DNA from: a virus
Virus record (IMG/VR): IMGVR_UViG_3300033148_008025
Coordinates: 57,455-121,454 of that record
Length of the DNA stretch: 64,000 bases
Reading direction: 5' to 3' (one strand)
Shown: one piece after another, positions 1-64,000 of the stretch
Layout: each line of letters opens with the position of its first letter
Position numbering within the stretch: the first letter of the stretch is position 1
Notes under the pieces: model-generated
What the model saw: the letters and a program-made list of their open reading frames with translations, nothing else
Database searches by the model: none
Told to the model about the DNA's origin: nothing
Program-made: the position numbers and the translations under genes

Positions 1-453
1 GGGGAATCATACAGGTCATCAAAAGCCTCTATGGGCCAAAGAGGGAGAGACCTTGCAACACCAATAAGCATCGATGTCGAAAAAAAGTTTCTTCGTCCCG
101 GCGCGGCAGAGACTGGACTTGTTACCACTGGAGCGGCAAAAGCTGCGCAGATGCTTGGGTTGGAGTCATCTGCAAATTTCCTGAAAGACATAGCCAAAGA
201 CATCTTGGAGCCAACGTCATACGCCGAGCAAGCAGCCGCAGAGGCTGCAGGCATCGGAAAGCTCAAGAAAGCACAAAAGAAAGCACGCCGCGGCGCACAG
301 AATGCTGTTGGATGGGGACAACAAGAAGAGTCGATGGCGCTGATCAACAAGTCCCTGAAGCGAACACACAAGATGCTTGAAGTTCTAGAGGGACGTATCG
401 CTGGGACAGGGAAGAACCCAGGCGGAAATGCAAAGACATCGGGAGATAACTAG
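1..453 (+). CDS. C-terminal part of a gene starting upstream of the window; probable tail tape-measure protein
   Basis: Frame 1 is open from base 1 to TAG at 451-453; Ala/Lys/Gly-rich helical sequence directly upstream of baseplate genes. Identity is positional inference. Confidence 0.45.
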   Translation, partial: GESYRSSKASMGQRGRDLATPISIDVEKKFLRPGAAETGLVTTGAAKAAQMLGLESSANFLKDIAKDILEPTSYAEQAAAEAAGIGKLKKAQKKARRGAQNAVGWGQQEESMALINKSLKRTHKMLEVLEGRIAGTGKNPGGNAKTSGDN

Positions 454-455
454 TA

Positions 456-1370
456 ATGGCTGAAAGCAAAGGATGGGGCGAATTACCGTGGGGAGCTGGG
501 CCGTGGGGTGCTGGCATTTCAGACGGTGTTGCCCCACCAGCAATAGTTGCAGTTGACCCAGAAGAAGGTAGCTCTGGGATCGCATCAAGCACCCATGTTT
601 CCATAGGCGTTTCAGACGAGCAGGAGGTCAACGTCGACACGCTACTCCTATCCGTTGGCGGAATAACCTATGTTCGAAACGGTGTTGCCATCAACGGAGC
701 AACCATAACCGCTGCGCCAAATGAGCAGAACGGGTTCACGGCACAAGTCGACCTTCCAATAGACCTGGAGGTTGGAATTTTTCACGATGTAAACGCCATG
801 GTTGTAAACATCAGCGGCATTCGAACCATCAAGCAGTACACCTTCCAAGTCGGAGTTCAGCCGAGACTGCTTCAAGTGAAAAACCCTGCGAAAGGAATTT
901 TAATCGCGTTTTTCAATCAGGCAATGAAGCACAACGCTGACTTCCTGTCAGCTGCAAACTGGAAAGTAGATCCGGTCTCCGATGGTGCAATTCCCCTGTC
1001 CATCACAGAGGTGATTGCAAATTCAACCCAGCCAGACCAGGCAATTCTTCGATACGAAGGGGGGGGGTCAACATATAAGCTGACAACGTTCAAGCTTGTC
1101 AGCGCAAGCGGGCAACAGATCGAGCCAGGCTACGAATCGGCGCTTTTCGACATCTTATTCAAGCAGGACGAGAAGCCAAAAATCAGACTCTTTGACACCA
1201 TTTTTGGCGTAGTCGGGGTTTCACAGGGAGTGATATCCCGGAGGACGATGGATGACCATGTCGCCGGACGAGCAATTGCAACGGGAATGGATGAACAGTT
1301 TAGGCTCAGAATGCAAACCTTTGATGGGGCGCAGGGTCGAACCGGAAAACCGGGGACAAGGAGAACATAG
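456..1370 (+). CDS. Virion protein with Ig-like beta-sandwich domains (baseplate/tail associated)
   Basis: 304 aa; N-terminal GWG-x-x-PWG repeats, then beta-rich segments resembling Big-type Ig domains (VAVDPEEG..., IAFFNQAM...ANWKV). Confidence 0.5.
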   Translation: MAESKGWGELPWGAGPWGAGISDGVAPPAIVAVDPEEGSSGIASSTHVSIGVSDEQEVNVDTLLLSVGGITYVRNGVAINGATITAAPNEQNGFTAQVDLPIDLEVGIFHDVNAMVVNISGIRTIKQYTFQVGVQPRLLQVKNPAKGILIAFFNQAMKHNADFLSAANWKVDPVSDGAIPLSITEVIANSTQPDQAILRYEGGGSTYKLTTFKLVSASGQQIEPGYESALFDILFKQDEKPKIRLFDTIFGVVGVSQGVISRRTMDDHVAGRAIATGMDEQFRLRMQTFDGAQGRTGKPGTRRT

Positions 1371-2494
1371 TGGCCGCTCAACCAAAAGCTACTCGCAAGG
1401 AAACCCAGTCTGATCTAATCAACGACGTTAACGGCCTTGGCGGGGAGGAGATTGTTACATACAACCTCTTTCTCACAGATGCGTTTGGCGGCGGAGCGGG
1501 GCTATTGGATGTGCAAGGTCACGTATTCCAGAACGAAGGCTCGGGTGTTCCAGAAACAATAGATGGACACTCGAACGATGACTCCTATCGCAGGTCAAGG
1601 CGACTCCTCCACCGATCCACCTATAGCGATGTTGACTCTGCGGCAATTGCTCATATTCGCGAGAACTCCCTGGCCAGGCAGATTGATGAAAAGAAAGATC
1701 AGCCCGGTGTTATTCGGCTCATCAGGAGACTCAAGTCTGACGAGCTCAACGAAGCTGCCAAACAGCCAGGCCCAGTTGTTCCATGGGTAAACCTCATTCC
1801 GCCCAATACCAAATTTCTACTGGAAACCGTCCAGGAAAGCCGACAGGAGAAGGTCCAGATTATCGATACATTTGGTGAATGGGTTGCTTTCTTTTTTGGA
1901 AGAAGACCAGAGGTCTACAACTACTCTGGCACACTCATTAACTCAAGCAACCACGACTGGAAAAATGAGTTTCAATTCAACTACGACCACTTCCTTCGTG
2001 GCAGCCAGGCAGTAAAGCATCGAGCAACGATGATCCTCCAATATGACGATGTCATGGTTGAGGGATACATGCTCAATTCGAGTATTCAGATGTCTGGCGT
2101 AACCGACAAATCGGTTCCGTTTACATTTAGCCTGCTCGTGATCAATCGTTCGCAGATGAACCCACGACGACAAATGGGACTCCGCTTTCTTCGCAGTGGA
2201 CCTTCCATCGGAGAGGGGCAGTTCTACAACGATCTACAGGGTGCACTAGATCTGACAGAAAGGGACACAGATGACATGCAAACCTTCCTGCTGATGAGGG
2301 AGTATTTCTCAGGTAACTACATCCCAGCTGCCGGCAAGTTTATCCATCGAGCGAAAAACAACAACATAGAATCTGAAACGTCTGTCCAGCCTGGACAGAA
2401 AGGTGGAAGTAAGAATCCAAAGCCAGTTCCTGCAAGTTTTAGCGCTAAGACCTCTGGGTCAATCCTTGAGCGCGGTGTTACCCTGCTGGAATAA
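1370..2494 (+). CDS. Putative tail tube-initiator/baseplate-proximal protein
   Basis: 374 aa, GTG start overlapping the upstream TAG; beta-rich core (VYNYSGTLI...VEGYML...VPFTFSLLV) resembling tube-fold proteins; lies just before the hub gene. Confidence 0.45.
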   Translation: MAAQPKATRKETQSDLINDVNGLGGEEIVTYNLFLTDAFGGGAGLLDVQGHVFQNEGSGVPETIDGHSNDDSYRRSRRLLHRSTYSDVDSAAIAHIRENSLARQIDEKKDQPGVIRLIRRLKSDELNEAAKQPGPVVPWVNLIPPNTKFLLETVQESRQEKVQIIDTFGEWVAFFFGRRPEVYNYSGTLINSSNHDWKNEFQFNYDHFLRGSQAVKHRATMILQYDDVMVEGYMLNSSIQMSGVTDKSVPFTFSLLVINRSQMNPRRQMGLRFLRSGPSIGEGQFYNDLQGALDLTERDTDDMQTFLLMREYFSGNYIPAAGKFIHRAKNNNIESETSVQPGQKGGSKNPKPVPASFSAKTSGSILERGVTLLE

Positions 2495-2496
2495 AC

Positions 2497-5415
2497 ATGT
2501 CTCGCCAAGGAACAGGTTCTAGAGTTGAGCTCCGTATGTACATGGAGGGGATTCTTGTCGAGAACGGACTAGCAAACGTTAGCGTTAGTGGCGACATCGG
2601 AATGCCAGCATCAGCTCAGCTCGAGCTGGTTCCAACCAACACGATAAAACACATCCTTCCAGGAACATGGATTCATGTTTTTGTGACAGATCCGTGGGAG
2701 GTTAATCCAACAGGCAATCTCGATGACTTCAAGTTGCTGTTCGAAGGTGTTGTCTCGGCTAAGGGATTCACGAAAACCGACGATGGTAGAAACTTCACAG
2801 TGCAATGCATCGCACCAGAAGTATTCTGGACCGAAGCTCGTCAGTTCTGGGTAAACCTTGCGGCTGGAAGCAGTCTCGTTGACCAAATCGTAGTGCAAAC
2901 GTCGGGAGGCAGTGGTCGCTTCGGAATGATTGGGGGGAACGCCAAGTTTGGCTACATGCAAAGCAAGCTCAAAAAAATCGAGGATGGAAGCGAGGAGCGC
3001 TTCATGGACACACTCGTGTCAGTTCTCGATGATATCGGAGGAGTCAACCCGTATTACACCAACGCAAAAAACAGAATAAGACTTACCGATCGTATTGTTA
3101 GGGGGGCCGCAGGAAAGACCGAGGAGCTGTTTCAAATATCGCTCTTCACCGACTTCCTAGAAGGCCTCGCTTCTCGAACTTCCGATCAGTCAAGCTTGCT
3201 CGAAGTGATCAACTCTCTGCTTGGTGCAATTCTCCATGAATGGGTTTCTGTTCCTGCCCCGCCATACATCAAATCTCAAGTCTTTGACCGGGACACGTTC
3301 GGAAATATCAAGCGTGGTAAAAGCACCGTAAGGAAAAATACGGGAGACGGAAAAAGAAAGAAGAAGGTCGACATCTACGACTTCAAGACTGCCCAGGACG
3401 ACATTATCGCGAGCATCATATTCAAGCCTCACATCTACACGCTATCCCCACCTACGTGCAACATCCTCTACCCCAACATGTATGATCAGATGTCATACAG
3501 CCACAACCACATGAATGAAACAACGAGGCTTCAGATGCAGCCGCAGTTGTTTTCCAGTGCTTTCAGGAAGATCTCGAAACACCTGAGGATCATGCGTCCG
3601 ACCGAACTGGAAATCTTCACCGGTCTCACTCGAGACAAGAAGGCTGGGACTAGAGGGAAACGGACACCTGATGCCAAGTACGCAGACGGAGCTGGCCAAG
3701 CTCCCGTGTTTCACGACTATGACTGGGCAACAAACGAGGAGCGAATCCGTGGAATCAAATACAACTTCATAAATCTCGCTCCGGCCCCGGGCACCCTGAC
3801 GATGACAAGTCAGGGAAAACGACAACCATCCGGAACAAGAAAAGGTGGTGCACCGAAGTACTTGCAGAACGTGGCAAGCTACGAGTACTACAAGTCAAAG
3901 TTTTCGGCCAGAGGCGCAACAGTGTCCGGCCCCTTGAACATTCGCCCCGTACCAGGGTTTTCAATCCTATTACTGGATGATTCCGCATCCCAGCAGAACA
4001 TCGTTGCATATCTTAGCGGGATTACTCATTCCATTAGCGCCGACGGGATGGCAACAACCCAGTACAGCATCAGCCTTCCAAGGCTGACCGACGAGGTGGA
4101 CTACAATCGCCCTAAGTTCAAGAAAAGCGCGACAGGTGAAAACGAAATCGATTTTGACCTATTCAGAGACGAGGAAGGCAGGTACGACTTTGCGAAGCTG
4201 TTTGACGGCGTCAATGAGCCGCCGATTCCTGAGTGGTTTGACGACGACTACAAAAACCTCCTCGACCTAGACGTGAGATATCGAGAGTGGTTTGGAACCA
4301 ATGTCGGGGTAACGCAGAACCTCTTATTTGTAGATCCGGAGCAGACGGAAAAGAATGCAATCGCAAATCAGGAGGCTGCAAGAGCAGTATACCTGGAGGA
4401 GAACGGCGTTGAGCCGGAACCAGGAGAGATACCCGACTATCCAAAATCCCTAAAAGACGACATTGTTCAATCAAACAACACGATCGGATTGAATGAGGCA
4501 GTTTTGGAACTAAACGAAAGATACACAAAGGCTCGCGGCAACGGCAGGGAGAAGGAAGAAGCTGGGGTACGAACGGCGAGAGCATTCACGAAAATCGACG
4601 AAGCGTTCAGATTCATCGGAGCTTCTCCGTTCGAATTGTCGGACCAAGCGATAGGCGAAAAGAGCAAGTCCGATCAAACCACCTTTGTGAAAAACCCGGC
4701 GTCGGAGAGGGTTATCAACTACAAGACGATGAGGCTAGACAGGTTCGTCGGAGACACTTCCCCAGGGTCTGGATATTCAGGTGTCCCAGAGGGAGAGTCC
4801 AAGGAAACAAACGATTCAAGCGGGAGCGGGGTTTCCGAGCGCATGTCTGGTGCTTTTTCAAAATTCGATACGATCGTGCACACCGGCGATAAGGCACTCA
4901 AGACAAAGGAGAGGGCTGATGCTGTAAAAGCAGAGAGTGCACCTTCATCAAGTCCGCGATATGACGGACGCCCCAGAATGTACGATTTTGAATTTCGTAT
5001 ATGGCAGGACTCAATCAAGGCTGCACAGGCAGCGGGGTTCACCATCGACGGTGAGAAGATTGCCGATTCTGCTGCCGTCGCAGACCACTATGTCAATGGA
5101 AGTAGTGGGACAATACGAGGTGCGACTGCCGAAGAGAAAGCTGCTGCTCGCGAGAGCAGGGTTGCAACAAACGCACAGAGGACTGCAGAGGAAAGCGATC
5201 GCATGTCCAAGGGGCGTCATCCTGTTCGACGAGTTCGTTCTAGGTGCCCAAACATGCCCCCCGCAAACCAGGCTCCCACCGGAGCCGGACTAGAGGAAGA
5301 GCTTGTCCTCCCGCTTCCTCAGCCGCTATCGGAAAAGCAGGTTATTAACATCAGAAGGTCTATCATCGACGCTTATCGAGACGAATTGGAGAGAACTCGT
5401 GGATTCACAGGATAG
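2497..5415 (+). CDS. Baseplate hub protein (T4 gp27 / P2 gpD / Mu gp44-like) with long C-terminal extension
   Basis: 972 aa; N-terminus has hub-type pattern (VSVSGDIGMPASAQLEL...LLFEGVV...FTVQC) and later G-x-L-N-I-R-P-x-P-G...AYLSGITHSISADGMATTQYS. Confidence 0.65.
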   Translation: MSRQGTGSRVELRMYMEGILVENGLANVSVSGDIGMPASAQLELVPTNTIKHILPGTWIHVFVTDPWEVNPTGNLDDFKLLFEGVVSAKGFTKTDDGRNFTVQCIAPEVFWTEARQFWVNLAAGSSLVDQIVVQTSGGSGRFGMIGGNAKFGYMQSKLKKIEDGSEERFMDTLVSVLDDIGGVNPYYTNAKNRIRLTDRIVRGAAGKTEELFQISLFTDFLEGLASRTSDQSSLLEVINSLLGAILHEWVSVPAPPYIKSQVFDRDTFGNIKRGKSTVRKNTGDGKRKKKVDIYDFKTAQDDIIASIIFKPHIYTLSPPTCNILYPNMYDQMSYSHNHMNETTRLQMQPQLFSSAFRKISKHLRIMRPTELEIFTGLTRDKKAGTRGKRTPDAKYADGAGQAPVFHDYDWATNEERIRGIKYNFINLAPAPGTLTMTSQGKRQPSGTRKGGAPKYLQNVASYEYYKSKFSARGATVSGPLNIRPVPGFSILLLDDSASQQNIVAYLSGITHSISADGMATTQYSISLPRLTDEVDYNRPKFKKSATGENEIDFDLFRDEEGRYDFAKLFDGVNEPPIPEWFDDDYKNLLDLDVRYREWFGTNVGVTQNLLFVDPEQTEKNAIANQEAARAVYLEENGVEPEPGEIPDYPKSLKDDIVQSNNTIGLNEAVLELNERYTKARGNGREKEEAGVRTARAFTKIDEAFRFIGASPFELSDQAIGEKSKSDQTTFVKNPASERVINYKTMRLDRFVGDTSPGSGYSGVPEGESKETNDSSGSGVSERMSGAFSKFDTIVHTGDKALKTKERADAVKAESAPSSSPRYDGRPRMYDFEFRIWQDSIKAAQAAGFTIDGEKIADSAAVADHYVNGSSGTIRGATAEEKAAARESRVATNAQRTAEESDRMSKGRHPVRRVRSRCPNMPPANQAPTGAGLEEELVLPLPQPLSEKQVINIRRSIIDAYRDELERTRGFTG

Positions 5416-6232
5416 GCAGATTGGACTTGAAATAGAGGCTGAGCTGGAGGAGTGGCTTGACAAGGAAGCTGCTGCTCGAGGTATTGACCGAGAAGCTCTG
5501 CAGCAATCAGAGCTGGAGGCGTGGGAGCGTTGGAGTAAGGACCCCAACCAGCAAGACTTTGAGACGCTGTACCAGAGTCACCAGCCACTGTTCGAGACAA
5601 TAGGTGCTCGATACATGAAAAGCAGCAACCTTCCCACAGCTGCAATCAGATCTAGGATGACGCAGAACTACGTGAAGGCCCTCGAGGGATACGACCCAAC
5701 AAGAGGGGCGAAGCTATCGACGCATGTCATGAACACACTTCCGCATCACATTCCAAGATACATACAGAAGTATACAAACATTGGAAGAATTCCTGATGAC
5801 ATGGGTGGGATGATCGGACTACTCGAGGAGCGGAATGCTGCACTATCAGACCGCCTTGGACGATTGCCGACAAACGACGAGCTCGCTGATGACATGCTAA
5901 TGTCTGCGCGGGACTATTCCGATCAAAGGAAAAAACTCATAACACCAAAAAAGGTGGGGACGCTGAGAAGGTCTTTGCGGCTAGACTTTGTCGCAGAAGA
6001 GGCTGGCGGCGTTGCCCCAACGCATGGTGTCTCGAAGCTTGAGCAGCATGCAGTTTATTTGCATGGCTCATTGAATTCCGAGCAAAAACTAATTCTCGAA
6101 CATACCTACGAAGGGTTTGATAAGCCGATCATCCAGGACGTTGAACGACTGTCCAGGACGGTAAAGATGTCTCCTCAAAAGGTTCGTGCGATCAAGAAGC
6201 AAATCTGGAAAAAGATGGAACGGTACATGTAA
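5399..6232 (+). CDS. Sigma70-family RNA polymerase sigma factor (group-3/FliA-like size)
   Basis: Region 2 YDPTRGAKLSTH, region 3 RIP...LSDRLGRLPTNDELAD, region 4 HTH-like LSRTVKMSPQKVRAIKKQI. Start chosen at GTG 5399 with GGAGAG upstream; the ORF track starts at TTG 5303. Confidence 0.8.
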   Translation: MDSQDRQIGLEIEAELEEWLDKEAAARGIDREALQQSELEAWERWSKDPNQQDFETLYQSHQPLFETIGARYMKSSNLPTAAIRSRMTQNYVKALEGYDPTRGAKLSTHVMNTLPHHIPRYIQKYTNIGRIPDDMGGMIGLLEERNAALSDRLGRLPTNDELADDMLMSARDYSDQRKKLITPKKVGTLRRSLRLDFVAEEAGGVAPTHGVSKLEQHAVYLHGSLNSEQKLILEHTYEGFDKPIIQDVERLSRTVKMSPQKVRAIKKQIWKKMERYM

Positions 6233-6234
6233 CG

Positions 6235-8232
6235 ATGGCTGGCTCAGACGAAATAAAAGAAGCGATTGCCTGTCTCTCAAATGTCTATCCGCAGTATGTG
6301 TCAAAAACACTTGCAGATCTTACGGACCAAATTGAATCAGTAGTCCAGTCCTACACCGACCCTATGGCTGCGATCGATGATCTGAGCGTTGACTCTCTTG
6401 TTGAGAGCGTTGCCGAGTCGGCCAGCGCAGACACCTTTGGAAACCTTGAGGAGATTGCCACTGGACTACTTTCTCAATATGTAAAGAGAGATGCGTCTTC
6501 GTTTTCCGAATCTCTTCCGAAAGAGTTTTCGAACGTGACAAAAAAGGTTCAAGACATCAGGAACATGTCAGGCAGGGTGATTCAGACCGCATCTCAGATG
6601 TTGTCACTATTCCCAGACATGCCATACGTTGCTGCTCAGAAAATGTGTGAATCAATGATTCGCGTCATCGATATGAAGGTTTGCAACCTGCGGTGCCTGC
6701 GAAAGCATATCGTTCAGCTGACCAATTGCGTTTTAGTACTAGTGAATCACGTAGATGACTACCACGAGCAAACTCTGTACGAAATCACGCTTGCCTCAGA
6801 GGCCATCGACGAAGTGGAGACTGAGCTTGTAAAAAGCCAGAGACTGGACATCGACAACAACATCACCTTCGACTCACAAGCATTCGAGCGTGCTCGACAG
6901 GCTATGCTCAACGCCGTCTCCCACCTGACGCCAGAGCAAGATGGTGACAACATCCTCGCCGAGGCCGACCTGATGACTCCAGGCGGAATACAGACAACGC
7001 AGATCACAAAGTCCAACAGATCCCTCGTGACCATGGCGATCCCACAGCTTGTTAAGCTCATAGAAGTTGAATCCGCAGCAGTCAATTCTCAGATTTCGGT
7101 CATCAACTATCACGCCAATGCCCTCACAGCCGTGATCAACCAGTTTCGCATCGCAGGAAAAAGCAGTCGCGTTCAGACGATGCGAGCAAGGGCAATTACG
7201 GATATCAGAAACAAGGTTGCAAGGCTCGGATCGAGGATCGATGTTGCACTCACGAGAGGGTCGACCAGGACACTGGCGGAAGAAATGCTGTCATGGGCCT
7301 CCGGCGCCAAGACAATTGTAGCCGCAATGGATAGGGTGAAAACTCTTACCCTACAGGAAGGATCGATTGAGGGGATTGACAAGGCGTACGAACTCCAGGT
7401 GGCCCTAGAGAAGCTTCTCAACGGACTTATCTCAATCAGCGGAATAAGCTACCCCACTGCAGAGAACGGGATAGAGGACTCAACGGAGATCACTCACAGG
7501 GTTACAGCGCTTGCAAAAGGTGCCTTCAGGATTCTTGGAGATTTGGAAAACAACACAACAAGCGAAAACAGAATAGCCACCTTCCACTTGCTATCTCTCC
7601 AGACTGCCACGCTCCAGGTCAACACGATTGACGACTCGATCACTGTTGCGCTCGAGCAGCGAGCTCTCTGTGAGGAATTCGCCGCAATCAACCTGCAGGT
7701 TCGAGAACGATACGACGAACTGCTCGGGTCCATGCGACAGTTGGGCCTGGATAGAGCCGTAGACCTTCTCAGTGTTGGAAAGTTTGATGACTTCCTTTCG
7801 AGCGATCTCGATGACCTGTCGTACCTCGGTGTTGGCATTTCCTGTCTTACGCATGCGCTTGGAGCCGTCGACGACACGCAAACCCGCGGAGAACTGATTT
7901 CGATTAGAGATGAGATGATTTCCAGGCAAACAAACCAAGAGGTTGCTGCTGCCGACTCCGTAGATCAGGGGCGGGTCAGGATTTTAACTGATGTTAAATC
8001 CGAAGTTTCATCTATCCAAAAAAACGCAAAAGTCATCGAATCAATCCTCGCACAGCTTACGGGAACAGCCGACAAGCTCAATATCGACATTGACGTAGAT
8101 ATGGGGGGCACCCCAGCCTTCCTGGGCAACCTTGACTATCTGTCCGTTGGAGCAGGAGGCAGGCTCTCAGGCGGGCTTGAGGAGATATCAGAGTATGCTA
8201 ACGCCGGTGTCGTTAGCTGCAAGCCACTGTGA
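6235..8232 (+). CDS. Large all-alpha/coiled-coil hypothetical virion protein
   Basis: 665 aa ORF tightly coupled to its neighbours; heptad-rich; no recognised motif. Confidence 0.6.
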   Translation: MAGSDEIKEAIACLSNVYPQYVSKTLADLTDQIESVVQSYTDPMAAIDDLSVDSLVESVAESASADTFGNLEEIATGLLSQYVKRDASSFSESLPKEFSNVTKKVQDIRNMSGRVIQTASQMLSLFPDMPYVAAQKMCESMIRVIDMKVCNLRCLRKHIVQLTNCVLVLVNHVDDYHEQTLYEITLASEAIDEVETELVKSQRLDIDNNITFDSQAFERARQAMLNAVSHLTPEQDGDNILAEADLMTPGGIQTTQITKSNRSLVTMAIPQLVKLIEVESAAVNSQISVINYHANALTAVINQFRIAGKSSRVQTMRARAITDIRNKVARLGSRIDVALTRGSTRTLAEEMLSWASGAKTIVAAMDRVKTLTLQEGSIEGIDKAYELQVALEKLLNGLISISGISYPTAENGIEDSTEITHRVTALAKGAFRILGDLENNTTSENRIATFHLLSLQTATLQVNTIDDSITVALEQRALCEEFAAINLQVRERYDELLGSMRQLGLDRAVDLLSVGKFDDFLSSDLDDLSYLGVGISCLTHALGAVDDTQTRGELISIRDEMISRQTNQEVAAADSVDQGRVRILTDVKSEVSSIQKNAKVIESILAQLTGTADKLNIDIDVDMGGTPAFLGNLDYLSVGAGGRLSGGLEEISEYANAGVVSCKPL

Positions 8233-8250
8233 TAAGGTTTTCCAAGGACA

Positions 8251-8676
8251 ATGGCAGATCTGAAACTTCTTATCACTGACGAGGGTACGGGTCGATTGCG
8301 ACTCGGGATACCAAGTCCGCCAGAGTTTGTCGAAGGTATCGACCTGCTTGCTCAGATAGTAACACTTCGATATCTGAACAACGGTGGGAGGTCTATTTTT
8401 AACCCCGGAATGAATGGTGGCCTCAGGCTTTACATTGGTCAGAATTTTGACCCAGAAGACCCCTCCGAGCTGTTTGCAGATCTGAGGCTGATAACCAGTC
8501 GGATCGAACAATCAATAAAAGAAGAGCAGGTTGGCCTCAACCGGTCACCATCTGAACGGCTTCAGTCTCTAGACTTCCTGGACATCATCCCCGACGACAC
8601 GGAGCCTGAGATCGAAATCATTGTCGCAGTCGTAAACGAAGAACAACAACAGCAGCGAGCAATCGTTCCGGTGTAA
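8251..8676 (+). CDS. Baseplate wedge subunit, gp25/gpW-like
   Basis: 141 aa; GIDLLAQIVTLRYL...GGL...ERLQSL pattern and position before the J-like gene. Confidence 0.7.
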   Translation: MADLKLLITDEGTGRLRLGIPSPPEFVEGIDLLAQIVTLRYLNNGGRSIFNPGMNGGLRLYIGQNFDPEDPSELFADLRLITSRIEQSIKEEQVGLNRSPSERLQSLDFLDIIPDDTEPEIEIIVAVVNEEQQQQRAIVPV

Positions 8677-8678
8677 CT

Positions 8679-10742
8679 ATGGCACTCCCAGTAAAAGAAT
8701 TCATCATTGAAAGGCTTCTTGAGTTTGACTCATCCTTTGACACGGGGTCCGGTGTCCCGACAACCGGGCTACTCATTGAGCCGCTTTCTGTGATTTTGCA
8801 ACCAGTTATCGATGAGCTATCTGTAGTTCAGGCGAGTTCCTCGATCCTCACAATCCTTGAGTCTTCTGATCCCGACTCTTTCCCGGAAGACATTGTTGAC
8901 GGACTGGCATCAAATGCATTTGTCGACAGAAACCCAGGGGAGATTGGCTCCGATGTCATGCGAATTCGTTTTTTTGAGCCGCAGCAATTTGAGGCGCAAC
9001 AAGGGGTACTCATCTTCCGCGGCCCAAGCGGTCAACGGTTTACAAATTCCGAATCTTTCGTAGTGACCTCATCGGAGATGAGCCTGAACAAAGACGGGAG
9101 TCTCTACTTTGCAGACATTCCGATTGTCTCCCTCGAGGAGGGGGAGGACTTCAATGTCAGTTCTGGTGCAATCACTTCCATGGAGGCCGAACCAAGTGGA
9201 GTTGCAAACGTAACAAACCTGTTTGGAATATTAGACGGAAGAGATAGGGAAACAAACACGGAATTAATCGATCGTATCAAGGTCGCAGTAACCGTTAGGG
9301 CACTTGTTACCGGGCGCGGAATCATCGTCACCCTCACCGAGAATTTCTCCACAATTGAAGAGATTACTCCCGTAGGATTTGGCGACCCTGAGATGATGAG
9401 GGACATTGTTTACAACGTTCACATCGGTGGGAATTCCGACGTCTACGTGAAAACATCGAATTTCACATCAGGGTTCAAAGATTTTTTCGGAATAGAAGTT
9501 GATACTTCTAGGCAGAAATCCGGTTACGGAACAATCTCTCTCCCGCTCGACTCCGTTGGATACTTCCTTGGGAACTCCGGAATTGACAGGACGAACATCG
9601 CGCCAACTGTAAGGGCTATCGATGGGCTTGTTGCCTACGCAGAAACCACAGACTACATACTAGACGACACATCTGGAACTATTTTCAGAGTTCCAGCCGG
9701 GTCGATTTTTCATCGTGAGGGAATATCTGGAGTTGTAACCGACACCAAGACATTGACTCAGGTCGGTGAGTTTGCAAGTGCACGGAGAGGTATGATCTTG
9801 ACTATTGATACCCCGGCAACGGTGTCGGGGAGATACACGGTCAGGGAGTCTCCAGATGCTGACACTGTCATCATCTACGGGGAGTTCTCAGTGGGATCGG
9901 AGACTGGCGTAAACTGGAGTCTTGATGACAACCTTACCGTGTCCTACGAGTACAATCCTATCTCTATCGACATAGCTGAAGCTGCAAGGTCTGATGACCG
10001 TGAAATATTCACCATTACAGATATCCCGCTTATGTATGTTGAATCCGTAGAAGTACTTGATCCGCTGTCCGGAGAGCAGACAGGCGTAACCCTGGAACCG
10101 CTGGGTGGGTTTGGTGCAGGCGGGTTTGGAGTTGGGGGATTCGGGGTTGGCAGCGGAGCGGATTTCAAGCTTGTTGTTGTAGACCCAACCCTTCGCCACT
10201 CGTCGGAGGAAAGCAACTACATCGAGTTTGACGCTAGCTATGCTGGCTATGCACTTAGGTTGAACTACTTTTATGCTTCTGCGATTCCGCCGATCCAGGC
10301 ATTCATGGATGACAGGAACAATCAGAGTCAAACAGCATCGCTACTTGCTCGCCACCACATCCCAGTGTTTGTTGATACTCAGAAGACGATCAGCTACGAC
10401 ATCTCCGCATCGTCCGAAGCTACTGCGCTGAGCACGGAAGAGATGGTCTCGCTCATCAGCGACTATATTAACGACATCGACCAGGACGGAGACCTTGAAA
10501 TCTCCGACATCATTGATGTCATGTATGACAGCGGTGCAACCCGGGTTGACCTCGGTGCCATACAGGAAATGCGCGGGGAAATTCACAACCATGATGGCTC
10601 AATTGAATACACACTTCCTGACAGCACGGGAAGTATGGTTATTCCAGATAACGACATCGAAGACCCAACTGACAAACCACTGTCCCCGCGCATTGCTAGA
10701 TTTCGTTCTAGAACAATATCCCTTCAAAGGAACGTTGTATGA
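8679..10742 (+). CDS. Baseplate wedge protein, gpJ / T4 gp6-like
   Basis: 687 aa; G-x-R-F-x-x-x-E, G-x-x-F-N-V-x-x-G-A-I-T, NVTN...GRDRETNTELIDRI, GFGDPEMMRD motifs typical of baseplate J-like proteins. Confidence 0.8.
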   Translation: MALPVKEFIIERLLEFDSSFDTGSGVPTTGLLIEPLSVILQPVIDELSVVQASSSILTILESSDPDSFPEDIVDGLASNAFVDRNPGEIGSDVMRIRFFEPQQFEAQQGVLIFRGPSGQRFTNSESFVVTSSEMSLNKDGSLYFADIPIVSLEEGEDFNVSSGAITSMEAEPSGVANVTNLFGILDGRDRETNTELIDRIKVAVTVRALVTGRGIIVTLTENFSTIEEITPVGFGDPEMMRDIVYNVHIGGNSDVYVKTSNFTSGFKDFFGIEVDTSRQKSGYGTISLPLDSVGYFLGNSGIDRTNIAPTVRAIDGLVAYAETTDYILDDTSGTIFRVPAGSIFHREGISGVVTDTKTLTQVGEFASARRGMILTIDTPATVSGRYTVRESPDADTVIIYGEFSVGSETGVNWSLDDNLTVSYEYNPISIDIAEAARSDDREIFTITDIPLMYVESVEVLDPLSGEQTGVTLEPLGGFGAGGFGVGGFGVGSGADFKLVVVDPTLRHSSEESNYIEFDASYAGYALRLNYFYASAIPPIQAFMDDRNNQSQTASLLARHHIPVFVDTQKTISYDISASSEATALSTEEMVSLISDYINDIDQDGDLEISDIIDVMYDSGATRVDLGAIQEMRGEIHNHDGSIEYTLPDSTGSMVIPDNDIEDPTDKPLSPRIARFRSRTISLQRNVV

Positions 10743-11041
10743 ATATGGTTAGCTTTGTTGATGAACTGATAAGGGTTGGAGTCAGCAAGGCTCTAGCAAA
10801 ACATGCTTCCTTCGTTGGAGCAGAGCCGCACGAAGGGCTCGTTGGGAGCAGTGCGTATGCTGAAGACAACGTTCTTGTTCCAAGCGACGTAGCAACTAGG
10901 ATTCCTAGAACAGCAAGCCTTCCATCAAGCATTGCAGTTGGTAGGTTGGGTGAAATTAGTCCCGCAAATGATCCGATAGATAACAGAACAGAGGGGGGAC
11001 GACGTGAGTGTCTCTTCTGCCTTCCTTTGGCGATTTCTTGA
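10739..11041 (+). CDS. Small protein bearing the N-terminal SFVDEL...KHAS tag motif
   Basis: 100 aa; ATGA overlap with the upstream stop; fills the gap between two baseplate genes. Confidence 0.65.
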   Translation: MNMVSFVDELIRVGVSKALAKHASFVGAEPHEGLVGSSAYAEDNVLVPSDVATRIPRTASLPSSIAVGRLGEISPANDPIDNRTEGGRRECLFCLPLAIS

Positions 11042-13406
11042 CGATGTATGGGACCTTCTTCCAACCAAAGACAGGAGCCTGTTTGAAAGCTACTGGTCCG
11101 GACTAATCCAGGTTGCATCAGACTTGGAGCAGAAAACCATTGAGGCCGGGCTTTCAAACGAGATTTCCACTGTTCCCGTGTTCCTTACGGATAGATGGAA
11201 TCGATACTCGATGGATGAGGAGAACACTGACACGTTTGACGCGTCTGACAGTCTTACACTTCTGGGGAGCACCCTATCTAGGATGTCAAAGGAAGCTGGT
11301 TTTTACGACACACTGAAAGTTTCACTTCCATCAGGGCAGATTGCACACGAAGAAACAATGCAATTCTTCGATCAGTCTGTCCGGCATCTTCGATACGGGA
11401 AGATTGTGAAAGGAACGATCTCCATCGTCTCTGGCGATTTCGAATATACCCAAAACAGGGACTATGCAATTAACGTTGCCGATGGGTCTATCCAGACCAT
11501 CAACTCGGGACGGATTCCGATTGATGACATCGTCACAATCCGATACCTCCACGAGGAATACACTCGAGGGCTTGACTACGAAATTGACGAGCTTAACTCT
11601 GGAGTCTACCGAACAGCCAGTACGGTCATTCCTGACGGAAAGGTAGTGACAGCAAGCTACTCATACAACAGCACAGCTACGCTTCCGTTGGAAGGTTCTT
11701 CCGCTTCCATCAAGGGCGCTGAACTCACGGACCTGTCGAAGGACTTCAGTACACTTCTTCCAAGCAGAACTCTTACCATTTCCAGTGGGCCAAACTCCGG
11801 AGAGTACTCGGTCAATTCAGTTCTCAGTACCAACAAGATACAGATTTCAACGTCGTTTCCCGTAGACCAAGAAACGGATGTAGTCTATTCGATCAACGCA
11901 TTTCCGTATGGCCTGAAAATTGACAAGCAAGTCGTATCTATTCCACTCATTCAAGACAGAGTAGATCTCCCGTCATCCGTGATGGTAGAGGGCATTGATT
12001 ACGTTTTGCGCGACGGAATTTTTTCGTGCAGAACCGCATTCAGAATAAGTGAACTTGGATCTGAGAGTACTCGGACCAGGCAAATGTGGGCCGAGGTCAC
12101 AAAGGTCGACAAGGAAACGCCGTATAGGAACTTCGGTGTACTCATAGACTTCTACCGAAAAAACTCAGACAGCTACAAGCTGGCACTGCAGGGGCTCTGG
12201 TACACGTTCTGGACCGGTTCCACGCCTGGAAACCTCGAGAGAGGGTTGCACATCCTCCTGGGCCTACCATTTGCCAGGAAAGCGGGGACGGTTACCAGGG
12301 TGGACTCAACGGCTGGGATTATCGAGATCACAGATGGGCGAGGTCAGATCATTACCTATACGATTCCGTCTGAGTTGGAGGCCGAGGTCTCGCGCGGCGA
12401 CGAAGTTTTCAGGTTCCAGCAACTAACAACTGGGGTTGAAATAGTAGACAGGAACAACTATCCAGGATTTGTTTCAAGCCATATCGGACGAGCAGGAATC
12501 CAGCGTTTTTTAACTGACAACGCAACCAGGGGGAGCGGCAGCTCTGACGAGACAAGAGCTTTGACGCTGCTTGAAAACCACCTACTGCTTCCCCAGGTAC
12601 TCGCCTCCGCAGTAACGGAAAGGGTTAACGTTTCTGAACTCACAACGTTCCTGGACAACATGAAACCCAGCTGGACTGAGTATGTGTTTTCATTCGCAGT
12701 TGAAGAGGATGAGTCTCTTCTCGCAGAAGAGGACCTCGGCCCTGTTGAGCCGGCGCTCAACCTGACAACGACAATTTCCAACAATGAGTGGAACCAGTCC
12801 TACGGGAATGGCAATTTCTCTGTTGAAAGCTCAACGGGGAAAACAATTGGAATTGGCAGCATCGCAGCCGGCAACTTTAGCGATATCTCTGGCAACTTTA
12901 TCGCAAACAATGTCAAGCCTGGGGATTTCCTTCAGATTTTCAACCAAACATTCAAGGGCTATCACCGAGTAATCGAAGTTTTCAGTCTCAACCTGCTGTC
13001 GATTGACATACCAGATTCCGACCTGGCTGAGGAGTTCTCACTTTCGTATGTCATCATCCCGAAGGAGCGTGCCGGTCTAAACCATGATTCGGTGTGCCTT
13101 GCCAGGGAGAACATAATCATGAATGGGTCAGCTTATTCAACCCCGGCTACACTGAATACAAAAACAGACATAGACTTTTCTGAGACATCTATCGAGGATG
13201 ACGATGTTCTCTCATTACTTCTGGTCGACATCGGGATCACTGGTGACGAGGTCCAGGTCATAACGGCTGCAGATGTCATCAGCCAGGAGTTTTCCGTCGG
13301 GACACCCCCTGCGGCACCTATCTCAAGAGATCACCAACTTGCCTCAACAGTGCTGAAGAGAACAGATAATAGCGGCCCAACCGTCACAGATGCGTTCGCT
13401 ATCTAA
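11004..13406 (+). CDS. Baseplate wedge protein (gp7 / gpI-like)
   Basis: 800 aa following the J-like gene; YKLALQGLW...LERGLHILLGLPFA and FLDNMKPSWTEY motifs resemble wedge/tail-formation proteins. Confidence 0.6.
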   Translation: MSVSSAFLWRFLDDVWDLLPTKDRSLFESYWSGLIQVASDLEQKTIEAGLSNEISTVPVFLTDRWNRYSMDEENTDTFDASDSLTLLGSTLSRMSKEAGFYDTLKVSLPSGQIAHEETMQFFDQSVRHLRYGKIVKGTISIVSGDFEYTQNRDYAINVADGSIQTINSGRIPIDDIVTIRYLHEEYTRGLDYEIDELNSGVYRTASTVIPDGKVVTASYSYNSTATLPLEGSSASIKGAELTDLSKDFSTLLPSRTLTISSGPNSGEYSVNSVLSTNKIQISTSFPVDQETDVVYSINAFPYGLKIDKQVVSIPLIQDRVDLPSSVMVEGIDYVLRDGIFSCRTAFRISELGSESTRTRQMWAEVTKVDKETPYRNFGVLIDFYRKNSDSYKLALQGLWYTFWTGSTPGNLERGLHILLGLPFARKAGTVTRVDSTAGIIEITDGRGQIITYTIPSELEAEVSRGDEVFRFQQLTTGVEIVDRNNYPGFVSSHIGRAGIQRFLTDNATRGSGSSDETRALTLLENHLLLPQVLASAVTERVNVSELTTFLDNMKPSWTEYVFSFAVEEDESLLAEEDLGPVEPALNLTTTISNNEWNQSYGNGNFSVESSTGKTIGIGSIAAGNFSDISGNFIANNVKPGDFLQIFNQTFKGYHRVIEVFSLNLLSIDIPDSDLAEEFSLSYVIIPKERAGLNHDSVCLARENIIMNGSAYSTPATLNTKTDIDFSETSIEDDDVLSLLLVDIGITGDEVQVITAADVISQEFSVGTPPAAPISRDHQLASTVLKRTDNSGPTVTDAFAI

Positions 13407-13415
13407 ATCAACAGA

Positions 13416-13445
13416 TTGACGACCTGCCATCGGTCAAACTAGAAT
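13416..13445 (+). promoter_or_regulatory. Sigma70-like promoter TTGACG-N18-TAGAAT
   Basis: Sits in a 51-nt intergenic gap; GAGGAG RBS follows at 13448-13453. Confidence 0.5.
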
Positions 13446-13457
13446 CCGAGGAGAATC

Positions 13458-14096
13458 ATGCGCTTGCCCAAATTTCTTAGGTTCCTGGAGCCACAGCAAC
13501 CATCTCAGCCAGAGAGAGACAAACTCGGGGTTGCCGGACACATCACAGTCGAACGACGAGCTGGCAGTGGACCAAGTGAGGTTGTTGTTGACCAAAAAAA
13601 CTTCATTGTCGATGGCGGGCTGACAGGTGTTCGAGACCTGCTTGCAGGAGTAAACGGCGGAGGGTTCGCTGGGTCTATTTTCAGAATGGCAATTGGGGAT
13701 GGAGGCGTTCCCGCGGGAGAGCTATTCAACCCCAAACTCCCAGATTCAACCTGGCCGACTAGGACGGAGCTTTATCACGAAGTCCTAAGACATGATATTT
13801 CCGTTTTCTCCACTCCGACTGACACGTCGATTCGATTCGTTGGAAGCTTCAACTCGTCAGTAATCGACGACACCAGCTACGACCTGGCCGACAGGGTCAT
13901 CAATGAAGCATCACTCATCATCGGTGATGGAATCCTAACGATCGGTGGAGACCCGAAGCAGGTCAACAAGGATACGCCAGACGTTGTAGATGCCGACGAG
14001 CTCATGTTTTCAACAAGAACATTCAAATCTGTATCGTTCGACTCCCTGGAAGATGTCACAGTGACAATCACATGGACAATTACGATTAAATCGTAA
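13458..14096 (+). CDS. Tail-fibre attachment / collar-like baseplate protein
   Basis: 212 aa; KNFIVDGG...LLAG...RMAIGDGG and INEASL...MFSTRTF pattern seen in fibre-attachment proteins. Confidence 0.55.
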   Translation: MRLPKFLRFLEPQQPSQPERDKLGVAGHITVERRAGSGPSEVVVDQKNFIVDGGLTGVRDLLAGVNGGGFAGSIFRMAIGDGGVPAGELFNPKLPDSTWPTRTELYHEVLRHDISVFSTPTDTSIRFVGSFNSSVIDDTSYDLADRVINEASLIIGDGILTIGGDPKQVNKDTPDVVDADELMFSTRTFKSVSFDSLEDVTVTITWTITIKS

Positions 14097-14108
14097 CGGA
14101 GAATCTGC

Positions 14109-15644
14109 ATGCCAAAGCAAACATCATTCCTCAGCCTAATCCTTCCAGAAAAAAACGAGTTCGTTGACAGCTGGAATGATCCAGTTAACCAGAATTCCGA
14201 AGACATCGACTCCTGGATCGAAGACCTTTATGATTCCCTCGTTGGAACATCCTCGACTTCGACCTGGTCTTCCCTTCGAGGGAGCCATGGCAGCCTTGCT
14301 GCACGGCTAAATGTATCCATCAACAGCGATGGAACAATCAACGTTTCAAGCTCCCCAGACATACTTGATATGTCAACATCCGAGGTACGAGGGCAATTTA
14401 GCGGACCTCGAGACCGGCTGAATGACAGCGATCATCAAATGTTTGATGCTCGACAACCAGTCGCTGACGGTCGGTTTTCGCCAATGGCATCGGGCGGCCC
14501 TTCCGCAGGTTTCCCAGGGGAAGACCTTGATGCTGGAATGGCCCTACGCTCTGCCGACTTCGGCGCTTCCTCTGATTCCCCGCTCGGATCCCCGATGATG
14601 CCATCAGCTCCTGGCCTCGTCAGGGGTGGGGCCTCCAGTCTGATTACTGGCACAGCCGAACATCAAGTCACGTTTCATGCTGACACTACACCCGCAATCT
14701 TCAATATCGACGGATACATTTTCAGGATACGCGAGCAAATCCAACTAGACTACGCACTTTTATCTCCCGCCGCTGGCAACTACGTTTGGATTTTCGCAGA
14801 AAGAAATGATGCATCCTACGGAACATCTAGCTATCGATATAGCCAGGATGGTGGGTTCGCATCAAAAGATCTTCGTCGACGTCAGGAGGGAAGCGATGGT
14901 CTTACCTCTGGCTCGGTGTTCACGTCATCGTCGGCAAAGTTCACAACTGCAATTCTTGGCAAGGTAAAAGAGGGGGATACTCTCGTAATCGAAGGCGGCG
15001 ATGCTGCCGGAAGCTACGTGATTAACGCAATCGACCTGACCAGCACAGATACTAAGCTGACGGTCAAAGGAATCTTCAAGGCAGATTTGAGCGGTCTGTC
15101 TTGGCATGTACTCGACAATGCAATTCCAAATATTGGTGCTGTCGTTACCGACTCAGATCCAACTACGGAGCCACCGTTTGTTGCCGGTAGAGTCTACATT
15201 GGTCGAGCACTACACGTCGTTTCTTCCCCGCCAGACCCTGTTGTTCCGTTTGCCGACTGTGGTGTTTTTGACTCTGGCTGGCAAGCGGTTACTGCTGCAG
15301 GTATCGCTGCAAGCGGTGCTTCATACGACCATAACCTTGGGGCAATTCCAAGCAGTGTTGAAATTCAGTTTCGAGTAGATCCACAGAGCGATGCATACGA
15401 GCCGATAGTACGAAGAACTTTCGTTACAAACGTAACAGGGCTGACTGACGGAGATGCTGCAGTTGGAAGTATTTCAAACGCAGTGGTTTACATCCCGTCT
15501 ACTCAGTGGAAGTCATCGAATACAACGTTAGTCGTTTCACTCAAAAACTCATTTACCGACCCGTCGGTTGCGGAAGCGCTTTTTACCGATATTTCTGGCG
15601 CAGACCAAATAAGCGGGGAGATGCGCGTCATAGCGCGGAGATAG
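14109..15644 (+). CDS. Tail fibre / baseplate-associated protein
   Basis: 511 aa; N-terminal L-x-L-P...DSWNDPVNQN..IDSW motif; C-terminal DSGW...YDHNLGAIP motif common in fibre proteins. Confidence 0.6.
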   Translation: MPKQTSFLSLILPEKNEFVDSWNDPVNQNSEDIDSWIEDLYDSLVGTSSTSTWSSLRGSHGSLAARLNVSINSDGTINVSSSPDILDMSTSEVRGQFSGPRDRLNDSDHQMFDARQPVADGRFSPMASGGPSAGFPGEDLDAGMALRSADFGASSDSPLGSPMMPSAPGLVRGGASSLITGTAEHQVTFHADTTPAIFNIDGYIFRIREQIQLDYALLSPAAGNYVWIFAERNDASYGTSSYRYSQDGGFASKDLRRRQEGSDGLTSGSVFTSSSAKFTTAILGKVKEGDTLVIEGGDAAGSYVINAIDLTSTDTKLTVKGIFKADLSGLSWHVLDNAIPNIGAVVTDSDPTTEPPFVAGRVYIGRALHVVSSPPDPVVPFADCGVFDSGWQAVTAAGIAASGASYDHNLGAIPSSVEIQFRVDPQSDAYEPIVRRTFVTNVTGLTDGDAAVGSISNAVVYIPSTQWKSSNTTLVVSLKNSFTDPSVAEALFTDISGADQISGEMRVIARR

Positions 15645-15647
15645 TTC

Positions 15648-18600
15648 ATGGCAACGCAGGTAACAACAGCATCCAGCAAGACTGTTTCGTTCAAGTCTCC
15701 GTATACGGGATCTACGTTTCAGAAACTGGTAGAGGAACTGCTCGGTCAGGATGGATATCTTTCGGGAGGCCTGACATCCGACAACGGAGCAACAATCACC
15801 GTCGAAGCGTTTAAGTTTGTTTCTAGGGGGATCATAGGTGAATCCCTTGCAAGCTCGGCATTGGACGTTCCGACATCCTCTGAGAATTGGTACATCGTCG
15901 CTTCACTTCCAGACGATGATCCGGACTCCGGTATTGTCGTGTGGGTCACCACCAGTAGAGCCGCTGCTGCAAATGGCGTAGTTATAGCCACCAAAACTGG
16001 TGATGTCTGGAGGAACCCAGACGGCGTTGATATCAAGGCTGCGCTAGAACGTCCCACTGAGCCTGGGCCAGAATCCGGATTCACAGGAACATATCGAAAC
16101 ACCGGGGACGTTTACGACTCAGCGGATGGAACAACAGTTGTAGATCTAATTATGGCCAACAGAGGTTTGGCCGTTCACCCGCTTGGGGGGCGAAGGGTTA
16201 CAGATCCTATCGCAGGGGAAAGTGCACGACACCTAGAGTCATCTCCTGTCCCCGCTTCAATTATTGGCAATCGATCTGATCGCATTGTTCTCCGACAGAG
16301 AGAGGCGTTTTCGTCGGAGGTTGCTTATCTCGTTGGAGGGATGAGCAATGAAATCAACCAGACGATTACCGCACTTGGAACTGGTGATGGACATTCTCAT
16401 TGGCACGGGGAATCGAGTGGTGCACTTGCCGATCAGTGGATGGTCTGGGGCGACGGGTCTGACTTACACAACTACGGTCCATTTGGAAACCTAACGCTAC
16501 TTACCGGTGGAGCAACAATCGGTGAAGTAAAAATCCTAGGGCAACGCGATTCCGACGGAGCCCTTATCGTTGTCTATATCGACGGATCAGATCTCAGGAT
16601 GGTTTCATTCCATCCAACTACTGGTGCAATCGTAAATGCATCAATTGCACTAGAGGCACTTGGAAGTGTGGTTTTGAGGTTTGATGCGACGCTGGATCAG
16701 GAAGAAAAAGTTCGAGTAGTATTTGAATACGACGATGGAACATCGCCCAGTCAACAGATTTACTACGGGAAATTCAATACAGCGACAGCTTCATTCGGCG
16801 TAGCTGAAAGAACCCCTAGATATCTTGAACTGGCAAACAGCGGTTTCAATGATACCAAGCCAGAAATTCAAATATGTAGGAATGGGATTTCACACATTGT
16901 TTTCATTCGCGGAGTTGGCACTGACGAATTTGGCAGTATGCGCTATGTTCGCCTCGACCAGAACGATAATGTTTTAGATGGTCGAACGTACTCCGCTGCC
17001 ACAGAGGTTGGTACGCCAGATTCCCAGGTTGAGGTTGGCATCGGCCCGGAGGCCTACGACGACTTCGAACTGCTTTCACTTACCGTTACTCCACATGATG
17101 AGGTTTTTGCTGCTGTAGGCGTGCGACCAGTCGGCCAAACATCCCCACAAGGGCTCTTGCTATTCAGTCCAGACCTTGAAGATCGGACGGGGTATCCGTT
17201 TGTAACGATTCCCCAGTCAAGCGGTGCAGTAGAACGAGACTCTATCGGAATCACGCATGGTGACGGTGGGGAACTCTACGTATCGTCGATGCTCACTACT
17301 GATAAGATCCTGACAACCCATATCAGCCCGAAGCCGGGAATCAGTGGGGTGGCCGACTTCATTGTCGGGGAATCAAGCGGTGGCGAAGACTCTGTTGCTA
17401 ACACGTCGATTGGAATGCTTACCGTTGGATTTGGCCCAACAGGAGAGCTTATTTACGTCTACGACAAGGGAGCCAACGGGATCACAAGAGATCGACGATC
17501 GGCTATAGCCAATGTTGTCCCGAGCCTCCATCCAAACGATGTTCTGCTTCAGACGGTAAGTATCGAGCAAAGTGCTGTTGGAGCAGTAACGGAGGGGTCG
17601 GTTGAGGTTCTGCAATCTCGACAAAAAGGAACAAAGCTGCCGGTCGTCATTGGACAAGAAGGTGACTACCAGGGATACGGTTCACTGGAAAGCGCACTTG
17701 CTGCACTCAGTGAAAGCGGAGGGGGGCAGGCCATTCTTCGCGGAGGCGTACATAAAACCAATGCAGCAACCCTCGAGGTCCCGGCCAACGTCTCGCTGTC
17801 TGGGCAGCCTGGAGCCGTCGTGGATGGCTCTATCAGCGTCAAGGGGTTGGGGGTGGGAGCTGTCACTATGTTTGGCAGCGTTATGGAAAGTGCTACAGAC
17901 TTTTCCGCCTACGCCAATCCCGGTGGATGGGTCTTCCTAAGCGGAACCGGTGGGACCGGATGGCACAGGATCAGGAAGGTTCTTCGCAACCCAGCAACCG
18001 GATCCAGGGCATTGCTTGATGATGGTATTGGAGGTGTAACTCCTGTTGGAACGATTGCAGAGATTGTTGCTTCGAACATCTCTCTTGAGAACATTGCAAT
18101 CCTTGGAAACCTCACAGTTGACAGATGTAGGCAGTGCGTCTTCCGCAACATATCGCTGATATCTGACACAGCGGTGATTAGCAGCAACCTTACTTACCAG
18201 TCGCTGTTTGACAACGTCGACCTAACGCAGGCCGCTGCGAGTGGCAGTGCTCTTGTTGCTAGTAACGGTGAATACAACACCTACCAAGGCATTAGACTTT
18301 CGGACACTCGAGGACTTATTGAGATTGCCGACAGCGAACAGCACCCAACGCTGATTGCTTGCAAGGGCGACGAGTCAAATTCCGCACTCGCCATCTACGA
18401 CCTGACTGGAACCAGGACAACGCCAGCAAAGGTGATTGGATGCGAGGGGCGCTTTGCAGCAACAAACCTTGATTGGATTGTGTCCAATATTGGAAGTGTC
18501 GTTCGCTCCGGCGAAGGGCTGGGGGCCATGAGGCTTGAGGATGACGGAACCAGAGCCGCGGGTGGTGATGGTGCCATATCTCTCACGGGCGTTAGCGGAA

Positions 18601-19544
18601 ACTTCAACGGAAGCTCTCCGGGGGCTCTTACCGATTCGGTCAATGAGCGAATTAAGGCTGCAGGCGACACCATGTCTGGGAATCTGGTAATGGGTGCCAG
18701 TATTGTTACAGACGGAACAAAGCGCACACTCGGAGGTTCGTCTGGAAACGACACGGACAAGTTTGACATCCATGCAGATGACATTCACATACGAAAAGAT
18801 TTACACCTTAGGAGCAATGGTGGGGGACATGATATCTACGGACTGAACGGCTTGCCGTGGCAGGTGTTCAACCCTCATGGCGTGATTGAATCGAGGGGTC
18901 CAATACATCATGACGAATTCATGCGACCGCTGGATGCTGGTGGGGGGGGGAGTTTTTGGGTAAGTGCAACTGCTGGTGCTACGAGTCCTGGCTCTGTTCT
19001 TAGGCTACAGTGTGATACCGCGGACAATGATCTGCAGGAGGTTAGAAGCTACAACTCAGTCGACGGAACAGTTCTGCCTGGCTTTAGTACGAGCCTGAAA
19101 ATGAAGACTGCAACGACTGATAGGCTAGACCTCGTTGGCTGGCATGAGAACGTAAATGTTTTTTCTGTTCAGAGGGATACGGACATAAGCAATAACTGGT
19201 TTATAAATTTCAGAGACGGTGGCGGAACGGACCAATCAATAGATACTGGAATATCATTCGTAAGCCTGAACAATTGGATCTACTTGTCATTGCTCATGAT
19301 AGGCAGTTCTATGGTGATTTTCAGAATTGGCGATACTCAAAAGTGGGCTGGGGGGGTTGGCTTCCTCTACGAAAGCGCATCTCTTCCTGGAACGGGGACT
19401 ATTGAGCAGTCATCCAATGAATGGGATTTTCGACACAGATGCATAAACAGAGCTCCAATGGTTACTGGATCCGAAGCCCTGTATGGATTCCTTACAGTCC
19501 ACTGCAGGGACCGTCCCGATGGGGCAACCGGAAACCAGGGGTAG
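15648..19544 (+). CDS. Long tail fibre/tailspike (receptor-binding) protein with beta-helix segment
   Basis: 1298 aa; pectin-lyase-type entry GDYQGYGSLESALAAL...VPANVSLSG, fibre motif AGDTMSGNL, beta-sandwich-like C-terminus. Confidence 0.7.
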   Translation: MATQVTTASSKTVSFKSPYTGSTFQKLVEELLGQDGYLSGGLTSDNGATITVEAFKFVSRGIIGESLASSALDVPTSSENWYIVASLPDDDPDSGIVVWVTTSRAAAANGVVIATKTGDVWRNPDGVDIKAALERPTEPGPESGFTGTYRNTGDVYDSADGTTVVDLIMANRGLAVHPLGGRRVTDPIAGESARHLESSPVPASIIGNRSDRIVLRQREAFSSEVAYLVGGMSNEINQTITALGTGDGHSHWHGESSGALADQWMVWGDGSDLHNYGPFGNLTLLTGGATIGEVKILGQRDSDGALIVVYIDGSDLRMVSFHPTTGAIVNASIALEALGSVVLRFDATLDQEEKVRVVFEYDDGTSPSQQIYYGKFNTATASFGVAERTPRYLELANSGFNDTKPEIQICRNGISHIVFIRGVGTDEFGSMRYVRLDQNDNVLDGRTYSAATEVGTPDSQVEVGIGPEAYDDFELLSLTVTPHDEVFAAVGVRPVGQTSPQGLLLFSPDLEDRTGYPFVTIPQSSGAVERDSIGITHGDGGELYVSSMLTTDKILTTHISPKPGISGVADFIVGESSGGEDSVANTSIGMLTVGFGPTGELIYVYDKGANGITRDRRSAIANVVPSLHPNDVLLQTVSIEQSAVGAVTEGSVEVLQSRQKGTKLPVVIGQEGDYQGYGSLESALAALSESGGGQAILRGGVHKTNAATLEVPANVSLSGQPGAVVDGSISVKGLGVGAVTMFGSVMESATDFSAYANPGGWVFLSGTGGTGWHRIRKVLRNPATGSRALLDDGIGGVTPVGTIAEIVASNISLENIAILGNLTVDRCRQCVFRNISLISDTAVISSNLTYQSLFDNVDLTQAAASGSALVASNGEYNTYQGIRLSDTRGLIEIADSEQHPTLIACKGDESNSALAIYDLTGTRTTPAKVIGCEGRFAATNLDWIVSNIGSVVRSGEGLGAMRLEDDGTRAAGGDGAISLTGVSGNFNGSSPGALTDSVNERIKAAGDTMSGNLVMGASIVTDGTKRTLGGSSGNDTDKFDIHADDIHIRKDLHLRSNGGGHDIYGLNGLPWQVFNPHGVIESRGPIHHDEFMRPLDAGGGGSFWVSATAGATSPGSVLRLQCDTADNDLQEVRSYNSVDGTVLPGFSTSLKMKTATTDRLDLVGWHENVNVFSVQRDTDISNNWFINFRDGGGTDQSIDTGISFVSLNNWIYLSLLMIGSSMVIFRIGDTQKWAGGVGFLYESASLPGTGTIEQSSNEWDFRHRCINRAPMVTGSEALYGFLTVHCRDRPDGATGNQG

Positions 19545-19547
19545 TCG

Positions 19548-19862
19548 ATGAGCGAAGATAGAGAAGAATTCAAACTCGGTGAGGACATGAAGGCAGGGCT
19601 TGACGAAGCCGATCGCTGGGTCAAAACCGCGTCCTCCGAACTCGGTCTAGCCTACCTTGAGTATGAAGATGCTAAACTCAGATTTGAAGTGGCAAGTGGG
19701 AGGTTGAATAACCTCGGCGTTGCAACGCGCAAAGCAGAAATTCAGCGCAGCCATGTTCTGGCTAAAATGTCAGCAATGCTAAATCTTGGCCCTGGGGAAT
19801 GGGTATACGATGGCATTGATAAGCTTGTGAGAAAGGATGCTCCTGATGCAAAGTCGTCATAG
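19548..19862 (+). CDS. Small coiled-coil protein, possible fibre chaperone
   Basis: 104 aa directly after the fibre gene. Confidence 0.5.
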   Translation: MSEDREEFKLGEDMKAGLDEADRWVKTASSELGLAYLEYEDAKLRFEVASGRLNNLGVATRKAEIQRSHVLAKMSAMLNLGPGEWVYDGIDKLVRKDAPDAKSS

Positions 19863-20466
19863 TCGCGGTTCAACCGCTCGTATTTTCATGGAAATCATCA
19901 GCTCTGGGGCTGGCGTTGTCGGACTATCTCCAACTGTCGCAATCCAGCGACGAGCCGACGGCTATTGGCTACAGGGGGCAGACGGGGCATGGGTTCCAAC
20001 CAAGGTTGAAAACGCTATGACTGCAACGGATGTTGCAAACCTTCCAGGGCTCTATCATTTTGATTTTGATCAATCGCTGGACATCCTTGCCGGTTCCTCT
20101 GAGTACACCGTAAAGAAAACAAACATTGCGACCACGCCAGCCCAGGCCTACGAGGACCTCGCATTTGGCCCGATGTCAGGCGTTTCGGAGATCGGACTAT
20201 GCTCCGTACAGGGAACCGTCGCAGGCGCTCAGGGGGGACCTGTGTCAAACGTTCTGATACGAGCCACCCTTGTTCCAATCAAGGTTGATTCTCTTGCTAG
20301 GGCCGTGCAGGCGGACACGGTTGCAACGACTTACACTGATGCTCAGGGCGACTTTGATTTGCCGCTAGTCATCGGAGGTACCTTTCGGCTCGAAATCGAC
20401 GGAGTTGGGTATGATCGGCGAGTTTTGATTCCAGAACAATCGTCTGTACTGTTTTCGGATTTGTAG
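19846..20466 (+). CDS. Virion accessory protein with C-terminal carboxypeptidase-regulatory/transthyretin-like beta-sandwich
   Basis: CSVQGTV...TDAQGDFDLPL..GGTFRLEI; ATG 19846 has AAAGGA upstream. Confidence 0.55.
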   Translation: MQSRHSRGSTARIFMEIISSGAGVVGLSPTVAIQRRADGYWLQGADGAWVPTKVENAMTATDVANLPGLYHFDFDQSLDILAGSSEYTVKKTNIATTPAQAYEDLAFGPMSGVSEIGLCSVQGTVAGAQGGPVSNVLIRATLVPIKVDSLARAVQADTVATTYTDAQGDFDLPLVIGGTFRLEIDGVGYDRRVLIPEQSSVLFSDL

Positions 20467-20491
20467 TTCTGCATGATACCCTTTTACGGCA

Positions 20492-20722
20492 ATGCCAGAC
20501 CAGGGAGCCACAAGTTTTATCAGGGAGTTTGGTTTCCCAATATTTGTGGTTGTCTGGTTTATGTGGCGAATGGAAAAGCGATTAGACCGCTTTCTCGAGC
20601 TTTTGACATCGTTGATGAAAGCCACAGCTTTGTTGGCAAAATCAATCGACCATATGGACTCTGACAATGTACTGCCAGCGCCGGACAGCGACGATGGCAG
20701 CCAGGACGAGGATACCGAATGA
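20492..20722 (+). CDS. Holin-like small membrane protein (YvrJ/BhlA-like)
   Basis: 76 aa; FIREFGFPIFVVVWFMWRMEKRLD resembles the GFP-TM-R-x-E-K-K-L-D pattern. Confidence 0.55.
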   Translation: MPDQGATSFIREFGFPIFVVVWFMWRMEKRLDRFLELLTSLMKATALLAKSIDHMDSDNVLPAPDSDDGSQDEDTE

Positions 20723-20970
20723 GTGGATCGCTTCTTTCTTTTCTTGCCTGGTGCCTCATGATGTTGGCGATAATTGGAGTCATGCTATATCTTGGACGCA
20801 AATCCAGGCGACGTGACAGCAAGGTCGAAGATGTTGCATCGGAAGCACTTCCGCAAATAGGAATCATCGCAGACTCTTGTCATGAGAAGCGGTTTGGGAG
20901 TCGCCCATGTAAGGACGGCAAGGACGCATGGTATCCAGCTGCTAAAAAAAAACGATTCAAGCACGCATGA
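20719..20970 (+). CDS. Single-TM small membrane protein
   Basis: 83 aa; N-terminal hydrophobic helix then basic tail; ATGA overlap with the upstream gene. Confidence 0.55.
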   Translation: MSGSLLSFLAWCLMMLAIIGVMLYLGRKSRRRDSKVEDVASEALPQIGIIADSCHEKRFGSRPCKDGKDAWYPAAKKKRFKHA

Positions 20971-20979
20971 AGAAAACGA

Positions 20980-21273
20980 ATGGACACGCTGTACTACATA
21001 CTCTCGGTGATCAGTGCAGCTCTGTGGATTCCGATTCTCACCAAGTTTTATAAGAGCTGGTATGCCAGGCAGAATCCAGTAAGCCTTGCAATCTGCTCAT
21101 TGATCCTCCTTATTCTCTGGATGGCGGCTGCCGGTGTCTGGATCTTCTCCAGCGACGTTAGCCAAGAGCTGATCACGGTATGTTCATCTGGGCTATCAGC
21201 CATGGTTGCGATTGTCTTCCATGTTGCATTTTACTGGTCCGATCATAGATTCACTGACTCCAGGTCTGGATAG
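20980..21273 (+). CDS. Three-TM small membrane protein (holin candidate)
   Basis: 97 aa with three hydrophobic stretches. Confidence 0.55.
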   Translation: MDTLYYILSVISAALWIPILTKFYKSWYARQNPVSLAICSLILLILWMAAAGVWIFSSDVSQELITVCSSGLSAMVAIVFHVAFYWSDHRFTDSRSG

Positions 21274-21282
21274 GATAGTAGA

Positions 21283-21582
21283 ATGGCAGCTCCAGCAACA
21301 TGCGATATAAGCGGGACCGTCTACCGTGGAGACGGTGTCGCCGTGGAAGGCGCTACAGTCAAGGCATCGATTCATTCAACGGCTGATGACATGGGGGGAC
21401 AGTTTGTTGACATGAATGGAATCTCTTCCAGCCCTGTCGAAGCCTTCACCGATGACACTGGTTCATTCACTATTACCCTGGCCCAGGGAGGAGTGTTTCT
21501 GCTAGAGATACCTGAGATCAGCCTCCGAAAAGAAGTCGTGGTTCCAGCTTTACCATCAGCGCTTCTCGCCGACATAGTCTAA
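21283..21582 (+). CDS. Stand-alone carboxypeptidase-regulatory-like beta-sandwich protein (paralogue of the 19846 C-terminus)
   Basis: CDISGTV...FTDDTGSFTITL..GGVFLLEI aligns by eye with the 19846 C-terminal domain. Confidence 0.65.
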   Translation: MAAPATCDISGTVYRGDGVAVEGATVKASIHSTADDMGGQFVDMNGISSSPVEAFTDDTGSFTITLAQGGVFLLEIPEISLRKEVVVPALPSALLADIV

Positions 21583-21617
21583 AAAAAAAGCAGGGTCCAC
21601 AATGGATCCTGCCTTTT
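21581..21617. terminator. Bidirectional intrinsic terminator
   Basis: A9 - GCAGGGTCCA-caa-TGGATCCTGC - CTTTTCT between convergent genes. Confidence 0.8.
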
Positions 21618-21621
21618 CTCC

Positions 21622-21957
21622 TTACTTGCGAATCAGGCTTACCGCCCACTTTGCAATAGTGAGAAGGCCGTTGGCTGCCATGCCCGCGGTCTCCTCACTC
21701 CCACCACCCTTAAATGCTGCGTCGACAAGCCCCGCGGGGGCTGCTTCCGCTGCATCGGACACTGCGCCCTTTGAGCCACTAAAGATGCTGCCAGCAGCAC
21801 CTTTGATCGCCCCCCCAGCCTTTCCAAGGGGCCCTTTCGCTGTTGCAATTGCAGCCGTTGTTGCAACGGTTGTTGCCGCCGTTGAGATGATTGGATGCTT
21901 TCCGCAAGCAGCGACCTCTTTCTCAGAGATGGTGTCAAATATGTTTCTTTTTTCCAT
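21622..21957 (-). CDS. Hypothetical Ala/Gly-rich protein (minus-strand island 1)
   Basis: 111 aa; AAGGGA RBS-like sequence upstream; ends at the bidirectional terminator. Confidence 0.65.
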   Translation of the reverse strand: MEKRNIFDTISEKEVAACGKHPIISTAATTVATTAAIATAKGPLGKAGGAIKGAAGSIFSGSKGAVSDAAEAAPAGLVDAAFKGGGSEETAGMAANGLLTIAKWAVSLIRK

Positions 21958-22016
21958 TGGGTTCCCTTTTCTTATGTTGGACTTGGAAGGAATAGTACTG
22001 TTTCCTCCTTACATAT

Positions 22017-22024
22017 CTTTTGCC
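22017..22024 (-). promoter_or_regulatory. GGCAAAAG variant of the GGYAWAAG motif
   Basis: About 60 nt upstream of the minus-strand start at 21957. Confidence 0.35.
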
Positions 22025-22049
22025 GGTAAAGTCTCAGTGCTATGCCTAA

Positions 22050-22079
22050 TTGACCGTTTTTGCGGGAGCATGATACCTT
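22050..22079 (+). promoter_or_regulatory. Sigma70-like promoter TTGACC-N18-TACCTT with TGn extension
   Basis: Intergenic, upstream of the AGGAG RBS and ATG 22105. Confidence 0.55.
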
Positions 22080-22104
22080 CACGTAAGGTTTTAGGAGTTC
22101 ATCA

Positions 22105-23256
22105 ATGACAATTGCCGCAGCCGTTCTCGATTTTTATGACGATAGCTCGAAAGAGTTGATGACTAAGATTTCATCACCGCAAGGATTTGGTGATACACAG
22201 GTCAACGTCCTCACCCCTGAAGAAATGAGTCGTCTCCCCGACTCTGACTTCGGACTTGTGATCTTCACGAAGAGGGCTTCCGTACTTAAAAAGTACCCCG
22301 TGAACGATCCTGGAAATGCCTGGCTATCAGCTCAGTATTTCGATCAGACTCATACCAAGCTAGCATTCCCTGCAAGATTTGTTGCAGCAAAGTTCATCAA
22401 GCAAGCCTGCGATGCATACGGAGTTCCAGCATCTCCACGAGTGGAAGCCTACGCAGCTCGTGTGGAACCAGGAGAAGCACAGGAAAACGTTTTTTCCGAA
22501 GGATCAGAAAGTCGATGGATGCTTCGAAAGCTTGCCAACCAGGAGTTCCTGGAAAAACAAGCATCCGCGACCGAGGTCAATGCACTTGTCCACATGCCCG
22601 ATGAACACTTTGCACTGGTAGTACAGACCGGCGACGGGAGCGTTATTCGAAAATACGCAATGCCCGATGGCGGTCACGTCCTTAGAGCAGCTGAATACTT
22701 CGACAAGTACGCAATGGACCTAGCCCCTTCCCATCGACATCGCTTTGCGACATCGGTTCAGAATCGCGCAGAGGAATTAGACGTAGACATATCAGGGAAC
22801 ACGATGCTTTGTAAGTGGGCTGGGGAAACATGGAGTCGCCACGTTCACGCACACCTTGAGCAGCGAAAGTCCCTACTTCCTCATCCTGAGCATGAAGGGG
22901 CTCGCGGAATATTGGACAAGCTCGCAGCATCCATAGCAGAGACTACGCCATCAGATATGGCCTCGGCACTTGAAACCTTTGACGAAGCTACTGGCCTGTC
23001 AAAGTATCATGACCGAGGGCTTGCAGATCCGTACTCGAGCACAATGAACAAAGTTGCTTCATCGTGGTCAGCGGAAGTCGATGGGCAAACGATCACAGAA
23101 GCAGACCTGAGGAAAGTTGCATCGACGAAGAAGCTAGCTGGATACCTTGGGGATACTTTCACAAAGCAGTTCGCGAAAAATCCTGTCGAAATATTCGAAT
23201 CACTACCAAGTCCCGAGAAATCCATGATCAAGCAGGTCATTAACGGCGAGGCGTAG
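22105..23256 (+). CDS. Head-associated protein with two tandem copies of an LPDSDF...KYP..D domain
   Basis: 383 aa; internal repeat visible by eye; several K-x-A motifs (KQAS, KLAA, KVAS x2). Confidence 0.65.
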   Translation: MTIAAAVLDFYDDSSKELMTKISSPQGFGDTQVNVLTPEEMSRLPDSDFGLVIFTKRASVLKKYPVNDPGNAWLSAQYFDQTHTKLAFPARFVAAKFIKQACDAYGVPASPRVEAYAARVEPGEAQENVFSEGSESRWMLRKLANQEFLEKQASATEVNALVHMPDEHFALVVQTGDGSVIRKYAMPDGGHVLRAAEYFDKYAMDLAPSHRHRFATSVQNRAEELDVDISGNTMLCKWAGETWSRHVHAHLEQRKSLLPHPEHEGARGILDKLAASIAETTPSDMASALETFDEATGLSKYHDRGLADPYSSTMNKVASSWSAEVDGQTITEADLRKVASTKKLAGYLGDTFTKQFAKNPVEIFESLPSPEKSMIKQVINGEA

Positions 23257-23257
23257 T

Positions 23258-24292
23258 GTGGGAAGACATAGCATCAACAGCGCAGAGGCGGGCTTCTTTA
23301 GCTCCCTCCTCTCCGAGGGAGCGTCTATCACCAAGGAAGCCGTATCACTTGATAGTGAGACAGCGGAAGCATTGGGCGTTGCAACCGTATCCCCGAGCGT
23401 TCTCGACGAAATAGAGAACGAAGCGGAGAAAATTACACAGGAAAGCAACGCAGACGATGTTGAGCCAAAGCCTGAACCAGAAACATACAACCCATCGCCA
23501 GTAGAATTCCTACAGGAAAAAAAACCGGATCCGGAAAAGGCGAAGTCGGTCGAGCTCGACAAATACGATGGTGACGATACTCCCGCAGAGTCGTCAGATC
23601 CATCGCCTCCACTTCCGTCGAGGGAATCACACGGAAAGCTGTTTACTGACAAGCGAGCTCATCCACTACAACTCTTTGACACCCTGAATATGAGGTACAG
23701 GGAGGACTGGGCTGAGTGGGAACCAGAGACCTTGCAGTGGGCAATCCGACGAGACTTTAGCCCGCTTGGCGAGCTAAGCCTCAACAAGATTCAGGCCCTG
23801 GGCGTTGCCGGAAGAACGAATGTTCCGTGGCTTGACTGGGATATTTTCGAAAACGCCGGACTTGCCTGGAACGACACCATTCCGATCTTTGGAGCATTCC
23901 AGGCTATGACTCCAATGCAAATTGCATTTGCAGTTCACATCCTAAACTCGATCAGGAATGAAGAATTCTCTCACGAAGTTAATTCGTATATTGCTGCAAT
24001 TCTGGATGATCATGGTTTCGTTTACGCCCCGAGCGAATGGTTTGCAGGTGCCCAGAACATCCTGAGTCGCGGAAGCAAGGTCATGGGGCTTCATGGACAG
24101 GTGGAAGATGCCTGGGGCAAAATCAAAAATGTCCCCCCCGAAACAGTTGAATGGGATTACAGCAATTCGCTGGATGTTCACCTGATGAAGATGGCTGTCA
24201 TCAAGAAATACCTCGAGGGCCGGAAGCTTCTCCGGAGTAAAGTTCCCGGAGTAGTGATGGCCTCTACAACCACCGACACCCTTGTGCCATGA
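23258..24292 (+). CDS. Hypothetical protein (acidic disordered N-terminus, globular C-terminus)
   Basis: 344 aa ORF, GTG start 1 nt after the upstream stop. Confidence 0.65.
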   Translation: MGRHSINSAEAGFFSSLLSEGASITKEAVSLDSETAEALGVATVSPSVLDEIENEAEKITQESNADDVEPKPEPETYNPSPVEFLQEKKPDPEKAKSVELDKYDGDDTPAESSDPSPPLPSRESHGKLFTDKRAHPLQLFDTLNMRYREDWAEWEPETLQWAIRRDFSPLGELSLNKIQALGVAGRTNVPWLDWDIFENAGLAWNDTIPIFGAFQAMTPMQIAFAVHILNSIRNEEFSHEVNSYIAAILDDHGFVYAPSEWFAGAQNILSRGSKVMGLHGQVEDAWGKIKNVPPETVEWDYSNSLDVHLMKMAVIKKYLEGRKLLRSKVPGVVMASTTTDTLVP

Positions 24293-24492
24293 TGAACAGC
24301 AAGGAAAGTGAAGAGTTTGAAAGTTCCGCCAGGGCTATTGCTGAAGAAATTTCCGCATTTAGGCGAGAATGGATCGATAGCGCAGCGGGCGACATACTCG
24401 ACGAGATGGAAGACTTAGAAAAAGAAGGCTTCGACCCTGCACGAGGCAGGGGGCGAGGCCCCAGCTGGATGAACGGAGAACAACATGAGTAA
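24289..24492 (+). CDS. Small acidic hypothetical protein
   Basis: 67 aa; overlaps both neighbours by 4-8 nt. Confidence 0.5.
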   Translation: MMNSKESEEFESSARAIAEEISAFRREWIDSAAGDILDEMEDLEKEGFDPARGRGRGPSWMNGEQHE

Positions 24493-25639
24493 ACATTTTG
24501 CATATTTGATGGATGACGACAGTTCAAACTTCTTCCAGAAGCTAGCCTGCGAAGAGGCTGACAGAGACCTTCTTCCAGCAACAGCGCCATTGCCGCTGGT
24601 GGAAAAAATTGCTGCAGCCAAGGGCATTGACAAGGTTGCAGCCCGCGTTGATCGCGACATTCAGATTGTTAAAACCGCGGGAGTATCGGGACATAACTTT
24701 GGTTCCATTCGTCGTGGGCTAAATTACATCGACGGCCTGGTTCAGCGTGAACAGTTCAGCGTTGAGTCGGCTGGGACAGTTTTTGACAAGGTTGCATCCG
24801 CTGCTATCGAGCATGACCTATCCATTATCGAGCATGACCTTCGAGGTATGGTTGGCCACGAATACAATGAGTGGGTCGACAACACCGTCGCCGACATAGG
24901 ACTAGACCTGGTTAAGGCCGCCGCACTCGACAAGGAAGCTCTTATCGGAGTTGTGCGGGCATTCAAGGCGACGAAAGGACTTAGCGGAGCCTCGCGGGCA
25001 AGGGCAGTTGCAAAGGCTCCAGGACAGTCATTCAAGCAGTGGCGAACGGAAGCAGCAGTAGCCAAGCGCGGCAAGGCTGCCAAAAAGCTAAACAGGGCAA
25101 CGAGGAAGGCTCAAACATCGGTTCTTTCTAGCGCAAAAGAAATGAGGACAGCAAGGAAGATCAAAGACCCGGCTATTCAGCGAAGTGTCATGCCAGGTAT
25201 CAAGACGCAAGCTGCAAAAGATGCCGCTAAACATCAAAAGCGAATACAAAAAGCATCCGACGCTCATTCAAAGCGACAAGCCAAAGTTCAACAGCGTGAA
25301 GCCATTGAGTCTGGCCGTAAGCCTGCCGCTAAGCCGAAAGACACAAAGCAGCTCTCAGACAAGATAGAGACGGCCCAAGGCAAGATGGAGACCGGGCGTA
25401 GCCAGGCAAAGGACAAAGCTGCCGATGCCGCAAAAGGAGGAAAGCCCTCGAAAGCGGAACCTCCGAAAACAGAGCCTGGGAAGACGAAGGCAAACGCGGG
25501 CGGCGAAAAAGAGACAGGAATGCTCGATTCACTGGGCAAGCTGAGGGATAAGGGGTGGAAGAACCTCAGCCCTGCTGAAAAAAACAAGGTTCTTCAGGCA
25601 GGAGCAGGAGCCTATGTTGCCAAAGAAACGCTAACCTAG
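24485..25639 (+). CDS. Putative internal head protein, Lys/Ala-rich C-half
   Basis: 384 aa; six K-x-A motifs in the N-half (KLAC, KIAA, KVAA, KTAG, KVAS, KAAA); very basic C-half. Confidence 0.6.
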   Translation: MSKHFAYLMDDDSSNFFQKLACEEADRDLLPATAPLPLVEKIAAAKGIDKVAARVDRDIQIVKTAGVSGHNFGSIRRGLNYIDGLVQREQFSVESAGTVFDKVASAAIEHDLSIIEHDLRGMVGHEYNEWVDNTVADIGLDLVKAAALDKEALIGVVRAFKATKGLSGASRARAVAKAPGQSFKQWRTEAAVAKRGKAAKKLNRATRKAQTSVLSSAKEMRTARKIKDPAIQRSVMPGIKTQAAKDAAKHQKRIQKASDAHSKRQAKVQQREAIESGRKPAAKPKDTKQLSDKIETAQGKMETGRSQAKDKAADAAKGGKPSKAEPPKTEPGKTKANAGGEKETGMLDSLGKLRDKGWKNLSPAEKNKVLQAGAGAYVAKETLT

Positions 25640-25660
25640 TGGTAGTCTCCTCGTAGTCCA

Positions 25661-27703
25661 ATGGCAAGCACGCAATCAGGATCTTTGGATCGACGTCGGG
25701 GAACGGTATATCCATCACCGTTCTTTGATATCGCCCAGACATATATGCCGCCAACCGTGAAAGAACTTTTCCGGTGGTGTGCATATTTCTTTTACAAAGA
25801 TCCAATGATCGGCTCGGTGGTCACGAAGATCGCCGAGTACCCTGTTACGGACTTTGTCTACAACGCAAGCCAAAAACATGTTCGCGACGGGTGGAAAGAA
25901 ATCCTCGAAGACACGCTGAACATGAAACCGTTCCTCATAGAGGTCGGGCTAGACTACTTCGCATACGGCAATGCATTCATCAGTATCAACCTCCCATTTA
26001 CACGATGGATCCAGTGTCCCAGTTGTTCGAGTCTTTACAAACTGGAAGATGAATCCTTCAAGTTCTCGTTCAAAAATTTCGAGTTTCACTTCGAGTGCAA
26101 GGACTGTAAATCCAACGTAGTTGGGAAGATCGTCGACAATCCAATAAGAGATCGCACTGGAATCAATTTCGTCCGGTGGGACCCCAAGAACATAGACATT
26201 CACTACAATCCTATTACTGGAAAGTCTAAGTACCGGTACCAGATTCCAAACAAGATCAAGAAGGCAATCCACAAGGGTAGCCGTGAAATACTGGTCGACA
26301 TCCCAGAGATTTTCTTCATCGCGCTCAAGAAGAAAAGGGACATACAGCTATCAGACCAGAACCTTTTTCACTTCAAGCGTCCAACGCTCGCAGAGCAAGA
26401 CATGGGATGGGGGAAGCCACTAATCATCCATTCGATGGGAAGGATGTTCTACCTCTACGTTCTCAGAAGGGCTCAAGAGGCTATTGCCTTGCAACGCATA
26501 ATGCCAATGGAATTCATCTTCCCGCAGGCAAATGCTCAGCAAGACCCATATCAGCACGTAAATTTATCCTCTTGGCAGGGAAACATAGAGAACGAAATTC
26601 ACAAATGGAGGCAGGACCCCAATTACATCTCAATCGTTTCTGTTCCGCTCGGCTTTGAACGTCTTGGCGGTGATGGCAGAGCGCTTCTTCTTGGGCCTGA
26701 GATTGAAGTCACGAACAAGGAGATCACGGGTGGAATGGGAGTTCCGTTAGAATTCGTATTCGGAGGGCTGTCTTGGTCCGGATCCAGTGTTTCGCTACGA
26801 ACACTGGAAAACCACTTCCTGATGTATCGCCGACTTCTTCTTCGATTTGTAAACTGGTCAAAAAATCGAATCAGGCTGTACCTTGGACTTCCCGATATCG
26901 ACATTGGATTCACAGAATTCAAGATGGCTGATGACGTTCAGCGAAAACAAATTGTCATCCAGCTTAACGCTGCCAATAAAATCTCAGACCATACCATGCT
27001 CACAGAACTTGGATTTGATTACGACGATGAGCAGGAGATGATAGAGAAAGAGACCGATCAGCGAAACCAGATTCAGGCGATGACGATGAAGGCTCAGGCA
27101 GAAGCACAGGGTGAGTCATCCATCGTCTCCGCAAAGTATCAGGCAAGAGCGCAGGAAACTTTCCAGGAAGCACAGGGGGCGATCTCTGGCGGGCAACCTG
27201 GGCAAACAGAGCAAGCGCAGGCGCAGGTATCAGAAGGCCAGGAGCAGAACCCTGAAGAGGGCGGAGGGCAGCCTCGGCAACAACAAGGCGAACAACAACA
27301 GCCTCAGGACGGGCAACAGCAGATAACGCAAATCCCAACTTCTGCACAAGGAATCGGAAAGTCCGAGGATCAGTCCATGGCTGCACAAGCCGCTGCACAG
27401 GGTGCTGCACAGGGCCAGGCTGCCGTCGAGGGACAGGCTGGCACTCAAGCTGGCGGGACTTCTACGGACGTCAAAGACGCCGCGGGGCAGGCAAAGGAGT
27501 GGGCCAACATAATCGCCAAGAAGCCACCAGAGGAGCAGGCAAAGATTCTCGCAGAAATGGACAGAAAGTTGCCAGCCATGACAAGGCTGGTGAAACAACT
27601 TCTTGCGCAAATGGCTCCCGGAGAGACCTCGGGAGATGCCGCAAAGAAAATGAAGCCCCTTCCACAGAAGGCCCCACCCAGGCGTAACCAGGGGGTCATC
27701 TAA
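25661..27703 (+). CDS. Portal protein
   Basis: 680 aa; DPMIGSVVTKIAEYPV, DYFAYGNAFI, LFHFKR...GWGKP, EITGGMGVPLEFV portal-type motifs; CxxC-x23-CxxC insert; Gln-rich tail. Confidence 0.8.
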   Translation: MASTQSGSLDRRRGTVYPSPFFDIAQTYMPPTVKELFRWCAYFFYKDPMIGSVVTKIAEYPVTDFVYNASQKHVRDGWKEILEDTLNMKPFLIEVGLDYFAYGNAFISINLPFTRWIQCPSCSSLYKLEDESFKFSFKNFEFHFECKDCKSNVVGKIVDNPIRDRTGINFVRWDPKNIDIHYNPITGKSKYRYQIPNKIKKAIHKGSREILVDIPEIFFIALKKKRDIQLSDQNLFHFKRPTLAEQDMGWGKPLIIHSMGRMFYLYVLRRAQEAIALQRIMPMEFIFPQANAQQDPYQHVNLSSWQGNIENEIHKWRQDPNYISIVSVPLGFERLGGDGRALLLGPEIEVTNKEITGGMGVPLEFVFGGLSWSGSSVSLRTLENHFLMYRRLLLRFVNWSKNRIRLYLGLPDIDIGFTEFKMADDVQRKQIVIQLNAANKISDHTMLTELGFDYDDEQEMIEKETDQRNQIQAMTMKAQAEAQGESSIVSAKYQARAQETFQEAQGAISGGQPGQTEQAQAQVSEGQEQNPEEGGGQPRQQQGEQQQPQDGQQQITQIPTSAQGIGKSEDQSMAAQAAAQGAAQGQAAVEGQAGTQAGGTSTDVKDAAGQAKEWANIIAKKPPEEQAKILAEMDRKLPAMTRLVKQLLAQMAPGETSGDAAKKMKPLPQKAPPRRNQGVI

Positions 27704-28050
27704 TGGCTAAGGCTACCCCTGTTCCGTTCGGAGGAAACTCCACCGACCACGGTGAGTTTCATTCTGAAAAATTCAACATCTTCGAAGAAGAGGATATGGT
27801 GCAATACTCAGCTCTTCGAACCAAAGCAAATGACGCTTCCTCCGGGGTTGTCATAGAACAAATCCGAGAGTACACACGAAAGACTACTGAACGAGAAGGT
27901 AGCGGTGAAGACGTGTCTGTCATCACAACAGAAGACATCTACCTGGTAGTGCAGTATTGGAAAAAGAAACCGAAACGGAAAAATGGAGAATCTGATGATG
28001 AAATCAACAAAGCAAAAAAAAGCTGGTCGACTGAGCGCACTACGAGTTAG
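27703..28050 (+). CDS. Hypothetical protein
   Basis: 115 aa; TAATG overlap with the portal stop. Confidence 0.6.
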   Translation: MAKATPVPFGGNSTDHGEFHSEKFNIFEEEDMVQYSALRTKANDASSGVVIEQIREYTRKTTEREGSGEDVSVITTEDIYLVVQYWKKKPKRKNGESDDEINKAKKSWSTERTTS

Positions 28051-28645
28051 CGCACTCGCAGTTTTTGCAACACTTGCAATCGGAGTTTCAACTCCAGTGT
28101 TCGCACAACAATTTGACGCAGGCGAAGTTTCCGCTGAGCTGGCAATTGCAAGCGACGCAATGCCAGCCCCCGCCGTATCACTGGAGGTAGCCTCTCTGGT
28201 CACACCAGGCCCAGAGCTACCCACCTCGGAAGATCAGGCGGATGCGCGAACCTCCCTTGATAAACTCAGTAGCGAACTTCTGAACATCTTGGTTCCAACA
28301 TTTGTCTTGCTCATCGGAGCGCTGGCAACGGCACTACTGAATTGGACCCGAAAGCGTTTCAAGCTCGATGTTAGCGACAGGCAAATTTACCATTGGTCCA
28401 CAATCGCAGAAATGGCAGGAGACAGGGCTGCAGAGTGGGCGCGAAACAAAGCAAAAGACCTGACTGAAGGAGAAACTGTGCCTGGCCCAGAACTTCTAGA
28501 GGTAGCTGCAAACTGGGGCATTGACTATGGGATTGCTCAAGGACTCCCGGAAATTGGTCGAAGAAAATTCGAAGGCTTAGTTGAGAGCCAGCTTCACGTC
28601 AAACGTATCAGTCTTATCGCCGACATCCAGGTAGATGAAAGCTGA
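27995..28645 (+). CDS. Membrane protein, LL-H-family holin-like with N-terminal signal-like segment
   Basis: Hydrophobic N-segment (LAVFATLAIGVSTPVFA), second TM (ILVPTFVLLIGALATALL), C-domain IAEMAGDRAAEW...GPELLEVA...LVESQL resembling LL-H holins; GGAG RBS before ATG 27995. Confidence 0.5.
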   Translation: MMKSTKQKKAGRLSALRVSALAVFATLAIGVSTPVFAQQFDAGEVSAELAIASDAMPAPAVSLEVASLVTPGPELPTSEDQADARTSLDKLSSELLNILVPTFVLLIGALATALLNWTRKRFKLDVSDRQIYHWSTIAEMAGDRAAEWARNKAKDLTEGETVPGPELLEVAANWGIDYGIAQGLPEIGRRKFEGLVESQLHVKRISLIADIQVDES

Positions 28646-29072
28646 ACAACCAGCACCCGATCCCGCGAAGCTCCTAAAGGAGATCAAAGATTTTCTTGTC
28701 AAAAAAAGTGAGCCGTCGACTAACTCGGGTGGCCGCAGAAGCAAGTCATGGCTCTGGGCGATTATCATCCCACTGATCGTTATTGCTGGGATTGCGGTAT
28801 ATTCCTGGACCGCTTTTCGGCGGAATCGGGAGCTTGCCAAACTTCGCCATGAAAAGTTTAAGCTAGACTTCAGAAAAGAACAGGTCGAACTGTTCGTCGA
28901 ATTCAACAAAAACTCATCAAAAATCGAAGAAGCAGGCAGAGAGCTTGCCCTGTCCAGGGATAGGGTAAGAAGCATCGACGCGGACATCTCAGCTCTGGAG
29001 AAAAAACATGAAGCAGATCTTGCTGCTATTGACAGTATTCGCTCTTGGGACGAAGCCGACATACGCAGATAA
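28635..29072 (+). CDS. i-spanin-like protein (TM + coiled coil)
   Basis: 145 aa; one TM (WLWAIIIPLIVIAGIAVYSW) followed by a long heptad coil; overlaps the next gene. Confidence 0.55.
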   Translation: MKAEQPAPDPAKLLKEIKDFLVKKSEPSTNSGGRRSKSWLWAIIIPLIVIAGIAVYSWTAFRRNRELAKLRHEKFKLDFRKEQVELFVEFNKNSSKIEEAGRELALSRDRVRSIDADISALEKKHEADLAAIDSIRSWDEADIRR

Positions 29073-29472
29073 TACAAAGCCGGCTGCGGGGCTAACCGTT
29101 ATTCCCGACTGTACACTGAAGAAAATCGGCAACGAAGTCTTCTGCGTTCACTCACTCGAGGAGTGGAAAAAAGTGATGAAGGCCGACCTTGAAATTGTCT
29201 ATCTTCGTGAACAGCTAAAAAATTACGAAAGACGCTCTGCCGCTCTGACCCAGCAGGTGAGACTGCTTACAGGCCAGAGGGATGTGTACGCTGAAAGCCA
29301 GGGGCTGATCCTGGGCAGGAATGAAGACATCTCGAATCGGCTCATTGAGATGAATCGAAAGTATGAAAATGAGAGAGCCAAGCCGTCCTTCGGCCCTCCC
29401 GTTGCATGGACAATTTCTGCAGTATCTGCCTCTATTCTTGCCGGGTTTATACTCAAAGAACAAATGGACTAA
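29008..29472 (+). CDS. o-spanin-like overlapping partner (signal peptide, coiled coil, C-terminal TM)
   Basis: 154 aa; starts 65 nt inside the upstream gene with GGAG RBS; signal peptide MKQILLLLTVFALGTKPTYA; two Cys; C-terminal hydrophobic helix. Confidence 0.45.
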   Translation: MKQILLLLTVFALGTKPTYADNTKPAAGLTVIPDCTLKKIGNEVFCVHSLEEWKKVMKADLEIVYLREQLKNYERRSAALTQQVRLLTGQRDVYAESQGLILGRNEDISNRLIEMNRKYENERAKPSFGPPVAWTISAVSASILAGFILKEQMD

Positions 29473-30002
29473 CAGGGGTAGCGGTCGAGCACGCTTCTTT
29501 GCTGTGACGGCACTCCTTGGGGCTGAGACGGGTAGTGCGGTGGTGGAGCTCCCAGTGGTATCCCGTAGCCCGCCGGACCCTGCTGGGGCTGCTGATGCTG
29601 CTGGCTAGGGGGGAACCCAAGTGGTGAGCTTCTAGCATGGTTTGGCATAGACGGATTTCCTGTCATTGTGCCAAGTGCTGCTATTGGGAGAATCGGTAAT
29701 CCGCTTCCTTCCCACTTTCCTAGGAAGTGTTGGTAAACCATGGACCCTGCCGCGAGCATGAATGCCCAGGCGCAGGCCGCGAAAAATGTTCGCATCCCAC
29801 TGCCAACAGGTGTCTGATTGACGGCCCCTGTGGTGGGGGGGACAAGCCCAGAATTATCTGTGATAAATCCTGAGGCTGGGACTGCAGCGGCTGCAACTGC
29901 AAGAAAACCCAGGTCTGACAGTGTTGGCCCTTTCTTCTTTGCTGTAACTCTTCGCTTTTTGGTGGGGAAGCTGTTCTTTGCTAGAACGATGTAACAAATC
30001 AT
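29469..30002 (-). CDS. Hypothetical membrane protein with Pro/Gln-rich tail (minus-strand island 2)
   Basis: 177 aa; hydrophobic segments; convergent with the spanin-like gene; start uncertain. Confidence 0.5.
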   Translation of the reverse strand: MICYIVLAKNSFPTKKRRVTAKKKGPTLSDLGFLAVAAAAVPASGFITDNSGLVPPTTGAVNQTPVGSGMRTFFAACAWAFMLAAGSMVYQHFLGKWEGSGLPILPIAALGTMTGNPSMPNHARSSPLGFPPSQQHQQPQQGPAGYGIPLGAPPPHYPSQPQGVPSQQRSVLDRYPC

Positions 30003-30038
30003 TGATTTTCCTATTAGCGGTAGTCGGCGGTTTAATCT

Positions 30039-30047
30039 TGGTACTAT
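30039..30047 (+). promoter_or_regulatory. Extended -10 element TGGTACTAT upstream of the RNA polymerase gene
   Basis: TGn-TACTAT in the divergent intergenic region; no canonical -35 seen. Confidence 0.4.
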
Positions 30048-30094
30048 TTTCTACGTCTTGTAGAAACGTGGTGGGCGTAATTCATCCTTGATGC

Positions 30095-30103
30095 CCTTAT
30101 GCC
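30095..30103 (-). promoter_or_regulatory. GGCATAAGG motif (copy 1 of 3 exact)
   Basis: Exact 9-mer, intergenic, upstream of minus-strand gene 29469-30002. Confidence 0.5.
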
Positions 30104-30115
30104 AAGACAATGTAG

Positions 30116-33100
30116 GTGCCGACTATGGAAAGCTTCGATTACCAGGACCAGTTCAACAGGGTTAAGAAGGATGTTATTGCATCCGTGACCAAGGCTCTCG
30201 ATATCCAATCTGCTGGTGCAAACCGCAAAATGGTTGTCCATAAAGTATGGATCGATGACAACAAAAACCCAGCAGACTGGGAGTCTCAAAAGCAGGCCGT
30301 ACGAAAAGATAAGACTTGGGGAGTACCTGTCTATGCAACCGTTGATCTCATTGACCGAAAGACCGGAGCGGTTCTTTCCTCTGAGGAAAGGATCAAGGTA
30401 GCCACACTTCCGAGGCCCACGAACCTCGGGAGTTTCATCATCGACGGAAAACACTATCAGGTTCAGTCTCAGCTTCGCCGCAAACCTGGTGTCTACACCG
30501 TTCAGAAGCGAAACAAACAACTCAAGACTGAGGTGAACATCCAGAAGCGCCCATTTGATATCGATATGGATCCGGAAACTCAGATCTTCAAAATGAAGAA
30601 AGCGGGTTCCGACCAGGCGTTTGCCTTGTATCCGATTCTCTCTAGGCTTGGAATCTCAGATGTGGCAATGGCTCGAAGATGGGGCAAAGACGTTCTCGAG
30701 GCAAACAAATCAATCAAGCCGAAGAACGCCGAGGTCTCAGTAAGAAAGGCTGCGTTGTTCTTTACTGGAAGCAACTTTGATTCTGCCGAGGACGCAGCAA
30801 ATGCAATAAAGGAGTACTTTCAGGATACCGAAATAAAGCCAGAGGTGACCAAGTCAACCCTCGGAAAAGCGTATACGAAGGTTACGCCCGACCTCTTGCT
30901 AAGAGGATCAGAAGAGCTTCTTCGGGCAAACAGGGGAGAGCGCGAAGCGGATGACAGGCAAGCTCTTGAGTTCAAGAAAGTTCTCGGAATGAGCGACCTG
31001 ATGAGAGAGAGAATGCTCCAAAGCGATGGGCAACTAGCTGGTGCCATGTCCAAAGTAAGAGGCGGAATCTCCAGGAAAATCAACAACCGAAAGAAACCTG
31101 TCTCGGAAATCTCCAAACTCATAAAGACGAACGAGTTCACGCCGTTCTTCAACTCTTTTTTTAGCCAATCTTCGCTATCAAACATCACAGACCAAACTAA
31201 TCCGATCACCATGCTGAACGGAACCGCCAAGATCACCGTACTCGGGGAAGGGGGGGTAATGGATGCCACCAGAGTTCGAGGCGAAGAGAGAGCTGTACAC
31301 CCATCTCAGATGGGATTTATAGATCCGATCCATACGCCCGACTCTGGAAACATTGGACTGGTAATGAACCTTCCACTTGGAGTCACCAAGAATGGGGAGA
31401 ATCTACAAACAAAGGTGATAGATCCGATAACTAAAAAAATCAGATCGATTACCCCGAGTGAAGCAAGAAACATGGTCGTAGCTTTCCCGGATCAGTATTC
31501 AAAGAAGACTGGAAAGTTCCTGGGAGACAAAGTCAGAGCATTTGTGAATGGGCAATTTGAGAACGTGTCGCCAGACAGGGTTGATGTCGTTCTTGCTAGC
31601 CCAAAGCAAGCATTCTCAATTGCATCAAATACCATCCCGTTCCTTCCTGCGGCACAGGGCGTTAGAGCGCAGATGGCAACCAAGATGCTTGAGCAGGCAA
31701 TTCCTCTCTCGGAAAGAGAAGCTCCTTTGGTCCAGGTTGGACTTGGTAGAAGCACTATCGAGAAAAGCATAGGAGAGGGGTTCTCTGTCCAGGCGCTGGA
31801 CGACGGAATCATAGAGAAAGTCGAAGACGGCAAGATCACGATAAAGACCAAGGATGGAAAGGTGGAGCAAAAACTCTACACGAATATCCCGCTAAACAAA
31901 AAAGCGTTTCTGACGTCAACCTCGACAGTCAAAGAGGGGGATGCCGTCAAAAAGGGAGACGTTATCGCTGACTCGAATTTCACGAAAGATGGTCAGCTTG
32001 CACTTGGAACAAACCTTCGAGCAGCCTACATCCCATACAAGGGATACAACTTCGAAGATGGAATTGTAATCACTGAGAGCGCGGCAAAAAAACTTACCAG
32101 CGAGCACATGAACGAGTTTGCATCATCCATAGAAAAAGGAATGGAGGTCTCACTTAAAGACTACATGGCATGGAAGGGTGGGGGGCTCGACCTCAGCCAG
32201 CGACGAAAACTTGACAAGGATGGGGTCATCAAAATTGGCGAAACTGTTCACAAGGGCGATGCACTTTGGGTCGGAACAAGGGAGAATAAGTATGACCCAG
32301 ACTATATCGCAGCCAAGAAAATGAATCCCAACCAAGATCCTAAGAAGGCCTACAGGGAGGAGTGGACAAAGGATGGGTTAGGGGAAGTTGTCGACGTAGT
32401 CAAAAGCAACGGTAAGATCAAGGTTTACGTGAAGTCTAAGGAGGCTGCGGTCATAGGTGATAAGCTCACAAATCGTCACGGCGGAAAAGGAATTGTAACC
32501 AAAATTATCCCGGACGGAGAAGCACCTTATACAGCAGACGGAAGAGCTGTCGATATCCTGCTCAACCCTCACGGCGTCGTGAGCAGAATCAATCCTTCCC
32601 AGATCCTCGAAACAGCAGCAGCCAAAATTGCCGACCTCGAAGGCAAGCCGTATGTTGTCGAAAACTTTTCCGGCGAAAATTACACGGAGTCTGTAACGAA
32701 AGCTGTCAAGAAGGCAGGCATCTCAGATACTGAAACCCTGTATGACCCGCACACAAAGAAAGCACTCGGTGATGTTCTTGTTGGCCCCCAGTACACCCTG
32801 AAGCTTTCAAAGCAGGCAACGTCTCAGTTCTCTGCACGCTCTGAGGGGAAGTACGATGCAGATCTTGCTCCGCTCAAGGGTGGAGAAGATGGTGCAAAAG
32901 CCCTCGACATGTTGACGTTCTACTCGATGCTTTCGCATGGCGCTCGTTCAAACATTAGGGAGATGGCAACATACAAAGCAACCGAGAACAAAGAGTTCTG
33001 GCGATGGGTCGAGAGAGGGGCCTCGTCCGGAATGATTACGCCTCCGCCAGAACCAACTCTTGCATACAAGAAGTTCGAAGCCTACATGAAGGGCGCCGGT

Positions 33101-36100
33101 GTCAACATGGAACGACGTGGGTCAAAGATGGTGCTTGGGCCAATGACCGACGAGATGACAGACAAGATCAGTAATGGGAAAGTTCGAGATGCAACATTCC
33201 TTCGAGCGAAAGATCTGAAGTACGAGCGCGGCGGACTGATGGATCCAAACATATTCGGCCAAGGCGACAAGTGGGGACACATCGAACTTGCCGAATCCAT
33301 TCCAAATCCAGTCTTTGAAAAACCAATCAAAGTACTCACCGGCATAGATGACAGAACATTCAAGGCAGTGGTCAAAGGCGAAAGATTCTTAGACCCTAAA
33401 ACCAATGAGTGGAATGAAAAGAAAGGGCTTACTGGTGGCGAAGCCATCTCTCATTTACTGAAGCAGGTTGACGTAGATAAAGAAATTGCCATCTGGACAG
33501 ACAAAGCAAAAGGAGCGGCCTACAAAAAAAGGAAGGACGGGACTCGAACGGAGGACGAACTGAACACTGCCAATAAAAGGCTTCGCTATCTTCATGCCCT
33601 CAAGAAACTAAACATGTCCCCGGACAAGGCTTACATCCAAAAGAAAATTCCAGTTGTCCCAACGCAGTTTAGGAAGATCATCGAAATGGAGGGAGGCAAC
33701 CTCTCCAACGCCGGACTCAACTCTCTGTACCGAGATGTTGGTTTGATTAGCGACCAGCTCAAGTGGCAGAAAACCGTCGACTACATGCCCGAGTCCGTAA
33801 AGGCGGAGCTTAGGGAGAATCTGTACGGAAGTGTGAAGGCCGTAGCTGGACTCGGAGAGCAGGTGAGGCGAGGAGGAAGTCAGAAAGCTGACAAGCGTCC
33901 AAGGGGCATCATCGAACAACTAAAAGGAAAGAAAGCAAAAGAAGGGTTCTTTCAGCGGAAGGTTTTGCGCAGAACGCAGAACCTCGTCGGGAGAGGAACG
34001 ATCATTCCAGATCCGAAGCTCGGGGTTGACGAGGTCGGCCTCCCGAAAGAAATGTCCTGGACACTGTTCGAGAAGTTTGTAACTCGACGCCTAGTCAATA
34101 GTGGGTACAAACCGAATGATGCAATCGAGGCAGTAAACAATCGAACCCCTGCAGCACTATCTGCCCTGCAAGCGGAGATGGAAAGCAGGCCGGTAATGCT
34201 CAACAGGGCACCGTCACTCCATAAGTTCTCTATCCAATCGTTCAAACCAAGAATGGTCGATGGAAAAGCGATCAAGATCCCTCCACTCATTGTCGGAGGC
34301 TTCAACGCCGACTTCGATGGAGACGCAATGACTGTGCACGTTCCAGTACTCAGCGACTCAGTGGCCGAGGCTAAGAAGATGCTCCCATCTAGGAACCTGT
34401 ACAGTCCCGGAACTGGCGACATCATGATCAAACCCCAGAATGAAGCCGCCCTAGGGCTGTATCAGATGTCAATCGATCCAAAGCTCAAGGGGAAGATCTT
34501 AGAAGAACTTCCCGAGAAGACCAGAGCCAAATTCGAAAACCGTCCACTCGATAAGAAGGGGCTTGGAGATCTGATGAAGAGCCTCGCAATCGAAAGTCCG
34601 GATGGGCATGGTGCGGTTGTCGACAAGCTCAAGCTTATGGGTGACGACCACACATACAAGACTGGATTCACAGTCAGCCTGAAAGACTTGTCCCCGGTTC
34701 TTCCTGAGAGGAATGCAATATTCGCAAGAACGAAAAAAGACCTAGCGGGAATTGATACTAAAACCAGGAAAGGAAGAGAGGAAGCATCTGCTTTAATTTC
34801 CGCCGCAGACAAAGAACTGGAAGCCGTCTTAGCCAGTCGCCTCGATGAGCAAGGAAACAGTTTTCGACTAATGGTGAGATCTGGCGCTCGAGGGAACATG
34901 CAGCAGCTCAAGCAGATCCTATCTGCTCCGTTTGCCGTTCCAGACCATAGGGGGCAAGTGCTGGCAGAACCGATTACAACATCCTTTGCCGAAGGGCTGC
35001 CATTCTCGGATTACTGGAACACGCTATATGGGGCGAGGGCTGTTGCAACGGATAAGCAACTCCAAACCCAATTGCCGGGGGCATTCAACAAAGACATCAT
35101 GGCCTCTTCCGTTACCAACGTGATCTCCGGCGCGGATTGTGGGGTTAATCGAGGAGTGAAGATTTCACTCAAGAGTAAAATCGATGACGCAGAAGATCGT
35201 TACCTGGCCAAGGACATAAGTGTTGGCGGAACAGTTGTTGCCAGAGCGGGAACGCTTATGAGTACTGGACTGCTCAACACGCTGCGAGACCGAAAAGTCG
35301 ACAACGTGGAAGTTCGCTCTCCACTCACCTGTAATAAGCCGAAGGGTACATGCGCAAAATGCTTTGGACTCAACGAGAGTGGAAATCTATCTCAGATTGG
35401 GGACAACATTGGAGCTACCGCCGGCCAGGCTCTGTCTGAACCATTGACCCAGATGACACTGAGAACCTTCCACCAGGGAGGTGTTGCTGGAGGGCGAGGT
35501 GTTGTGAGCGGATACGACAAAATCGACAAGCTCTTTAAGATGCCAAAGATCAAAAGAGGAAAAGCCACCCTTGCCAAAAGTGATGGAGTCATTGAAAGCG
35601 TAAAAAATGCACCTGGTCGAACAGGGAAAAACATCAAAATCAGTGGCTATAGAAAAACTCATTTTGTTGAAAACGATCTGTGGAACAGCAACAAAGCTCG
35701 CGTTGGGAAGAATGTTTTCAAGGGGGACATCCTCTCCGACGGACTTGTTCAGCCACAGGAACTCGTCGAATTAAAAGGAATGCAGAGTGCACAAGAATAC
35801 CTTGTCGATGAGATTCAAGATGCCTACGGATCTCAGGGAGTGAAGCTGAAAAGAAAGACTGTAGAAACAGTAATCAGGGCAGTTGCGAACACCACAAAGA
35901 TCCACGACGCAGGCGACAGCAACTTCCTCATCGGCGATGTTGCACCATGGACGGTTGTGGAGGATTACAACCGGAGATCTCTAGGTAAAAAAGGACTCGA
36001 TGAGATTATCGGACTTGCCCTCAAAGAGGACGTTCCTGGCATCAGAAAGAATACGATTATCTCCGAGAAAATTCGAAGCACGCTGGAGCGCATGGGCAAA

Positions 36101-36346
36101 TCGGAAGTTGAGGTGGGACCGCGTCCAATCGGGCACGAGCCGTTCCTGAAGGGGATTGAGCAGATTCCAATGTTGCGCAAAGACTGGATGAGCCAGATGG
36201 GATACCGGAACATAGAAAAGGCGATCACTGAGGGTGCTGCTACTCTTTCAGAGTCCGACATCCACGGGTATGCGCCGGTCCCAGCATTTGCCTACGGAGC
36301 CGAATTTGGGCTACCTGGCGGAGGAAAAGAGGAGGGAAGTTACTAA
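30116..36346 (+). CDS. rpoBC: Single-chain fused beta-beta' DNA-directed RNA polymerase (cellular two-barrel type)
   Basis: 2076 aa. beta motifs SQLRRKPGV, PIHTPDSGNIGL, KGYNFEDGIV, GDKLTNRHGGKG, NPHGVVSRIN; beta' motifs GHIEL, LNRAPSLH, catalytic NADFDGD (34304-34324), SGARG, trigger loop TQMTLRTFHQGG. No stop between the halves. Confidence 0.97.
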   Translation: MPTMESFDYQDQFNRVKKDVIASVTKALDIQSAGANRKMVVHKVWIDDNKNPADWESQKQAVRKDKTWGVPVYATVDLIDRKTGAVLSSEERIKVATLPRPTNLGSFIIDGKHYQVQSQLRRKPGVYTVQKRNKQLKTEVNIQKRPFDIDMDPETQIFKMKKAGSDQAFALYPILSRLGISDVAMARRWGKDVLEANKSIKPKNAEVSVRKAALFFTGSNFDSAEDAANAIKEYFQDTEIKPEVTKSTLGKAYTKVTPDLLLRGSEELLRANRGEREADDRQALEFKKVLGMSDLMRERMLQSDGQLAGAMSKVRGGISRKINNRKKPVSEISKLIKTNEFTPFFNSFFSQSSLSNITDQTNPITMLNGTAKITVLGEGGVMDATRVRGEERAVHPSQMGFIDPIHTPDSGNIGLVMNLPLGVTKNGENLQTKVIDPITKKIRSITPSEARNMVVAFPDQYSKKTGKFLGDKVRAFVNGQFENVSPDRVDVVLASPKQAFSIASNTIPFLPAAQGVRAQMATKMLEQAIPLSEREAPLVQVGLGRSTIEKSIGEGFSVQALDDGIIEKVEDGKITIKTKDGKVEQKLYTNIPLNKKAFLTSTSTVKEGDAVKKGDVIADSNFTKDGQLALGTNLRAAYIPYKGYNFEDGIVITESAAKKLTSEHMNEFASSIEKGMEVSLKDYMAWKGGGLDLSQRRKLDKDGVIKIGETVHKGDALWVGTRENKYDPDYIAAKKMNPNQDPKKAYREEWTKDGLGEVVDVVKSNGKIKVYVKSKEAAVIGDKLTNRHGGKGIVTKIIPDGEAPYTADGRAVDILLNPHGVVSRINPSQILETAAAKIADLEGKPYVVENFSGENYTESVTKAVKKAGISDTETLYDPHTKKALGDVLVGPQYTLKLSKQATSQFSARSEGKYDADLAPLKGGEDGAKALDMLTFYSMLSHGARSNIREMATYKATENKEFWRWVERGASSGMITPPPEPTLAYKKFEAYMKGAGVNMERRGSKMVLGPMTDEMTDKISNGKVRDATFLRAKDLKYERGGLMDPNIFGQGDKWGHIELAESIPNPVFEKPIKVLTGIDDRTFKAVVKGERFLDPKTNEWNEKKGLTGGEAISHLLKQVDVDKEIAIWTDKAKGAAYKKRKDGTRTEDELNTANKRLRYLHALKKLNMSPDKAYIQKKIPVVPTQFRKIIEMEGGNLSNAGLNSLYRDVGLISDQLKWQKTVDYMPESVKAELRENLYGSVKAVAGLGEQVRRGGSQKADKRPRGIIEQLKGKKAKEGFFQRKVLRRTQNLVGRGTIIPDPKLGVDEVGLPKEMSWTLFEKFVTRRLVNSGYKPNDAIEAVNNRTPAALSALQAEMESRPVMLNRAPSLHKFSIQSFKPRMVDGKAIKIPPLIVGGFNADFDGDAMTVHVPVLSDSVAEAKKMLPSRNLYSPGTGDIMIKPQNEAALGLYQMSIDPKLKGKILEELPEKTRAKFENRPLDKKGLGDLMKSLAIESPDGHGAVVDKLKLMGDDHTYKTGFTVSLKDLSPVLPERNAIFARTKKDLAGIDTKTRKGREEASALISAADKELEAVLASRLDEQGNSFRLMVRSGARGNMQQLKQILSAPFAVPDHRGQVLAEPITTSFAEGLPFSDYWNTLYGARAVATDKQLQTQLPGAFNKDIMASSVTNVISGADCGVNRGVKISLKSKIDDAEDRYLAKDISVGGTVVARAGTLMSTGLLNTLRDRKVDNVEVRSPLTCNKPKGTCAKCFGLNESGNLSQIGDNIGATAGQALSEPLTQMTLRTFHQGGVAGGRGVVSGYDKIDKLFKMPKIKRGKATLAKSDGVIESVKNAPGRTGKNIKISGYRKTHFVENDLWNSNKARVGKNVFKGDILSDGLVQPQELVELKGMQSAQEYLVDEIQDAYGSQGVKLKRKTVETVIRAVANTTKIHDAGDSNFLIGDVAPWTVVEDYNRRSLGKKGLDEIIGLALKEDVPGIRKNTIISEKIRSTLERMGKSEVEVGPRPIGHEPFLKGIEQIPMLRKDWMSQMGYRNIEKAITEGAATLSESDIHGYAPVPAFAYGAEFGLPGGGKEEGSY

Positions 36347-36675
36347 TGGACGAAATAAGAAAACTGGCTGAGAGTTCACTGCAGGAGGCTGTGAGCATAG
36401 CTAGGCTCGCGGGGGGCGCCGGGATGAGGATTAAGCTTGGAGCTGCCCTACCCAAGCTCCCGAGTGCTGCGCAGCAGCTTAGGGCTACTGCGAGCTCCTC
36501 TTGGAGGATGGGAGCCTCGCCGCCAAAGCCGAAGTCTATGCGTCCAAACGGACGCATAGGAGATCCGGCTAGGACCAGGTCGCCAGCCAAGCCTCCAAGC
36601 AAGAAGGCATTTTACCGAGACATGGTTCTCGGAATGGACCCGAGTTATGGCAACCGTATGGCTGTCAAAGGCTAA
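36346..36675 (+). CDS. Small basic protein translationally coupled to the RNAP gene
   Basis: 109 aa; TAATG overlap; begins MDEIRKLA. Confidence 0.6.
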   Translation: MDEIRKLAESSLQEAVSIARLAGGAGMRIKLGAALPKLPSAAQQLRATASSSWRMGASPPKPKSMRPNGRIGDPARTRSPAKPPSKKAFYRDMVLGMDPSYGNRMAVKG

Positions 36676-36680
36676 AAAAA

Positions 36681-37184
36681 TTAGCTTGGTGGCAGTAGGT
36701 AGCCTACGCAAGCATCGTCAGCACCCTTCGTTCCCATCTCAACACACGAAAGTTCACTATTGGTGTCGCTGTCATCTGGAGCCGTAACAAACCATCGACA
36801 ACCCCTGCACTTCGGAACAGAGCCTGAGCACACTGATTGTCGATAGTCGTCTGACATGTTCGCCTTACCATCTCCTCGCAAGAAATATTCTCGTAGTCTT
36901 TCTCGAGCCTGTGGTTCTAGGTCCTTCATGTCCATCCGGTTGATTATTAGATAATCCCTGAAATTCCGTAAATTCCTTTTGGGAATATCAATCCCGTGAT
37001 GTTTTAGAATACGGGCAAGTTTGACCAGACTCCCCGTCTCAGTACTTCTCCTGATAATCTTCGCAAGACTAGCATCTTGCTCTGCAGTTATTTGAAGTCG
37101 AGTTTCCACTGACTTCGAAATCTTTTCATCGAAGTCATGCAGCATCTTTTCCTGAGAAGAGGTGGAACCGTCTGGCTGTTTCAT
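36681..37184 (-). CDS. Hypothetical protein with C-terminal Cys cluster
   Basis: 167 aa; C-x5-C-x2-C...C...C at the C-terminus suggests metal binding. Confidence 0.6.
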   Translation of the reverse strand: MKQPDGSTSSQEKMLHDFDEKISKSVETRLQITAEQDASLAKIIRRSTETGSLVKLARILKHHGIDIPKRNLRNFRDYLIINRMDMKDLEPQARERLREYFLRGDGKANMSDDYRQSVCSGSVPKCRGCRWFVTAPDDSDTNSELSCVEMGTKGADDACVGYLLPPS

Positions 37185-37194
37185 AGCTGAGATG

Positions 37195-37674
37195 CTACCT
37201 CAGAACAAGCTCCGCGTACTCAATCAGATCGTCTTTGGACATCTGTCGAACTCGCTCCAACTCGTTGTGAAGTGAAGCCCGTGGACACCTTTCAATCAGG
37301 TGCCATGAGCTTGCTATCGAACCCAGCAGGCTGCTGGAATCGCAATCGCGCCCAACTAGCATGTCTTCAAATCCGTAGGCACCAACAAAGTGCTCAACAT
37401 CATCAAAGTCTACGCCTGCCGATTCTATTTTCTTGTTTACCATCGAGTGCATCTCGAAGGTGTGCTCGTCTTCACTGGCAACCCTAAGCATCGCAAGACA
37501 CTTAGGGGCCAGATCCCACGGAACACACCCAGAAAACACACCGTTGCTTCCCTCGAGAACGAACTTAACACCATCGCTCCCGACGAACATTTTTCCTCGC
37601 GGACATTCTGCATCCGCCTTGGACTTACTGAGGACTGTAAACGCAATCATTGTTTGTGGAACCTCTGTTTGCAT
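37195..37674 (-). CDS. Hypothetical protein
   Basis: 159 aa from ATG 37674, 4 nt after the ssb stop. Confidence 0.6.
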   Translation of the reverse strand: MQTEVPQTMIAFTVLSKSKADAECPRGKMFVGSDGVKFVLEGSNGVFSGCVPWDLAPKCLAMLRVASEDEHTFEMHSMVNKKIESAGVDFDDVEHFVGAYGFEDMLVGRDCDSSSLLGSIASSWHLIERCPRASLHNELERVRQMSKDDLIEYAELVLR

Positions 37675-37678
37675 TTTT

Positions 37679-38101
37679 CTAGAATGGGATATCGGAATCA
37701 CTACTACCACCACCGAAGTCTGGTGGAGGCCCATCATTGCGACTGGATGAATCCGATCTACTTTCTCCATCTTTCTTGCCTGGGATAAAGGCCCAGCTTG
37801 TGCATACAGTTTCAGTGGAATATCTCTTGTTTCCGTCCTTGTCCTCCCAGGAGCGAGTCTGCGTTTTCCCTTCTAGGTAGATGCCGTCTCCCTTCTTGAA
37901 AAACTTGGCGATGGTCTCGCCACTCTTCCCCCAACAAACAATCCGATGCCACTCGGTTCGCTCCTGCTTTTCCCCTTCTTTATCTTTCCACTCATCCGAT
38001 GTCGCCACCGAGAAGTTGGTTACGGAACTCTCCCCGATTTGCCTCGTCTCTGGGTCCTGCCCAAGACGACCCATTACGATATGTTTGTTAATACCTGACA
38101 T
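37679..38101 (-). CDS. ssb: Single-stranded DNA-binding protein
   Basis: 140 aa; INKHIVMGRLGQDPE, FSVATS, TEWHRIVCWGK, KGDGIYLEGK..TRSWEDKDG, acidic tail DSDIPF. Confidence 0.95.
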   Translation of the reverse strand: MSGINKHIVMGRLGQDPETRQIGESSVTNFSVATSDEWKDKEGEKQERTEWHRIVCWGKSGETIAKFFKKGDGIYLEGKTQTRSWEDKDGNKRYSTETVCTSWAFIPGKKDGESRSDSSSRNDGPPPDFGGGSSDSDIPF

Positions 38102-38152
38102 TGTTCTGCATTTCTTTCCCCGGACAATCGACCGGATTTTCTTGTTCATTAA

Positions 38153-38161
38153 CCTTATGCC
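38153..38161 (-). promoter_or_regulatory. GGCATAAGG motif (copy 2 of 3 exact)
   Basis: Exact 9-mer about 52 nt upstream of the ssb start. Confidence 0.5.
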
Positions 38162-38196
38162 ACTGAACGAGACGTGCTTAAGGTACTATCCAACAC

Positions 38197-39165
38197 GTGC
38201 TGGATATCTTTGGCAACAACCCGCTTGCGAACAAAATTCTAATTGGAATTCTCGGGGAAGAGAAGGATGGTAGGCCGGGCATTTACGCATTTGGGTCGAC
38301 GGACGGATACCCTCTTCCAGATGTCCAGATCTTAAGCCAGGATGCATCCATCGATGGTTCAGGAGAGGTCACTCGCCCTCGAGCTGGCTCTCCGTGTGTA
38401 GTTGCTGTCAGCAACGATGGTGGGCAGGGATACGTAATCGGATTCATTCAGGTACCAGAGTTTGACGAGGACGGTGACGATGATCCATCTGTTGGTAACC
38501 CCAACGAAAACACTGTTGCGGGTGACAAGGTTTACAAGACCGCAGGGGGAGCATCGCTGATTCTCAAGCGAGGGGGTACGGTAATCGTCGAAGGAGGAAG
38601 TGGCGTCGGTGTAATCCTGAACCCGCTAAACAGAACGCTTTCTATGCGGTGTACCAATTATCAGTCGTCTGCAGATGGGTACCGTTCTGCTATGGGAAGA
38701 AAGGAGAGGGGTTCCACGGAACCCGAGACACTCCACGTTGAAGACTTCTCTTCCCAGGTCGGAGCAAGCTTCGATCGGCTCAGGATTGAGCACGGAACTC
38801 TTTCGTCCAATGCGAGACGACAACTATCACTTTCTGCTGTAACAATTGCTTCAAGCAAAGAGACGGGCATCATCAAAACCCGGGAGACATACTACAACAA
38901 TGGCTCATGGGTTGGAGAGGGACCCAAGTATCAGTGGGGCGGGTCTGGCGCTGACGAACCAGCGGTTCTGGGCAATGCACTTGTCGAGGCCATGGAGGAA
39001 CTCATGGACATCATCAGAGATCTCAAGGTGAATACTGCATGGGGTCCATCAACACCCCCCCTGCCCACGACCCTGGCAGCCCTGAATCAACTAAAAAGCA
39101 AGCTATCTGGTAATATTCTCTCGACTTTCCTATTATTCACAAAGGATCCTCCCTCGCTTGGATAG
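38197..39165 (+). CDS. Baseplate central spike / puncturing protein (gp5/gpV-like OB fold + beta-rich tail)
   Basis: 322 aa; PRAGSPCVVAV...GYVIG OB-fold signature, then short beta repeats. Confidence 0.65.
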   Translation: MLDIFGNNPLANKILIGILGEEKDGRPGIYAFGSTDGYPLPDVQILSQDASIDGSGEVTRPRAGSPCVVAVSNDGGQGYVIGFIQVPEFDEDGDDDPSVGNPNENTVAGDKVYKTAGGASLILKRGGTVIVEGGSGVGVILNPLNRTLSMRCTNYQSSADGYRSAMGRKERGSTEPETLHVEDFSSQVGASFDRLRIEHGTLSSNARRQLSLSAVTIASSKETGIIKTRETYYNNGSWVGEGPKYQWGGSGADEPAVLGNALVEAMEELMDIIRDLKVNTAWGPSTPPLPTTLAALNQLKSKLSGNILSTFLLFTKDPPSLG

Positions 39166-39171
39166 TAATTA

Positions 39172-39624
39172 ATGCCCCTAACGCCACAGATTCTGCAGCT
39201 TGCGCAAGGGTTTTCGATACTCTTCGACCCAGAGCTAGCACCAGCGACCACCGAGGACTCGGCGCGTCAATGGGCAAAGGCCTATACAAACTGGGTCGTT
39301 GCGGGTGGAGTAGGAGCAGCAAAGGCCAAGGAGTCCGTCCTTGCCGCAGCACTTACGGTAGCCTTTAACCCCGAGCTCGCAGGGGCGGGACCAGGCCTTC
39401 TTACAAAAGCGTTAAGCAGCTTCTGGATGGGCCTTCCAGTACCAGAGCAACTTTCTATCGTAGTAGCAGTAATTCCAACCGGATCAGTTAATAGTTCACA
39501 ACCAGACAACGCAACGCCAGAGCAGCAAGCCCAGGGCTTGGCTCAAGTAATCTCAGCATTTACACTTGGAGCAGTTAAGGTTCAGCTCACCGCGCCGCCG
39601 AATACAGTTCTACCGCTGATCTAG
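39172..39624 (+). CDS. Hypothetical virion protein (spike-associated by position)
   Basis: 150 aa directly after the spike gene. Confidence 0.55.
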   Translation: MPLTPQILQLAQGFSILFDPELAPATTEDSARQWAKAYTNWVVAGGVGAAKAKESVLAAALTVAFNPELAGAGPGLLTKALSSFWMGLPVPEQLSIVVAVIPTGSVNSSQPDNATPEQQAQGLAQVISAFTLGAVKVQLTAPPNTVLPLI

Positions 39625-39633
39625 GAGAACCCA

Positions 39634-41826
39634 ATGGATAACCTCTTTTCAGAAGACCCACAATTTAGACGAGTCCAATACAAGAAGCTTTCTGACAACG
39701 TCAGGGAGTGGCAGCAAGAAATTGCAGCTATCGTTGCAGAAAAACTTCCAACAAATATGGGGCTTACCGTCGAAGTAGTCTTTCAGACCGTAGACGACGA
39801 AAAGGGATACGCCACCGGATCGGCTATAGCCAAAGACTCGAGCAATTCCAGGCAAGTTGGAATCCCCGTCATTGTCAAATCGTGGCACCTGGCGCCGATC
39901 GACCTCTTCTTTCGAGAAGGAAAACTCCACTTCCTCACCGATGACAACCTGGCGAAAGTGTTCTTCCACAACAGTGCTGGAACGGGTATTGCTCCGCGAG
40001 CTAAGCCTCCAATGATGGCAGATGATAGTTTCGCTGAAATGAGAAATCCCCCTCTTGGGGGGAAGTACTCTTACTCATCTCCTATCTCAGCCATCGAACT
40101 CATCGGTGGAACGATTGGCGCTGAAGACATTCAGATACTCAAAGAGGCCCTCGCCAAAAACCCAGATGTCCTCTCGGGATTCCACCGAAGGAAAACTGTC
40201 TCCGTACTTGAGAAGTATGCAGAAGAAGCTCCGAAGCCAAGTGAACAAGACAGGCTCAACAAGGAGCGAACACTCGGCGTTTTCACGGTAAAAAAAGACT
40301 CCCCGAATGAGTACCGCCTGTACTCAAGCAATGATCAGGTTTTCGATCCAGTCATGGTGTCCACGGATAGGCAGGGCCTGAAGAACTTCCTGGATATGCG
40401 CAAGGCAGAGCTGTGGGACTACGAAAGCGACCCGCTTAGCTCAATTGATCAATGCGGGCACTTCACGGTTAAGCCTCCCAGGAGCCCATACGGGGAAGAG
40501 GTTGATGGCCCGGCTGGCGATGCAGCACTCGGAAAGCATCGGAGTCCATGGGTGTTCGATCCACTCCAAGATGATCGGCTCGTGAAGACAATCGAGAAGT
40601 TCGGTCGTTACGGTGTTCGAGATAGCGATGGAGTGCTTGCGAAGGGATGGGTTCTTCCCAACGTTGTTGATTTCAACGGAAGTTCTCGTCCCATAAAGCT
40701 CTTCCTTGGCAAGGCTCTGGCTTCCATGCAGGGAAGAATTGCAGGCATCCCGCTGAATGACGATGCCGATGTGTCGCTAAAGGCGGATAGCCCAGATACC
40801 GGAAAGACCGGCGTTCTTGTTTATCGAGACGGAGAGCGAATTCTTTCAACCGTTCCATTTCAGGTTACAGCCGTAACGGTTTATAAGAACCTTCGAAGTC
40901 TTAGTGTAACTGATTACAAGGGGACTCCAGCAAATCTGATTCTTTCGCCAAACGTGAATGGCATCGTCAAGCTGACCGACAATAAAAACTCTGAACTCGG
41001 TCCACTTCTTGGTCCAGGTGCGAACTATATCGTCTCGGCTAAAATGTTCTTTGTTCGAATGCCTCGACTCTGTGCTGTCTCGCAGAACCCAGAGGACTTC
41101 AAGAAGATTGCACTCTCTGAGTTTGATTTGAATCCCGTTAAGATTGCCATGGCTAATGGCCAGTACGTTTTTCGAGGCGGACAGGTAGGAAAGTACAGCG
41201 GTGCTGCAAGGCAGGGGATGGCGGAAGCTGCTCACAGTGTCAAAACTGCAAGCTTTGACTACCAGTCCCTTCCTCGCTACCAAGCCGAGTTTCTGTTGGC
41301 AAGCTGGGGGCTTCCCATGGACAAAACCGCGGAAGTCTTGGATGGAGTTAAAAGTAGAATTGGTTTAGAGGTTCACCACTTGAACTTCCCTCCAGTCAGC
41401 GGAGAAGAAAAGACTGCATCCGGTAAAATCGAGTTACGTAAGTATGCTCACTCTCTTCGAGCTCCGATTGGAGACCTCTTGAAGCTTGCTGCCAGCATCG
41501 ATGATGCCCAAGCTGTTGACTCTATCCTCTCGCTAGGGTTCATTAACGATGAGAATATCAATCGTTTTGCCTCCGCGTCATCGATGCTCTGGGAAACGAG
41601 CAACATGCTTGCCAAACTACTTCTTGCCTCCAGGCTTGGAATGAACGATATCCCCGAAGAGGCGTGCCGGTCTGCACTGTCCCATCTTCAGAAAGTCATC
41701 GATGGCCTTCGTCGCTTGAAAATGAAAGGTGAGCAAGAAACCAAAACTGCCTCACCGATGAGTTTTCAAAACAACGTTGGCGGTCGACTCATGTCGTCTA
41801 CGGCAACTTTCGGATTTGTTCGATGA
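39634..41826 (+). CDS. Large hypothetical head-associated protein with clustered K-x-A motifs
   Basis: 730 aa; AGGAG RBS; KTAS x3, KIAL, KTAE, KLAA in the C-third. Confidence 0.65.
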   Translation: MDNLFSEDPQFRRVQYKKLSDNVREWQQEIAAIVAEKLPTNMGLTVEVVFQTVDDEKGYATGSAIAKDSSNSRQVGIPVIVKSWHLAPIDLFFREGKLHFLTDDNLAKVFFHNSAGTGIAPRAKPPMMADDSFAEMRNPPLGGKYSYSSPISAIELIGGTIGAEDIQILKEALAKNPDVLSGFHRRKTVSVLEKYAEEAPKPSEQDRLNKERTLGVFTVKKDSPNEYRLYSSNDQVFDPVMVSTDRQGLKNFLDMRKAELWDYESDPLSSIDQCGHFTVKPPRSPYGEEVDGPAGDAALGKHRSPWVFDPLQDDRLVKTIEKFGRYGVRDSDGVLAKGWVLPNVVDFNGSSRPIKLFLGKALASMQGRIAGIPLNDDADVSLKADSPDTGKTGVLVYRDGERILSTVPFQVTAVTVYKNLRSLSVTDYKGTPANLILSPNVNGIVKLTDNKNSELGPLLGPGANYIVSAKMFFVRMPRLCAVSQNPEDFKKIALSEFDLNPVKIAMANGQYVFRGGQVGKYSGAARQGMAEAAHSVKTASFDYQSLPRYQAEFLLASWGLPMDKTAEVLDGVKSRIGLEVHHLNFPPVSGEEKTASGKIELRKYAHSLRAPIGDLLKLAASIDDAQAVDSILSLGFINDENINRFASASSMLWETSNMLAKLLLASRLGMNDIPEEACRSALSHLQKVIDGLRRLKMKGEQETKTASPMSFQNNVGGRLMSSTATFGFVR

Positions 41827-41829
41827 CAC

Positions 41830-42714
41830 GTGCGATACCCATACGAGCGATTCATTAGGTTTCTCGTATCCCGCAAGCTTGATCCAAGTGACACGCTGAA
41901 CGGGTACGGGCTTCCACACGTGGGTCCGATGTGGACAAGCGATTGCCGCCACGAACTTCGAAAAACAGCTCCATCTGCGATCGTCAACTACATTGATTCC
42001 AAGAACGATCATCTTACGTTTAAGAATGGTGTCCTGGAGTGGGCGGAAGACGAGGGCTTTAGGGAGCTCTGGGATGCCCAACCCGAATTCAGCGGAAAGA
42101 CTGATGCAAAGTTAGACACTGCGCATCTCATTTTCATGAACCCTCACTCAAGGGCTCTGACTGGGATGATGATTCTCTCCAAGGCCTCAGACGATGAAAT
42201 ATGTCTGATGGTCAAAGAGAAGCTCGGCCTCGAGCTAGACGAAGAGGGCTTAGGTATATACTGCGATATCTTCTGGGATGTAGACATCCTCGGCAGAGAG
42301 GGGTGGGAAGCTTTTCTTTCTGAGATAAAAACGAAGGAGGAGAGGCACTACCTCGCACTAGGACTCGGGGCACTGTCACTCGACGAATGTCGCAATACAG
42401 CAGGACTCGGGACGCATCTTGACCTCGACATGATGCTTCACGCTGTTTTGTCAGAGTCCTTCTTCAAGCTGAGAGCTGCTTACAACCACCCAAACCCTGA
42501 AGCTGCGAACATTGAGATGTGGCATAGCCATTGGCAGAGAGCGTGGGATAGAGCAGAGAAAAGACGGAGAGAAGAAGACGGGGAAAATCCAATTGCAAGT
42601 GGCGACTTCGAAGCCCTCTTTTCGATTCGAACAACAAAATCCGAACATGTGTCACTCACTGACCTCAAAGGACACATGTCGACAGGCGCAGAAATCGCAA
42701 AAGAGAAGGGTTGA
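41830..42714 (+). CDS. Hypothetical protein, terminase small subunit candidate
   Basis: 294 aa, helical, immediately upstream of and overlapping terL; identity positional only. Confidence 0.45.
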   Translation: MRYPYERFIRFLVSRKLDPSDTLNGYGLPHVGPMWTSDCRHELRKTAPSAIVNYIDSKNDHLTFKNGVLEWAEDEGFRELWDAQPEFSGKTDAKLDTAHLIFMNPHSRALTGMMILSKASDDEICLMVKEKLGLELDEEGLGIYCDIFWDVDILGREGWEAFLSEIKTKEERHYLALGLGALSLDECRNTAGLGTHLDLDMMLHAVLSESFFKLRAAYNHPNPEAANIEMWHSHWQRAWDRAEKRRREEDGENPIASGDFEALFSIRTTKSEHVSLTDLKGHMSTGAEIAKEKG

Positions 42715-44492
42715 TGGAACAAGTAGAAGAGAAAGAAGAAGCTCTTGATAGCTACGACTCGGATCCGTTTGACTTTACGGAGTTTCAGGAGCGACCAGCG
42801 ATGCGGAAACACATCGACTGGAAGCATGCGGGTGACTGGGCACCAACACTAAAATCATTCACAAAGAAAGGGCGTACAAAACCTTCCTTCGGTGGTCGTG
42901 TAAGTGATATCGCACAGGCGGTTCTTTACCATCTCGGGCGACCACTCCGCCTTGACAATCATGCATTCATGCTCCCAGTCTTCAACGACCAAGATCCGAG
43001 GCTGGTTCTTAAGTGTTCGCGACAGGTTGCGAAATCAACAACCATTTGCAATCTACAACTGATTGAATCGATCATCACTCCACACTGGAGAAGCCTCTAT
43101 GTCTCACCGTCTGCACTGCAGACGAGGCAATACTCCAACGAGAAACTTCGTCCTACAATCTACGACTCACCGTTTGTGAAGGGTGGTTTTGCTGGGAAAG
43201 GGGTCACTGACCAGGTTTTTGAGAAAACCTTACTCAACGGTTCATACATGTTCCTGCGATACGCATTCCTCACTGCAGCCCGAGCTCGAGGTATCCCTGC
43301 TAGCCGCGTGTTTTTTGATGAAGCCCAAGACCTCCTGAAAGACAATATCAAGGTTATCTCACAGTCGCTCTCGGCATCACGCCTTGCTGCAGGTGTTGAG
43401 GGGCGGGAGATGATTGCAGGAACACCCCTGACTTTCGCCAACACGCTAGAAGAGTATTGGCAGTGGTCGACCCAGAACGAGTGGCTAGTCCCTTGCGACT
43501 GCAAGGCACCTCGATATTGGAATATGATCGGCCCGACAAACATCGGAAAAAAAGGGCTGATCTGCTCAAGCAAAAACTGCGGAAAGCCACTCAATGCCGC
43601 AGCGGGGCAATGGGTTTCATTTCAGCCCGGCGAGCACTATGTTGGATACCACATCTCCCAACTCATGGTTCCGTGGAAACAGGAACCAGACGCATGGAGT
43701 GCTGAGATCGTACTTCCATTCGACAAGTGGCCAGAATCAAAGTTCAACAATGAAATTCTGGGGCTATCCTACGACAACGCATCATCCCCTGTTACGAGGA
43801 TGGACCTACAGGCAAATTGCTATCCGCAGCAAGAAATACCAAACAAGAACACAAGAAAGTTCGTCTGGCAGAAAGGCCCTGCACAGGCAGGGCTAAGGGT
43901 GTTTGCAGGTATTGACTGGGGAGAAGGTCGAGAAGAAGGCGCGGTTGAAGGTGGGGTCAAGAGGTTCGCGTCATGGACCGTGCTAACTCTGGGCGGATAT
44001 GTTGGCGACAAGTTTTGGCCATTCGCCATGAAGCGATACGTGGGCAAGGATGTTGATCCAGAGATAATCATCCCAGACGTTCTGCACCTATGCGGATACT
44101 GGAACGTCGAAGTTGTGGGGGCTGACTGGGGGCACGGCTGGGGAATGAATAGCCGGATCATGAAGGCAATCGGAAAGCCTCGGGTGATGCAATTCGCTTA
44201 TTCGTCCAATCTTGGTGAGAAAAAAAGATGGGACGCAAATGCCTACAAGTTCATCATCAACCGCAACTCAGCCCTTGTGAATGTCTTTTCGAGCATCAAG
44301 CAAGGGAAATACGTTTTCCCCGAATGGGAGGAATTTGAACCATTCGGAAAAGATATCCTGGCAGAGTATGTGGAGTACAATGAGCGAACTCGAACAATGA
44401 AGTACGACCATCCGATAGATCAGCCAGACGATGCCCTGCACAGTCTTGTGTATTGCAAACTTGCGGCTGACATCACTCTTGGAAAGTTCTAA
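42714..44492 (+). CDS. terL: Terminase large subunit
   Basis: Walker A-like LKCSRQVAKST, Walker B VFFDEAQD, AGTP motif, nuclease AGIDWG, ADWGHG, PDDALHS. Confidence 0.92.
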   Translation: MEQVEEKEEALDSYDSDPFDFTEFQERPAMRKHIDWKHAGDWAPTLKSFTKKGRTKPSFGGRVSDIAQAVLYHLGRPLRLDNHAFMLPVFNDQDPRLVLKCSRQVAKSTTICNLQLIESIITPHWRSLYVSPSALQTRQYSNEKLRPTIYDSPFVKGGFAGKGVTDQVFEKTLLNGSYMFLRYAFLTAARARGIPASRVFFDEAQDLLKDNIKVISQSLSASRLAAGVEGREMIAGTPLTFANTLEEYWQWSTQNEWLVPCDCKAPRYWNMIGPTNIGKKGLICSSKNCGKPLNAAAGQWVSFQPGEHYVGYHISQLMVPWKQEPDAWSAEIVLPFDKWPESKFNNEILGLSYDNASSPVTRMDLQANCYPQQEIPNKNTRKFVWQKGPAQAGLRVFAGIDWGEGREEGAVEGGVKRFASWTVLTLGGYVGDKFWPFAMKRYVGKDVDPEIIIPDVLHLCGYWNVEVVGADWGHGWGMNSRIMKAIGKPRVMQFAYSSNLGEKKRWDANAYKFIINRNSALVNVFSSIKQGKYVFPEWEEFEPFGKDILAEYVEYNERTRTMKYDHPIDQPDDALHSLVYCKLAADITLGKF

Positions 44493-44878
44493 TGGCTCTC
44501 GGGTTTCGCACGATGGAACAGCGGATCTCCGTTGGAAACGATTTCAACGGAACAGTTCCGCCTGGTGACATGTCGCGAGCGGACAGCCTTGAGCTGTATC
44601 CAATAAGTGTCTCTGGCGGAAGGTTTGACTTCAGCCTCGACGCTCCGGTTTTCGTTAGGTCAGTGGAAATACACCTTGGTGGACAGAGTGCTTGGACGCT
44701 TCACAAGTTGGATGTGAACAACAGAGAACTCCTGCTCATGCGAGGTACCGATGAAACAGATTTCATGTCAACCCTGTCGGAATCATTCATTATGACAGCC
44801 AGGCAGGTGCTATTACTTCGAACCACTGGTGCCACCGCGGAACTTCTTTGCAGGATAACCATCCAGTCTCCAGTATGA
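44492..44878 (+). CDS. Hypothetical beta-rich protein
   Basis: 128 aa; TAATG overlap with terL. Confidence 0.6.
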   Translation: MALGFRTMEQRISVGNDFNGTVPPGDMSRADSLELYPISVSGGRFDFSLDAPVFVRSVEIHLGGQSAWTLHKLDVNNRELLLMRGTDETDFMSTLSESFIMTARQVLLLRTTGATAELLCRITIQSPV

Positions 44879-44881
44879 TCC

Positions 44882-45148
44882 ATGGCATATCGCGACGGAA
44901 TATCTGATTGCTCGCTCAATTCAGGCGGTGGAGGTGGCGGCGGAACGTCATTCCTGGAGCTTCCCGATGAGCTCGATGACAGCTCCGACCCATACTTCTA
45001 CTTTGGATGGGAGAATGTTGATGGTGGCTGGCTGATTCGCAGGCAAGAGCGGAATACTTCAGTGTCACTGGATGCAACCGTGTTGAATAACTCATCGTAT
45101 GCCAATCTTGCAGCTGCCTGGATCGACCGAGCCGTCTTGGTGTACTAA
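44882..45148 (+). CDS. Small hypothetical virion accessory protein
   Basis: 88 aa; ends NLAAAWIDRAVLVY. Confidence 0.55.
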   Translation: MAYRDGISDCSLNSGGGGGGGTSFLELPDELDDSSDPYFYFGWENVDGGWLIRRQERNTSVSLDATVLNNSSYANLAAAWIDRAVLVY

Positions 45149-45175
45149 TAGTGGTGAACTACTCAAGGAGACACC

Positions 45176-45700
45176 ATGGCCAAGCAAACATTTACACTCT
45201 GGGATAACGAACTCTTTACTGCACTGGACGCAGGGGTTGATGGCGATGGCACGTTCGACCTTGCTATTAGCGAAGAGCAGTCAAATTCGGTGTCGCTACG
45301 ATCACTTAAACTCATTATGCAGTATAGGAGCATTGCGCCTCCCGCCGAAGATGCGCAGGGGAACACGCAATATCAATCATTCGGACTGGACTGCCTAGTG
45401 GAGGGTGACTTTGGGGGAAGCTGGGTTCCCGTCGCATATCAGTTCACACCATTCAATCGTCCAAGCCGGGGCGAGACTCGCATCATCCAGCTTCAACCAA
45501 GCATAGCCGGATTCGATGCTGGGGTTGATGACATCATGTATGTTGGGGACTCGACAATTGCCAGGGTCTCGCGCCAGCAAGGAGTCCTTCCCGACTCAAA
45601 GTTCCGAGTTCGTATCCGTCTGACAGAGCGAGGTTTCGGTAGCGCAAACGCGTTCGAAAGCATCCTCTTGAGTGGCATGGGAGAGGCTTTCGATGTCTAA
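45176..45700 (+). CDS. Hypothetical beta-rich protein
   Basis: 174 aa; AAGGAG RBS. Confidence 0.65.
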   Translation: MAKQTFTLWDNELFTALDAGVDGDGTFDLAISEEQSNSVSLRSLKLIMQYRSIAPPAEDAQGNTQYQSFGLDCLVEGDFGGSWVPVAYQFTPFNRPSRGETRIIQLQPSIAGFDAGVDDIMYVGDSTIARVSRQQGVLPDSKFRVRIRLTERGFGSANAFESILLSGMGEAFDV

Positions 45701-45914
45701 GTTGACAGCCAGAGCAACAAAAGGTGCTTGCCCGTACTGCGGGGAATCTGCGCTACAGAAGTCGGTTGGCAATAGGCCTCGACCAGACGAGATTGCAATG
45801 CAGTGTTCGAACGTTGAATGTCTGCGATACTGTACGAGCACCAACGGGCAATTCTACCCGCACGACGACCCTGCTGATGCGTCGTCAGCTATCGCAAAAG
45901 TCGTTCAATACTGA
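45693..45914 (+). CDS. Small zinc-ribbon protein
   Basis: CPYC...CSNVEC; overlaps the upstream stop. Confidence 0.55.
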   Translation: MSKLTARATKGACPYCGESALQKSVGNRPRPDEIAMQCSNVECLRYCTSTNGQFYPHDDPADASSAIAKVVQY

Positions 45915-45945
45915 GCGCAACAAACAAATAACGGAAATCTGAAAC

Positions 45946-47571
45946 ATGGCAGTCGTAGCGGTAGCAGCGGACAGTTCACGCTATGACTCCATGGACACCG
46001 ACGACAATACTACAAACATCGGCGGTGGTACGGCCGAGGGCGTAGAGGAAGACATCACGTATCAAAACAACCTTTCCATATCGAGAAAGGTTACTGCGCA
46101 CGGGTTCTACACGACGACCAGCGCAGCCAGAAATCTTACTGCTGCTGGCCGCAAAACATGGATTGCGAAGGGTTGGCTCACCAACTACGGCTCACTGGCT
46201 ACCCCCGGAAACAAGGCTGAGGTACGGGTTGGATCCGGCACTGCCGATTACTACAACTACATTTTCGGGTCATCCACTGTGGAGTATCCAGCCAAAGGCG
46301 GCTGGGTAATCATGGCCATCGATCCATCCATTGCTTCACACAGAAGTGGTACCGTTGGCTCTCCAGCTCTCTCGGCATGTGACTACTTTGCCGCGTATGC
46401 AGATTGCTCAACATCTCGGTCTCCCAATCTCGTCATGGACGCAATCGACGTTCACCACGGGCACTACATTACCGGTGGAACGTCTACGGACCCCGATGGC
46501 ACGTTTGCAGATATGCTTGCAGACGATGAAGGGGATGTTGTCAATGGCAGGATCGGAGCAATAACAAGCATCGGTGACACCATCCTAGCGCTTGGCCGTC
46601 TAATCATCGGTGCGACATCATCGAGTGGCACGCTTACGTCTACCGCCACAGAATTTACCTCGGTCGGAGAATCGGTAGTATTCCCGGACCACTGGGCAGC
46701 AGCGGGGTTCTCGGGACTTACGGTAGACCTAGGTATTGCTGGCACTACGGTAAAGTGGACACGAGGTTCCTTCAAGTCGGAGGGAACGTCAGCCGGCGAA
46801 GATACTCGTGCAGTGCTCGACGTCGTCAATACGACATCAACACTCGGTCTAATTGTAGATCTGTGTTCATTCGTTGCACTCGCCAGCGTCAACCTGAACA
46901 CAAAATGCTCCTTCACAAACTGCACCTTTACGGCATGCGGGCAAATAGATACCGGCGGAACTAGCACTCTGCCTGGCAGCGATCTTTCTGGAGTCTCCGT
47001 AATAGGATCAACGGCAACCAGCGCTGTTCTCTGGAACACAAACCATGACCCAGTCACAGAATTCACAAACATGTCGTTTGTGTCCCCTGGAACCGGACAT
47101 GCGATGGAGTTCGGCTCCAACACTCCCTCGACTATTGAACTGATCGGCCACGACTATGGAAGCGACTATGCCGCCACCGACGGATCGACAGGTAATGAAG
47201 TTGTTTTCAATAATAGCGGCAAGCACCTCACGATCAATGTGACGAACGGAGCTACACCGACCATCATGAACGGCTCCGGTGCTTCAACGACAGTCAACAA
47301 CCCAGTCACACTGACGCTGACGGGGATTGATACAGCAGCCCGAGTAGTAGTTGTCAGCGACCCATCTGGCGCCAGAACTGTGCTTGCAGACGGATTCCCC
47401 AACGGATCAGGCGAGTTTGCCTATGCCTATAACTACACATCAGACACTCCAGTGGACATCGGCATCTATGGCATTGATAATGAGGTAGTTGAGTTCCTCG
47501 ACACCTTGACCAACTCTAGCAGGACCTTCCCTGTTCCCCAATCATCCGACCCCTTCTACAACAATCCGTAA
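45946..47571 (+). CDS. Thr/Gly/Ser-rich virion accessory (fibre/decoration-like) protein
   Basis: 541 aa; beta-rich, short beta-helix-like CSFTNCTFTACG stretch. Confidence 0.6.
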   Translation: MAVVAVAADSSRYDSMDTDDNTTNIGGGTAEGVEEDITYQNNLSISRKVTAHGFYTTTSAARNLTAAGRKTWIAKGWLTNYGSLATPGNKAEVRVGSGTADYYNYIFGSSTVEYPAKGGWVIMAIDPSIASHRSGTVGSPALSACDYFAAYADCSTSRSPNLVMDAIDVHHGHYITGGTSTDPDGTFADMLADDEGDVVNGRIGAITSIGDTILALGRLIIGATSSSGTLTSTATEFTSVGESVVFPDHWAAAGFSGLTVDLGIAGTTVKWTRGSFKSEGTSAGEDTRAVLDVVNTTSTLGLIVDLCSFVALASVNLNTKCSFTNCTFTACGQIDTGGTSTLPGSDLSGVSVIGSTATSAVLWNTNHDPVTEFTNMSFVSPGTGHAMEFGSNTPSTIELIGHDYGSDYAATDGSTGNEVVFNNSGKHLTINVTNGATPTIMNGSGASTTVNNPVTLTLTGIDTAARVVVVSDPSGARTVLADGFPNGSGEFAYAYNYTSDTPVDIGIYGIDNEVVEFLDTLTNSSRTFPVPQSSDPFYNNP

Positions 47572-47603
47572 CAGTCTTTGCTGTCTAAGAAAGAAACATC
47601 ACC

Positions 47604-49448
47604 ATGGCTAAAATCGTAGATCCAGACCAGCTCAATCAAGCAACCGAGGTTGTTTTTGACACTGGCGCAAAGACCTATCAGCTTCTTGTTGCAGGAAACC
47701 TCGATGACAACTCGCCGGGCAAATCATCCGGAGTGACCATGCAGGCATTCTATTCTTTCTCTAAAGAAGAATGGCTTGCCACGGCCGCGCTCCGGCGCTT
47801 CCGCTTTCCAATTGATCCTATTTTCGAAGCAAAATTTAACATCGTCAACGGGTGGGCTCCAGCCGACCAACAAACGCGAGATCTTAAGCGAGACGGCGGA
47901 TGGCAAGAGCAGATCAGCGGGGCAGAATTCGCATGTCTAATCTCCCTTGGTTCAGGGATTGGATCAGCTGATGCTTCTTATCTTCAGCAGGTCATCGGCT
48001 TTGCCTCGGCAACCACGGCGCTAGACAAAACCGGAGACATCAACGAGCCGTTTCAAATCTTTGATGGTGGCTCGAATGACTATCGCGACTTTTTGAAGGC
48101 ATTCCTACGCATCCAAGGAAAGAGCATTGCCGAGGGTAACCTCTTGGTCGACCAGGATTTGTCAGCTCTTACGTATCAGGCATACAGGATGCCGCTATCC
48201 AACTTGGCCGATGCGAAAATCACTGCATCAGATGGAACGATTGATGGCAATGCTCCGTACACTAGCATGTCGATTAACTTCATCAAGGGGTCTGGATTTA
48301 CGACATTTGCTGATGCAACTGTATATGCAGCTGGTGCTGTTGTCCTGGATGCCAGCATCCAGGCGAGTGGTAGTTCGAACGGTACATGGTGGTTTACACC
48401 TGGCGGGGGAACATCCAGTGGCGCAAACACTGGCGTCGATACAAACATAACTGACTGGGAAAGCTATGCAGGGGAAGAGCAGATTGGAACCGAGTGGTTC
48501 GCATTCAATGTGATTCTTCTTGGAAATGCTGCAACCGTAGAGCAAGTTTACGAGAATGAGCGACGCCAGCTACGACAAGTGGGAGATGTCAACGACGATA
48601 CTCTTGGTGGTCCAAATCAGGACGCATATGGCACTGTAAATGGGGAGATTTCAAAAATCCTTCTTGGGTTTGTCGGAGATGAACTCCAGACCAAGCCTGG
48701 TGTCCTGGTTCGAAACTTTGACTCCAATGACACGAACTCGATTCGGATGTTCGACATCACGGTTGACGGCGGGGGGCTGGATATCGAAGACAGTCCGCTA
48801 ACGACAACTGCGCGTACATTCCCATTCGTATCTGCAGGGGAGATGGTATTCAGCGAAAACGTTGTTGGCGAGCCCGACGGGGACACGATCTACGACATGT
48901 ACTTCCAGTATACCAAGCGTGTAACAAATAATGATATTGCAATGACAACAGCGTCAACCAATACTGGAACGCTCACGTCTGGCTCTTCCGAACTGGGACA
49001 TCTTAGCCTGGATGACTACATTGCCATCAGCGGTTTTGCCACAAACGCAGTCAACAACGGCATCTTCAGGGTTACTGGTACCCCAACTTCCGCTGCTGTC
49101 GACATTGAGAAGATCTACAATGTAGCTGACACGCTTATAGATGAAACTGCTGGCGATTCGGTAAACGTTGACAGTAATCCTGTTAACACACCGGATGCTA
49201 TCCTGGTCAAGGATGACACAGGCACTGATATTACTGGGCAGGTTACAGCCTCCGCTGTCGGGTTTACTTTTGACTACGATAACAACATCCAAGGTGGGCG
49301 AGCGGCGGTTGAAGATGCTCCAATCGAGATCCATGCTCAGGGCAAAGAGGACTCAAAGGTCCAATATGCCCAGTTTACGATCACCAGAAGTACAGGACTT
49401 TCTTTCCCTGTGAACCTTGGCGATGACCTTGTGTATTTGAACCCATAG
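47604..49448 (+). CDS. Acidic beta-rich virion accessory protein
   Basis: 614 aa; N-terminal MAKIVDPDQL...FYSFSKEEW...NGW domain. Confidence 0.6.
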   Translation: MAKIVDPDQLNQATEVVFDTGAKTYQLLVAGNLDDNSPGKSSGVTMQAFYSFSKEEWLATAALRRFRFPIDPIFEAKFNIVNGWAPADQQTRDLKRDGGWQEQISGAEFACLISLGSGIGSADASYLQQVIGFASATTALDKTGDINEPFQIFDGGSNDYRDFLKAFLRIQGKSIAEGNLLVDQDLSALTYQAYRMPLSNLADAKITASDGTIDGNAPYTSMSINFIKGSGFTTFADATVYAAGAVVLDASIQASGSSNGTWWFTPGGGTSSGANTGVDTNITDWESYAGEEQIGTEWFAFNVILLGNAATVEQVYENERRQLRQVGDVNDDTLGGPNQDAYGTVNGEISKILLGFVGDELQTKPGVLVRNFDSNDTNSIRMFDITVDGGGLDIEDSPLTTTARTFPFVSAGEMVFSENVVGEPDGDTIYDMYFQYTKRVTNNDIAMTTASTNTGTLTSGSSELGHLSLDDYIAISGFATNAVNNGIFRVTGTPTSAAVDIEKIYNVADTLIDETAGDSVNVDSNPVNTPDAILVKDDTGTDITGQVTASAVGFTFDYDNNIQGGRAAVEDAPIEIHAQGKEDSKVQYAQFTITRSTGLSFPVNLGDDLVYLNP

Positions 49449-49464
49449 GGAATAGGCTAGCCAT

Positions 49465-49926
49465 ATGGCTAATACTCGAAAAGTTGAAATGCTTACCGCA
49501 GAGCAGTATCGAAAAATCGAAACTGCTGTGCAGAAAGAAGCGAAAAGGCGCCCTGATAAAAAGGGTGAAACTTGGCGCATCAAAAAACTCAACCGATACT
49601 GGTGCTTTCGTCTCCAAAATGAAGCACAGGGCGGATGCGTTGCGGATGATCCATCGAAGCCCCCGGAGCAGCGACCGCCGGAGGGCTTCAAAGAGGAGAT
49701 GGAGTCCACATTGGGGTTTACCGAGTGGGCGGATTTCGCTGACATATGGGATCTACATCCAGCCAGGCCTAATGAAATTGTTCACCGAACAGTCTCCGTG
49801 TGGCATGAGCATGAAGCACGGATGCGTGCCCTTGTCCCAGTTCTTCCTGTTATCAAGAAAAGCGATTCCCGAGGGGATAGGGTAATAAAAAGAGCCGCCT
49901 TGCAGCTTTTGAGTACCAAGGAGTGA
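49465..49926 (+). CDS. Hypothetical protein
   Basis: 153 aa ORF in operon order. Confidence 0.55.
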   Translation: MANTRKVEMLTAEQYRKIETAVQKEAKRRPDKKGETWRIKKLNRYWCFRLQNEAQGGCVADDPSKPPEQRPPEGFKEEMESTLGFTEWADFADIWDLHPARPNEIVHRTVSVWHEHEARMRALVPVLPVIKKSDSRGDRVIKRAALQLLSTKE

Positions 49927-49929
49927 TCT

Positions 49930-50442
49930 TTGGCTCTTCGGGCTATAGCCGATCCAGTCACCAGGATCATTCAGCTATTGGATGCTCCTGTCGGTGGGCT
50001 GTCTGATATCAGTGTCCCTTACGACCTGTATAGTAGGCTCAAGGATGATTGGCACTCTACCCCAAATCTAAGAAAGCTTCACTTCTGCTTCAGCACGGAA
50101 GGTGGTACGACGGTAACTCCAGTCAAGAAGTCTGGAGCCTATTTCTTTCTGCGCAACGATCTGGGGTGGAGGCTTCGACCATACGATGCCAACCAAGAGT
50201 TAACGATCGACGGAATGCTTTACCCCTCGGACATTTCAATTCCGATGATCTTAACTCCTGCAGGCAGAACTATCATCATCTTCAACGAGCGCTCCAACCT
50301 TGCTCAGAGCGTGCAGGCTGAAACGGATTCGGCTGCAGTTGCAAACGCTGTCAGAGCTGAGCTTGCTCCAGAGCTCGCAGACATTGCAGTCACAGTCGAC
50401 CACGCCAGGGCTGCAAACGCTCAGACGAAAATAATTCCCTAG
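49930..50442 (+). CDS. Protein sharing the N-terminal domain of 47604-49448
   Basis: 170 aa, TTG start; DLYSRLKDDW...YFFLRNDLGWRLRP. Confidence 0.55.
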   Translation: MALRAIADPVTRIIQLLDAPVGGLSDISVPYDLYSRLKDDWHSTPNLRKLHFCFSTEGGTTVTPVKKSGAYFFLRNDLGWRLRPYDANQELTIDGMLYPSDISIPMILTPAGRTIIIFNERSNLAQSVQAETDSAAVANAVRAELAPELADIAVTVDHARAANAQTKIIP

Positions 50443-50849
50443 CGCTTATTGCTTTTCTCTTCGATTTTGTCGAACAGTGCTCTGGTGAGAGAGCCAGTTA
50501 GCGCACCCTGTGTTCCAAGGCCTGCAAGCTCAGACTTGGTTGTCAGCGGATCTTTCTTGGACAGGAGGCTGATAGATTTCGTCCCCTTCGGTCGGGCTAC
50601 ATTTTTGATGACCCTTGTCATCCCACGTCCGCTCAGCACTGCAGCGGGGATTGCCATGGCACCGAGAAGACTTGAAGCAAGGTAGTTCCTCTTCCTCTTT
50701 CGCCGTGCTTCTGGAATTTTGCGAATGATGCTGTCGGCACTATTCTCAGCCTTCATCTTGATTTTTGCAGACTCGAGAACGTCGTTAGACCCACTCGATG
50801 CACTCAGTTTTGTAAGCTCATCCGCGAAGCCTGACATCATTGGAGTCAT
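50439..50849 (-). CDS. Small basic protein with N-terminal GFADELTKLS tag and hydrophobic helices
   Basis: 136 aa; MTPMMSGFADELTKLSAS; YLASSLLGAMAIPAAVL helix. Confidence 0.7.
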   Translation of the reverse strand: MTPMMSGFADELTKLSASSGSNDVLESAKIKMKAENSADSIIRKIPEARRKRKRNYLASSLLGAMAIPAAVLSGRGMTRVIKNVARPKGTKSISLLSKKDPLTTKSELAGLGTQGALTGSLTRALFDKIEEKSNKR

Positions 50850-50871
50850 TGCTTCAGTCTAACCGATGACT

Positions 50872-50911
50872 AAAAAAAAGAAAACTACGCCAGGGGATTG
50901 CTCCCCCGGCG
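50872..50911 (-). terminator. Intrinsic terminator
   Basis: Minus strand CGCCGGGGGA-GCAA-TCCCCTGGCG followed by AGTTTTCTTTTTTTT. Confidence 0.85.
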
Positions 50912-50916
50912 CAAGA

Positions 50917-51339
50917 CTAGATCATATTTGCGACTTTCAATTTGAGCAGCACCACAAGGTTTTCGACCTCCTCAACTCTGTTAAATGCCGTCATGGATTC
51001 CGCATCAAAACGATGATGGGCCTTTTTCCTGACGACATCTAGTCCCATCAACTCGCCGAGCTCAACTTCTGCCATTGCGGCTATGGCGCCTGCCAAGGCC
51101 TTTCTTGCTGCCTCGGCTTGGTTGGTTGCTAGCTCGACAATTCCTGTAATCGCAGTGCAGCGACCACGGATTACTCCAAGGTCAACATTCTCAATCTTGA
51201 TTCCATCTACATTCGCATTTGCAATAACCGCAATGGCATGCACTACGTCTATCTTTTTCTGGGCTTCTTCCTGAATAGAAAGCAGTTTTAAGTCTGCTTT
51301 CTCAATCTTGATACCAATACTGTCGATGACTTCTTCCAT
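50917..51339 (-). CDS. Hypothetical helical protein
   Basis: 140 aa from ATG 51339 with AAAGGAG RBS; ends at the terminator. Confidence 0.7.
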   Translation of the reverse strand: MEEVIDSIGIKIEKADLKLLSIQEEAQKKIDVVHAIAVIANANVDGIKIENVDLGVIRGRCTAITGIVELATNQAEAARKALAGAIAAMAEVELGELMGLDVVRKKAHHRFDAESMTAFNRVEEVENLVVLLKLKVANMI

Positions 51340-51356
51340 CTTGGACTCCTTTGTTA

Positions 51357-51406
51357 TGGCTAAGAAGGTTGGGGTGTCGAACCCCATACCCGTCCTTTGC
51401 CTTCTT
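51357..51406 (-). ncRNA. tRNA-minihelix-like structured element (T-arm + acceptor-like stem + CCA)
   Basis: AAGAAGG-13 nt-TGGGG-TTCGACA-CCCCA-A-CCTTCTT-AG-CCA; no D or anticodon arm, so not a canonical tRNA. Confidence 0.4.
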
Positions 51407-51411
51407 GAAGT

Positions 51412-51420
51412 CCTTATGCC
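51412..51420 (-). promoter_or_regulatory. GGCATAAGG motif (copy 3 of 3 exact), preceded by GGCGTAA
   Basis: Overlaps the stop of the upstream minus-strand gene; about 72 nt upstream of ATG 51339. Confidence 0.45.
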
Positions 51421-52097
51421 TTATTACGCCACGAGACCTTTATCTCAAGTGGGTGTGCAATAATCCCTTGCCCATTCACCCCCTCTGCAAATAAATCCAT
51501 CAGCCCAATGAAGGCTTCCTCGGCCTTGGCTGCATCGGACCAGCTTGCGCCAAATGCAATCATATTTTCGTCCATGAAGAATGGGTCACCATTCCGACTT
51601 GCTTCCAGAAGAACAGGTGCCTTTAGGTGCCATCGCTTGAATTGCTTGCTGCCACCCCAGTAGTCGATAACTTTGAAAGCTGGTCCAATCGGAGTTTCCC
51701 CACTGGTAGCAATCTTGCCATCTTCTACGGCATACCCCATTGCTCGCATCCTCTCTATGTCAATGCCCTTGCTGGCGCCCATGACAACGGAAGCCAGTGC
51801 TCCGCCGGATGGAACTATAGACCTGTCAAACACTAGGTGAACAACTGTCTCAAGAGGCCTGTCTGGAACAGTACGCAAGAGCCCGTCCACTTCCCGTGCG
51901 GCCTTCATACCAAGGATTGCCGGCTGGGGCGGGGAAGCTTCTATCTGCGCCGCAGAGGCTGTCAGCTGCTTCCAAATGGATGTCTGGTCATACTTCGCCG
52001 TGGACAGCTCTACCGGAGGCTCAGTTCTTTGCACTGGTTCTCCACTTGCGACCAAATGCGCGCTAATATCACTTCCACAGTTCGGACAGAATTTCAT
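51414..52097 (-). CDS. Hypothetical protein with N-terminal zinc ribbon
   Basis: 227 aa from ATG 52097 (AAGGAG RBS); MKFCPNCGS. Confidence 0.7.
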   Translation of the reverse strand: MKFCPNCGSDISAHLVASGEPVQRTEPPVELSTAKYDQTSIWKQLTASAAQIEASPPQPAILGMKAAREVDGLLRTVPDRPLETVVHLVFDRSIVPSGGALASVVMGASKGIDIERMRAMGYAVEDGKIATSGETPIGPAFKVIDYWGGSKQFKRWHLKAPVLLEASRNGDPFFMDENMIAFGASWSDAAKAEEAFIGLMDLFAEGVNGQGIIAHPLEIKVSWRNKA

Positions 52098-52130
52098 ACA
52101 AGTTTCTCCTTCAGGTGTATTTCCGCTCGC

Positions 52131-52159
52131 TTGACCTGATTTTTGATAGCTTATACCTT
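52131..52159 (+). promoter_or_regulatory. Sigma70-like promoter TTGACC-N17-TACCTT for the head cluster, overlapping a minus-strand GGTATAAG motif (52150-52157)
   Basis: Divergent intergenic region; same -35/-10 hexamers as at 22050. Confidence 0.55.
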
Positions 52160-52190
52160 CAAGTAGAACACTTGGAAGCAGGGAACCAAC

Positions 52191-53144
52191 ATGAGTACAA
52201 ACCATTTTGCCTTCGTCACATCTGATTCAGCACCCGGACAAACGAAGGTGGCCGCTGATCGGCTGGAGCTCCTTGGACAAATTGCAGCAAAGCACTATCT
52301 CGAAGATCGGGTACCACTCAACACCTCCATCAAAAAGATGGCACAGGAAAACGATTTGAATCACAACCAGATTCAAAGGATCTGCGAGATGGCAAACATC
52401 TCAACACATAAGGGGCTTTGGGCCAAAACCGCACAAAAAGAGAGTGTCGCCTTCGACCTGGCCGATGCCAGAAACATTGCAACAGTTTCTCCAAGCCCAA
52501 GCAAGGACGAAGATGAGAGCGAGTGTGGGTGTTCCTCGGCATCATCTCCATCGTCCGTAGACTCAGATTACATGGCACCACCGAAAGGGATCCCACTTCC
52601 TGGCCCATCGATAATGTCAATGATGGGCGCAGATCCATCTAAGGTTCACAACGGACTGAGTTCCGAGCCTGAGTCGAAGAAAATCATCATCATTCTTCAA
52701 AAGAAAGCGAGTGAAAGAAAAACTCTTGCAGACTCAATCCTCTACAAAGGGATGGAACTAGAAACACTTGAGAAAAAAGCCTATCAAACTGTAAAGCAAA
52801 CAGTTCTCGGCGGATCATCTTTTTCACAAGTATTCAAGGCAGCAGTAGGAGCGGGACTTGGCAAGATTGCCAATGAGAAATTACCGGAATATCAGGACAG
52901 ACTTATAGAAGAAACACACGGCGAGACTCGTAATCGCCTTGTGAAGTGTGCGATCCACAAGGCGCCGGAAGATTTGATTAGCTCCAACCTGGGCAACATG
53001 GTGGTCATCAACGGAGCCCACCCAGTGATAGTTTCTCTGGATACGGTTCAGAGGAAAACCGGCGAAATCAAAAATGGAATCAGCAACCTTCTTCGCATCG
53101 ACGATGAAGTGAAGATTTACCAACAGCGTCTAAGGGAGCTGTAG
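52191..53144 (+). CDS. Putative internal head / head-assembly protein
   Basis: 317 aa; KVAA, KTAQ, KKAS, KIAN motifs; first gene of the head cluster. Confidence 0.65.
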   Translation: MSTNHFAFVTSDSAPGQTKVAADRLELLGQIAAKHYLEDRVPLNTSIKKMAQENDLNHNQIQRICEMANISTHKGLWAKTAQKESVAFDLADARNIATVSPSPSKDEDESECGCSSASSPSSVDSDYMAPPKGIPLPGPSIMSMMGADPSKVHNGLSSEPESKKIIIILQKKASERKTLADSILYKGMELETLEKKAYQTVKQTVLGGSSFSQVFKAAVGAGLGKIANEKLPEYQDRLIEETHGETRNRLVKCAIHKAPEDLISSNLGNMVVINGAHPVIVSLDTVQRKTGEIKNGISNLLRIDDEVKIYQQRLREL

Positions 53145-53497
53145 TGAATAACGTACTAAACGGATTCGCCTCTGAACTAACCAAGGTTGCCCTAGCCAAA
53201 GGGCTTGGAAGGGTTGGTAAGTTCATGATGAAACACCCTGTAGCTGGAATCATGGTTCCAATAATTGGAGCCACATCTATTGCAGCGGGAACGCAGGCGT
53301 ATAAAAGTGGGAAATCTGGGGGGCGAGGGCGCTATCTGAAAGCGTCACCTCGAGGGGCTAGCAAGTCTGCATACACCAACTACCACGGGCTTATGAAGCA
53401 CAGGGCTTCCAAAAAAGACATCAAAAAAATTACAGGGAAATATCGGGAAAGCGCATTTTCACGACGTGGCCCCTCTTCCAAATCTAAGAAAGCATAG
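53144..53497 (+). CDS. Tagged small basic protein with hydrophobic helix
   Basis: 117 aa; MNNVLNGFASELTKVA; PVAGIMVPIIGATSIAAG. Confidence 0.7.
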   Translation: MNNVLNGFASELTKVALAKGLGRVGKFMMKHPVAGIMVPIIGATSIAAGTQAYKSGKSGGRGRYLKASPRGASKSAYTNYHGLMKHRASKKDIKKITGKYRESAFSRRGPSSKSKKA

Positions 53498-53499
53498 TC

Positions 53500-54207
53500 A
53501 TGAATTCACTCCACCTTCTTGTCGAATGTCACCGCCGCGGATACCTATCAAAGGAAGCTGCAGACAGCGTTGCCGAAGTTCGCGAGCGACTGATCATGGG
53601 CGCCCTAAAGAAAGAGGCAAAGGAATTTGTCGAGGCGCTTTCCTCGCGCGAGTTTGACAAAGAAGCATCTTCTATTGGATCTTCTATTGGATCTAAAATC
53701 GTATCTAAATACAGGTCGGCCAAGAGCGGGATTGAAGGATTGGCAACCAGCGACGGACTCTGGGAAAGGTCTGTCCGAAACCTTGCACTTCTAACGGGAA
53801 TGGGAGCAGCTGTTGGGGCAGGTGGCGCTGGTGTAGATGCATTTCTGTCACATCGGAAGGATACCCAGACTAGGAAGAGGATTGAGAGGTCCTATCCTCA
53901 AATGTTCAAGCTTGAGCCAGATTTGAACGAACATGACAAGTCCACAATCAGTCGGAACTTTCAGGTTCTAGCAACATACGCTCCTTCCATTGCAGCAAAT
54001 CCTGTCGTTGCTGCAACATGGTCTCTCGAAAAAGCCATTCGTGGACGAATTGAGCCACTTGAAATCAAGAGCCTTGCTGAAACACAGACAGCGATCGACA
54101 GGGCATCAGAGCGTGAACACTTCATTGCTACGCCGGCAGCTAGGAACATCATGGGCATAGCGACATCGTCGCTCGGCAAGATTGAACCTCTCAAGGATGC
54201 AATCTAG
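53500..54207 (+). CDS. Putative ejection/membrane-helix head protein
   Basis: 235 aa; FDKEAS motif; LALLTGMGAAVGAGGAG helix. Confidence 0.65.
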   Translation: MNSLHLLVECHRRGYLSKEAADSVAEVRERLIMGALKKEAKEFVEALSSREFDKEASSIGSSIGSKIVSKYRSAKSGIEGLATSDGLWERSVRNLALLTGMGAAVGAGGAGVDAFLSHRKDTQTRKRIERSYPQMFKLEPDLNEHDKSTISRNFQVLATYAPSIAANPVVAATWSLEKAIRGRIEPLEIKSLAETQTAIDRASEREHFIATPAARNIMGIATSSLGKIEPLKDAI

Positions 54208-54216
54208 GAACGCACG

Positions 54217-55662
54217 GTGGCAAGAGACCCTCTTAGCTTCTTCGTAAATGAGAAGGTGGCGAGCCTGAGTGCGCCTGAGACGCCTGTTGATGAGTTTCAT
54301 CGTATCCCGGCTCGTCCCTCCGACCAGAGTATTGATCCCGGAGAACGTGCCCTAGCTGGCCTTGCCGCTGTAACAGGATCGCTCATTTCCAAGATTGTCC
54401 CATGGGCCACCGAGATTGCTGTCAGCAATCAATTCTCGAAAGGAGAGAAAGCTTTTCCGCGTCCTGGGGGGATTGGTCCCGTATCAACTATTGGTGAATT
54501 CCTAACCCAAGATTCTGCCCCACCCAAGTCGAGAATAATGGGCTTGTTCGATGTTACCGGACGATCACCCAGCAAGGAGGAATGGCATTCGACAGGAATG
54601 ACCAGCCAGCGAATCAATTTTGGACACAGGTTGAAGGAAATTGAGGACATCGCAGACTCCTTTATCGACAAACACAGGTTGAAAGAAAAAGGGGTGAAAC
54701 TACATTTTCGGCAAGGACCGATAAGTGGAACGGTTACAGGATCGTATTCTCCTTCCACCAAAAAAGTACACATTCCATACACCGGAAAAGAGGCAGTACT
54801 TCATGAGCTCGGGCATGCAGCCGACTACACAACGAGGATTGGAAAAATTCGCTCACACGTAGGGCCCGCCATCAAAAAGAGTGTTCTCGTTGCCTTGCCG
54901 ATCGCACTAGCCGCAGGTGACCAAGTTAAAGAAATAATCCCTGGAACAATAGATGATAGGGCCATCGAGTTCATGCAGGACAATGCTCCAGCAATCATGG
55001 GGGCGACGCTTGCTGCAACTGTTATTTATCCAGAAGCAAAAGCAACCATGCTTGCAGTAAGGCATGTTGCCGAGAAAGAAGGCCCAATCGCTGCTAGGGC
55101 TATGATGAAAAAACTCGGCCCAGCGTTGGGAAGCTATGTCATCGGGGCCATACCGGCAATCATAGGAATGTCACTTGCACGCAAATATATGCGTGAAGCC
55201 CGGGAAGAGAAGGCTGAGCTCATCGACGAAATTGAAAAAATTGGTTCAGTCGTAGATGTATTCGTCCATCACGGCAAGGACATCTCACACGTTGCTAAGG
55301 GCATCGCAAGAGGCACTGCTGAGCTCATGTCAAAACCTGGAACAATGAAAAACATCGCCAGGGCGGCCAAGGAAGTAGGTACTTCCCCGGAGTTTGTACA
55401 TGGTGCGATAGTGAGTGCTGTTCCCGCGGCCCTTGGTGCCCTCTATATGTACGGAACTCCTAGCGGTGATATTGCACGAAAGAGAATGCACAAAAGACAG
55501 ATCCAGAAGCTTCCGCACAGCATGGTTGGTAATCAGACGATGGCAACTGAGAGCTGGAGAGAAGAGCACCCGCTGCGATTTGCTGGAATTGTAGCTCTGG
55601 GCACAGCCATGGCTGGGGGAATCATGACGAAATTCATAAGAGACTTGGCTCCGATCCTATGA
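54217..55662 (+). CDS. Zincin-like metallopeptidase domain protein with multiple hydrophobic helices
   Basis: 481 aa; GSYSPSTKKVHI...VLHELGHAAD (HExxH); EKVAS and DEIEKIGS motifs. Confidence 0.7.
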   Translation: MARDPLSFFVNEKVASLSAPETPVDEFHRIPARPSDQSIDPGERALAGLAAVTGSLISKIVPWATEIAVSNQFSKGEKAFPRPGGIGPVSTIGEFLTQDSAPPKSRIMGLFDVTGRSPSKEEWHSTGMTSQRINFGHRLKEIEDIADSFIDKHRLKEKGVKLHFRQGPISGTVTGSYSPSTKKVHIPYTGKEAVLHELGHAADYTTRIGKIRSHVGPAIKKSVLVALPIALAAGDQVKEIIPGTIDDRAIEFMQDNAPAIMGATLAATVIYPEAKATMLAVRHVAEKEGPIAARAMMKKLGPALGSYVIGAIPAIIGMSLARKYMREAREEKAELIDEIEKIGSVVDVFVHHGKDISHVAKGIARGTAELMSKPGTMKNIARAAKEVGTSPEFVHGAIVSAVPAALGALYMYGTPSGDIARKRMHKRQIQKLPHSMVGNQTMATESWREEHPLRFAGIVALGTAMAGGIMTKFIRDLAPIL

Positions 55663-56477
55663 CCAAAGTTCGCGGCATAGCCCTAGTTGGGGGATGGACG
55701 CCAGAGGAGAAGAAGGTAATTCCCGAAATCCTGGGTCCCATGCCAGACGCCTGGCTCAAGGACAACCCGTTCATTTCTCGCATCATACGAAAACCCACTC
55801 TTCTCAATGCGCCCAAAACGGCGCCAGGCCATTCAAAGTATGAACCGCAGAACAGGTCAATTGTCGTATTCGACAAGGGCGTGTATCATGACGGAAAGAT
55901 AGACCTGGAGCAGTTTCGGCGCTCTGTCTGCCACGAGCTGGCACATGCAATCCTTGAACTACACCCAAAACTCCTGTCAAAGTGGACTATCGCCACAAAG
56001 AACGACGACTACGTTGATGACTACGCAAAGACCAGCCCAGAAGAAGATTTCGCCGACACCTTTTCTGAATTCTTCATTGATCCAAAAAAAACACGTAGTG
56101 TTGTCCCAAGGAAGGCAAACTTCGTGCAAAAGCTTCTATCCCTGTCTAGGGGTGGAGAGGAAAAAATAGCCATGTTCAATATCGCATCATTCGCCGACGA
56201 GCTCACAAAGACCGCCATCTCCGGATCTGCCCTGAAGGACATGCTGTCGAAAGCTGTTCGTTCTCCCGCAACAAAGGGCGTAGGCCTCGCAGGAGCAGGA
56301 GCAGGAGGCGGTGCCATCGTCGGTCATGAGATGGGCGAAGGAACGGGACTCAAGCAGGGGCGCAAGAATGTTCGGACGGTTGCCGTGCAAGCACGCAAGA
56401 TTGGACGCAGGGAAGGTGTCATGATGTATCATCAAGCTCTGCAGAAGTCACTGCGCTCTCGAGGGCAACAACGATAG
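55659..56477 (+). CDS. Zincin metallopeptidase fused to a tagged Gly-rich helix module
   Basis: 272 aa; CHELAHAI...DDYAKTSPEEDFADTF; then EKIA-MFNIASFADELTKTA. Confidence 0.75.
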   Translation: MTKVRGIALVGGWTPEEKKVIPEILGPMPDAWLKDNPFISRIIRKPTLLNAPKTAPGHSKYEPQNRSIVVFDKGVYHDGKIDLEQFRRSVCHELAHAILELHPKLLSKWTIATKNDDYVDDYAKTSPEEDFADTFSEFFIDPKKTRSVVPRKANFVQKLLSLSRGGEEKIAMFNIASFADELTKTAISGSALKDMLSKAVRSPATKGVGLAGAGAGGGAIVGHEMGEGTGLKQGRKNVRTVAVQARKIGRREGVMMYHQALQKSLRSRGQQR

Positions 56478-56490
56478 ACGGGAAACTCCC

Positions 56491-57342
56491 ATGGTGAAAA
56501 AAAACGCATCAGGCCTCTTCTTCGAAAAGAGAGCTCAGTCAAGTTCTGGGAAATTCTTTAGCCAGATGCCAGGGCGTGAAACTGGTGAATTTTTCGGCAA
56601 ACAGGCAACGACCGCGTTGCCACAGCCATCACCCACAACACCGTCAAAGCCACCGGTTGACAAGATCAACATCGGAGCAACAGGTGGTCCTACTGGCGGC
56701 CAAGGATACCGCGGAGAGGGCATGAGTGGAGGGATGTATGGGTGTGGAACTGGAGAAAAGACAGCCTCTAGAACCCCGAATGAATGGTCTCACGAAACAG
56801 ATCTTCCTAACGGCTTCCATCGTCCCGCAAAAGATCAACCAGAAGACCTCGAGGCTGGCGGCGAAAGATTCTTCGATTCAGAAGTGGAAGGTCCAAGCTA
56901 TCGATCATCAGATGGAATGCGCCATGGGGTCAAAGAAGGAGGAAGCATGCACATGCGTCCTGGCTCTGGACATCAGATAGGCAAGCATGCATCGCAAGCC
57001 CCTCGGTTCCTGGGGACGTCATTCGCCAAAGAAGCTGGTTATGGGTCAGAATTCAAGTCAAGCCTGGGCAAAGCCAAGGATGAATTCGTGTCCAGCCTGG
57101 GCAAAGCAAAAGAAGAAGCCGGCGAAGAAGCATCTGGCGCACTGCACTCTATAACCAAGAGTCCTCTTGCGGCAGCTGCAATTACCGGACTAGCCGGTGC
57201 GGCTTTGCTCCGCGGAGGCAGGAGGGGTTACAAAACCCTCAAGGGTGCAATCAAAAAAACTCCTGCAAAAAAAGCCCCGGAGTCGCTAAAAGACAAAGCA
57301 AGAAGTAAAGTCCAGGAACTCGTTGGCAAAATCACTCAATAA
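56491..57342 (+). CDS. Disordered putative internal head protein
   Basis: 283 aa; KRAQ, KQAT, KTAS, KHAS, KEAG motifs; AAAAITGLAGAALL helix. Confidence 0.65.
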   Translation: MVKKNASGLFFEKRAQSSSGKFFSQMPGRETGEFFGKQATTALPQPSPTTPSKPPVDKINIGATGGPTGGQGYRGEGMSGGMYGCGTGEKTASRTPNEWSHETDLPNGFHRPAKDQPEDLEAGGERFFDSEVEGPSYRSSDGMRHGVKEGGSMHMRPGSGHQIGKHASQAPRFLGTSFAKEAGYGSEFKSSLGKAKDEFVSSLGKAKEEAGEEASGALHSITKSPLAAAAITGLAGAALLRGGRRGYKTLKGAIKKTPAKKAPESLKDKARSKVQELVGKITQ

Positions 57343-57356
57343 CCAGGAACACAAAA

Positions 57357-57725
57357 ATGGAAAATCTTACTGACGTATACCAACAAATCGCAGCTGCAGA
57401 TGCTGGGAAACTCGAGAAGCAAGCTGCGGTGATCAAAGTAGCCGAAGAGGAAGATGCTGCCGGCCGCATCATGGCTCGTGGCTTTGCCGACGAACTGACC
57501 AAAATTGCCGGCGACGACGCAGGATACGGACAAGATCCGTCGATGGCGAAAACAAAGCTTCCTACCCCCCCGAAGGTAGGCGGAACGGTCAAAGCTCCAG
57601 ACTTCAAAGTCGGAGGAGGAGCCACCGGTCCAGGCCCAGGTTTGGCTGGTCGACCAATTAAAGCTCCGCCTGTGAAAGCTGAGCCAGAAAAGGTCAAGCT
57701 GAAGCGTCCAGGCGGTCGCCAGTAA
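57357..57725 (+). CDS. Scaffold-like paralogue 1
   Basis: 122 aa; LTDVYQQIA...LEKQAA...AGRIMARGFADELTKIAG. Confidence 0.7.
   Translation: MENLTDVYQQIAAADAGKLEKQAAVIKVAEEEDAAGRIMARGFADELTKIAGDDAGYGQDPSMAKTKLPTPPKVGGTVKAPDFKVGGGATGPGPGLAGRPIKAPPVKAEPEKVKLKRPGGRQ
57457..57485 (+). repeat. 29-nt exact direct repeat, copy 1 (copy 2 at 60602-60630)
   Basis: CTGCCGGCCGCATCATGGCTCGTGGCTTT. Confidence 0.9.
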
Positions 57726-57734
57726 ACACCTGTC

Positions 57735-58418
57735 ATGAACAACCTCCTCCAAGGCTTCGCTGACGAGTTGACCAAGGTCGGCTTCAAACTCAAAGCGAAC
57801 AAATCTACGGGCCCAGCAGGAAATGCTGGCGCCCCAAGTCCCATGGGATATGGCCGCGTTGCTGCGCCAAAACCATTGGGCTCAGGAGGAGGTCCAACCA
57901 GTGCTGGGCTAACTGGCATAGGGCGGCAGCAAATGAATTTTTCTGCAAAACAGAAAAAGCCCAAATATGTCTCCGCTGGAACCCAGAAATTTGCTCCAGC
58001 AAAACCACCCGAAGTTCAGAAAAATAAGAAGGGTGGGGGGCGGAGAAAGCGGGGGGCAAAAAAAGACCTCGGACCAGCGTGGGAAACCGGAGCACAGCGA
58101 CTGAATAGGAGAGTAGGCGAACAGCGAAGTGCCACGAAGGCAAAGGGGAGGACCGATTCTGAGTGGTTTCAAAAGCAAACACCCAAAGCCGGCGGCAAGC
58201 CAACAGTAAAGTCAACGTCGGACCAAGCCCGATATAGTAAGTTGAAGGCAAAGGGCAATACCGGCAGGTGGGCGGCTGCCCATGGAAAGCCAATACGGTC
58301 CACTGGAACAACCCTCAGTCCATCCGCAAAAGCTCGACAGGCTCGACTAAGCCAATCTGCCAACAAGGCAAGGGCTATCGTCACGAAGCCGAACCTAAAA
58401 GGACTCATGAGACAGTAG
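57735..58418 (+). CDS. Tagged, highly basic disordered protein (possible DNA-binding internal protein)
   Basis: 227 aa; MNNLLQGFADELTKVG then Lys/Arg/Gly/Pro-rich. Confidence 0.7.
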   Translation: MNNLLQGFADELTKVGFKLKANKSTGPAGNAGAPSPMGYGRVAAPKPLGSGGGPTSAGLTGIGRQQMNFSAKQKKPKYVSAGTQKFAPAKPPEVQKNKKGGGRRKRGAKKDLGPAWETGAQRLNRRVGEQRSATKAKGRTDSEWFQKQTPKAGGKPTVKSTSDQARYSKLKAKGNTGRWAAAHGKPIRSTGTTLSPSAKARQARLSQSANKARAIVTKPNLKGLMRQ

Positions 58419-60236
58419 ATGTACAAGCTTCTAACATTCTCCGGATACGACAATCGAACCGGACCTCACATCTTTCCGATTGAGGCAGATGTCGATAAAA
58501 GCATTGGGCATATCAAAATGGCCCGAGAGCTTCCTGCGTCAATCGAGCAGTACATTCGAAATTCAAAACCCGTAAAAGGGAAGACACAGCTACTCATCGA
58601 TGCGATGGGGGCAGGCGAATTTTACGGATCAAACGTGAATGGAGACTTCTTCCCAGAAGAGGCTTTGCGTCACGAAGGTCCAGACTACGGATACAGAACA
58701 TTCATGATGTATGCGTATCCGTTTAAGCATCACGTCAACAAGGATCCTGCTCGAGCCTACGGTGACAAAGTCGTTCTTTCGTCATACGACCCGAAGATGC
58801 ATCGAGTTCTTCTTATCGTTCGTGTCGACGACGCAAAGTGCCAAGACATTCTTGGAGATCTGGACGACGGAACCTACTGGGACGTCAGCATGGGATGCCG
58901 AGTCCCATGGGACGAGTGCTCAATCTGTCACAACCGAGCAAAAAACCGAGCGGAGTACTGCACACACCTTCGCTATCAGATGAACAAGATCCTACAAGAC
59001 GGGAAAAGAGTTTTTGCATACAACCGTCTTCCAAAATTCTTCGATATCAGTTTTGTCACAATCGGCGCAGAGAAGGCATCTCACATTCTGAAAAAGGTCG
59101 CACACACAGGCCGAGCGGAAGAACTTGTCTTAAGCTCCGACGCTGGAGAGCACTATTATTCAAAGCTGGCAGACGTAGAGAAGGCTGCTGAGCAAAGCAA
59201 GCGAGCGGAAATCGAAAAAGAAGTCCCTTCCCAGCCAGCGGCGAACATCCAACCAGCAACACCGGCTGACAAGGCAAAGGTGGAAGGTTTTCTCGGCGCT
59301 GCTGGCGCACTGAAGTCCTGCGAACGTCCGATCCCGAATCAGACTCTAGATCGGATGGCACAACACCCGATGAGGGATATCTTCACAACGCTTGCAACGC
59401 TTGGAGTCGACCTGCGACCCAATGAATTCCAACGAATCGTTCTCATGAAGCAGGGTGCCGCTAAGCTGGCCAGCGCACTTGAACAACACAGGCTTGTTTT
59501 TGATGAAACGAAACCAGCGACATCTATCCCCAAATGGGCAATGGATTTCAAAAAAATAAATCATGGCGCTATCAATGAAAAGGTAGCGATGATCATCCAG
59601 CCATGGCTCAAAGAGCGGTCCTGCTATCCAGACATTCTCCAAAAAAGAATCGGTCGAATGGAGAAGCAAGCAGAGCTTGATTTCAAGTACGACAGCGATA
59701 GCCAGTGGCATCCGATGACCGATGACCAAAAGCGTGAAGCATCTGGAATGCACGGGTTAGTGCCCGCAAGCGCAGCTTTAGCTGCAGGCTTCATGGTTTT
59801 CAGAAAGATTTTTCCTGGGCTACAGACTACTGGCCCAGCGCCAATCCGCGCCATAGCAAAACACCCATGGCTCCTTCCCATGCTGATTGGGGCCGGCGTT
59901 GGGGCATCTGTTGGGATGCAAACAATGAACGCTCCCATGCCTCTAACAAAAGAGGGAGGTGTTGCTAGACTTGACGCTAAAAAAGTAGGGGCCTACCATG
60001 GTGCCAATGGCGCAAGTGAAAACACATCAAGTCCACTCCATCATGGGATGATCACACTTGCCTATGTCTACTCTAATACCACCCAGAACAAGCAACGCGG
60101 ACAATACGATCAGCTGATCACTCAACGACCTGAGCTTGCAAAACTAAGCAAAGTTGCAAACCATCAAACTCGCCACTCATCGCAAGATGTAAAAATTGCT
60201 GATTCAATTCGGCGAACAGAAAGCAAAAGGAAATAA
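58419..60236 (+). CDS. Prohead (head maturation) serine protease, HK97/assemblin-like fold, with C-terminal extension
   Basis: 605 aa; GSNVNGDFF, FKHHVNKD (His candidate), DVSMGC (Ser candidate), CSIC...YCTH; located in the scaffold/capsid cluster. Confidence 0.7.
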   Translation: MYKLLTFSGYDNRTGPHIFPIEADVDKSIGHIKMARELPASIEQYIRNSKPVKGKTQLLIDAMGAGEFYGSNVNGDFFPEEALRHEGPDYGYRTFMMYAYPFKHHVNKDPARAYGDKVVLSSYDPKMHRVLLIVRVDDAKCQDILGDLDDGTYWDVSMGCRVPWDECSICHNRAKNRAEYCTHLRYQMNKILQDGKRVFAYNRLPKFFDISFVTIGAEKASHILKKVAHTGRAEELVLSSDAGEHYYSKLADVEKAAEQSKRAEIEKEVPSQPAANIQPATPADKAKVEGFLGAAGALKSCERPIPNQTLDRMAQHPMRDIFTTLATLGVDLRPNEFQRIVLMKQGAAKLASALEQHRLVFDETKPATSIPKWAMDFKKINHGAINEKVAMIIQPWLKERSCYPDILQKRIGRMEKQAELDFKYDSDSQWHPMTDDQKREASGMHGLVPASAALAAGFMVFRKIFPGLQTTGPAPIRAIAKHPWLLPMLIGAGVGASVGMQTMNAPMPLTKEGGVARLDAKKVGAYHGANGASENTSSPLHHGMITLAYVYSNTTQNKQRGQYDQLITQRPELAKLSKVANHQTRHSSQDVKIADSIRRTESKRK

Positions 60237-60237
60237 C

Positions 60238-60957
60238 ATGCCCTCTCTCGACGACCTCATGAGCAAATTTGCATCAGACGAATCAGCTACAGAAAATTTC
60301 GCAGTCCCCGGCGACGCCGTTGTCCCGGATTTTAACCCCGTCGACGACGGACAACTCAAGACAGCCTCTGAAGGAAACCAGGAAATGCGCTCACTCACCG
60401 ACATCTATATGGCAATCGCTGACAACGACCTCGAGAAGCAAGCTGCTGCTGCTGCTCATATCCCCGAAGAAAACTACGACGATGTAGACTTCGCAAAGAT
60501 CGCAGGTGATCTTGCTTCCGCCGAAGCAGCCGATCTTGCAATCCAGGATGAGCATAGCGGCGATGGTGCGGACATGGTCAAAGTTGCAGCAGAGTACGAC
60601 TCTGCCGGCCGCATCATGGCTCGTGGCTTTTATGATGAGTTCATGAAGCTTGCTGGTGCAATGGATACTGACGTATCCTCAAATCAGATGACGGAATCAC
60701 CATCCGCTTCATCTACCCCAGCCTTCGGTGACCGAGGACTGCCAACTGTTCCTACGAACTTTGCTGGCAACGAAGCCCACGATGGTCAAATCGAAACAGC
60801 AGGCCAAGCTGGTAAGCAGGTTTACAGCGACGTGCTCAAGCCAAGCAAAAGCATCTCTGCTGGCCAGGGAACCGGGGACGACCCCGAAGCTGCAGCAGTT
60901 AGCCTTGGTGGCGGTTCTCCCGCAGGATTCGCAACTGTGAAAGACCTTACGGCCTAG
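60238..60957 (+). CDS. Scaffold-like paralogue 2
   Basis: 239 aa acidic; AAAAGGA RBS; SLTDIYMAIA...LEKQAAA...AGRIMARGFYDEFMKLAG. Confidence 0.75.
   Translation: MPSLDDLMSKFASDESATENFAVPGDAVVPDFNPVDDGQLKTASEGNQEMRSLTDIYMAIADNDLEKQAAAAAHIPEENYDDVDFAKIAGDLASAEAADLAIQDEHSGDGADMVKVAAEYDSAGRIMARGFYDEFMKLAGAMDTDVSSNQMTESPSASSTPAFGDRGLPTVPTNFAGNEAHDGQIETAGQAGKQVYSDVLKPSKSISAGQGTGDDPEAAAVSLGGGSPAGFATVKDLTA
60602..60630 (+). repeat. 29-nt exact direct repeat, copy 2
   Basis: Identical to 57457-57485. Confidence 0.9.
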
Positions 60958-61004
60958 GCTGTAAGGTCTCTCATTCATCGCAAACCCCCAAAAGGAGAAC
61001 TGAC

Positions 61005-61424
61005 ATGGATTCACTGAAATCTGTATACAACGCCATCACAGAGCAAGACTTCGAGAAAGCTGCTCAGGCTGAGGTTGTTGAGCATTACGGCCAATCATTC
61101 GCAGAGGCCGACCCCGAAATGCTCAAGCAAGCTGCTGACTACGACTACATCGGACGCATTGTTGCCCACAATGTTTTCTCCGATCTCATCAAAGAAGCAA
61201 TGGATGAGGCTATGCCTGATGCTTCCGAAGACGAGAAGAAGAAGGAAGCCGATAAAGTCATCGCAAAAGCAAAGGGCGAAGCCCCTGCTGAAGATGAAAA
61301 AAAGGACAAGAAGGACGAAAAAGAGGAGGAGTCTGAGAAGACTGCTGCTTATCGTCAAGCCGTCCTTGAGCGAATGTACTCAGATCCTGGGTATGTTCAG
61401 GCGCTCATCGCCAAGCATTACTAG
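61005..61424 (+). CDS. Scaffold-like paralogue 3
   Basis: 139 aa; AAAGGAG RBS; SLKSVYNAIT...FEKAA...KQAADYDYIGRIVAHNVFSDLIKEA. Confidence 0.75.
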   Translation: MDSLKSVYNAITEQDFEKAAQAEVVEHYGQSFAEADPEMLKQAADYDYIGRIVAHNVFSDLIKEAMDEAMPDASEDEKKKEADKVIAKAKGEAPAEDEKKDKKDEKEEESEKTAAYRQAVLERMYSDPGYVQALIAKHY

Positions 61425-61447
61425 AAGTCACTTCTCACCTCGAGGTT

Positions 61448-61888
61448 ATGATGGGTTATTCTCTTGATGAGCTTCTTGATGCCACCGGCATTAACGAGCT
61501 CGACGGATCACAACTGCGAAAAACCGCTGCTTCCAGTGAGCAGTGTGATTTTTCAAAACTTGCCGAACGCTGCCGGGAGGCAGCTGATGCAACTCCTTCT
61601 GAAGTTGAGCAATCAGACCACAGGGAGCTTGTTGAAAAAACTGCAGCCATTGCCGTCATCGAGAAAACCCTCTCAGAGATTGGCTCTATTGTGGGTGCTC
61701 CACTCCAGAAGACTGCTGCCGCCAGAAAAACAGGTTTTGGCCGGGCAGCGTTCATCAAATCGGCGCTTGAAGCTGGGCACGACCCGGAGAACATTGCAAA
61801 GTTCCTAGAGAAGAAAAAAAAGGACGAGGAAGAGGAGGAAGAAGAAAAGGCTTCTAAGAAGAAGACTTCCTCCTCGATCGTTTCCTAG
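61448..61888 (+). CDS. Scaffold/internal head protein
   Basis: 146 aa; KTAA x3, KLAE; charged C-terminus. Confidence 0.7.
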   Translation: MMGYSLDELLDATGINELDGSQLRKTAASSEQCDFSKLAERCREAADATPSEVEQSDHRELVEKTAAIAVIEKTLSEIGSIVGAPLQKTAAARKTGFGRAAFIKSALEAGHDPENIAKFLEKKKKDEEEEEEEKASKKKTSSSIVS

Positions 61889-61966
61889 CTTTTCTGGGAA
61901 AGTTTTATTTTTTTTGACGCCAAGTTGACGTTATGCCGGCCAAGCGTACGATGGGACAAAGACAAC

Positions 61967-62284
61967 ATGTCTAACAAAACCACAAAAAGTGCAAGCCAAC
62001 ACGGTGAGCTTTTAAAGGAAGCCGCTGCTGCACTCGATGTTGCGCAAAAACGTGACGATGCCGTCAAGCTCGCATTCGAGATGGTCGAACGCGGAAAAAT
62101 CCCAACATTCCAAGACCACAGTCAGTTCATGGATAAAGTTGCAGAACTGATGTCCAAAGACCTGAGAGTGGTTGAAGAAGCCCTTGAAATGGATTCCTCC
62201 ATGGCCGATTTTGGCAAGGTTGCGTCCGAAGGTGGGACTCCCACCGATGCCCATTCGACCTTCTTTCACAATTTGGCCGACTAA
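61967..62284 (+). CDS. Small scaffold/internal head protein
   Basis: 105 aa from ATG 61967; KSAS, KEAA, KVAE, KVAS. Confidence 0.7.
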   Translation: MSNKTTKSASQHGELLKEAAAALDVAQKRDDAVKLAFEMVERGKIPTFQDHSQFMDKVAELMSKDLRVVEEALEMDSSMADFGKVASEGGTPTDAHSTFFHNLAD

Positions 62285-62306
62285 CCGTTCTTGAAGGAGA
62301 ACAAAT

Positions 62307-62819
62307 ATGACATTCCCAGTACCCAAAGATGTTCGCGGAACCCGCAATTTCGAAATTATTCTCGGAACAGACGAAATGCTCCGCCAGTCCAAGGGCCTCT
62401 CCGATGAGGCTGCAGACGTTGACCAAGGTGAGTGGATGAAACCATTTGCCAGTGATGGCACCAAAGTCGCAAAAATCGTTGTTGCAGACGACATTGATGC
62501 TCCAGCCCTTGGCGCAAAAGCTTCGTGGACCGCATATCGCCAAAACGACCTAAGTAATGGACAAACCGATGCCCTTGCAACAAAGTCTTGCGATGTCCTA
62601 TCTGGTAACTACCAGGCAAAGACAAAGCTCTACAATACTGGCTCAGGCGTCCTGGACCCAGGCAATTTGCTTGTAGCAGTATTTGACGCAACCCTCGACG
62701 GCGGACACCTCGACGCTGTCAACCCAGCCACCGCAACCGTTCGCCAGCTTCAAGCCGTAGTTGGACGCATCATCGATGTTGCCAATGGTCAACTCCACTA
62801 CGAGGCCCCTGGACTCTAG
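62307..62819 (+). CDS. Head decoration / capsid cement protein
   Basis: 170 aa directly before the MCP; AAGGAG RBS; size, position and beta-rich composition typical of lambda gpD-like decoration genes. Confidence 0.6.
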   Translation: MTFPVPKDVRGTRNFEIILGTDEMLRQSKGLSDEAADVDQGEWMKPFASDGTKVAKIVVADDIDAPALGAKASWTAYRQNDLSNGQTDALATKSCDVLSGNYQAKTKLYNTGSGVLDPGNLLVAVFDATLDGGHLDAVNPATATVRQLQAVVGRIIDVANGQLHYEAPGL

Positions 62820-62866
62820 CCTCTAGCTAGAATTCACCCAGCCAAGCCCTTCACAGGAGAAAAGAC

Positions 62867-63760
62867 ATGGAACAAATCGACGCAGGTACCTTCAACAATC
62901 TCTTCATCACAAAGCTCGACACGGCCGATGGCCTCGAGAAAGCTGCCCAAGCCGGCGGTGCTTTCGTTCGCGAGCGTTTGCGAGAAGTCTCATTTGCTCG
63001 CAGCATCGTGCCCCCCGAGTATCTCACCAAGGCCGACTGCCAGCGCTCTGTCAATCATGACACGCTGGTCAAAATCGTGGACATCGAGCCGCAGTCCAGT
63101 GCTGCTGCTGTCAACTTCCGCGGAAAAGCCTACGAGCGATACATCGAGGGTGATCGCTACGAGATCCCATTCTTCAAGATTGAATCAGAGAAGTTCAAGA
63201 AGAATGAGGCTGAGCTCTTGGCCTACGACTTCCCCGTCACCAAGGTGATTGAGGAGAACTCGGTCAAGGACATCCAGAAGATCGAGGACGGAAAGTTCAT
63301 CGAGTTCACGGACGCAGTCATCGCTGCCAACGGCAAAGACATTGCCCCTGCTGCTGCAGGTCCAGCAACGTCTGAGAATCTTGTGAGGCTATTCAAGGCT
63401 CTTGATACTGACGAACTTGCCGTCGGTACCATCTTGATGCACAAGTCCGACTGGGACGACTTCATGACCCAGGACGGTGCCGTCATCGGTTCACCACTGG
63501 CTTCGGAAATCCTGGTCAACGGCTACAAGTACAACACCATTCTTGGTCACAAACTTGTCGTCACCATCAAGTCGTCCATTGTTCCCCCAGGAACGATGTA
63601 TGTCTTCACGGACCCCAAGTATCTCGGAAACTTCTACATCCTCAACGATACGAAGTTCTACATCGAGAAGCGCGGCGACATGGTCAGCTGGCAGACTTGG
63701 GAGTACATCGGAATGGGATACGGAAACCTCCGTGCCTGCGCCAAGATGACTCTTACCTAG
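62867..63760 (+). CDS. Major capsid protein (HK97 fold)
   Basis: 297 aa; AGGAG RBS; strong C-ending codon bias; RERLREVSFARSIVPP, KDIQKIEDGKFI, TILGHKLVVT...VPPGTMYV patterns; follows protease/scaffold/decoration genes. Confidence 0.85.
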   Translation: MEQIDAGTFNNLFITKLDTADGLEKAAQAGGAFVRERLREVSFARSIVPPEYLTKADCQRSVNHDTLVKIVDIEPQSSAAAVNFRGKAYERYIEGDRYEIPFFKIESEKFKKNEAELLAYDFPVTKVIEENSVKDIQKIEDGKFIEFTDAVIAANGKDIAPAAAGPATSENLVRLFKALDTDELAVGTILMHKSDWDDFMTQDGAVIGSPLASEILVNGYKYNTILGHKLVVTIKSSIVPPGTMYVFTDPKYLGNFYILNDTKFYIEKRGDMVSWQTWEYIGMGYGNLRACAKMTLT

Positions 63761-63774
63761 TCACAGGCTAGGCC

Positions 63775-63804
63775 TTGACCTAGACTCGACCTAGGGCGTA
63801 CCGT
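63775..63804 (+). promoter_or_regulatory. Sigma70-like promoter TTGACC-N18-TACCGT, possibly leaderless
   Basis: ATG lies 7 nt after the -10 hexamer and no RBS is evident. Confidence 0.45.
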
Positions 63805-63811
63805 TTCACTC

Positions 63812-64000
63812 ATGAAATATAGAGCCACAAATACTTCCCCGTCCTGCAAAAAAGGCGCTCACGCCATCTTCTTTACGGAGGTGGGGAAGTTGTTAAAGCC
63901 CGGTGAGGTCCTCCTTGCCAATAAGCTTGATCCGGACAAGTTTCAAAAAGCTGAACTCGGTATCCTGAAAATCGAAGAAGGTGCATTTGTCAAAGTAGAA
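63812..64000 (+). CDS. Partial gene after the MCP (runs off the window)
   Basis: Open frame of 63 codons, MKYRATNTSPSCKKGAHAIFF... Confidence 0.6.
   Translation, partial: MKYRATNTSPSCKKGAHAIFFTEVGKLLKPGEVLLANKLDPDKFQKAELGILKIEEGAFVKVE

Follow-up and report, generated by a model that had tools for sequence, protein, structure and literature searches.

A hydrophobic-x-Lys-x-Ala motif in the head proteins of an uncultured phage, probably a cleavage signal of its own prohead protease

The head block and its motif-bearing genes

The window analysed here is a 64,000-nucleotide stretch (positions 57,455 to 121,454 of IMG/VR record IMGVR_UViG_3300033148_008025) of the genome, about 180 kb in size, of an uncultured phage. 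Its head block (52191-63760) encodes a prohead protease, acidic scaffold-like proteins and the major capsid protein (MCP), and a short Lys-x-Ala motif recurs both there and in several genes outside it.

10751-10780, +: degenerate N-terminal leader S-F-V-D-E-L-I-R-V-G, followed by L-A-K-H-A-S, of a 100-aa baseplate-block protein
22105-23256, +: 383-aa protein, the most motif-enriched of the genome (10 sites, 0.7 expected, p 4e-9)
24485-25639, +: Lys/Ala-rich 384-aa protein (7 sites, 1.6 expected)
39634-41826, +: 730-aa protein upstream of the large terminase (6 sites, 1.2 expected, mostly in the C-terminal third)
50802-50831, -: N-terminal leader G-F-A-D-E-L-T-K-L-S of a 136-aa protein (50439-50849)
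52191-54207, +: head-block proteins 52191 (6 sites), 53144 (leader) and 53500 (3 sites)
53162-53191, +: N-terminal leader G-F-A-S-E-L-T-K-V-A of a 117-aa protein
56187-56216, +: leader-like box S-F-A-D-E-L-T-K-T-A, internal to the HExxH protein 55659-56477
56491-57725, +: Gly-rich 56491 (5 sites) and 57357 (3 sites, internal leader-like box)
57480-57509, +: internal box G-F-A-D-E-L-T-K-I-A after AGRIMAR
57753-57782, +: N-terminal leader G-F-A-D-E-L-T-K-V-G of a basic 227-aa protein
58419-60236, +: 605-aa prohead protease for capsid maturation (hit to phrog_18299, head maturation protease, E 1.5e-6)
58509-58526, +: protease N-flank site H-I-K33-M-A35-R, at the end of a segment (residues 1-35) of pLDDT below 50
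58728-58733, +: candidate catalytic His, H104-H105, invariant in 22 orthologs
58881-58895, +: candidate catalytic Ser in D-V-S157-M-G; V156, S157, M158 and G159 invariant in 22 orthologs
59088-59105, +: protease C-flank site L-K-K226-V-A228-H, in a linker (215-241) of pLDDT below 50 directly past the final strand of the catalytic domain
60238-60957, +: acidic scaffold-like protein, 239 aa from ATG, ribosome site AAGGAA (6 K-x-A-[SAG])
60625-60654, +: internal box G-F-Y-D-E-F-M-K-L-A after AGRIMAR, a paralog of the box at 57480
61005-62284, +: three small acidic scaffold-like proteins, 61005-61424, 61448-61888 and 61925/61967-62284 (3, 5 and 3 hydrophobic-x-K-x-A sites)
62867-63760, +: MCP, 297 aa, HK97 fold (phrog_2522, E 1e-17; NF042927, E 2e-16; phage G gp27, PDB 6wkk, E 8e-12)
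62933-62950, +: MCP site L23-E-K25-A-A27-Q; K25 and A27 invariant, E24 nearly so, in 26 MCPs

Enrichment and form of the motif

The original prediction had described dense K-x-A-(S/A/G) motifs, several in nearly every head-cluster protein, and the observation is confirmed in both counts and locations, small corrections aside. In the head block, 26 strict K-x-A-[SAG] motifs were counted, against 10.6 expected from whole-protein shuffles (z 5.1) and 10.5 from 20-aa block shuffles (z 5.1), the maximum in 1000 shuffles being 22; the composition-corrected count of [EDML]K.A[SAG] is 11 against 2.4 (z 5.6). "Nearly every" was overstated: at least one copy is present in 11 of 15 proteins. Protein 60238 (ORF 60196) has six, within the five to six first given, and 56491 has four; 61448 and 61925/61967 have three each, not the four first given. 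Two copies are found in each of 52191, 53500, 57357 and 61005, one each in 54217 and the protease, and none in 53144, 55659, 57735, the decoration-like 62307 or the MCP. The outlying clusters reported earlier are real, with seven copies in 22105, seven in 24485 and four in 39634 (pooled, 18 against 4.7, z 6.7). The sparseness ascribed to the tail and decoration proteins also holds, the tail/baseplate block (456-20466) showing no excess (7 against 4.4, z 1.3), like the upstream non-structural genes (11 against 9.9). Some of the motif copies belong to paralogous repeats and cannot count as independent of each other.

In an unbiased scan that ranked every gapped tripeptide of the head block, L.K.A came first (18 against 2.4, p 1e-10), followed by F.K.A (10 against 1.1); neither is among the top tripeptides elsewhere in the genome. 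A better notation for the motif is therefore [L/M/F]-x-K-x-A-(S/A/G/E). This extended form was defined post hoc, a weakness that the unbiased scans of the window and its relatives mitigate. The [L/M/F]-x-K-x-A part occurs 33 times in the head block against 4.6 expected (z 13.7). The K-x-A core first proposed stands but was too short, the full form adding a hydrophobic residue and the exclusion of Pro from -3 to +4.

Lys is enriched 8.1-fold at X of [LMF].X.A[SAGE], where Arg is not enriched, and Ala 5.9-fold at X of [LMF].K.X[SAGE], where Ser and Gly lie at or under background. Within the motif, Lys is not exchanged for Arg, and Ala only rarely for Ser or Gly. Thr, Val and Ile are preferred at position +1; Ser, Ala, Gly and Glu are preferred at +3, where Val, Ile, Leu, Lys, Arg and Pro are nearly absent or excluded, and the commonest pair is Ala followed by Ser. 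Conservation is 0.66 for motif Lys against 0.33 for other Lys (p 1e-4), and 0.64 for motif Ala against 0.48 for other Ala. Such residue preferences fit an extended strand bound by a protease, with a small residue at P1'.

The sites of the scaffold-like protein 60238-60957 lie at K10, 41, 67, 87, 115 and 137, 20-31 residues apart (per-protein Poisson p 7e-5). Those of the 61925 family are kept in four orthologs, and orthologs of 56491 retain K-x-A-[SGA] though the flanks diverge. Outside the head block, 24485-25639 sits directly upstream of a portal candidate (25661-27703; hint from phrog_16240), and the terminase downstream of 39634 (TerL, 42711-44492) matches phrog_675 (E 4e-47). A leader ending in the motif begins at least eight unrelated proteins of the genome, and Ser or Gly is tolerated in it for Ala (K-V-S, K-V-G, K-L-S).

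The prohead protease

The protease consists of a catalytic domain (residues ~36-214) and a long C-terminal extension of about 390 residues, with a Cys cluster after the catalytic Ser. It gave no sequence-profile match in Pfam, NCBIfam or PDB, so its kinship to known proteases rests on the weak PHROG hit, on tblastn matches to annotated prohead proteases of actinophages and to phage G gp19, and on fold. The AlphaFold2 model of the core (pLDDT 75-94) has T4 gp21 (5jbl) as its best PDB match (Z 10.1, rmsd 3.0, 128 residues aligned), followed by the herpesvirus proteases of VZV, HSV and CMV (Z 5-7); the assemblin-type proteases invoked earlier are of the same fold class, at a lower score than T4 gp21. 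His precedes Ser as in HK97 gp4 (His65, Ser114), and D-V-S157-M-G resembles its G-M-S114-V-G. The head block has only one other protease-like gene, that of the HExxH protein 55659, and five near-complete relatives and the cultured phages lack it.

Among 21 orthologs, the flanks of the protease hold 38 sites against 4.8 expected, and the core holds two against 4.7. At residues ~25-37, distant orthologs carry F-E-K-T-A-A, L-E-K-T-A-A, L-V-K-T-A-S or I-K-K-V-A-G in a comparable place, the K-M-A of the window being offset from them by a few columns in the MAFFT alignment; the cultured phages Arash and D69 have L-T-K-Q-A-A and L-E-K-S-A-A. The C-flank column hydrophobic-x-K-[VIL]-A-[GSHED] is kept in most orthologs, and also in Arash, D69 and phage G gp19.

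The major capsid protein

The L-E-K-A-A predicted at MCP residues 23-27 is present, but its K-x-A is followed by Gln, not by Ser, Ala or Gly. Cultured relatives have a site at the same place (Arash L-V-K-E-A-G, D69 L-T-K-E-A-G). The loss of 26-27 residues that had been predicted is uncertain, because most of the distant relatives have Lys or Arg instead of Leu and so lack the hydrophobic residue, the site lies at the start of a predicted helix (20-41, pLDDT about 80) in an AlphaFold model that is otherwise poor, and the phage G MCP lacks the motif in its homologous segment, its deposited PDB chain (6wkk) covering 280 of 282 residues. Distant MCPs also contain a conserved, buried-looking I-D-K-I-A, which shows that the pentapeptide alone is insufficient for cutting.

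Relatives

In unbiased scans of 12 distant relatives, whose MCPs are 42-47% identical, patterns derived from the motif (L.K.A, M.K.A, K.AS, EK.A, KTA) ranked first in 10 and second in one more. The nearest cultured relatives are Salmonella phage Arash (OQ632216, PMC10585845) and Vibrio phages D69, D181 and D148, with the same gene order, MCPs 31-32% and proteases 34-43% identical. In Arash and D69 the motif runs throughout the head proteins; it lies at residues 25-29 of the MCP and, as in the window, on either flank of the protease catalytic domain. Unlike the window, these phages have a leader of their own, G[LF].E.L.DG[LM].K.A. The published work on Arash annotated no protease and did not analyse processing, and its virion proteome gives coverage only, from a sample holding many non-virion enzymes (PMC10585845). 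The literature search found no paper describing this motif.

A probable processing signal

Sequence, structural model and analogy together suggest that the phage's own serine prohead protease (58419-60236; T4 gp21/HK97/assemblin fold, candidate catalytic residues His105 and Ser157) probably recognises [L/M/F]-x-K-x-A-(S/A/G/E) and cleaves there. This reading is the best supported because of the head-only enrichment, the conservation across the clade, and the sites at the protease flanks, leader ends and MCP N-terminus; the processing code of the original prediction is kept, with its motif length, P1 assignment and MCP loss corrected. By analogy, the sites occupy the places where T4 and phiKZ-type proteases cut: protease flanks, leader ends, scaffold-like proteins and the MCP N-terminus. 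As in those phages, the protease, the scaffold-like proteins and the leader-tagged cargo would be built into the procapsid. The protease would then cut its own flanks, releasing the catalytic domain, chop the scaffold-like proteins into 20-45-residue pieces able to exit the shell, strip the GFxDELxK-x-A leaders off packaged proteins, and possibly trim the MCP by about 25-27 residues. The substrate would probably be bound as an extended strand, one face of which displays the hydrophobic residue together with Lys and Ala. That cleavage occurs, at which bond and in which proteins, we infer from these parallels.

Should the sites be cut, the bond between Ala and the next small residue is the somewhat better candidate, and otherwise that right after Lys. 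Ala at P1, as first proposed, is plausible and slightly favoured by the small-residue rule at +3, but a cut after Lys, with a hydrophobic P3 and x-Ala-small on the prime side, fits the same data and, though less likely, has precedents. Mature HK97 gp5 begins at Ser104, after a maturation cut at F-N-K103|S104, and the HK97 delta domain holds six hydrophobic-x-Lys triplets, E-L-T-K-S-G included. T4 gp21, the best fold match, cuts after L/I-x-E, with the hydrophobic P3 and charged P1 that are the classical layout of the family. Lys is also the most strictly kept residue of the motif, with no Arg exchange, and the leaders accept Ser or Gly for Ala. Against this register, position +1 would become a P1' with a preference for Glu and bulky beta-branched side chains and almost no Gly, which is unusual in the superfamily; the strict Ala and small +3 residue would become P2' and P3', where proteases rarely discriminate so sharply, and the constrained Pro-free span is centred closer to Ala.

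A docking motif, by which scaffold-like proteins, cargo and protease would bind a pocket of the capsid interior, portal or protease for co-assembly and targeting and remain uncut, is improbable. The multivalent repeats and the shared cargo leader would suit it, and the strand-like preferences are compatible with any beta-augmentation interaction; the scaffold-like Arash gp223 is reported with 100% coverage in the particle proteome, but non-virion enzymes visibly contaminate that sample, and its full coverage therefore carries little weight. Docking would not lead one to expect the motif in the MCP's own N-terminus, nor in exactly both disordered protease flanks of every lineage, phage G included, and the identical layout means cleavage in T4 and phiKZ-type phages (PMC10052503). 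A functionless excess is very improbable. The head proteins are indeed rich in Lys and Ala, and some sites lie inside obvious internal repeats (AGRIMARGF..., Arash gp223), but the excess withstands whole-protein and block shuffling (z 5-14) and is missing elsewhere in the genome and in other proteins rich in Lys and Ala. Helical periodicity is not a fit either, since a spacing of i, i+2, i+4 does not follow the repeat of a helix. An origin in composition or recent duplication is effectively refuted by the block shuffles, by the lack of Arg-for-Lys exchange, and by the independent recovery of the motif in relatives that share little head-protein sequence with the window.

Comparison with known systems

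Processing by the phage's own protease, the most likely reading, would be a known principle with a new specificity. The T4 prohead protease gp21 (MEROPS S77) cuts (L/I)-x-E, and the T4 internal proteins IPI-III and Alt carry a 10-residue capsid-targeting sequence, MKTYQEFIAE. As in the window, a short motif with a hydrophobic residue two positions ahead of a charged one is reused on scaffold, protease, MCP N-terminus and the ends of a leader common to unrelated packaged proteins; the targeting sequence has the same arrangement as the motif-ending leaders. No sequence similarity is detectable between the window protease and gp21, and unlike T4, the window has Lys for Glu, a strict Ala two positions on, GFxDELxK-x-A as its leader, and a protease with the C-terminal extension and the Cys cluster.

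HK97 gp4 (MEROPS S78), which cuts capsid gp5 after F-N-K103, shares the His-then-Ser layout and S-x-G signature, although the window protease has no Pfam S78 match. A hydrophobic-x-Lys triplet likewise precedes the known cut, and E-L-T-K is common to the delta domain and the window leaders. HK97 sites lack Ala at +2, and its scaffold is a fused delta domain, whereas the window encodes its scaffold-like proteins separately and has cargo leaders. Herpesvirus assemblin (MEROPS S21) cuts (V/L)-x-A|S and belongs to the same fold class, and Ala-Ser matches the commonest pair of the motif. If Ala is P1, the P3 residue would be Lys in the window, against Val or Leu in assemblin; the structural likeness is weaker than that of T4 gp21, and the viruses and substrates differ.

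Proteases of the phiKZ/SPN3US type (SPN3US gp245) cleave A/S/G-x-E with Ser preferred at P1' (PMC10052503). The likeness would lie in the many processed head proteins, the several motif copies within propeptides, the self-cleavage of the protease and the RNA polymerase packaged in the virion in the same phage type; if Ala is P1, a small residue, often Ser, would also follow the cut in both. P1 is Glu in those phages, their MCP and most head proteins are unrelated, and the window motif is longer and includes Lys.

Genome, Genes and Related Phages

The window makes up the final 64 kb of an IMG/VR virus contig that is 121,454 bases long and has an estimated completeness of 67%. Its identifiable genes include the following.

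8679-10742, baseplate wedge protein
25661-27703, portal candidate, weak
42711-44492, large terminase (phrog_675, E 4e-47)
55659-56477, HExxH protein, 272 aa
58419-60236, putative prohead protease, 605 aa (phrog_18299, E 1.5e-6; tblastn matches to annotated prohead proteases)
62867-63760, HK97-fold major capsid protein (MCP), closing the head block 52191-63760 (phrog_2522, E 1e-17; NF042927, E 2e-16)

Most of the head-block and motif-rich proteins received no name in PHROG, Pfam and NCBIfam searches, and when the head block was compared with cultured phages by megablast, no match was obtained at the DNA level. Judged by protein sequence, the closest phages in culture are Salmonella phage Arash (OQ632216; MCP 32% identical, protease 34%) and the Vibrio phages D69, D181 and D148. 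Bacillus phage G is a relative further off. The sampled relatives comprise 35 IMG/VR loci from genomes of 183-210 kb, of which 8 are close (MCP 88-93%) and the others distant (MCP 42-47%); two short partial MCP matches among the distant loci reach 57-61% across N-terminal segments.

The Lys-x-Ala Motif

The original prediction read K-x-A-[SAG] as the cleavage code of the prohead protease. The enrichment behind it is real, and the strict counts per protein come close to those listed by eye. The head block contains 26 such sites, against 10.6 expected from shuffling whole proteins (z 5.1) and 10.5 from 1000 shuffles of 20-aa blocks (z 5.1; shuffle maximum 22). With the same kind of composition correction, [EDML]K.A[SAG] occurs 11 times instead of 2.4 (z 5.6) and [LMF].K.A 33 times instead of 4.6 (z 13.7). 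The tail and baseplate region (456-20466), where the motif had been called sparse, has 7 strict sites versus 4.4 expected (z 1.3), and the non-structural genes upstream have 11 versus 9.9. Clusters had also been noted in the genes starting at 22105, 24485 and 39634, which together hold 18 sites versus 4.7 expected (z 6.7). The motif is thus over-represented among head and internal proteins, not among tail or non-structural ones. The largest excess per protein is found in 22105 (10 versus 0.7), 52191, 60196/60238 (alternative starts of one gene), 61448, 56491, 24485 and 39634. That nearly every head protein has several sites was an overstatement, as the MCP and four other head-block proteins lack the strict form.

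An unbiased scan of gapped tripeptides, with about 80,000 patterns tested, ranks L.K.A first in the head block (18 versus 2.4, p 1e-10) and F.K.A second, while the top patterns in the remainder of the genome are unrelated to the motif. The motif is therefore longer than first proposed, since it takes in a hydrophobic residue at position -2 relative to the Lys, and it can be written [L/M/F]-x-K-x-A-(S/A/G/E). Gene ends stopping exactly at the motif, sought as a clue to the scissile bond, gave no signal.

The same type of scan was applied to the 10 kb upstream of the MCP in 12 distant relatives, whose head proteins are barely alignable to those of the window. Patterns derived from the motif (L.K.A, M.K.A, K.AS, EK.A, KTA) take first place in 10 of them and second place in another. 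Arash and D69 show the motif more plainly than the window does: several of the proteins encoded ahead of the MCP have 6-9 copies each. The motif also lies on both sides of their protease domain and at MCP residues 25-29 (L-V-K-E-A-G and L-T-K-E-A-G, respectively). In phage G, it is found on either side of the gp19 protease domain and where gp20 begins, and the MCP lacks it. The motif is strongly non-random and common to the whole clade. Rhodococcus phage E3 has a protease that tblastn matches at a distance and head proteins with no motif excess, which implies that the code is not general to the wider protease group.

Residue preferences were derived from 228 pooled [LMF].K.A sites of eleven genomes. 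Arg does not substitute for the Lys, and Ser or Gly replaces the Ala only rarely. Glu is preferred immediately ahead of the Lys; the position that separates Lys from Ala favours Thr, Val and Ile and is nearly devoid of Gly and Asp. After the Ala come Ser, Ala, Gly or Glu, with Val, Ile, Lys, Arg or Pro hardly ever in this place, so that beta-branched and basic residues are excluded there; Ser takes this position in 25% of the sites, 3.5-fold over background. Pro is excluded from positions -3 to +4 relative to the Lys. Judged from sequence, such rules are the signature expected of a peptide that would be bound in extended form and recognised on one face. In ortholog alignments, the Lys of the motif is better conserved than other Lys residues (0.66 versus 0.33, p 1e-4), as is its Ala (0.64 versus 0.48 for other Ala).

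Leaders, Scaffold-like Proteins and Candidate Cargo

At least 8 unrelated proteins genome-wide, 4 of them in the window, start with a leader that ends in the motif (consensus M-x(3-6)-[GS]-F-x-[DS]-E-L-x-[KR]-x-[ASG]), and three or four proteins contain internal copies of this leader box. The capsid-targeting sequence of T4, which terminates in a site for the protease gp21, has the same architecture. The small acidic scaffold-like proteins encoded between protease and MCP have a site every 20-45 residues; the propeptides of T4 and SPN3US likewise bear repeated cleavage sites (PMC10052503).

A paralogous module is common to 57357-57725, 60238-60957 and 61005-61424. It consists of K-[QV]-A-A, a short spacer, [AI]-G-R-I-[MV]-A-[RH]-[GN]-[FV] and a leader-like box, which suggests a duplicated scaffold or targeting element.

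Four more leader-bearing proteins of 437, 699, 226 and 125 aa are encoded before the window starts, at -23740 to -19648 and -9578 to -9201 in its coordinates, and are candidates for packaged cargo from outside the head block. Strict sites number 7 in the 699-aa protein and 4 in that of 226 aa. Within the window, a Lys-rich protein of 2076 aa (30116-36346) shows neither a motif excess nor a leader. The 109-aa protein directly after it (36346-36675) starts with M-D-E-I-R-K-L-A-E and has a minimal motif at its N-terminus.

The Predicted Prohead Protease

Only the 605-aa protein at 58419-60236 carries a PHROG-type protease signal. Its gene lies 2.6 kb upstream of that of the MCP, separated from it by four scaffold-like genes and one for a decoration-like protein, and Arash, D69 and phage G share the order protease-scaffold-MCP. 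An AlphaFold (AF2) model, built from an alignment of 22 sequences, shows a well-defined core (residues 36-214, pLDDT 75-94) between low-confidence flanks (1-35 and 215-241). This core matches T4 gp21 (5jbl_A) with Z 10.1 and an rmsd of 3.0 A over 128 aligned residues. The next structural match, clearly weaker, is the VZV protease (Z 6.8), herpesvirus proteases are among those that follow (Z 5-7), and Foldseek gives the protease fold a probability of 0.84-0.97. The protein matches no Pfam family at E<=0.1, including Peptidase_S77/S78, and no NCBIfam family; its alignment, used as a profile against PDB sequences, found no match and did not reach T4 gp21. The protease thus represents a divergent lineage of the fold that is neither S77 nor S78 by sequence.

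H104/H105 and V156-S157-M158-G159 are invariant among 22 orthologs of 32-78% identity. The order of His before Ser and the S-x-G signature are as in HK97 gp4 (His65 and Gly-Met-Ser114-Val-Gly), so that H104/H105 and S157 are candidates for the catalytic His and Ser of the prohead protease superfamily.

The flanks of the protease themselves carry the motif, as H-I-K-M-A-R at residues 31-36 and L-K-K-V-A-H at residues 224-229. The C-terminal site falls in one conserved alignment column. The N-terminal site of distant orthologs is comparably placed in their N-termini, although in the MAFFT alignment that of the window is shifted by a few columns. Over 21 orthologs, the flanks have 38 sites versus 4.8 expected and the core 2 versus 4.7. 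The motif therefore borders the protease's own catalytic domain on both sides, which is the layout of T4-type self-processing.

Two features near the active site are of separate interest. A Cys cluster (C-x8-C-x2-C-x11-C-x-H) follows the putative catalytic Ser (window 58896-58976, protease residues ~160-186). It is present in many orthologs as well as in Arash, D69 and phage G, is replaced by Ser/Thr in several distant relatives, and may be a small metal-binding insertion missing from T4 gp21. In one relative (IMGVR_UViG_3300037851_000538, L022:66-6161), the ORF of the protease ortholog has 2031 aa and contains an insertion that starts L-P-A-G-S-R-I-L-M-G-D-G directly after V-S-M-G-C and looks like an intein seated at the predicted active site.

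A second possible peptidase is the HExxH protein at 55659-56477, which has the zinc-peptidase signature H-E-L-A-H, weak hints of Peptidase_Mx and of a lethal-factor domain (E about 0.06) and an internal leader-like box. It occurs in close relatives only, and homologs were found neither in five distant relatives that are 91-100% complete nor in the cultured phages. As the cutting enzyme it is ruled out by this distribution, and the serine protease, found in 29 related loci, is the candidate. The HExxH protein may instead be a packaged metallopeptidase.

The N-Terminus of the Major Capsid Protein

A cleavage site had also been predicted near residue 27 of the MCP. Lys-x-Ala is indeed present there, as L-E-K-A-A-Q, but not in the strict form. 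K25 and A27 are invariant in 26 sequences, as part of an N-terminus that is conserved in its entirety, and the MCPs of distant relatives have Lys or Arg at the hydrophobic position of the site. The AlphaFold model of the MCP is poor (pLDDT 53) and was used for the N-terminal helices only; it places the site at the start of a predicted helix (20-41). In phage G, the MCP has no motif at this site, and the capsid chain deposited for it is nearly complete, with 280 of 282 residues. A depletion of the motif within the mature MCP sequence was not seen, and a conserved internal I-D-K-I-A column in the distant MCPs inflates the count. On these sequences, trimming of the MCP N-terminus is an uncertain prediction.

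The Possible Scissile Bond

If the motif is cleaved, the cut is predicted rather to follow the Ala than the Lys. The original prediction, which put Ala at P1 and a small residue at P1' by analogy with herpesvirus assemblin, agrees with the strict Ala and the preference for Ser after it, which resemble the Ala|Ser site of assemblin and mirror the preference of SPN3US gp245 for Ser at P1' (PMC10052503). The analogy fails at P3, for with Ala as P1 this position is the invariant Lys, not a Val or Leu as in assemblin, and the hydrophobic residue falls at P5. With a cut after the Ala, most of the constrained span would fall on the non-prime side; the small residue is also where conservation of the leaders stops. 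The same sites fit a cut directly after the Lys, which has a lower but substantial probability. The HK97 capsid protein is cut after F-N-K103, T4 gp21, the best fold match, has a hydrophobic P3 and a charged P1, the Lys is the most rigid position of the motif, and the leaders admit Ser or Gly in place of the Ala. Cleavage after the Ala is nonetheless the reading we slightly favour.

In HK97 itself (NC_002167; 4028-4450 and 3348-4025), E-L-T-K-S-G occurs in the delta domain, where hydrophobic-x-Lys triplets number six (3.0 expected), and the protease ends with N-L-G-K. This may hint at hydrophobic-x-Lys as a wider rule for HK97-type proteases.

Implications and Comparison with Known Systems

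Taken together, the motif is probably the processing code of a predicted prohead protease of divergent T4 gp21/HK97 fold, coupled to a capsid-targeting leader. A broader proposal is more tentative and its chances fall somewhat short of even: the Arash-like clade and, in part, phage G would have an undescribed Lys/Ala specificity of the prohead protease, and the GFxDELxK-x-A leader would serve as a general cargo-loading system. Literature searches for a Lys- or Ala-specific prohead protease, a Lys-x-Ala code or processing in Arash yielded nothing relevant, and cleavage motifs are mentioned neither in the megaphage paper on phage G nor in a review of jumbo phages. The Arash particle proteome lists many leader-type proteins and also many non-virion enzymes, with coverage percentages only; the paper does not discuss a protease or processing, and the supplementary gene table gives no peptides (PMC10585845). 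These data therefore neither support nor refute cleavage.

If the broader proposal is true, the enzymes delivered with the DNA could be read from sequence alone. The cargo would include an HExxH peptidase, small proteins that partner the single-chain RNA polymerase and sigma factor, and, from the genome ahead of the window, the papain-like and ADP-ribosyltransferase-like proteins that carry the leader. Confirmation would make the processed and packaged proteome predictable from sequence for a widespread, barely studied group of ~180-210-kb phages, of which a Salmonella phage and Vibrio phages are in culture. The leader would then also be a portable signal for loading foreign proteins into capsids, a use to which T4 and P1 signals have already been put.

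The underlying principle of head-protein processing is textbook knowledge, and the novelty lies in the specificity of the putative code. Within the protease superfamily, cleavage is specific for Glu in T4 and phiKZ and for Ala|Ser in herpesviruses, and Lys/Ala would, if confirmed, be a third specificity class. The Glu at P1 of T4-type sites, (L/I)-x-E or (A/S/G)-x-E, is not found here, where the conserved residues are Lys and Ala. The system would thus work like that of T4, but with a different code.
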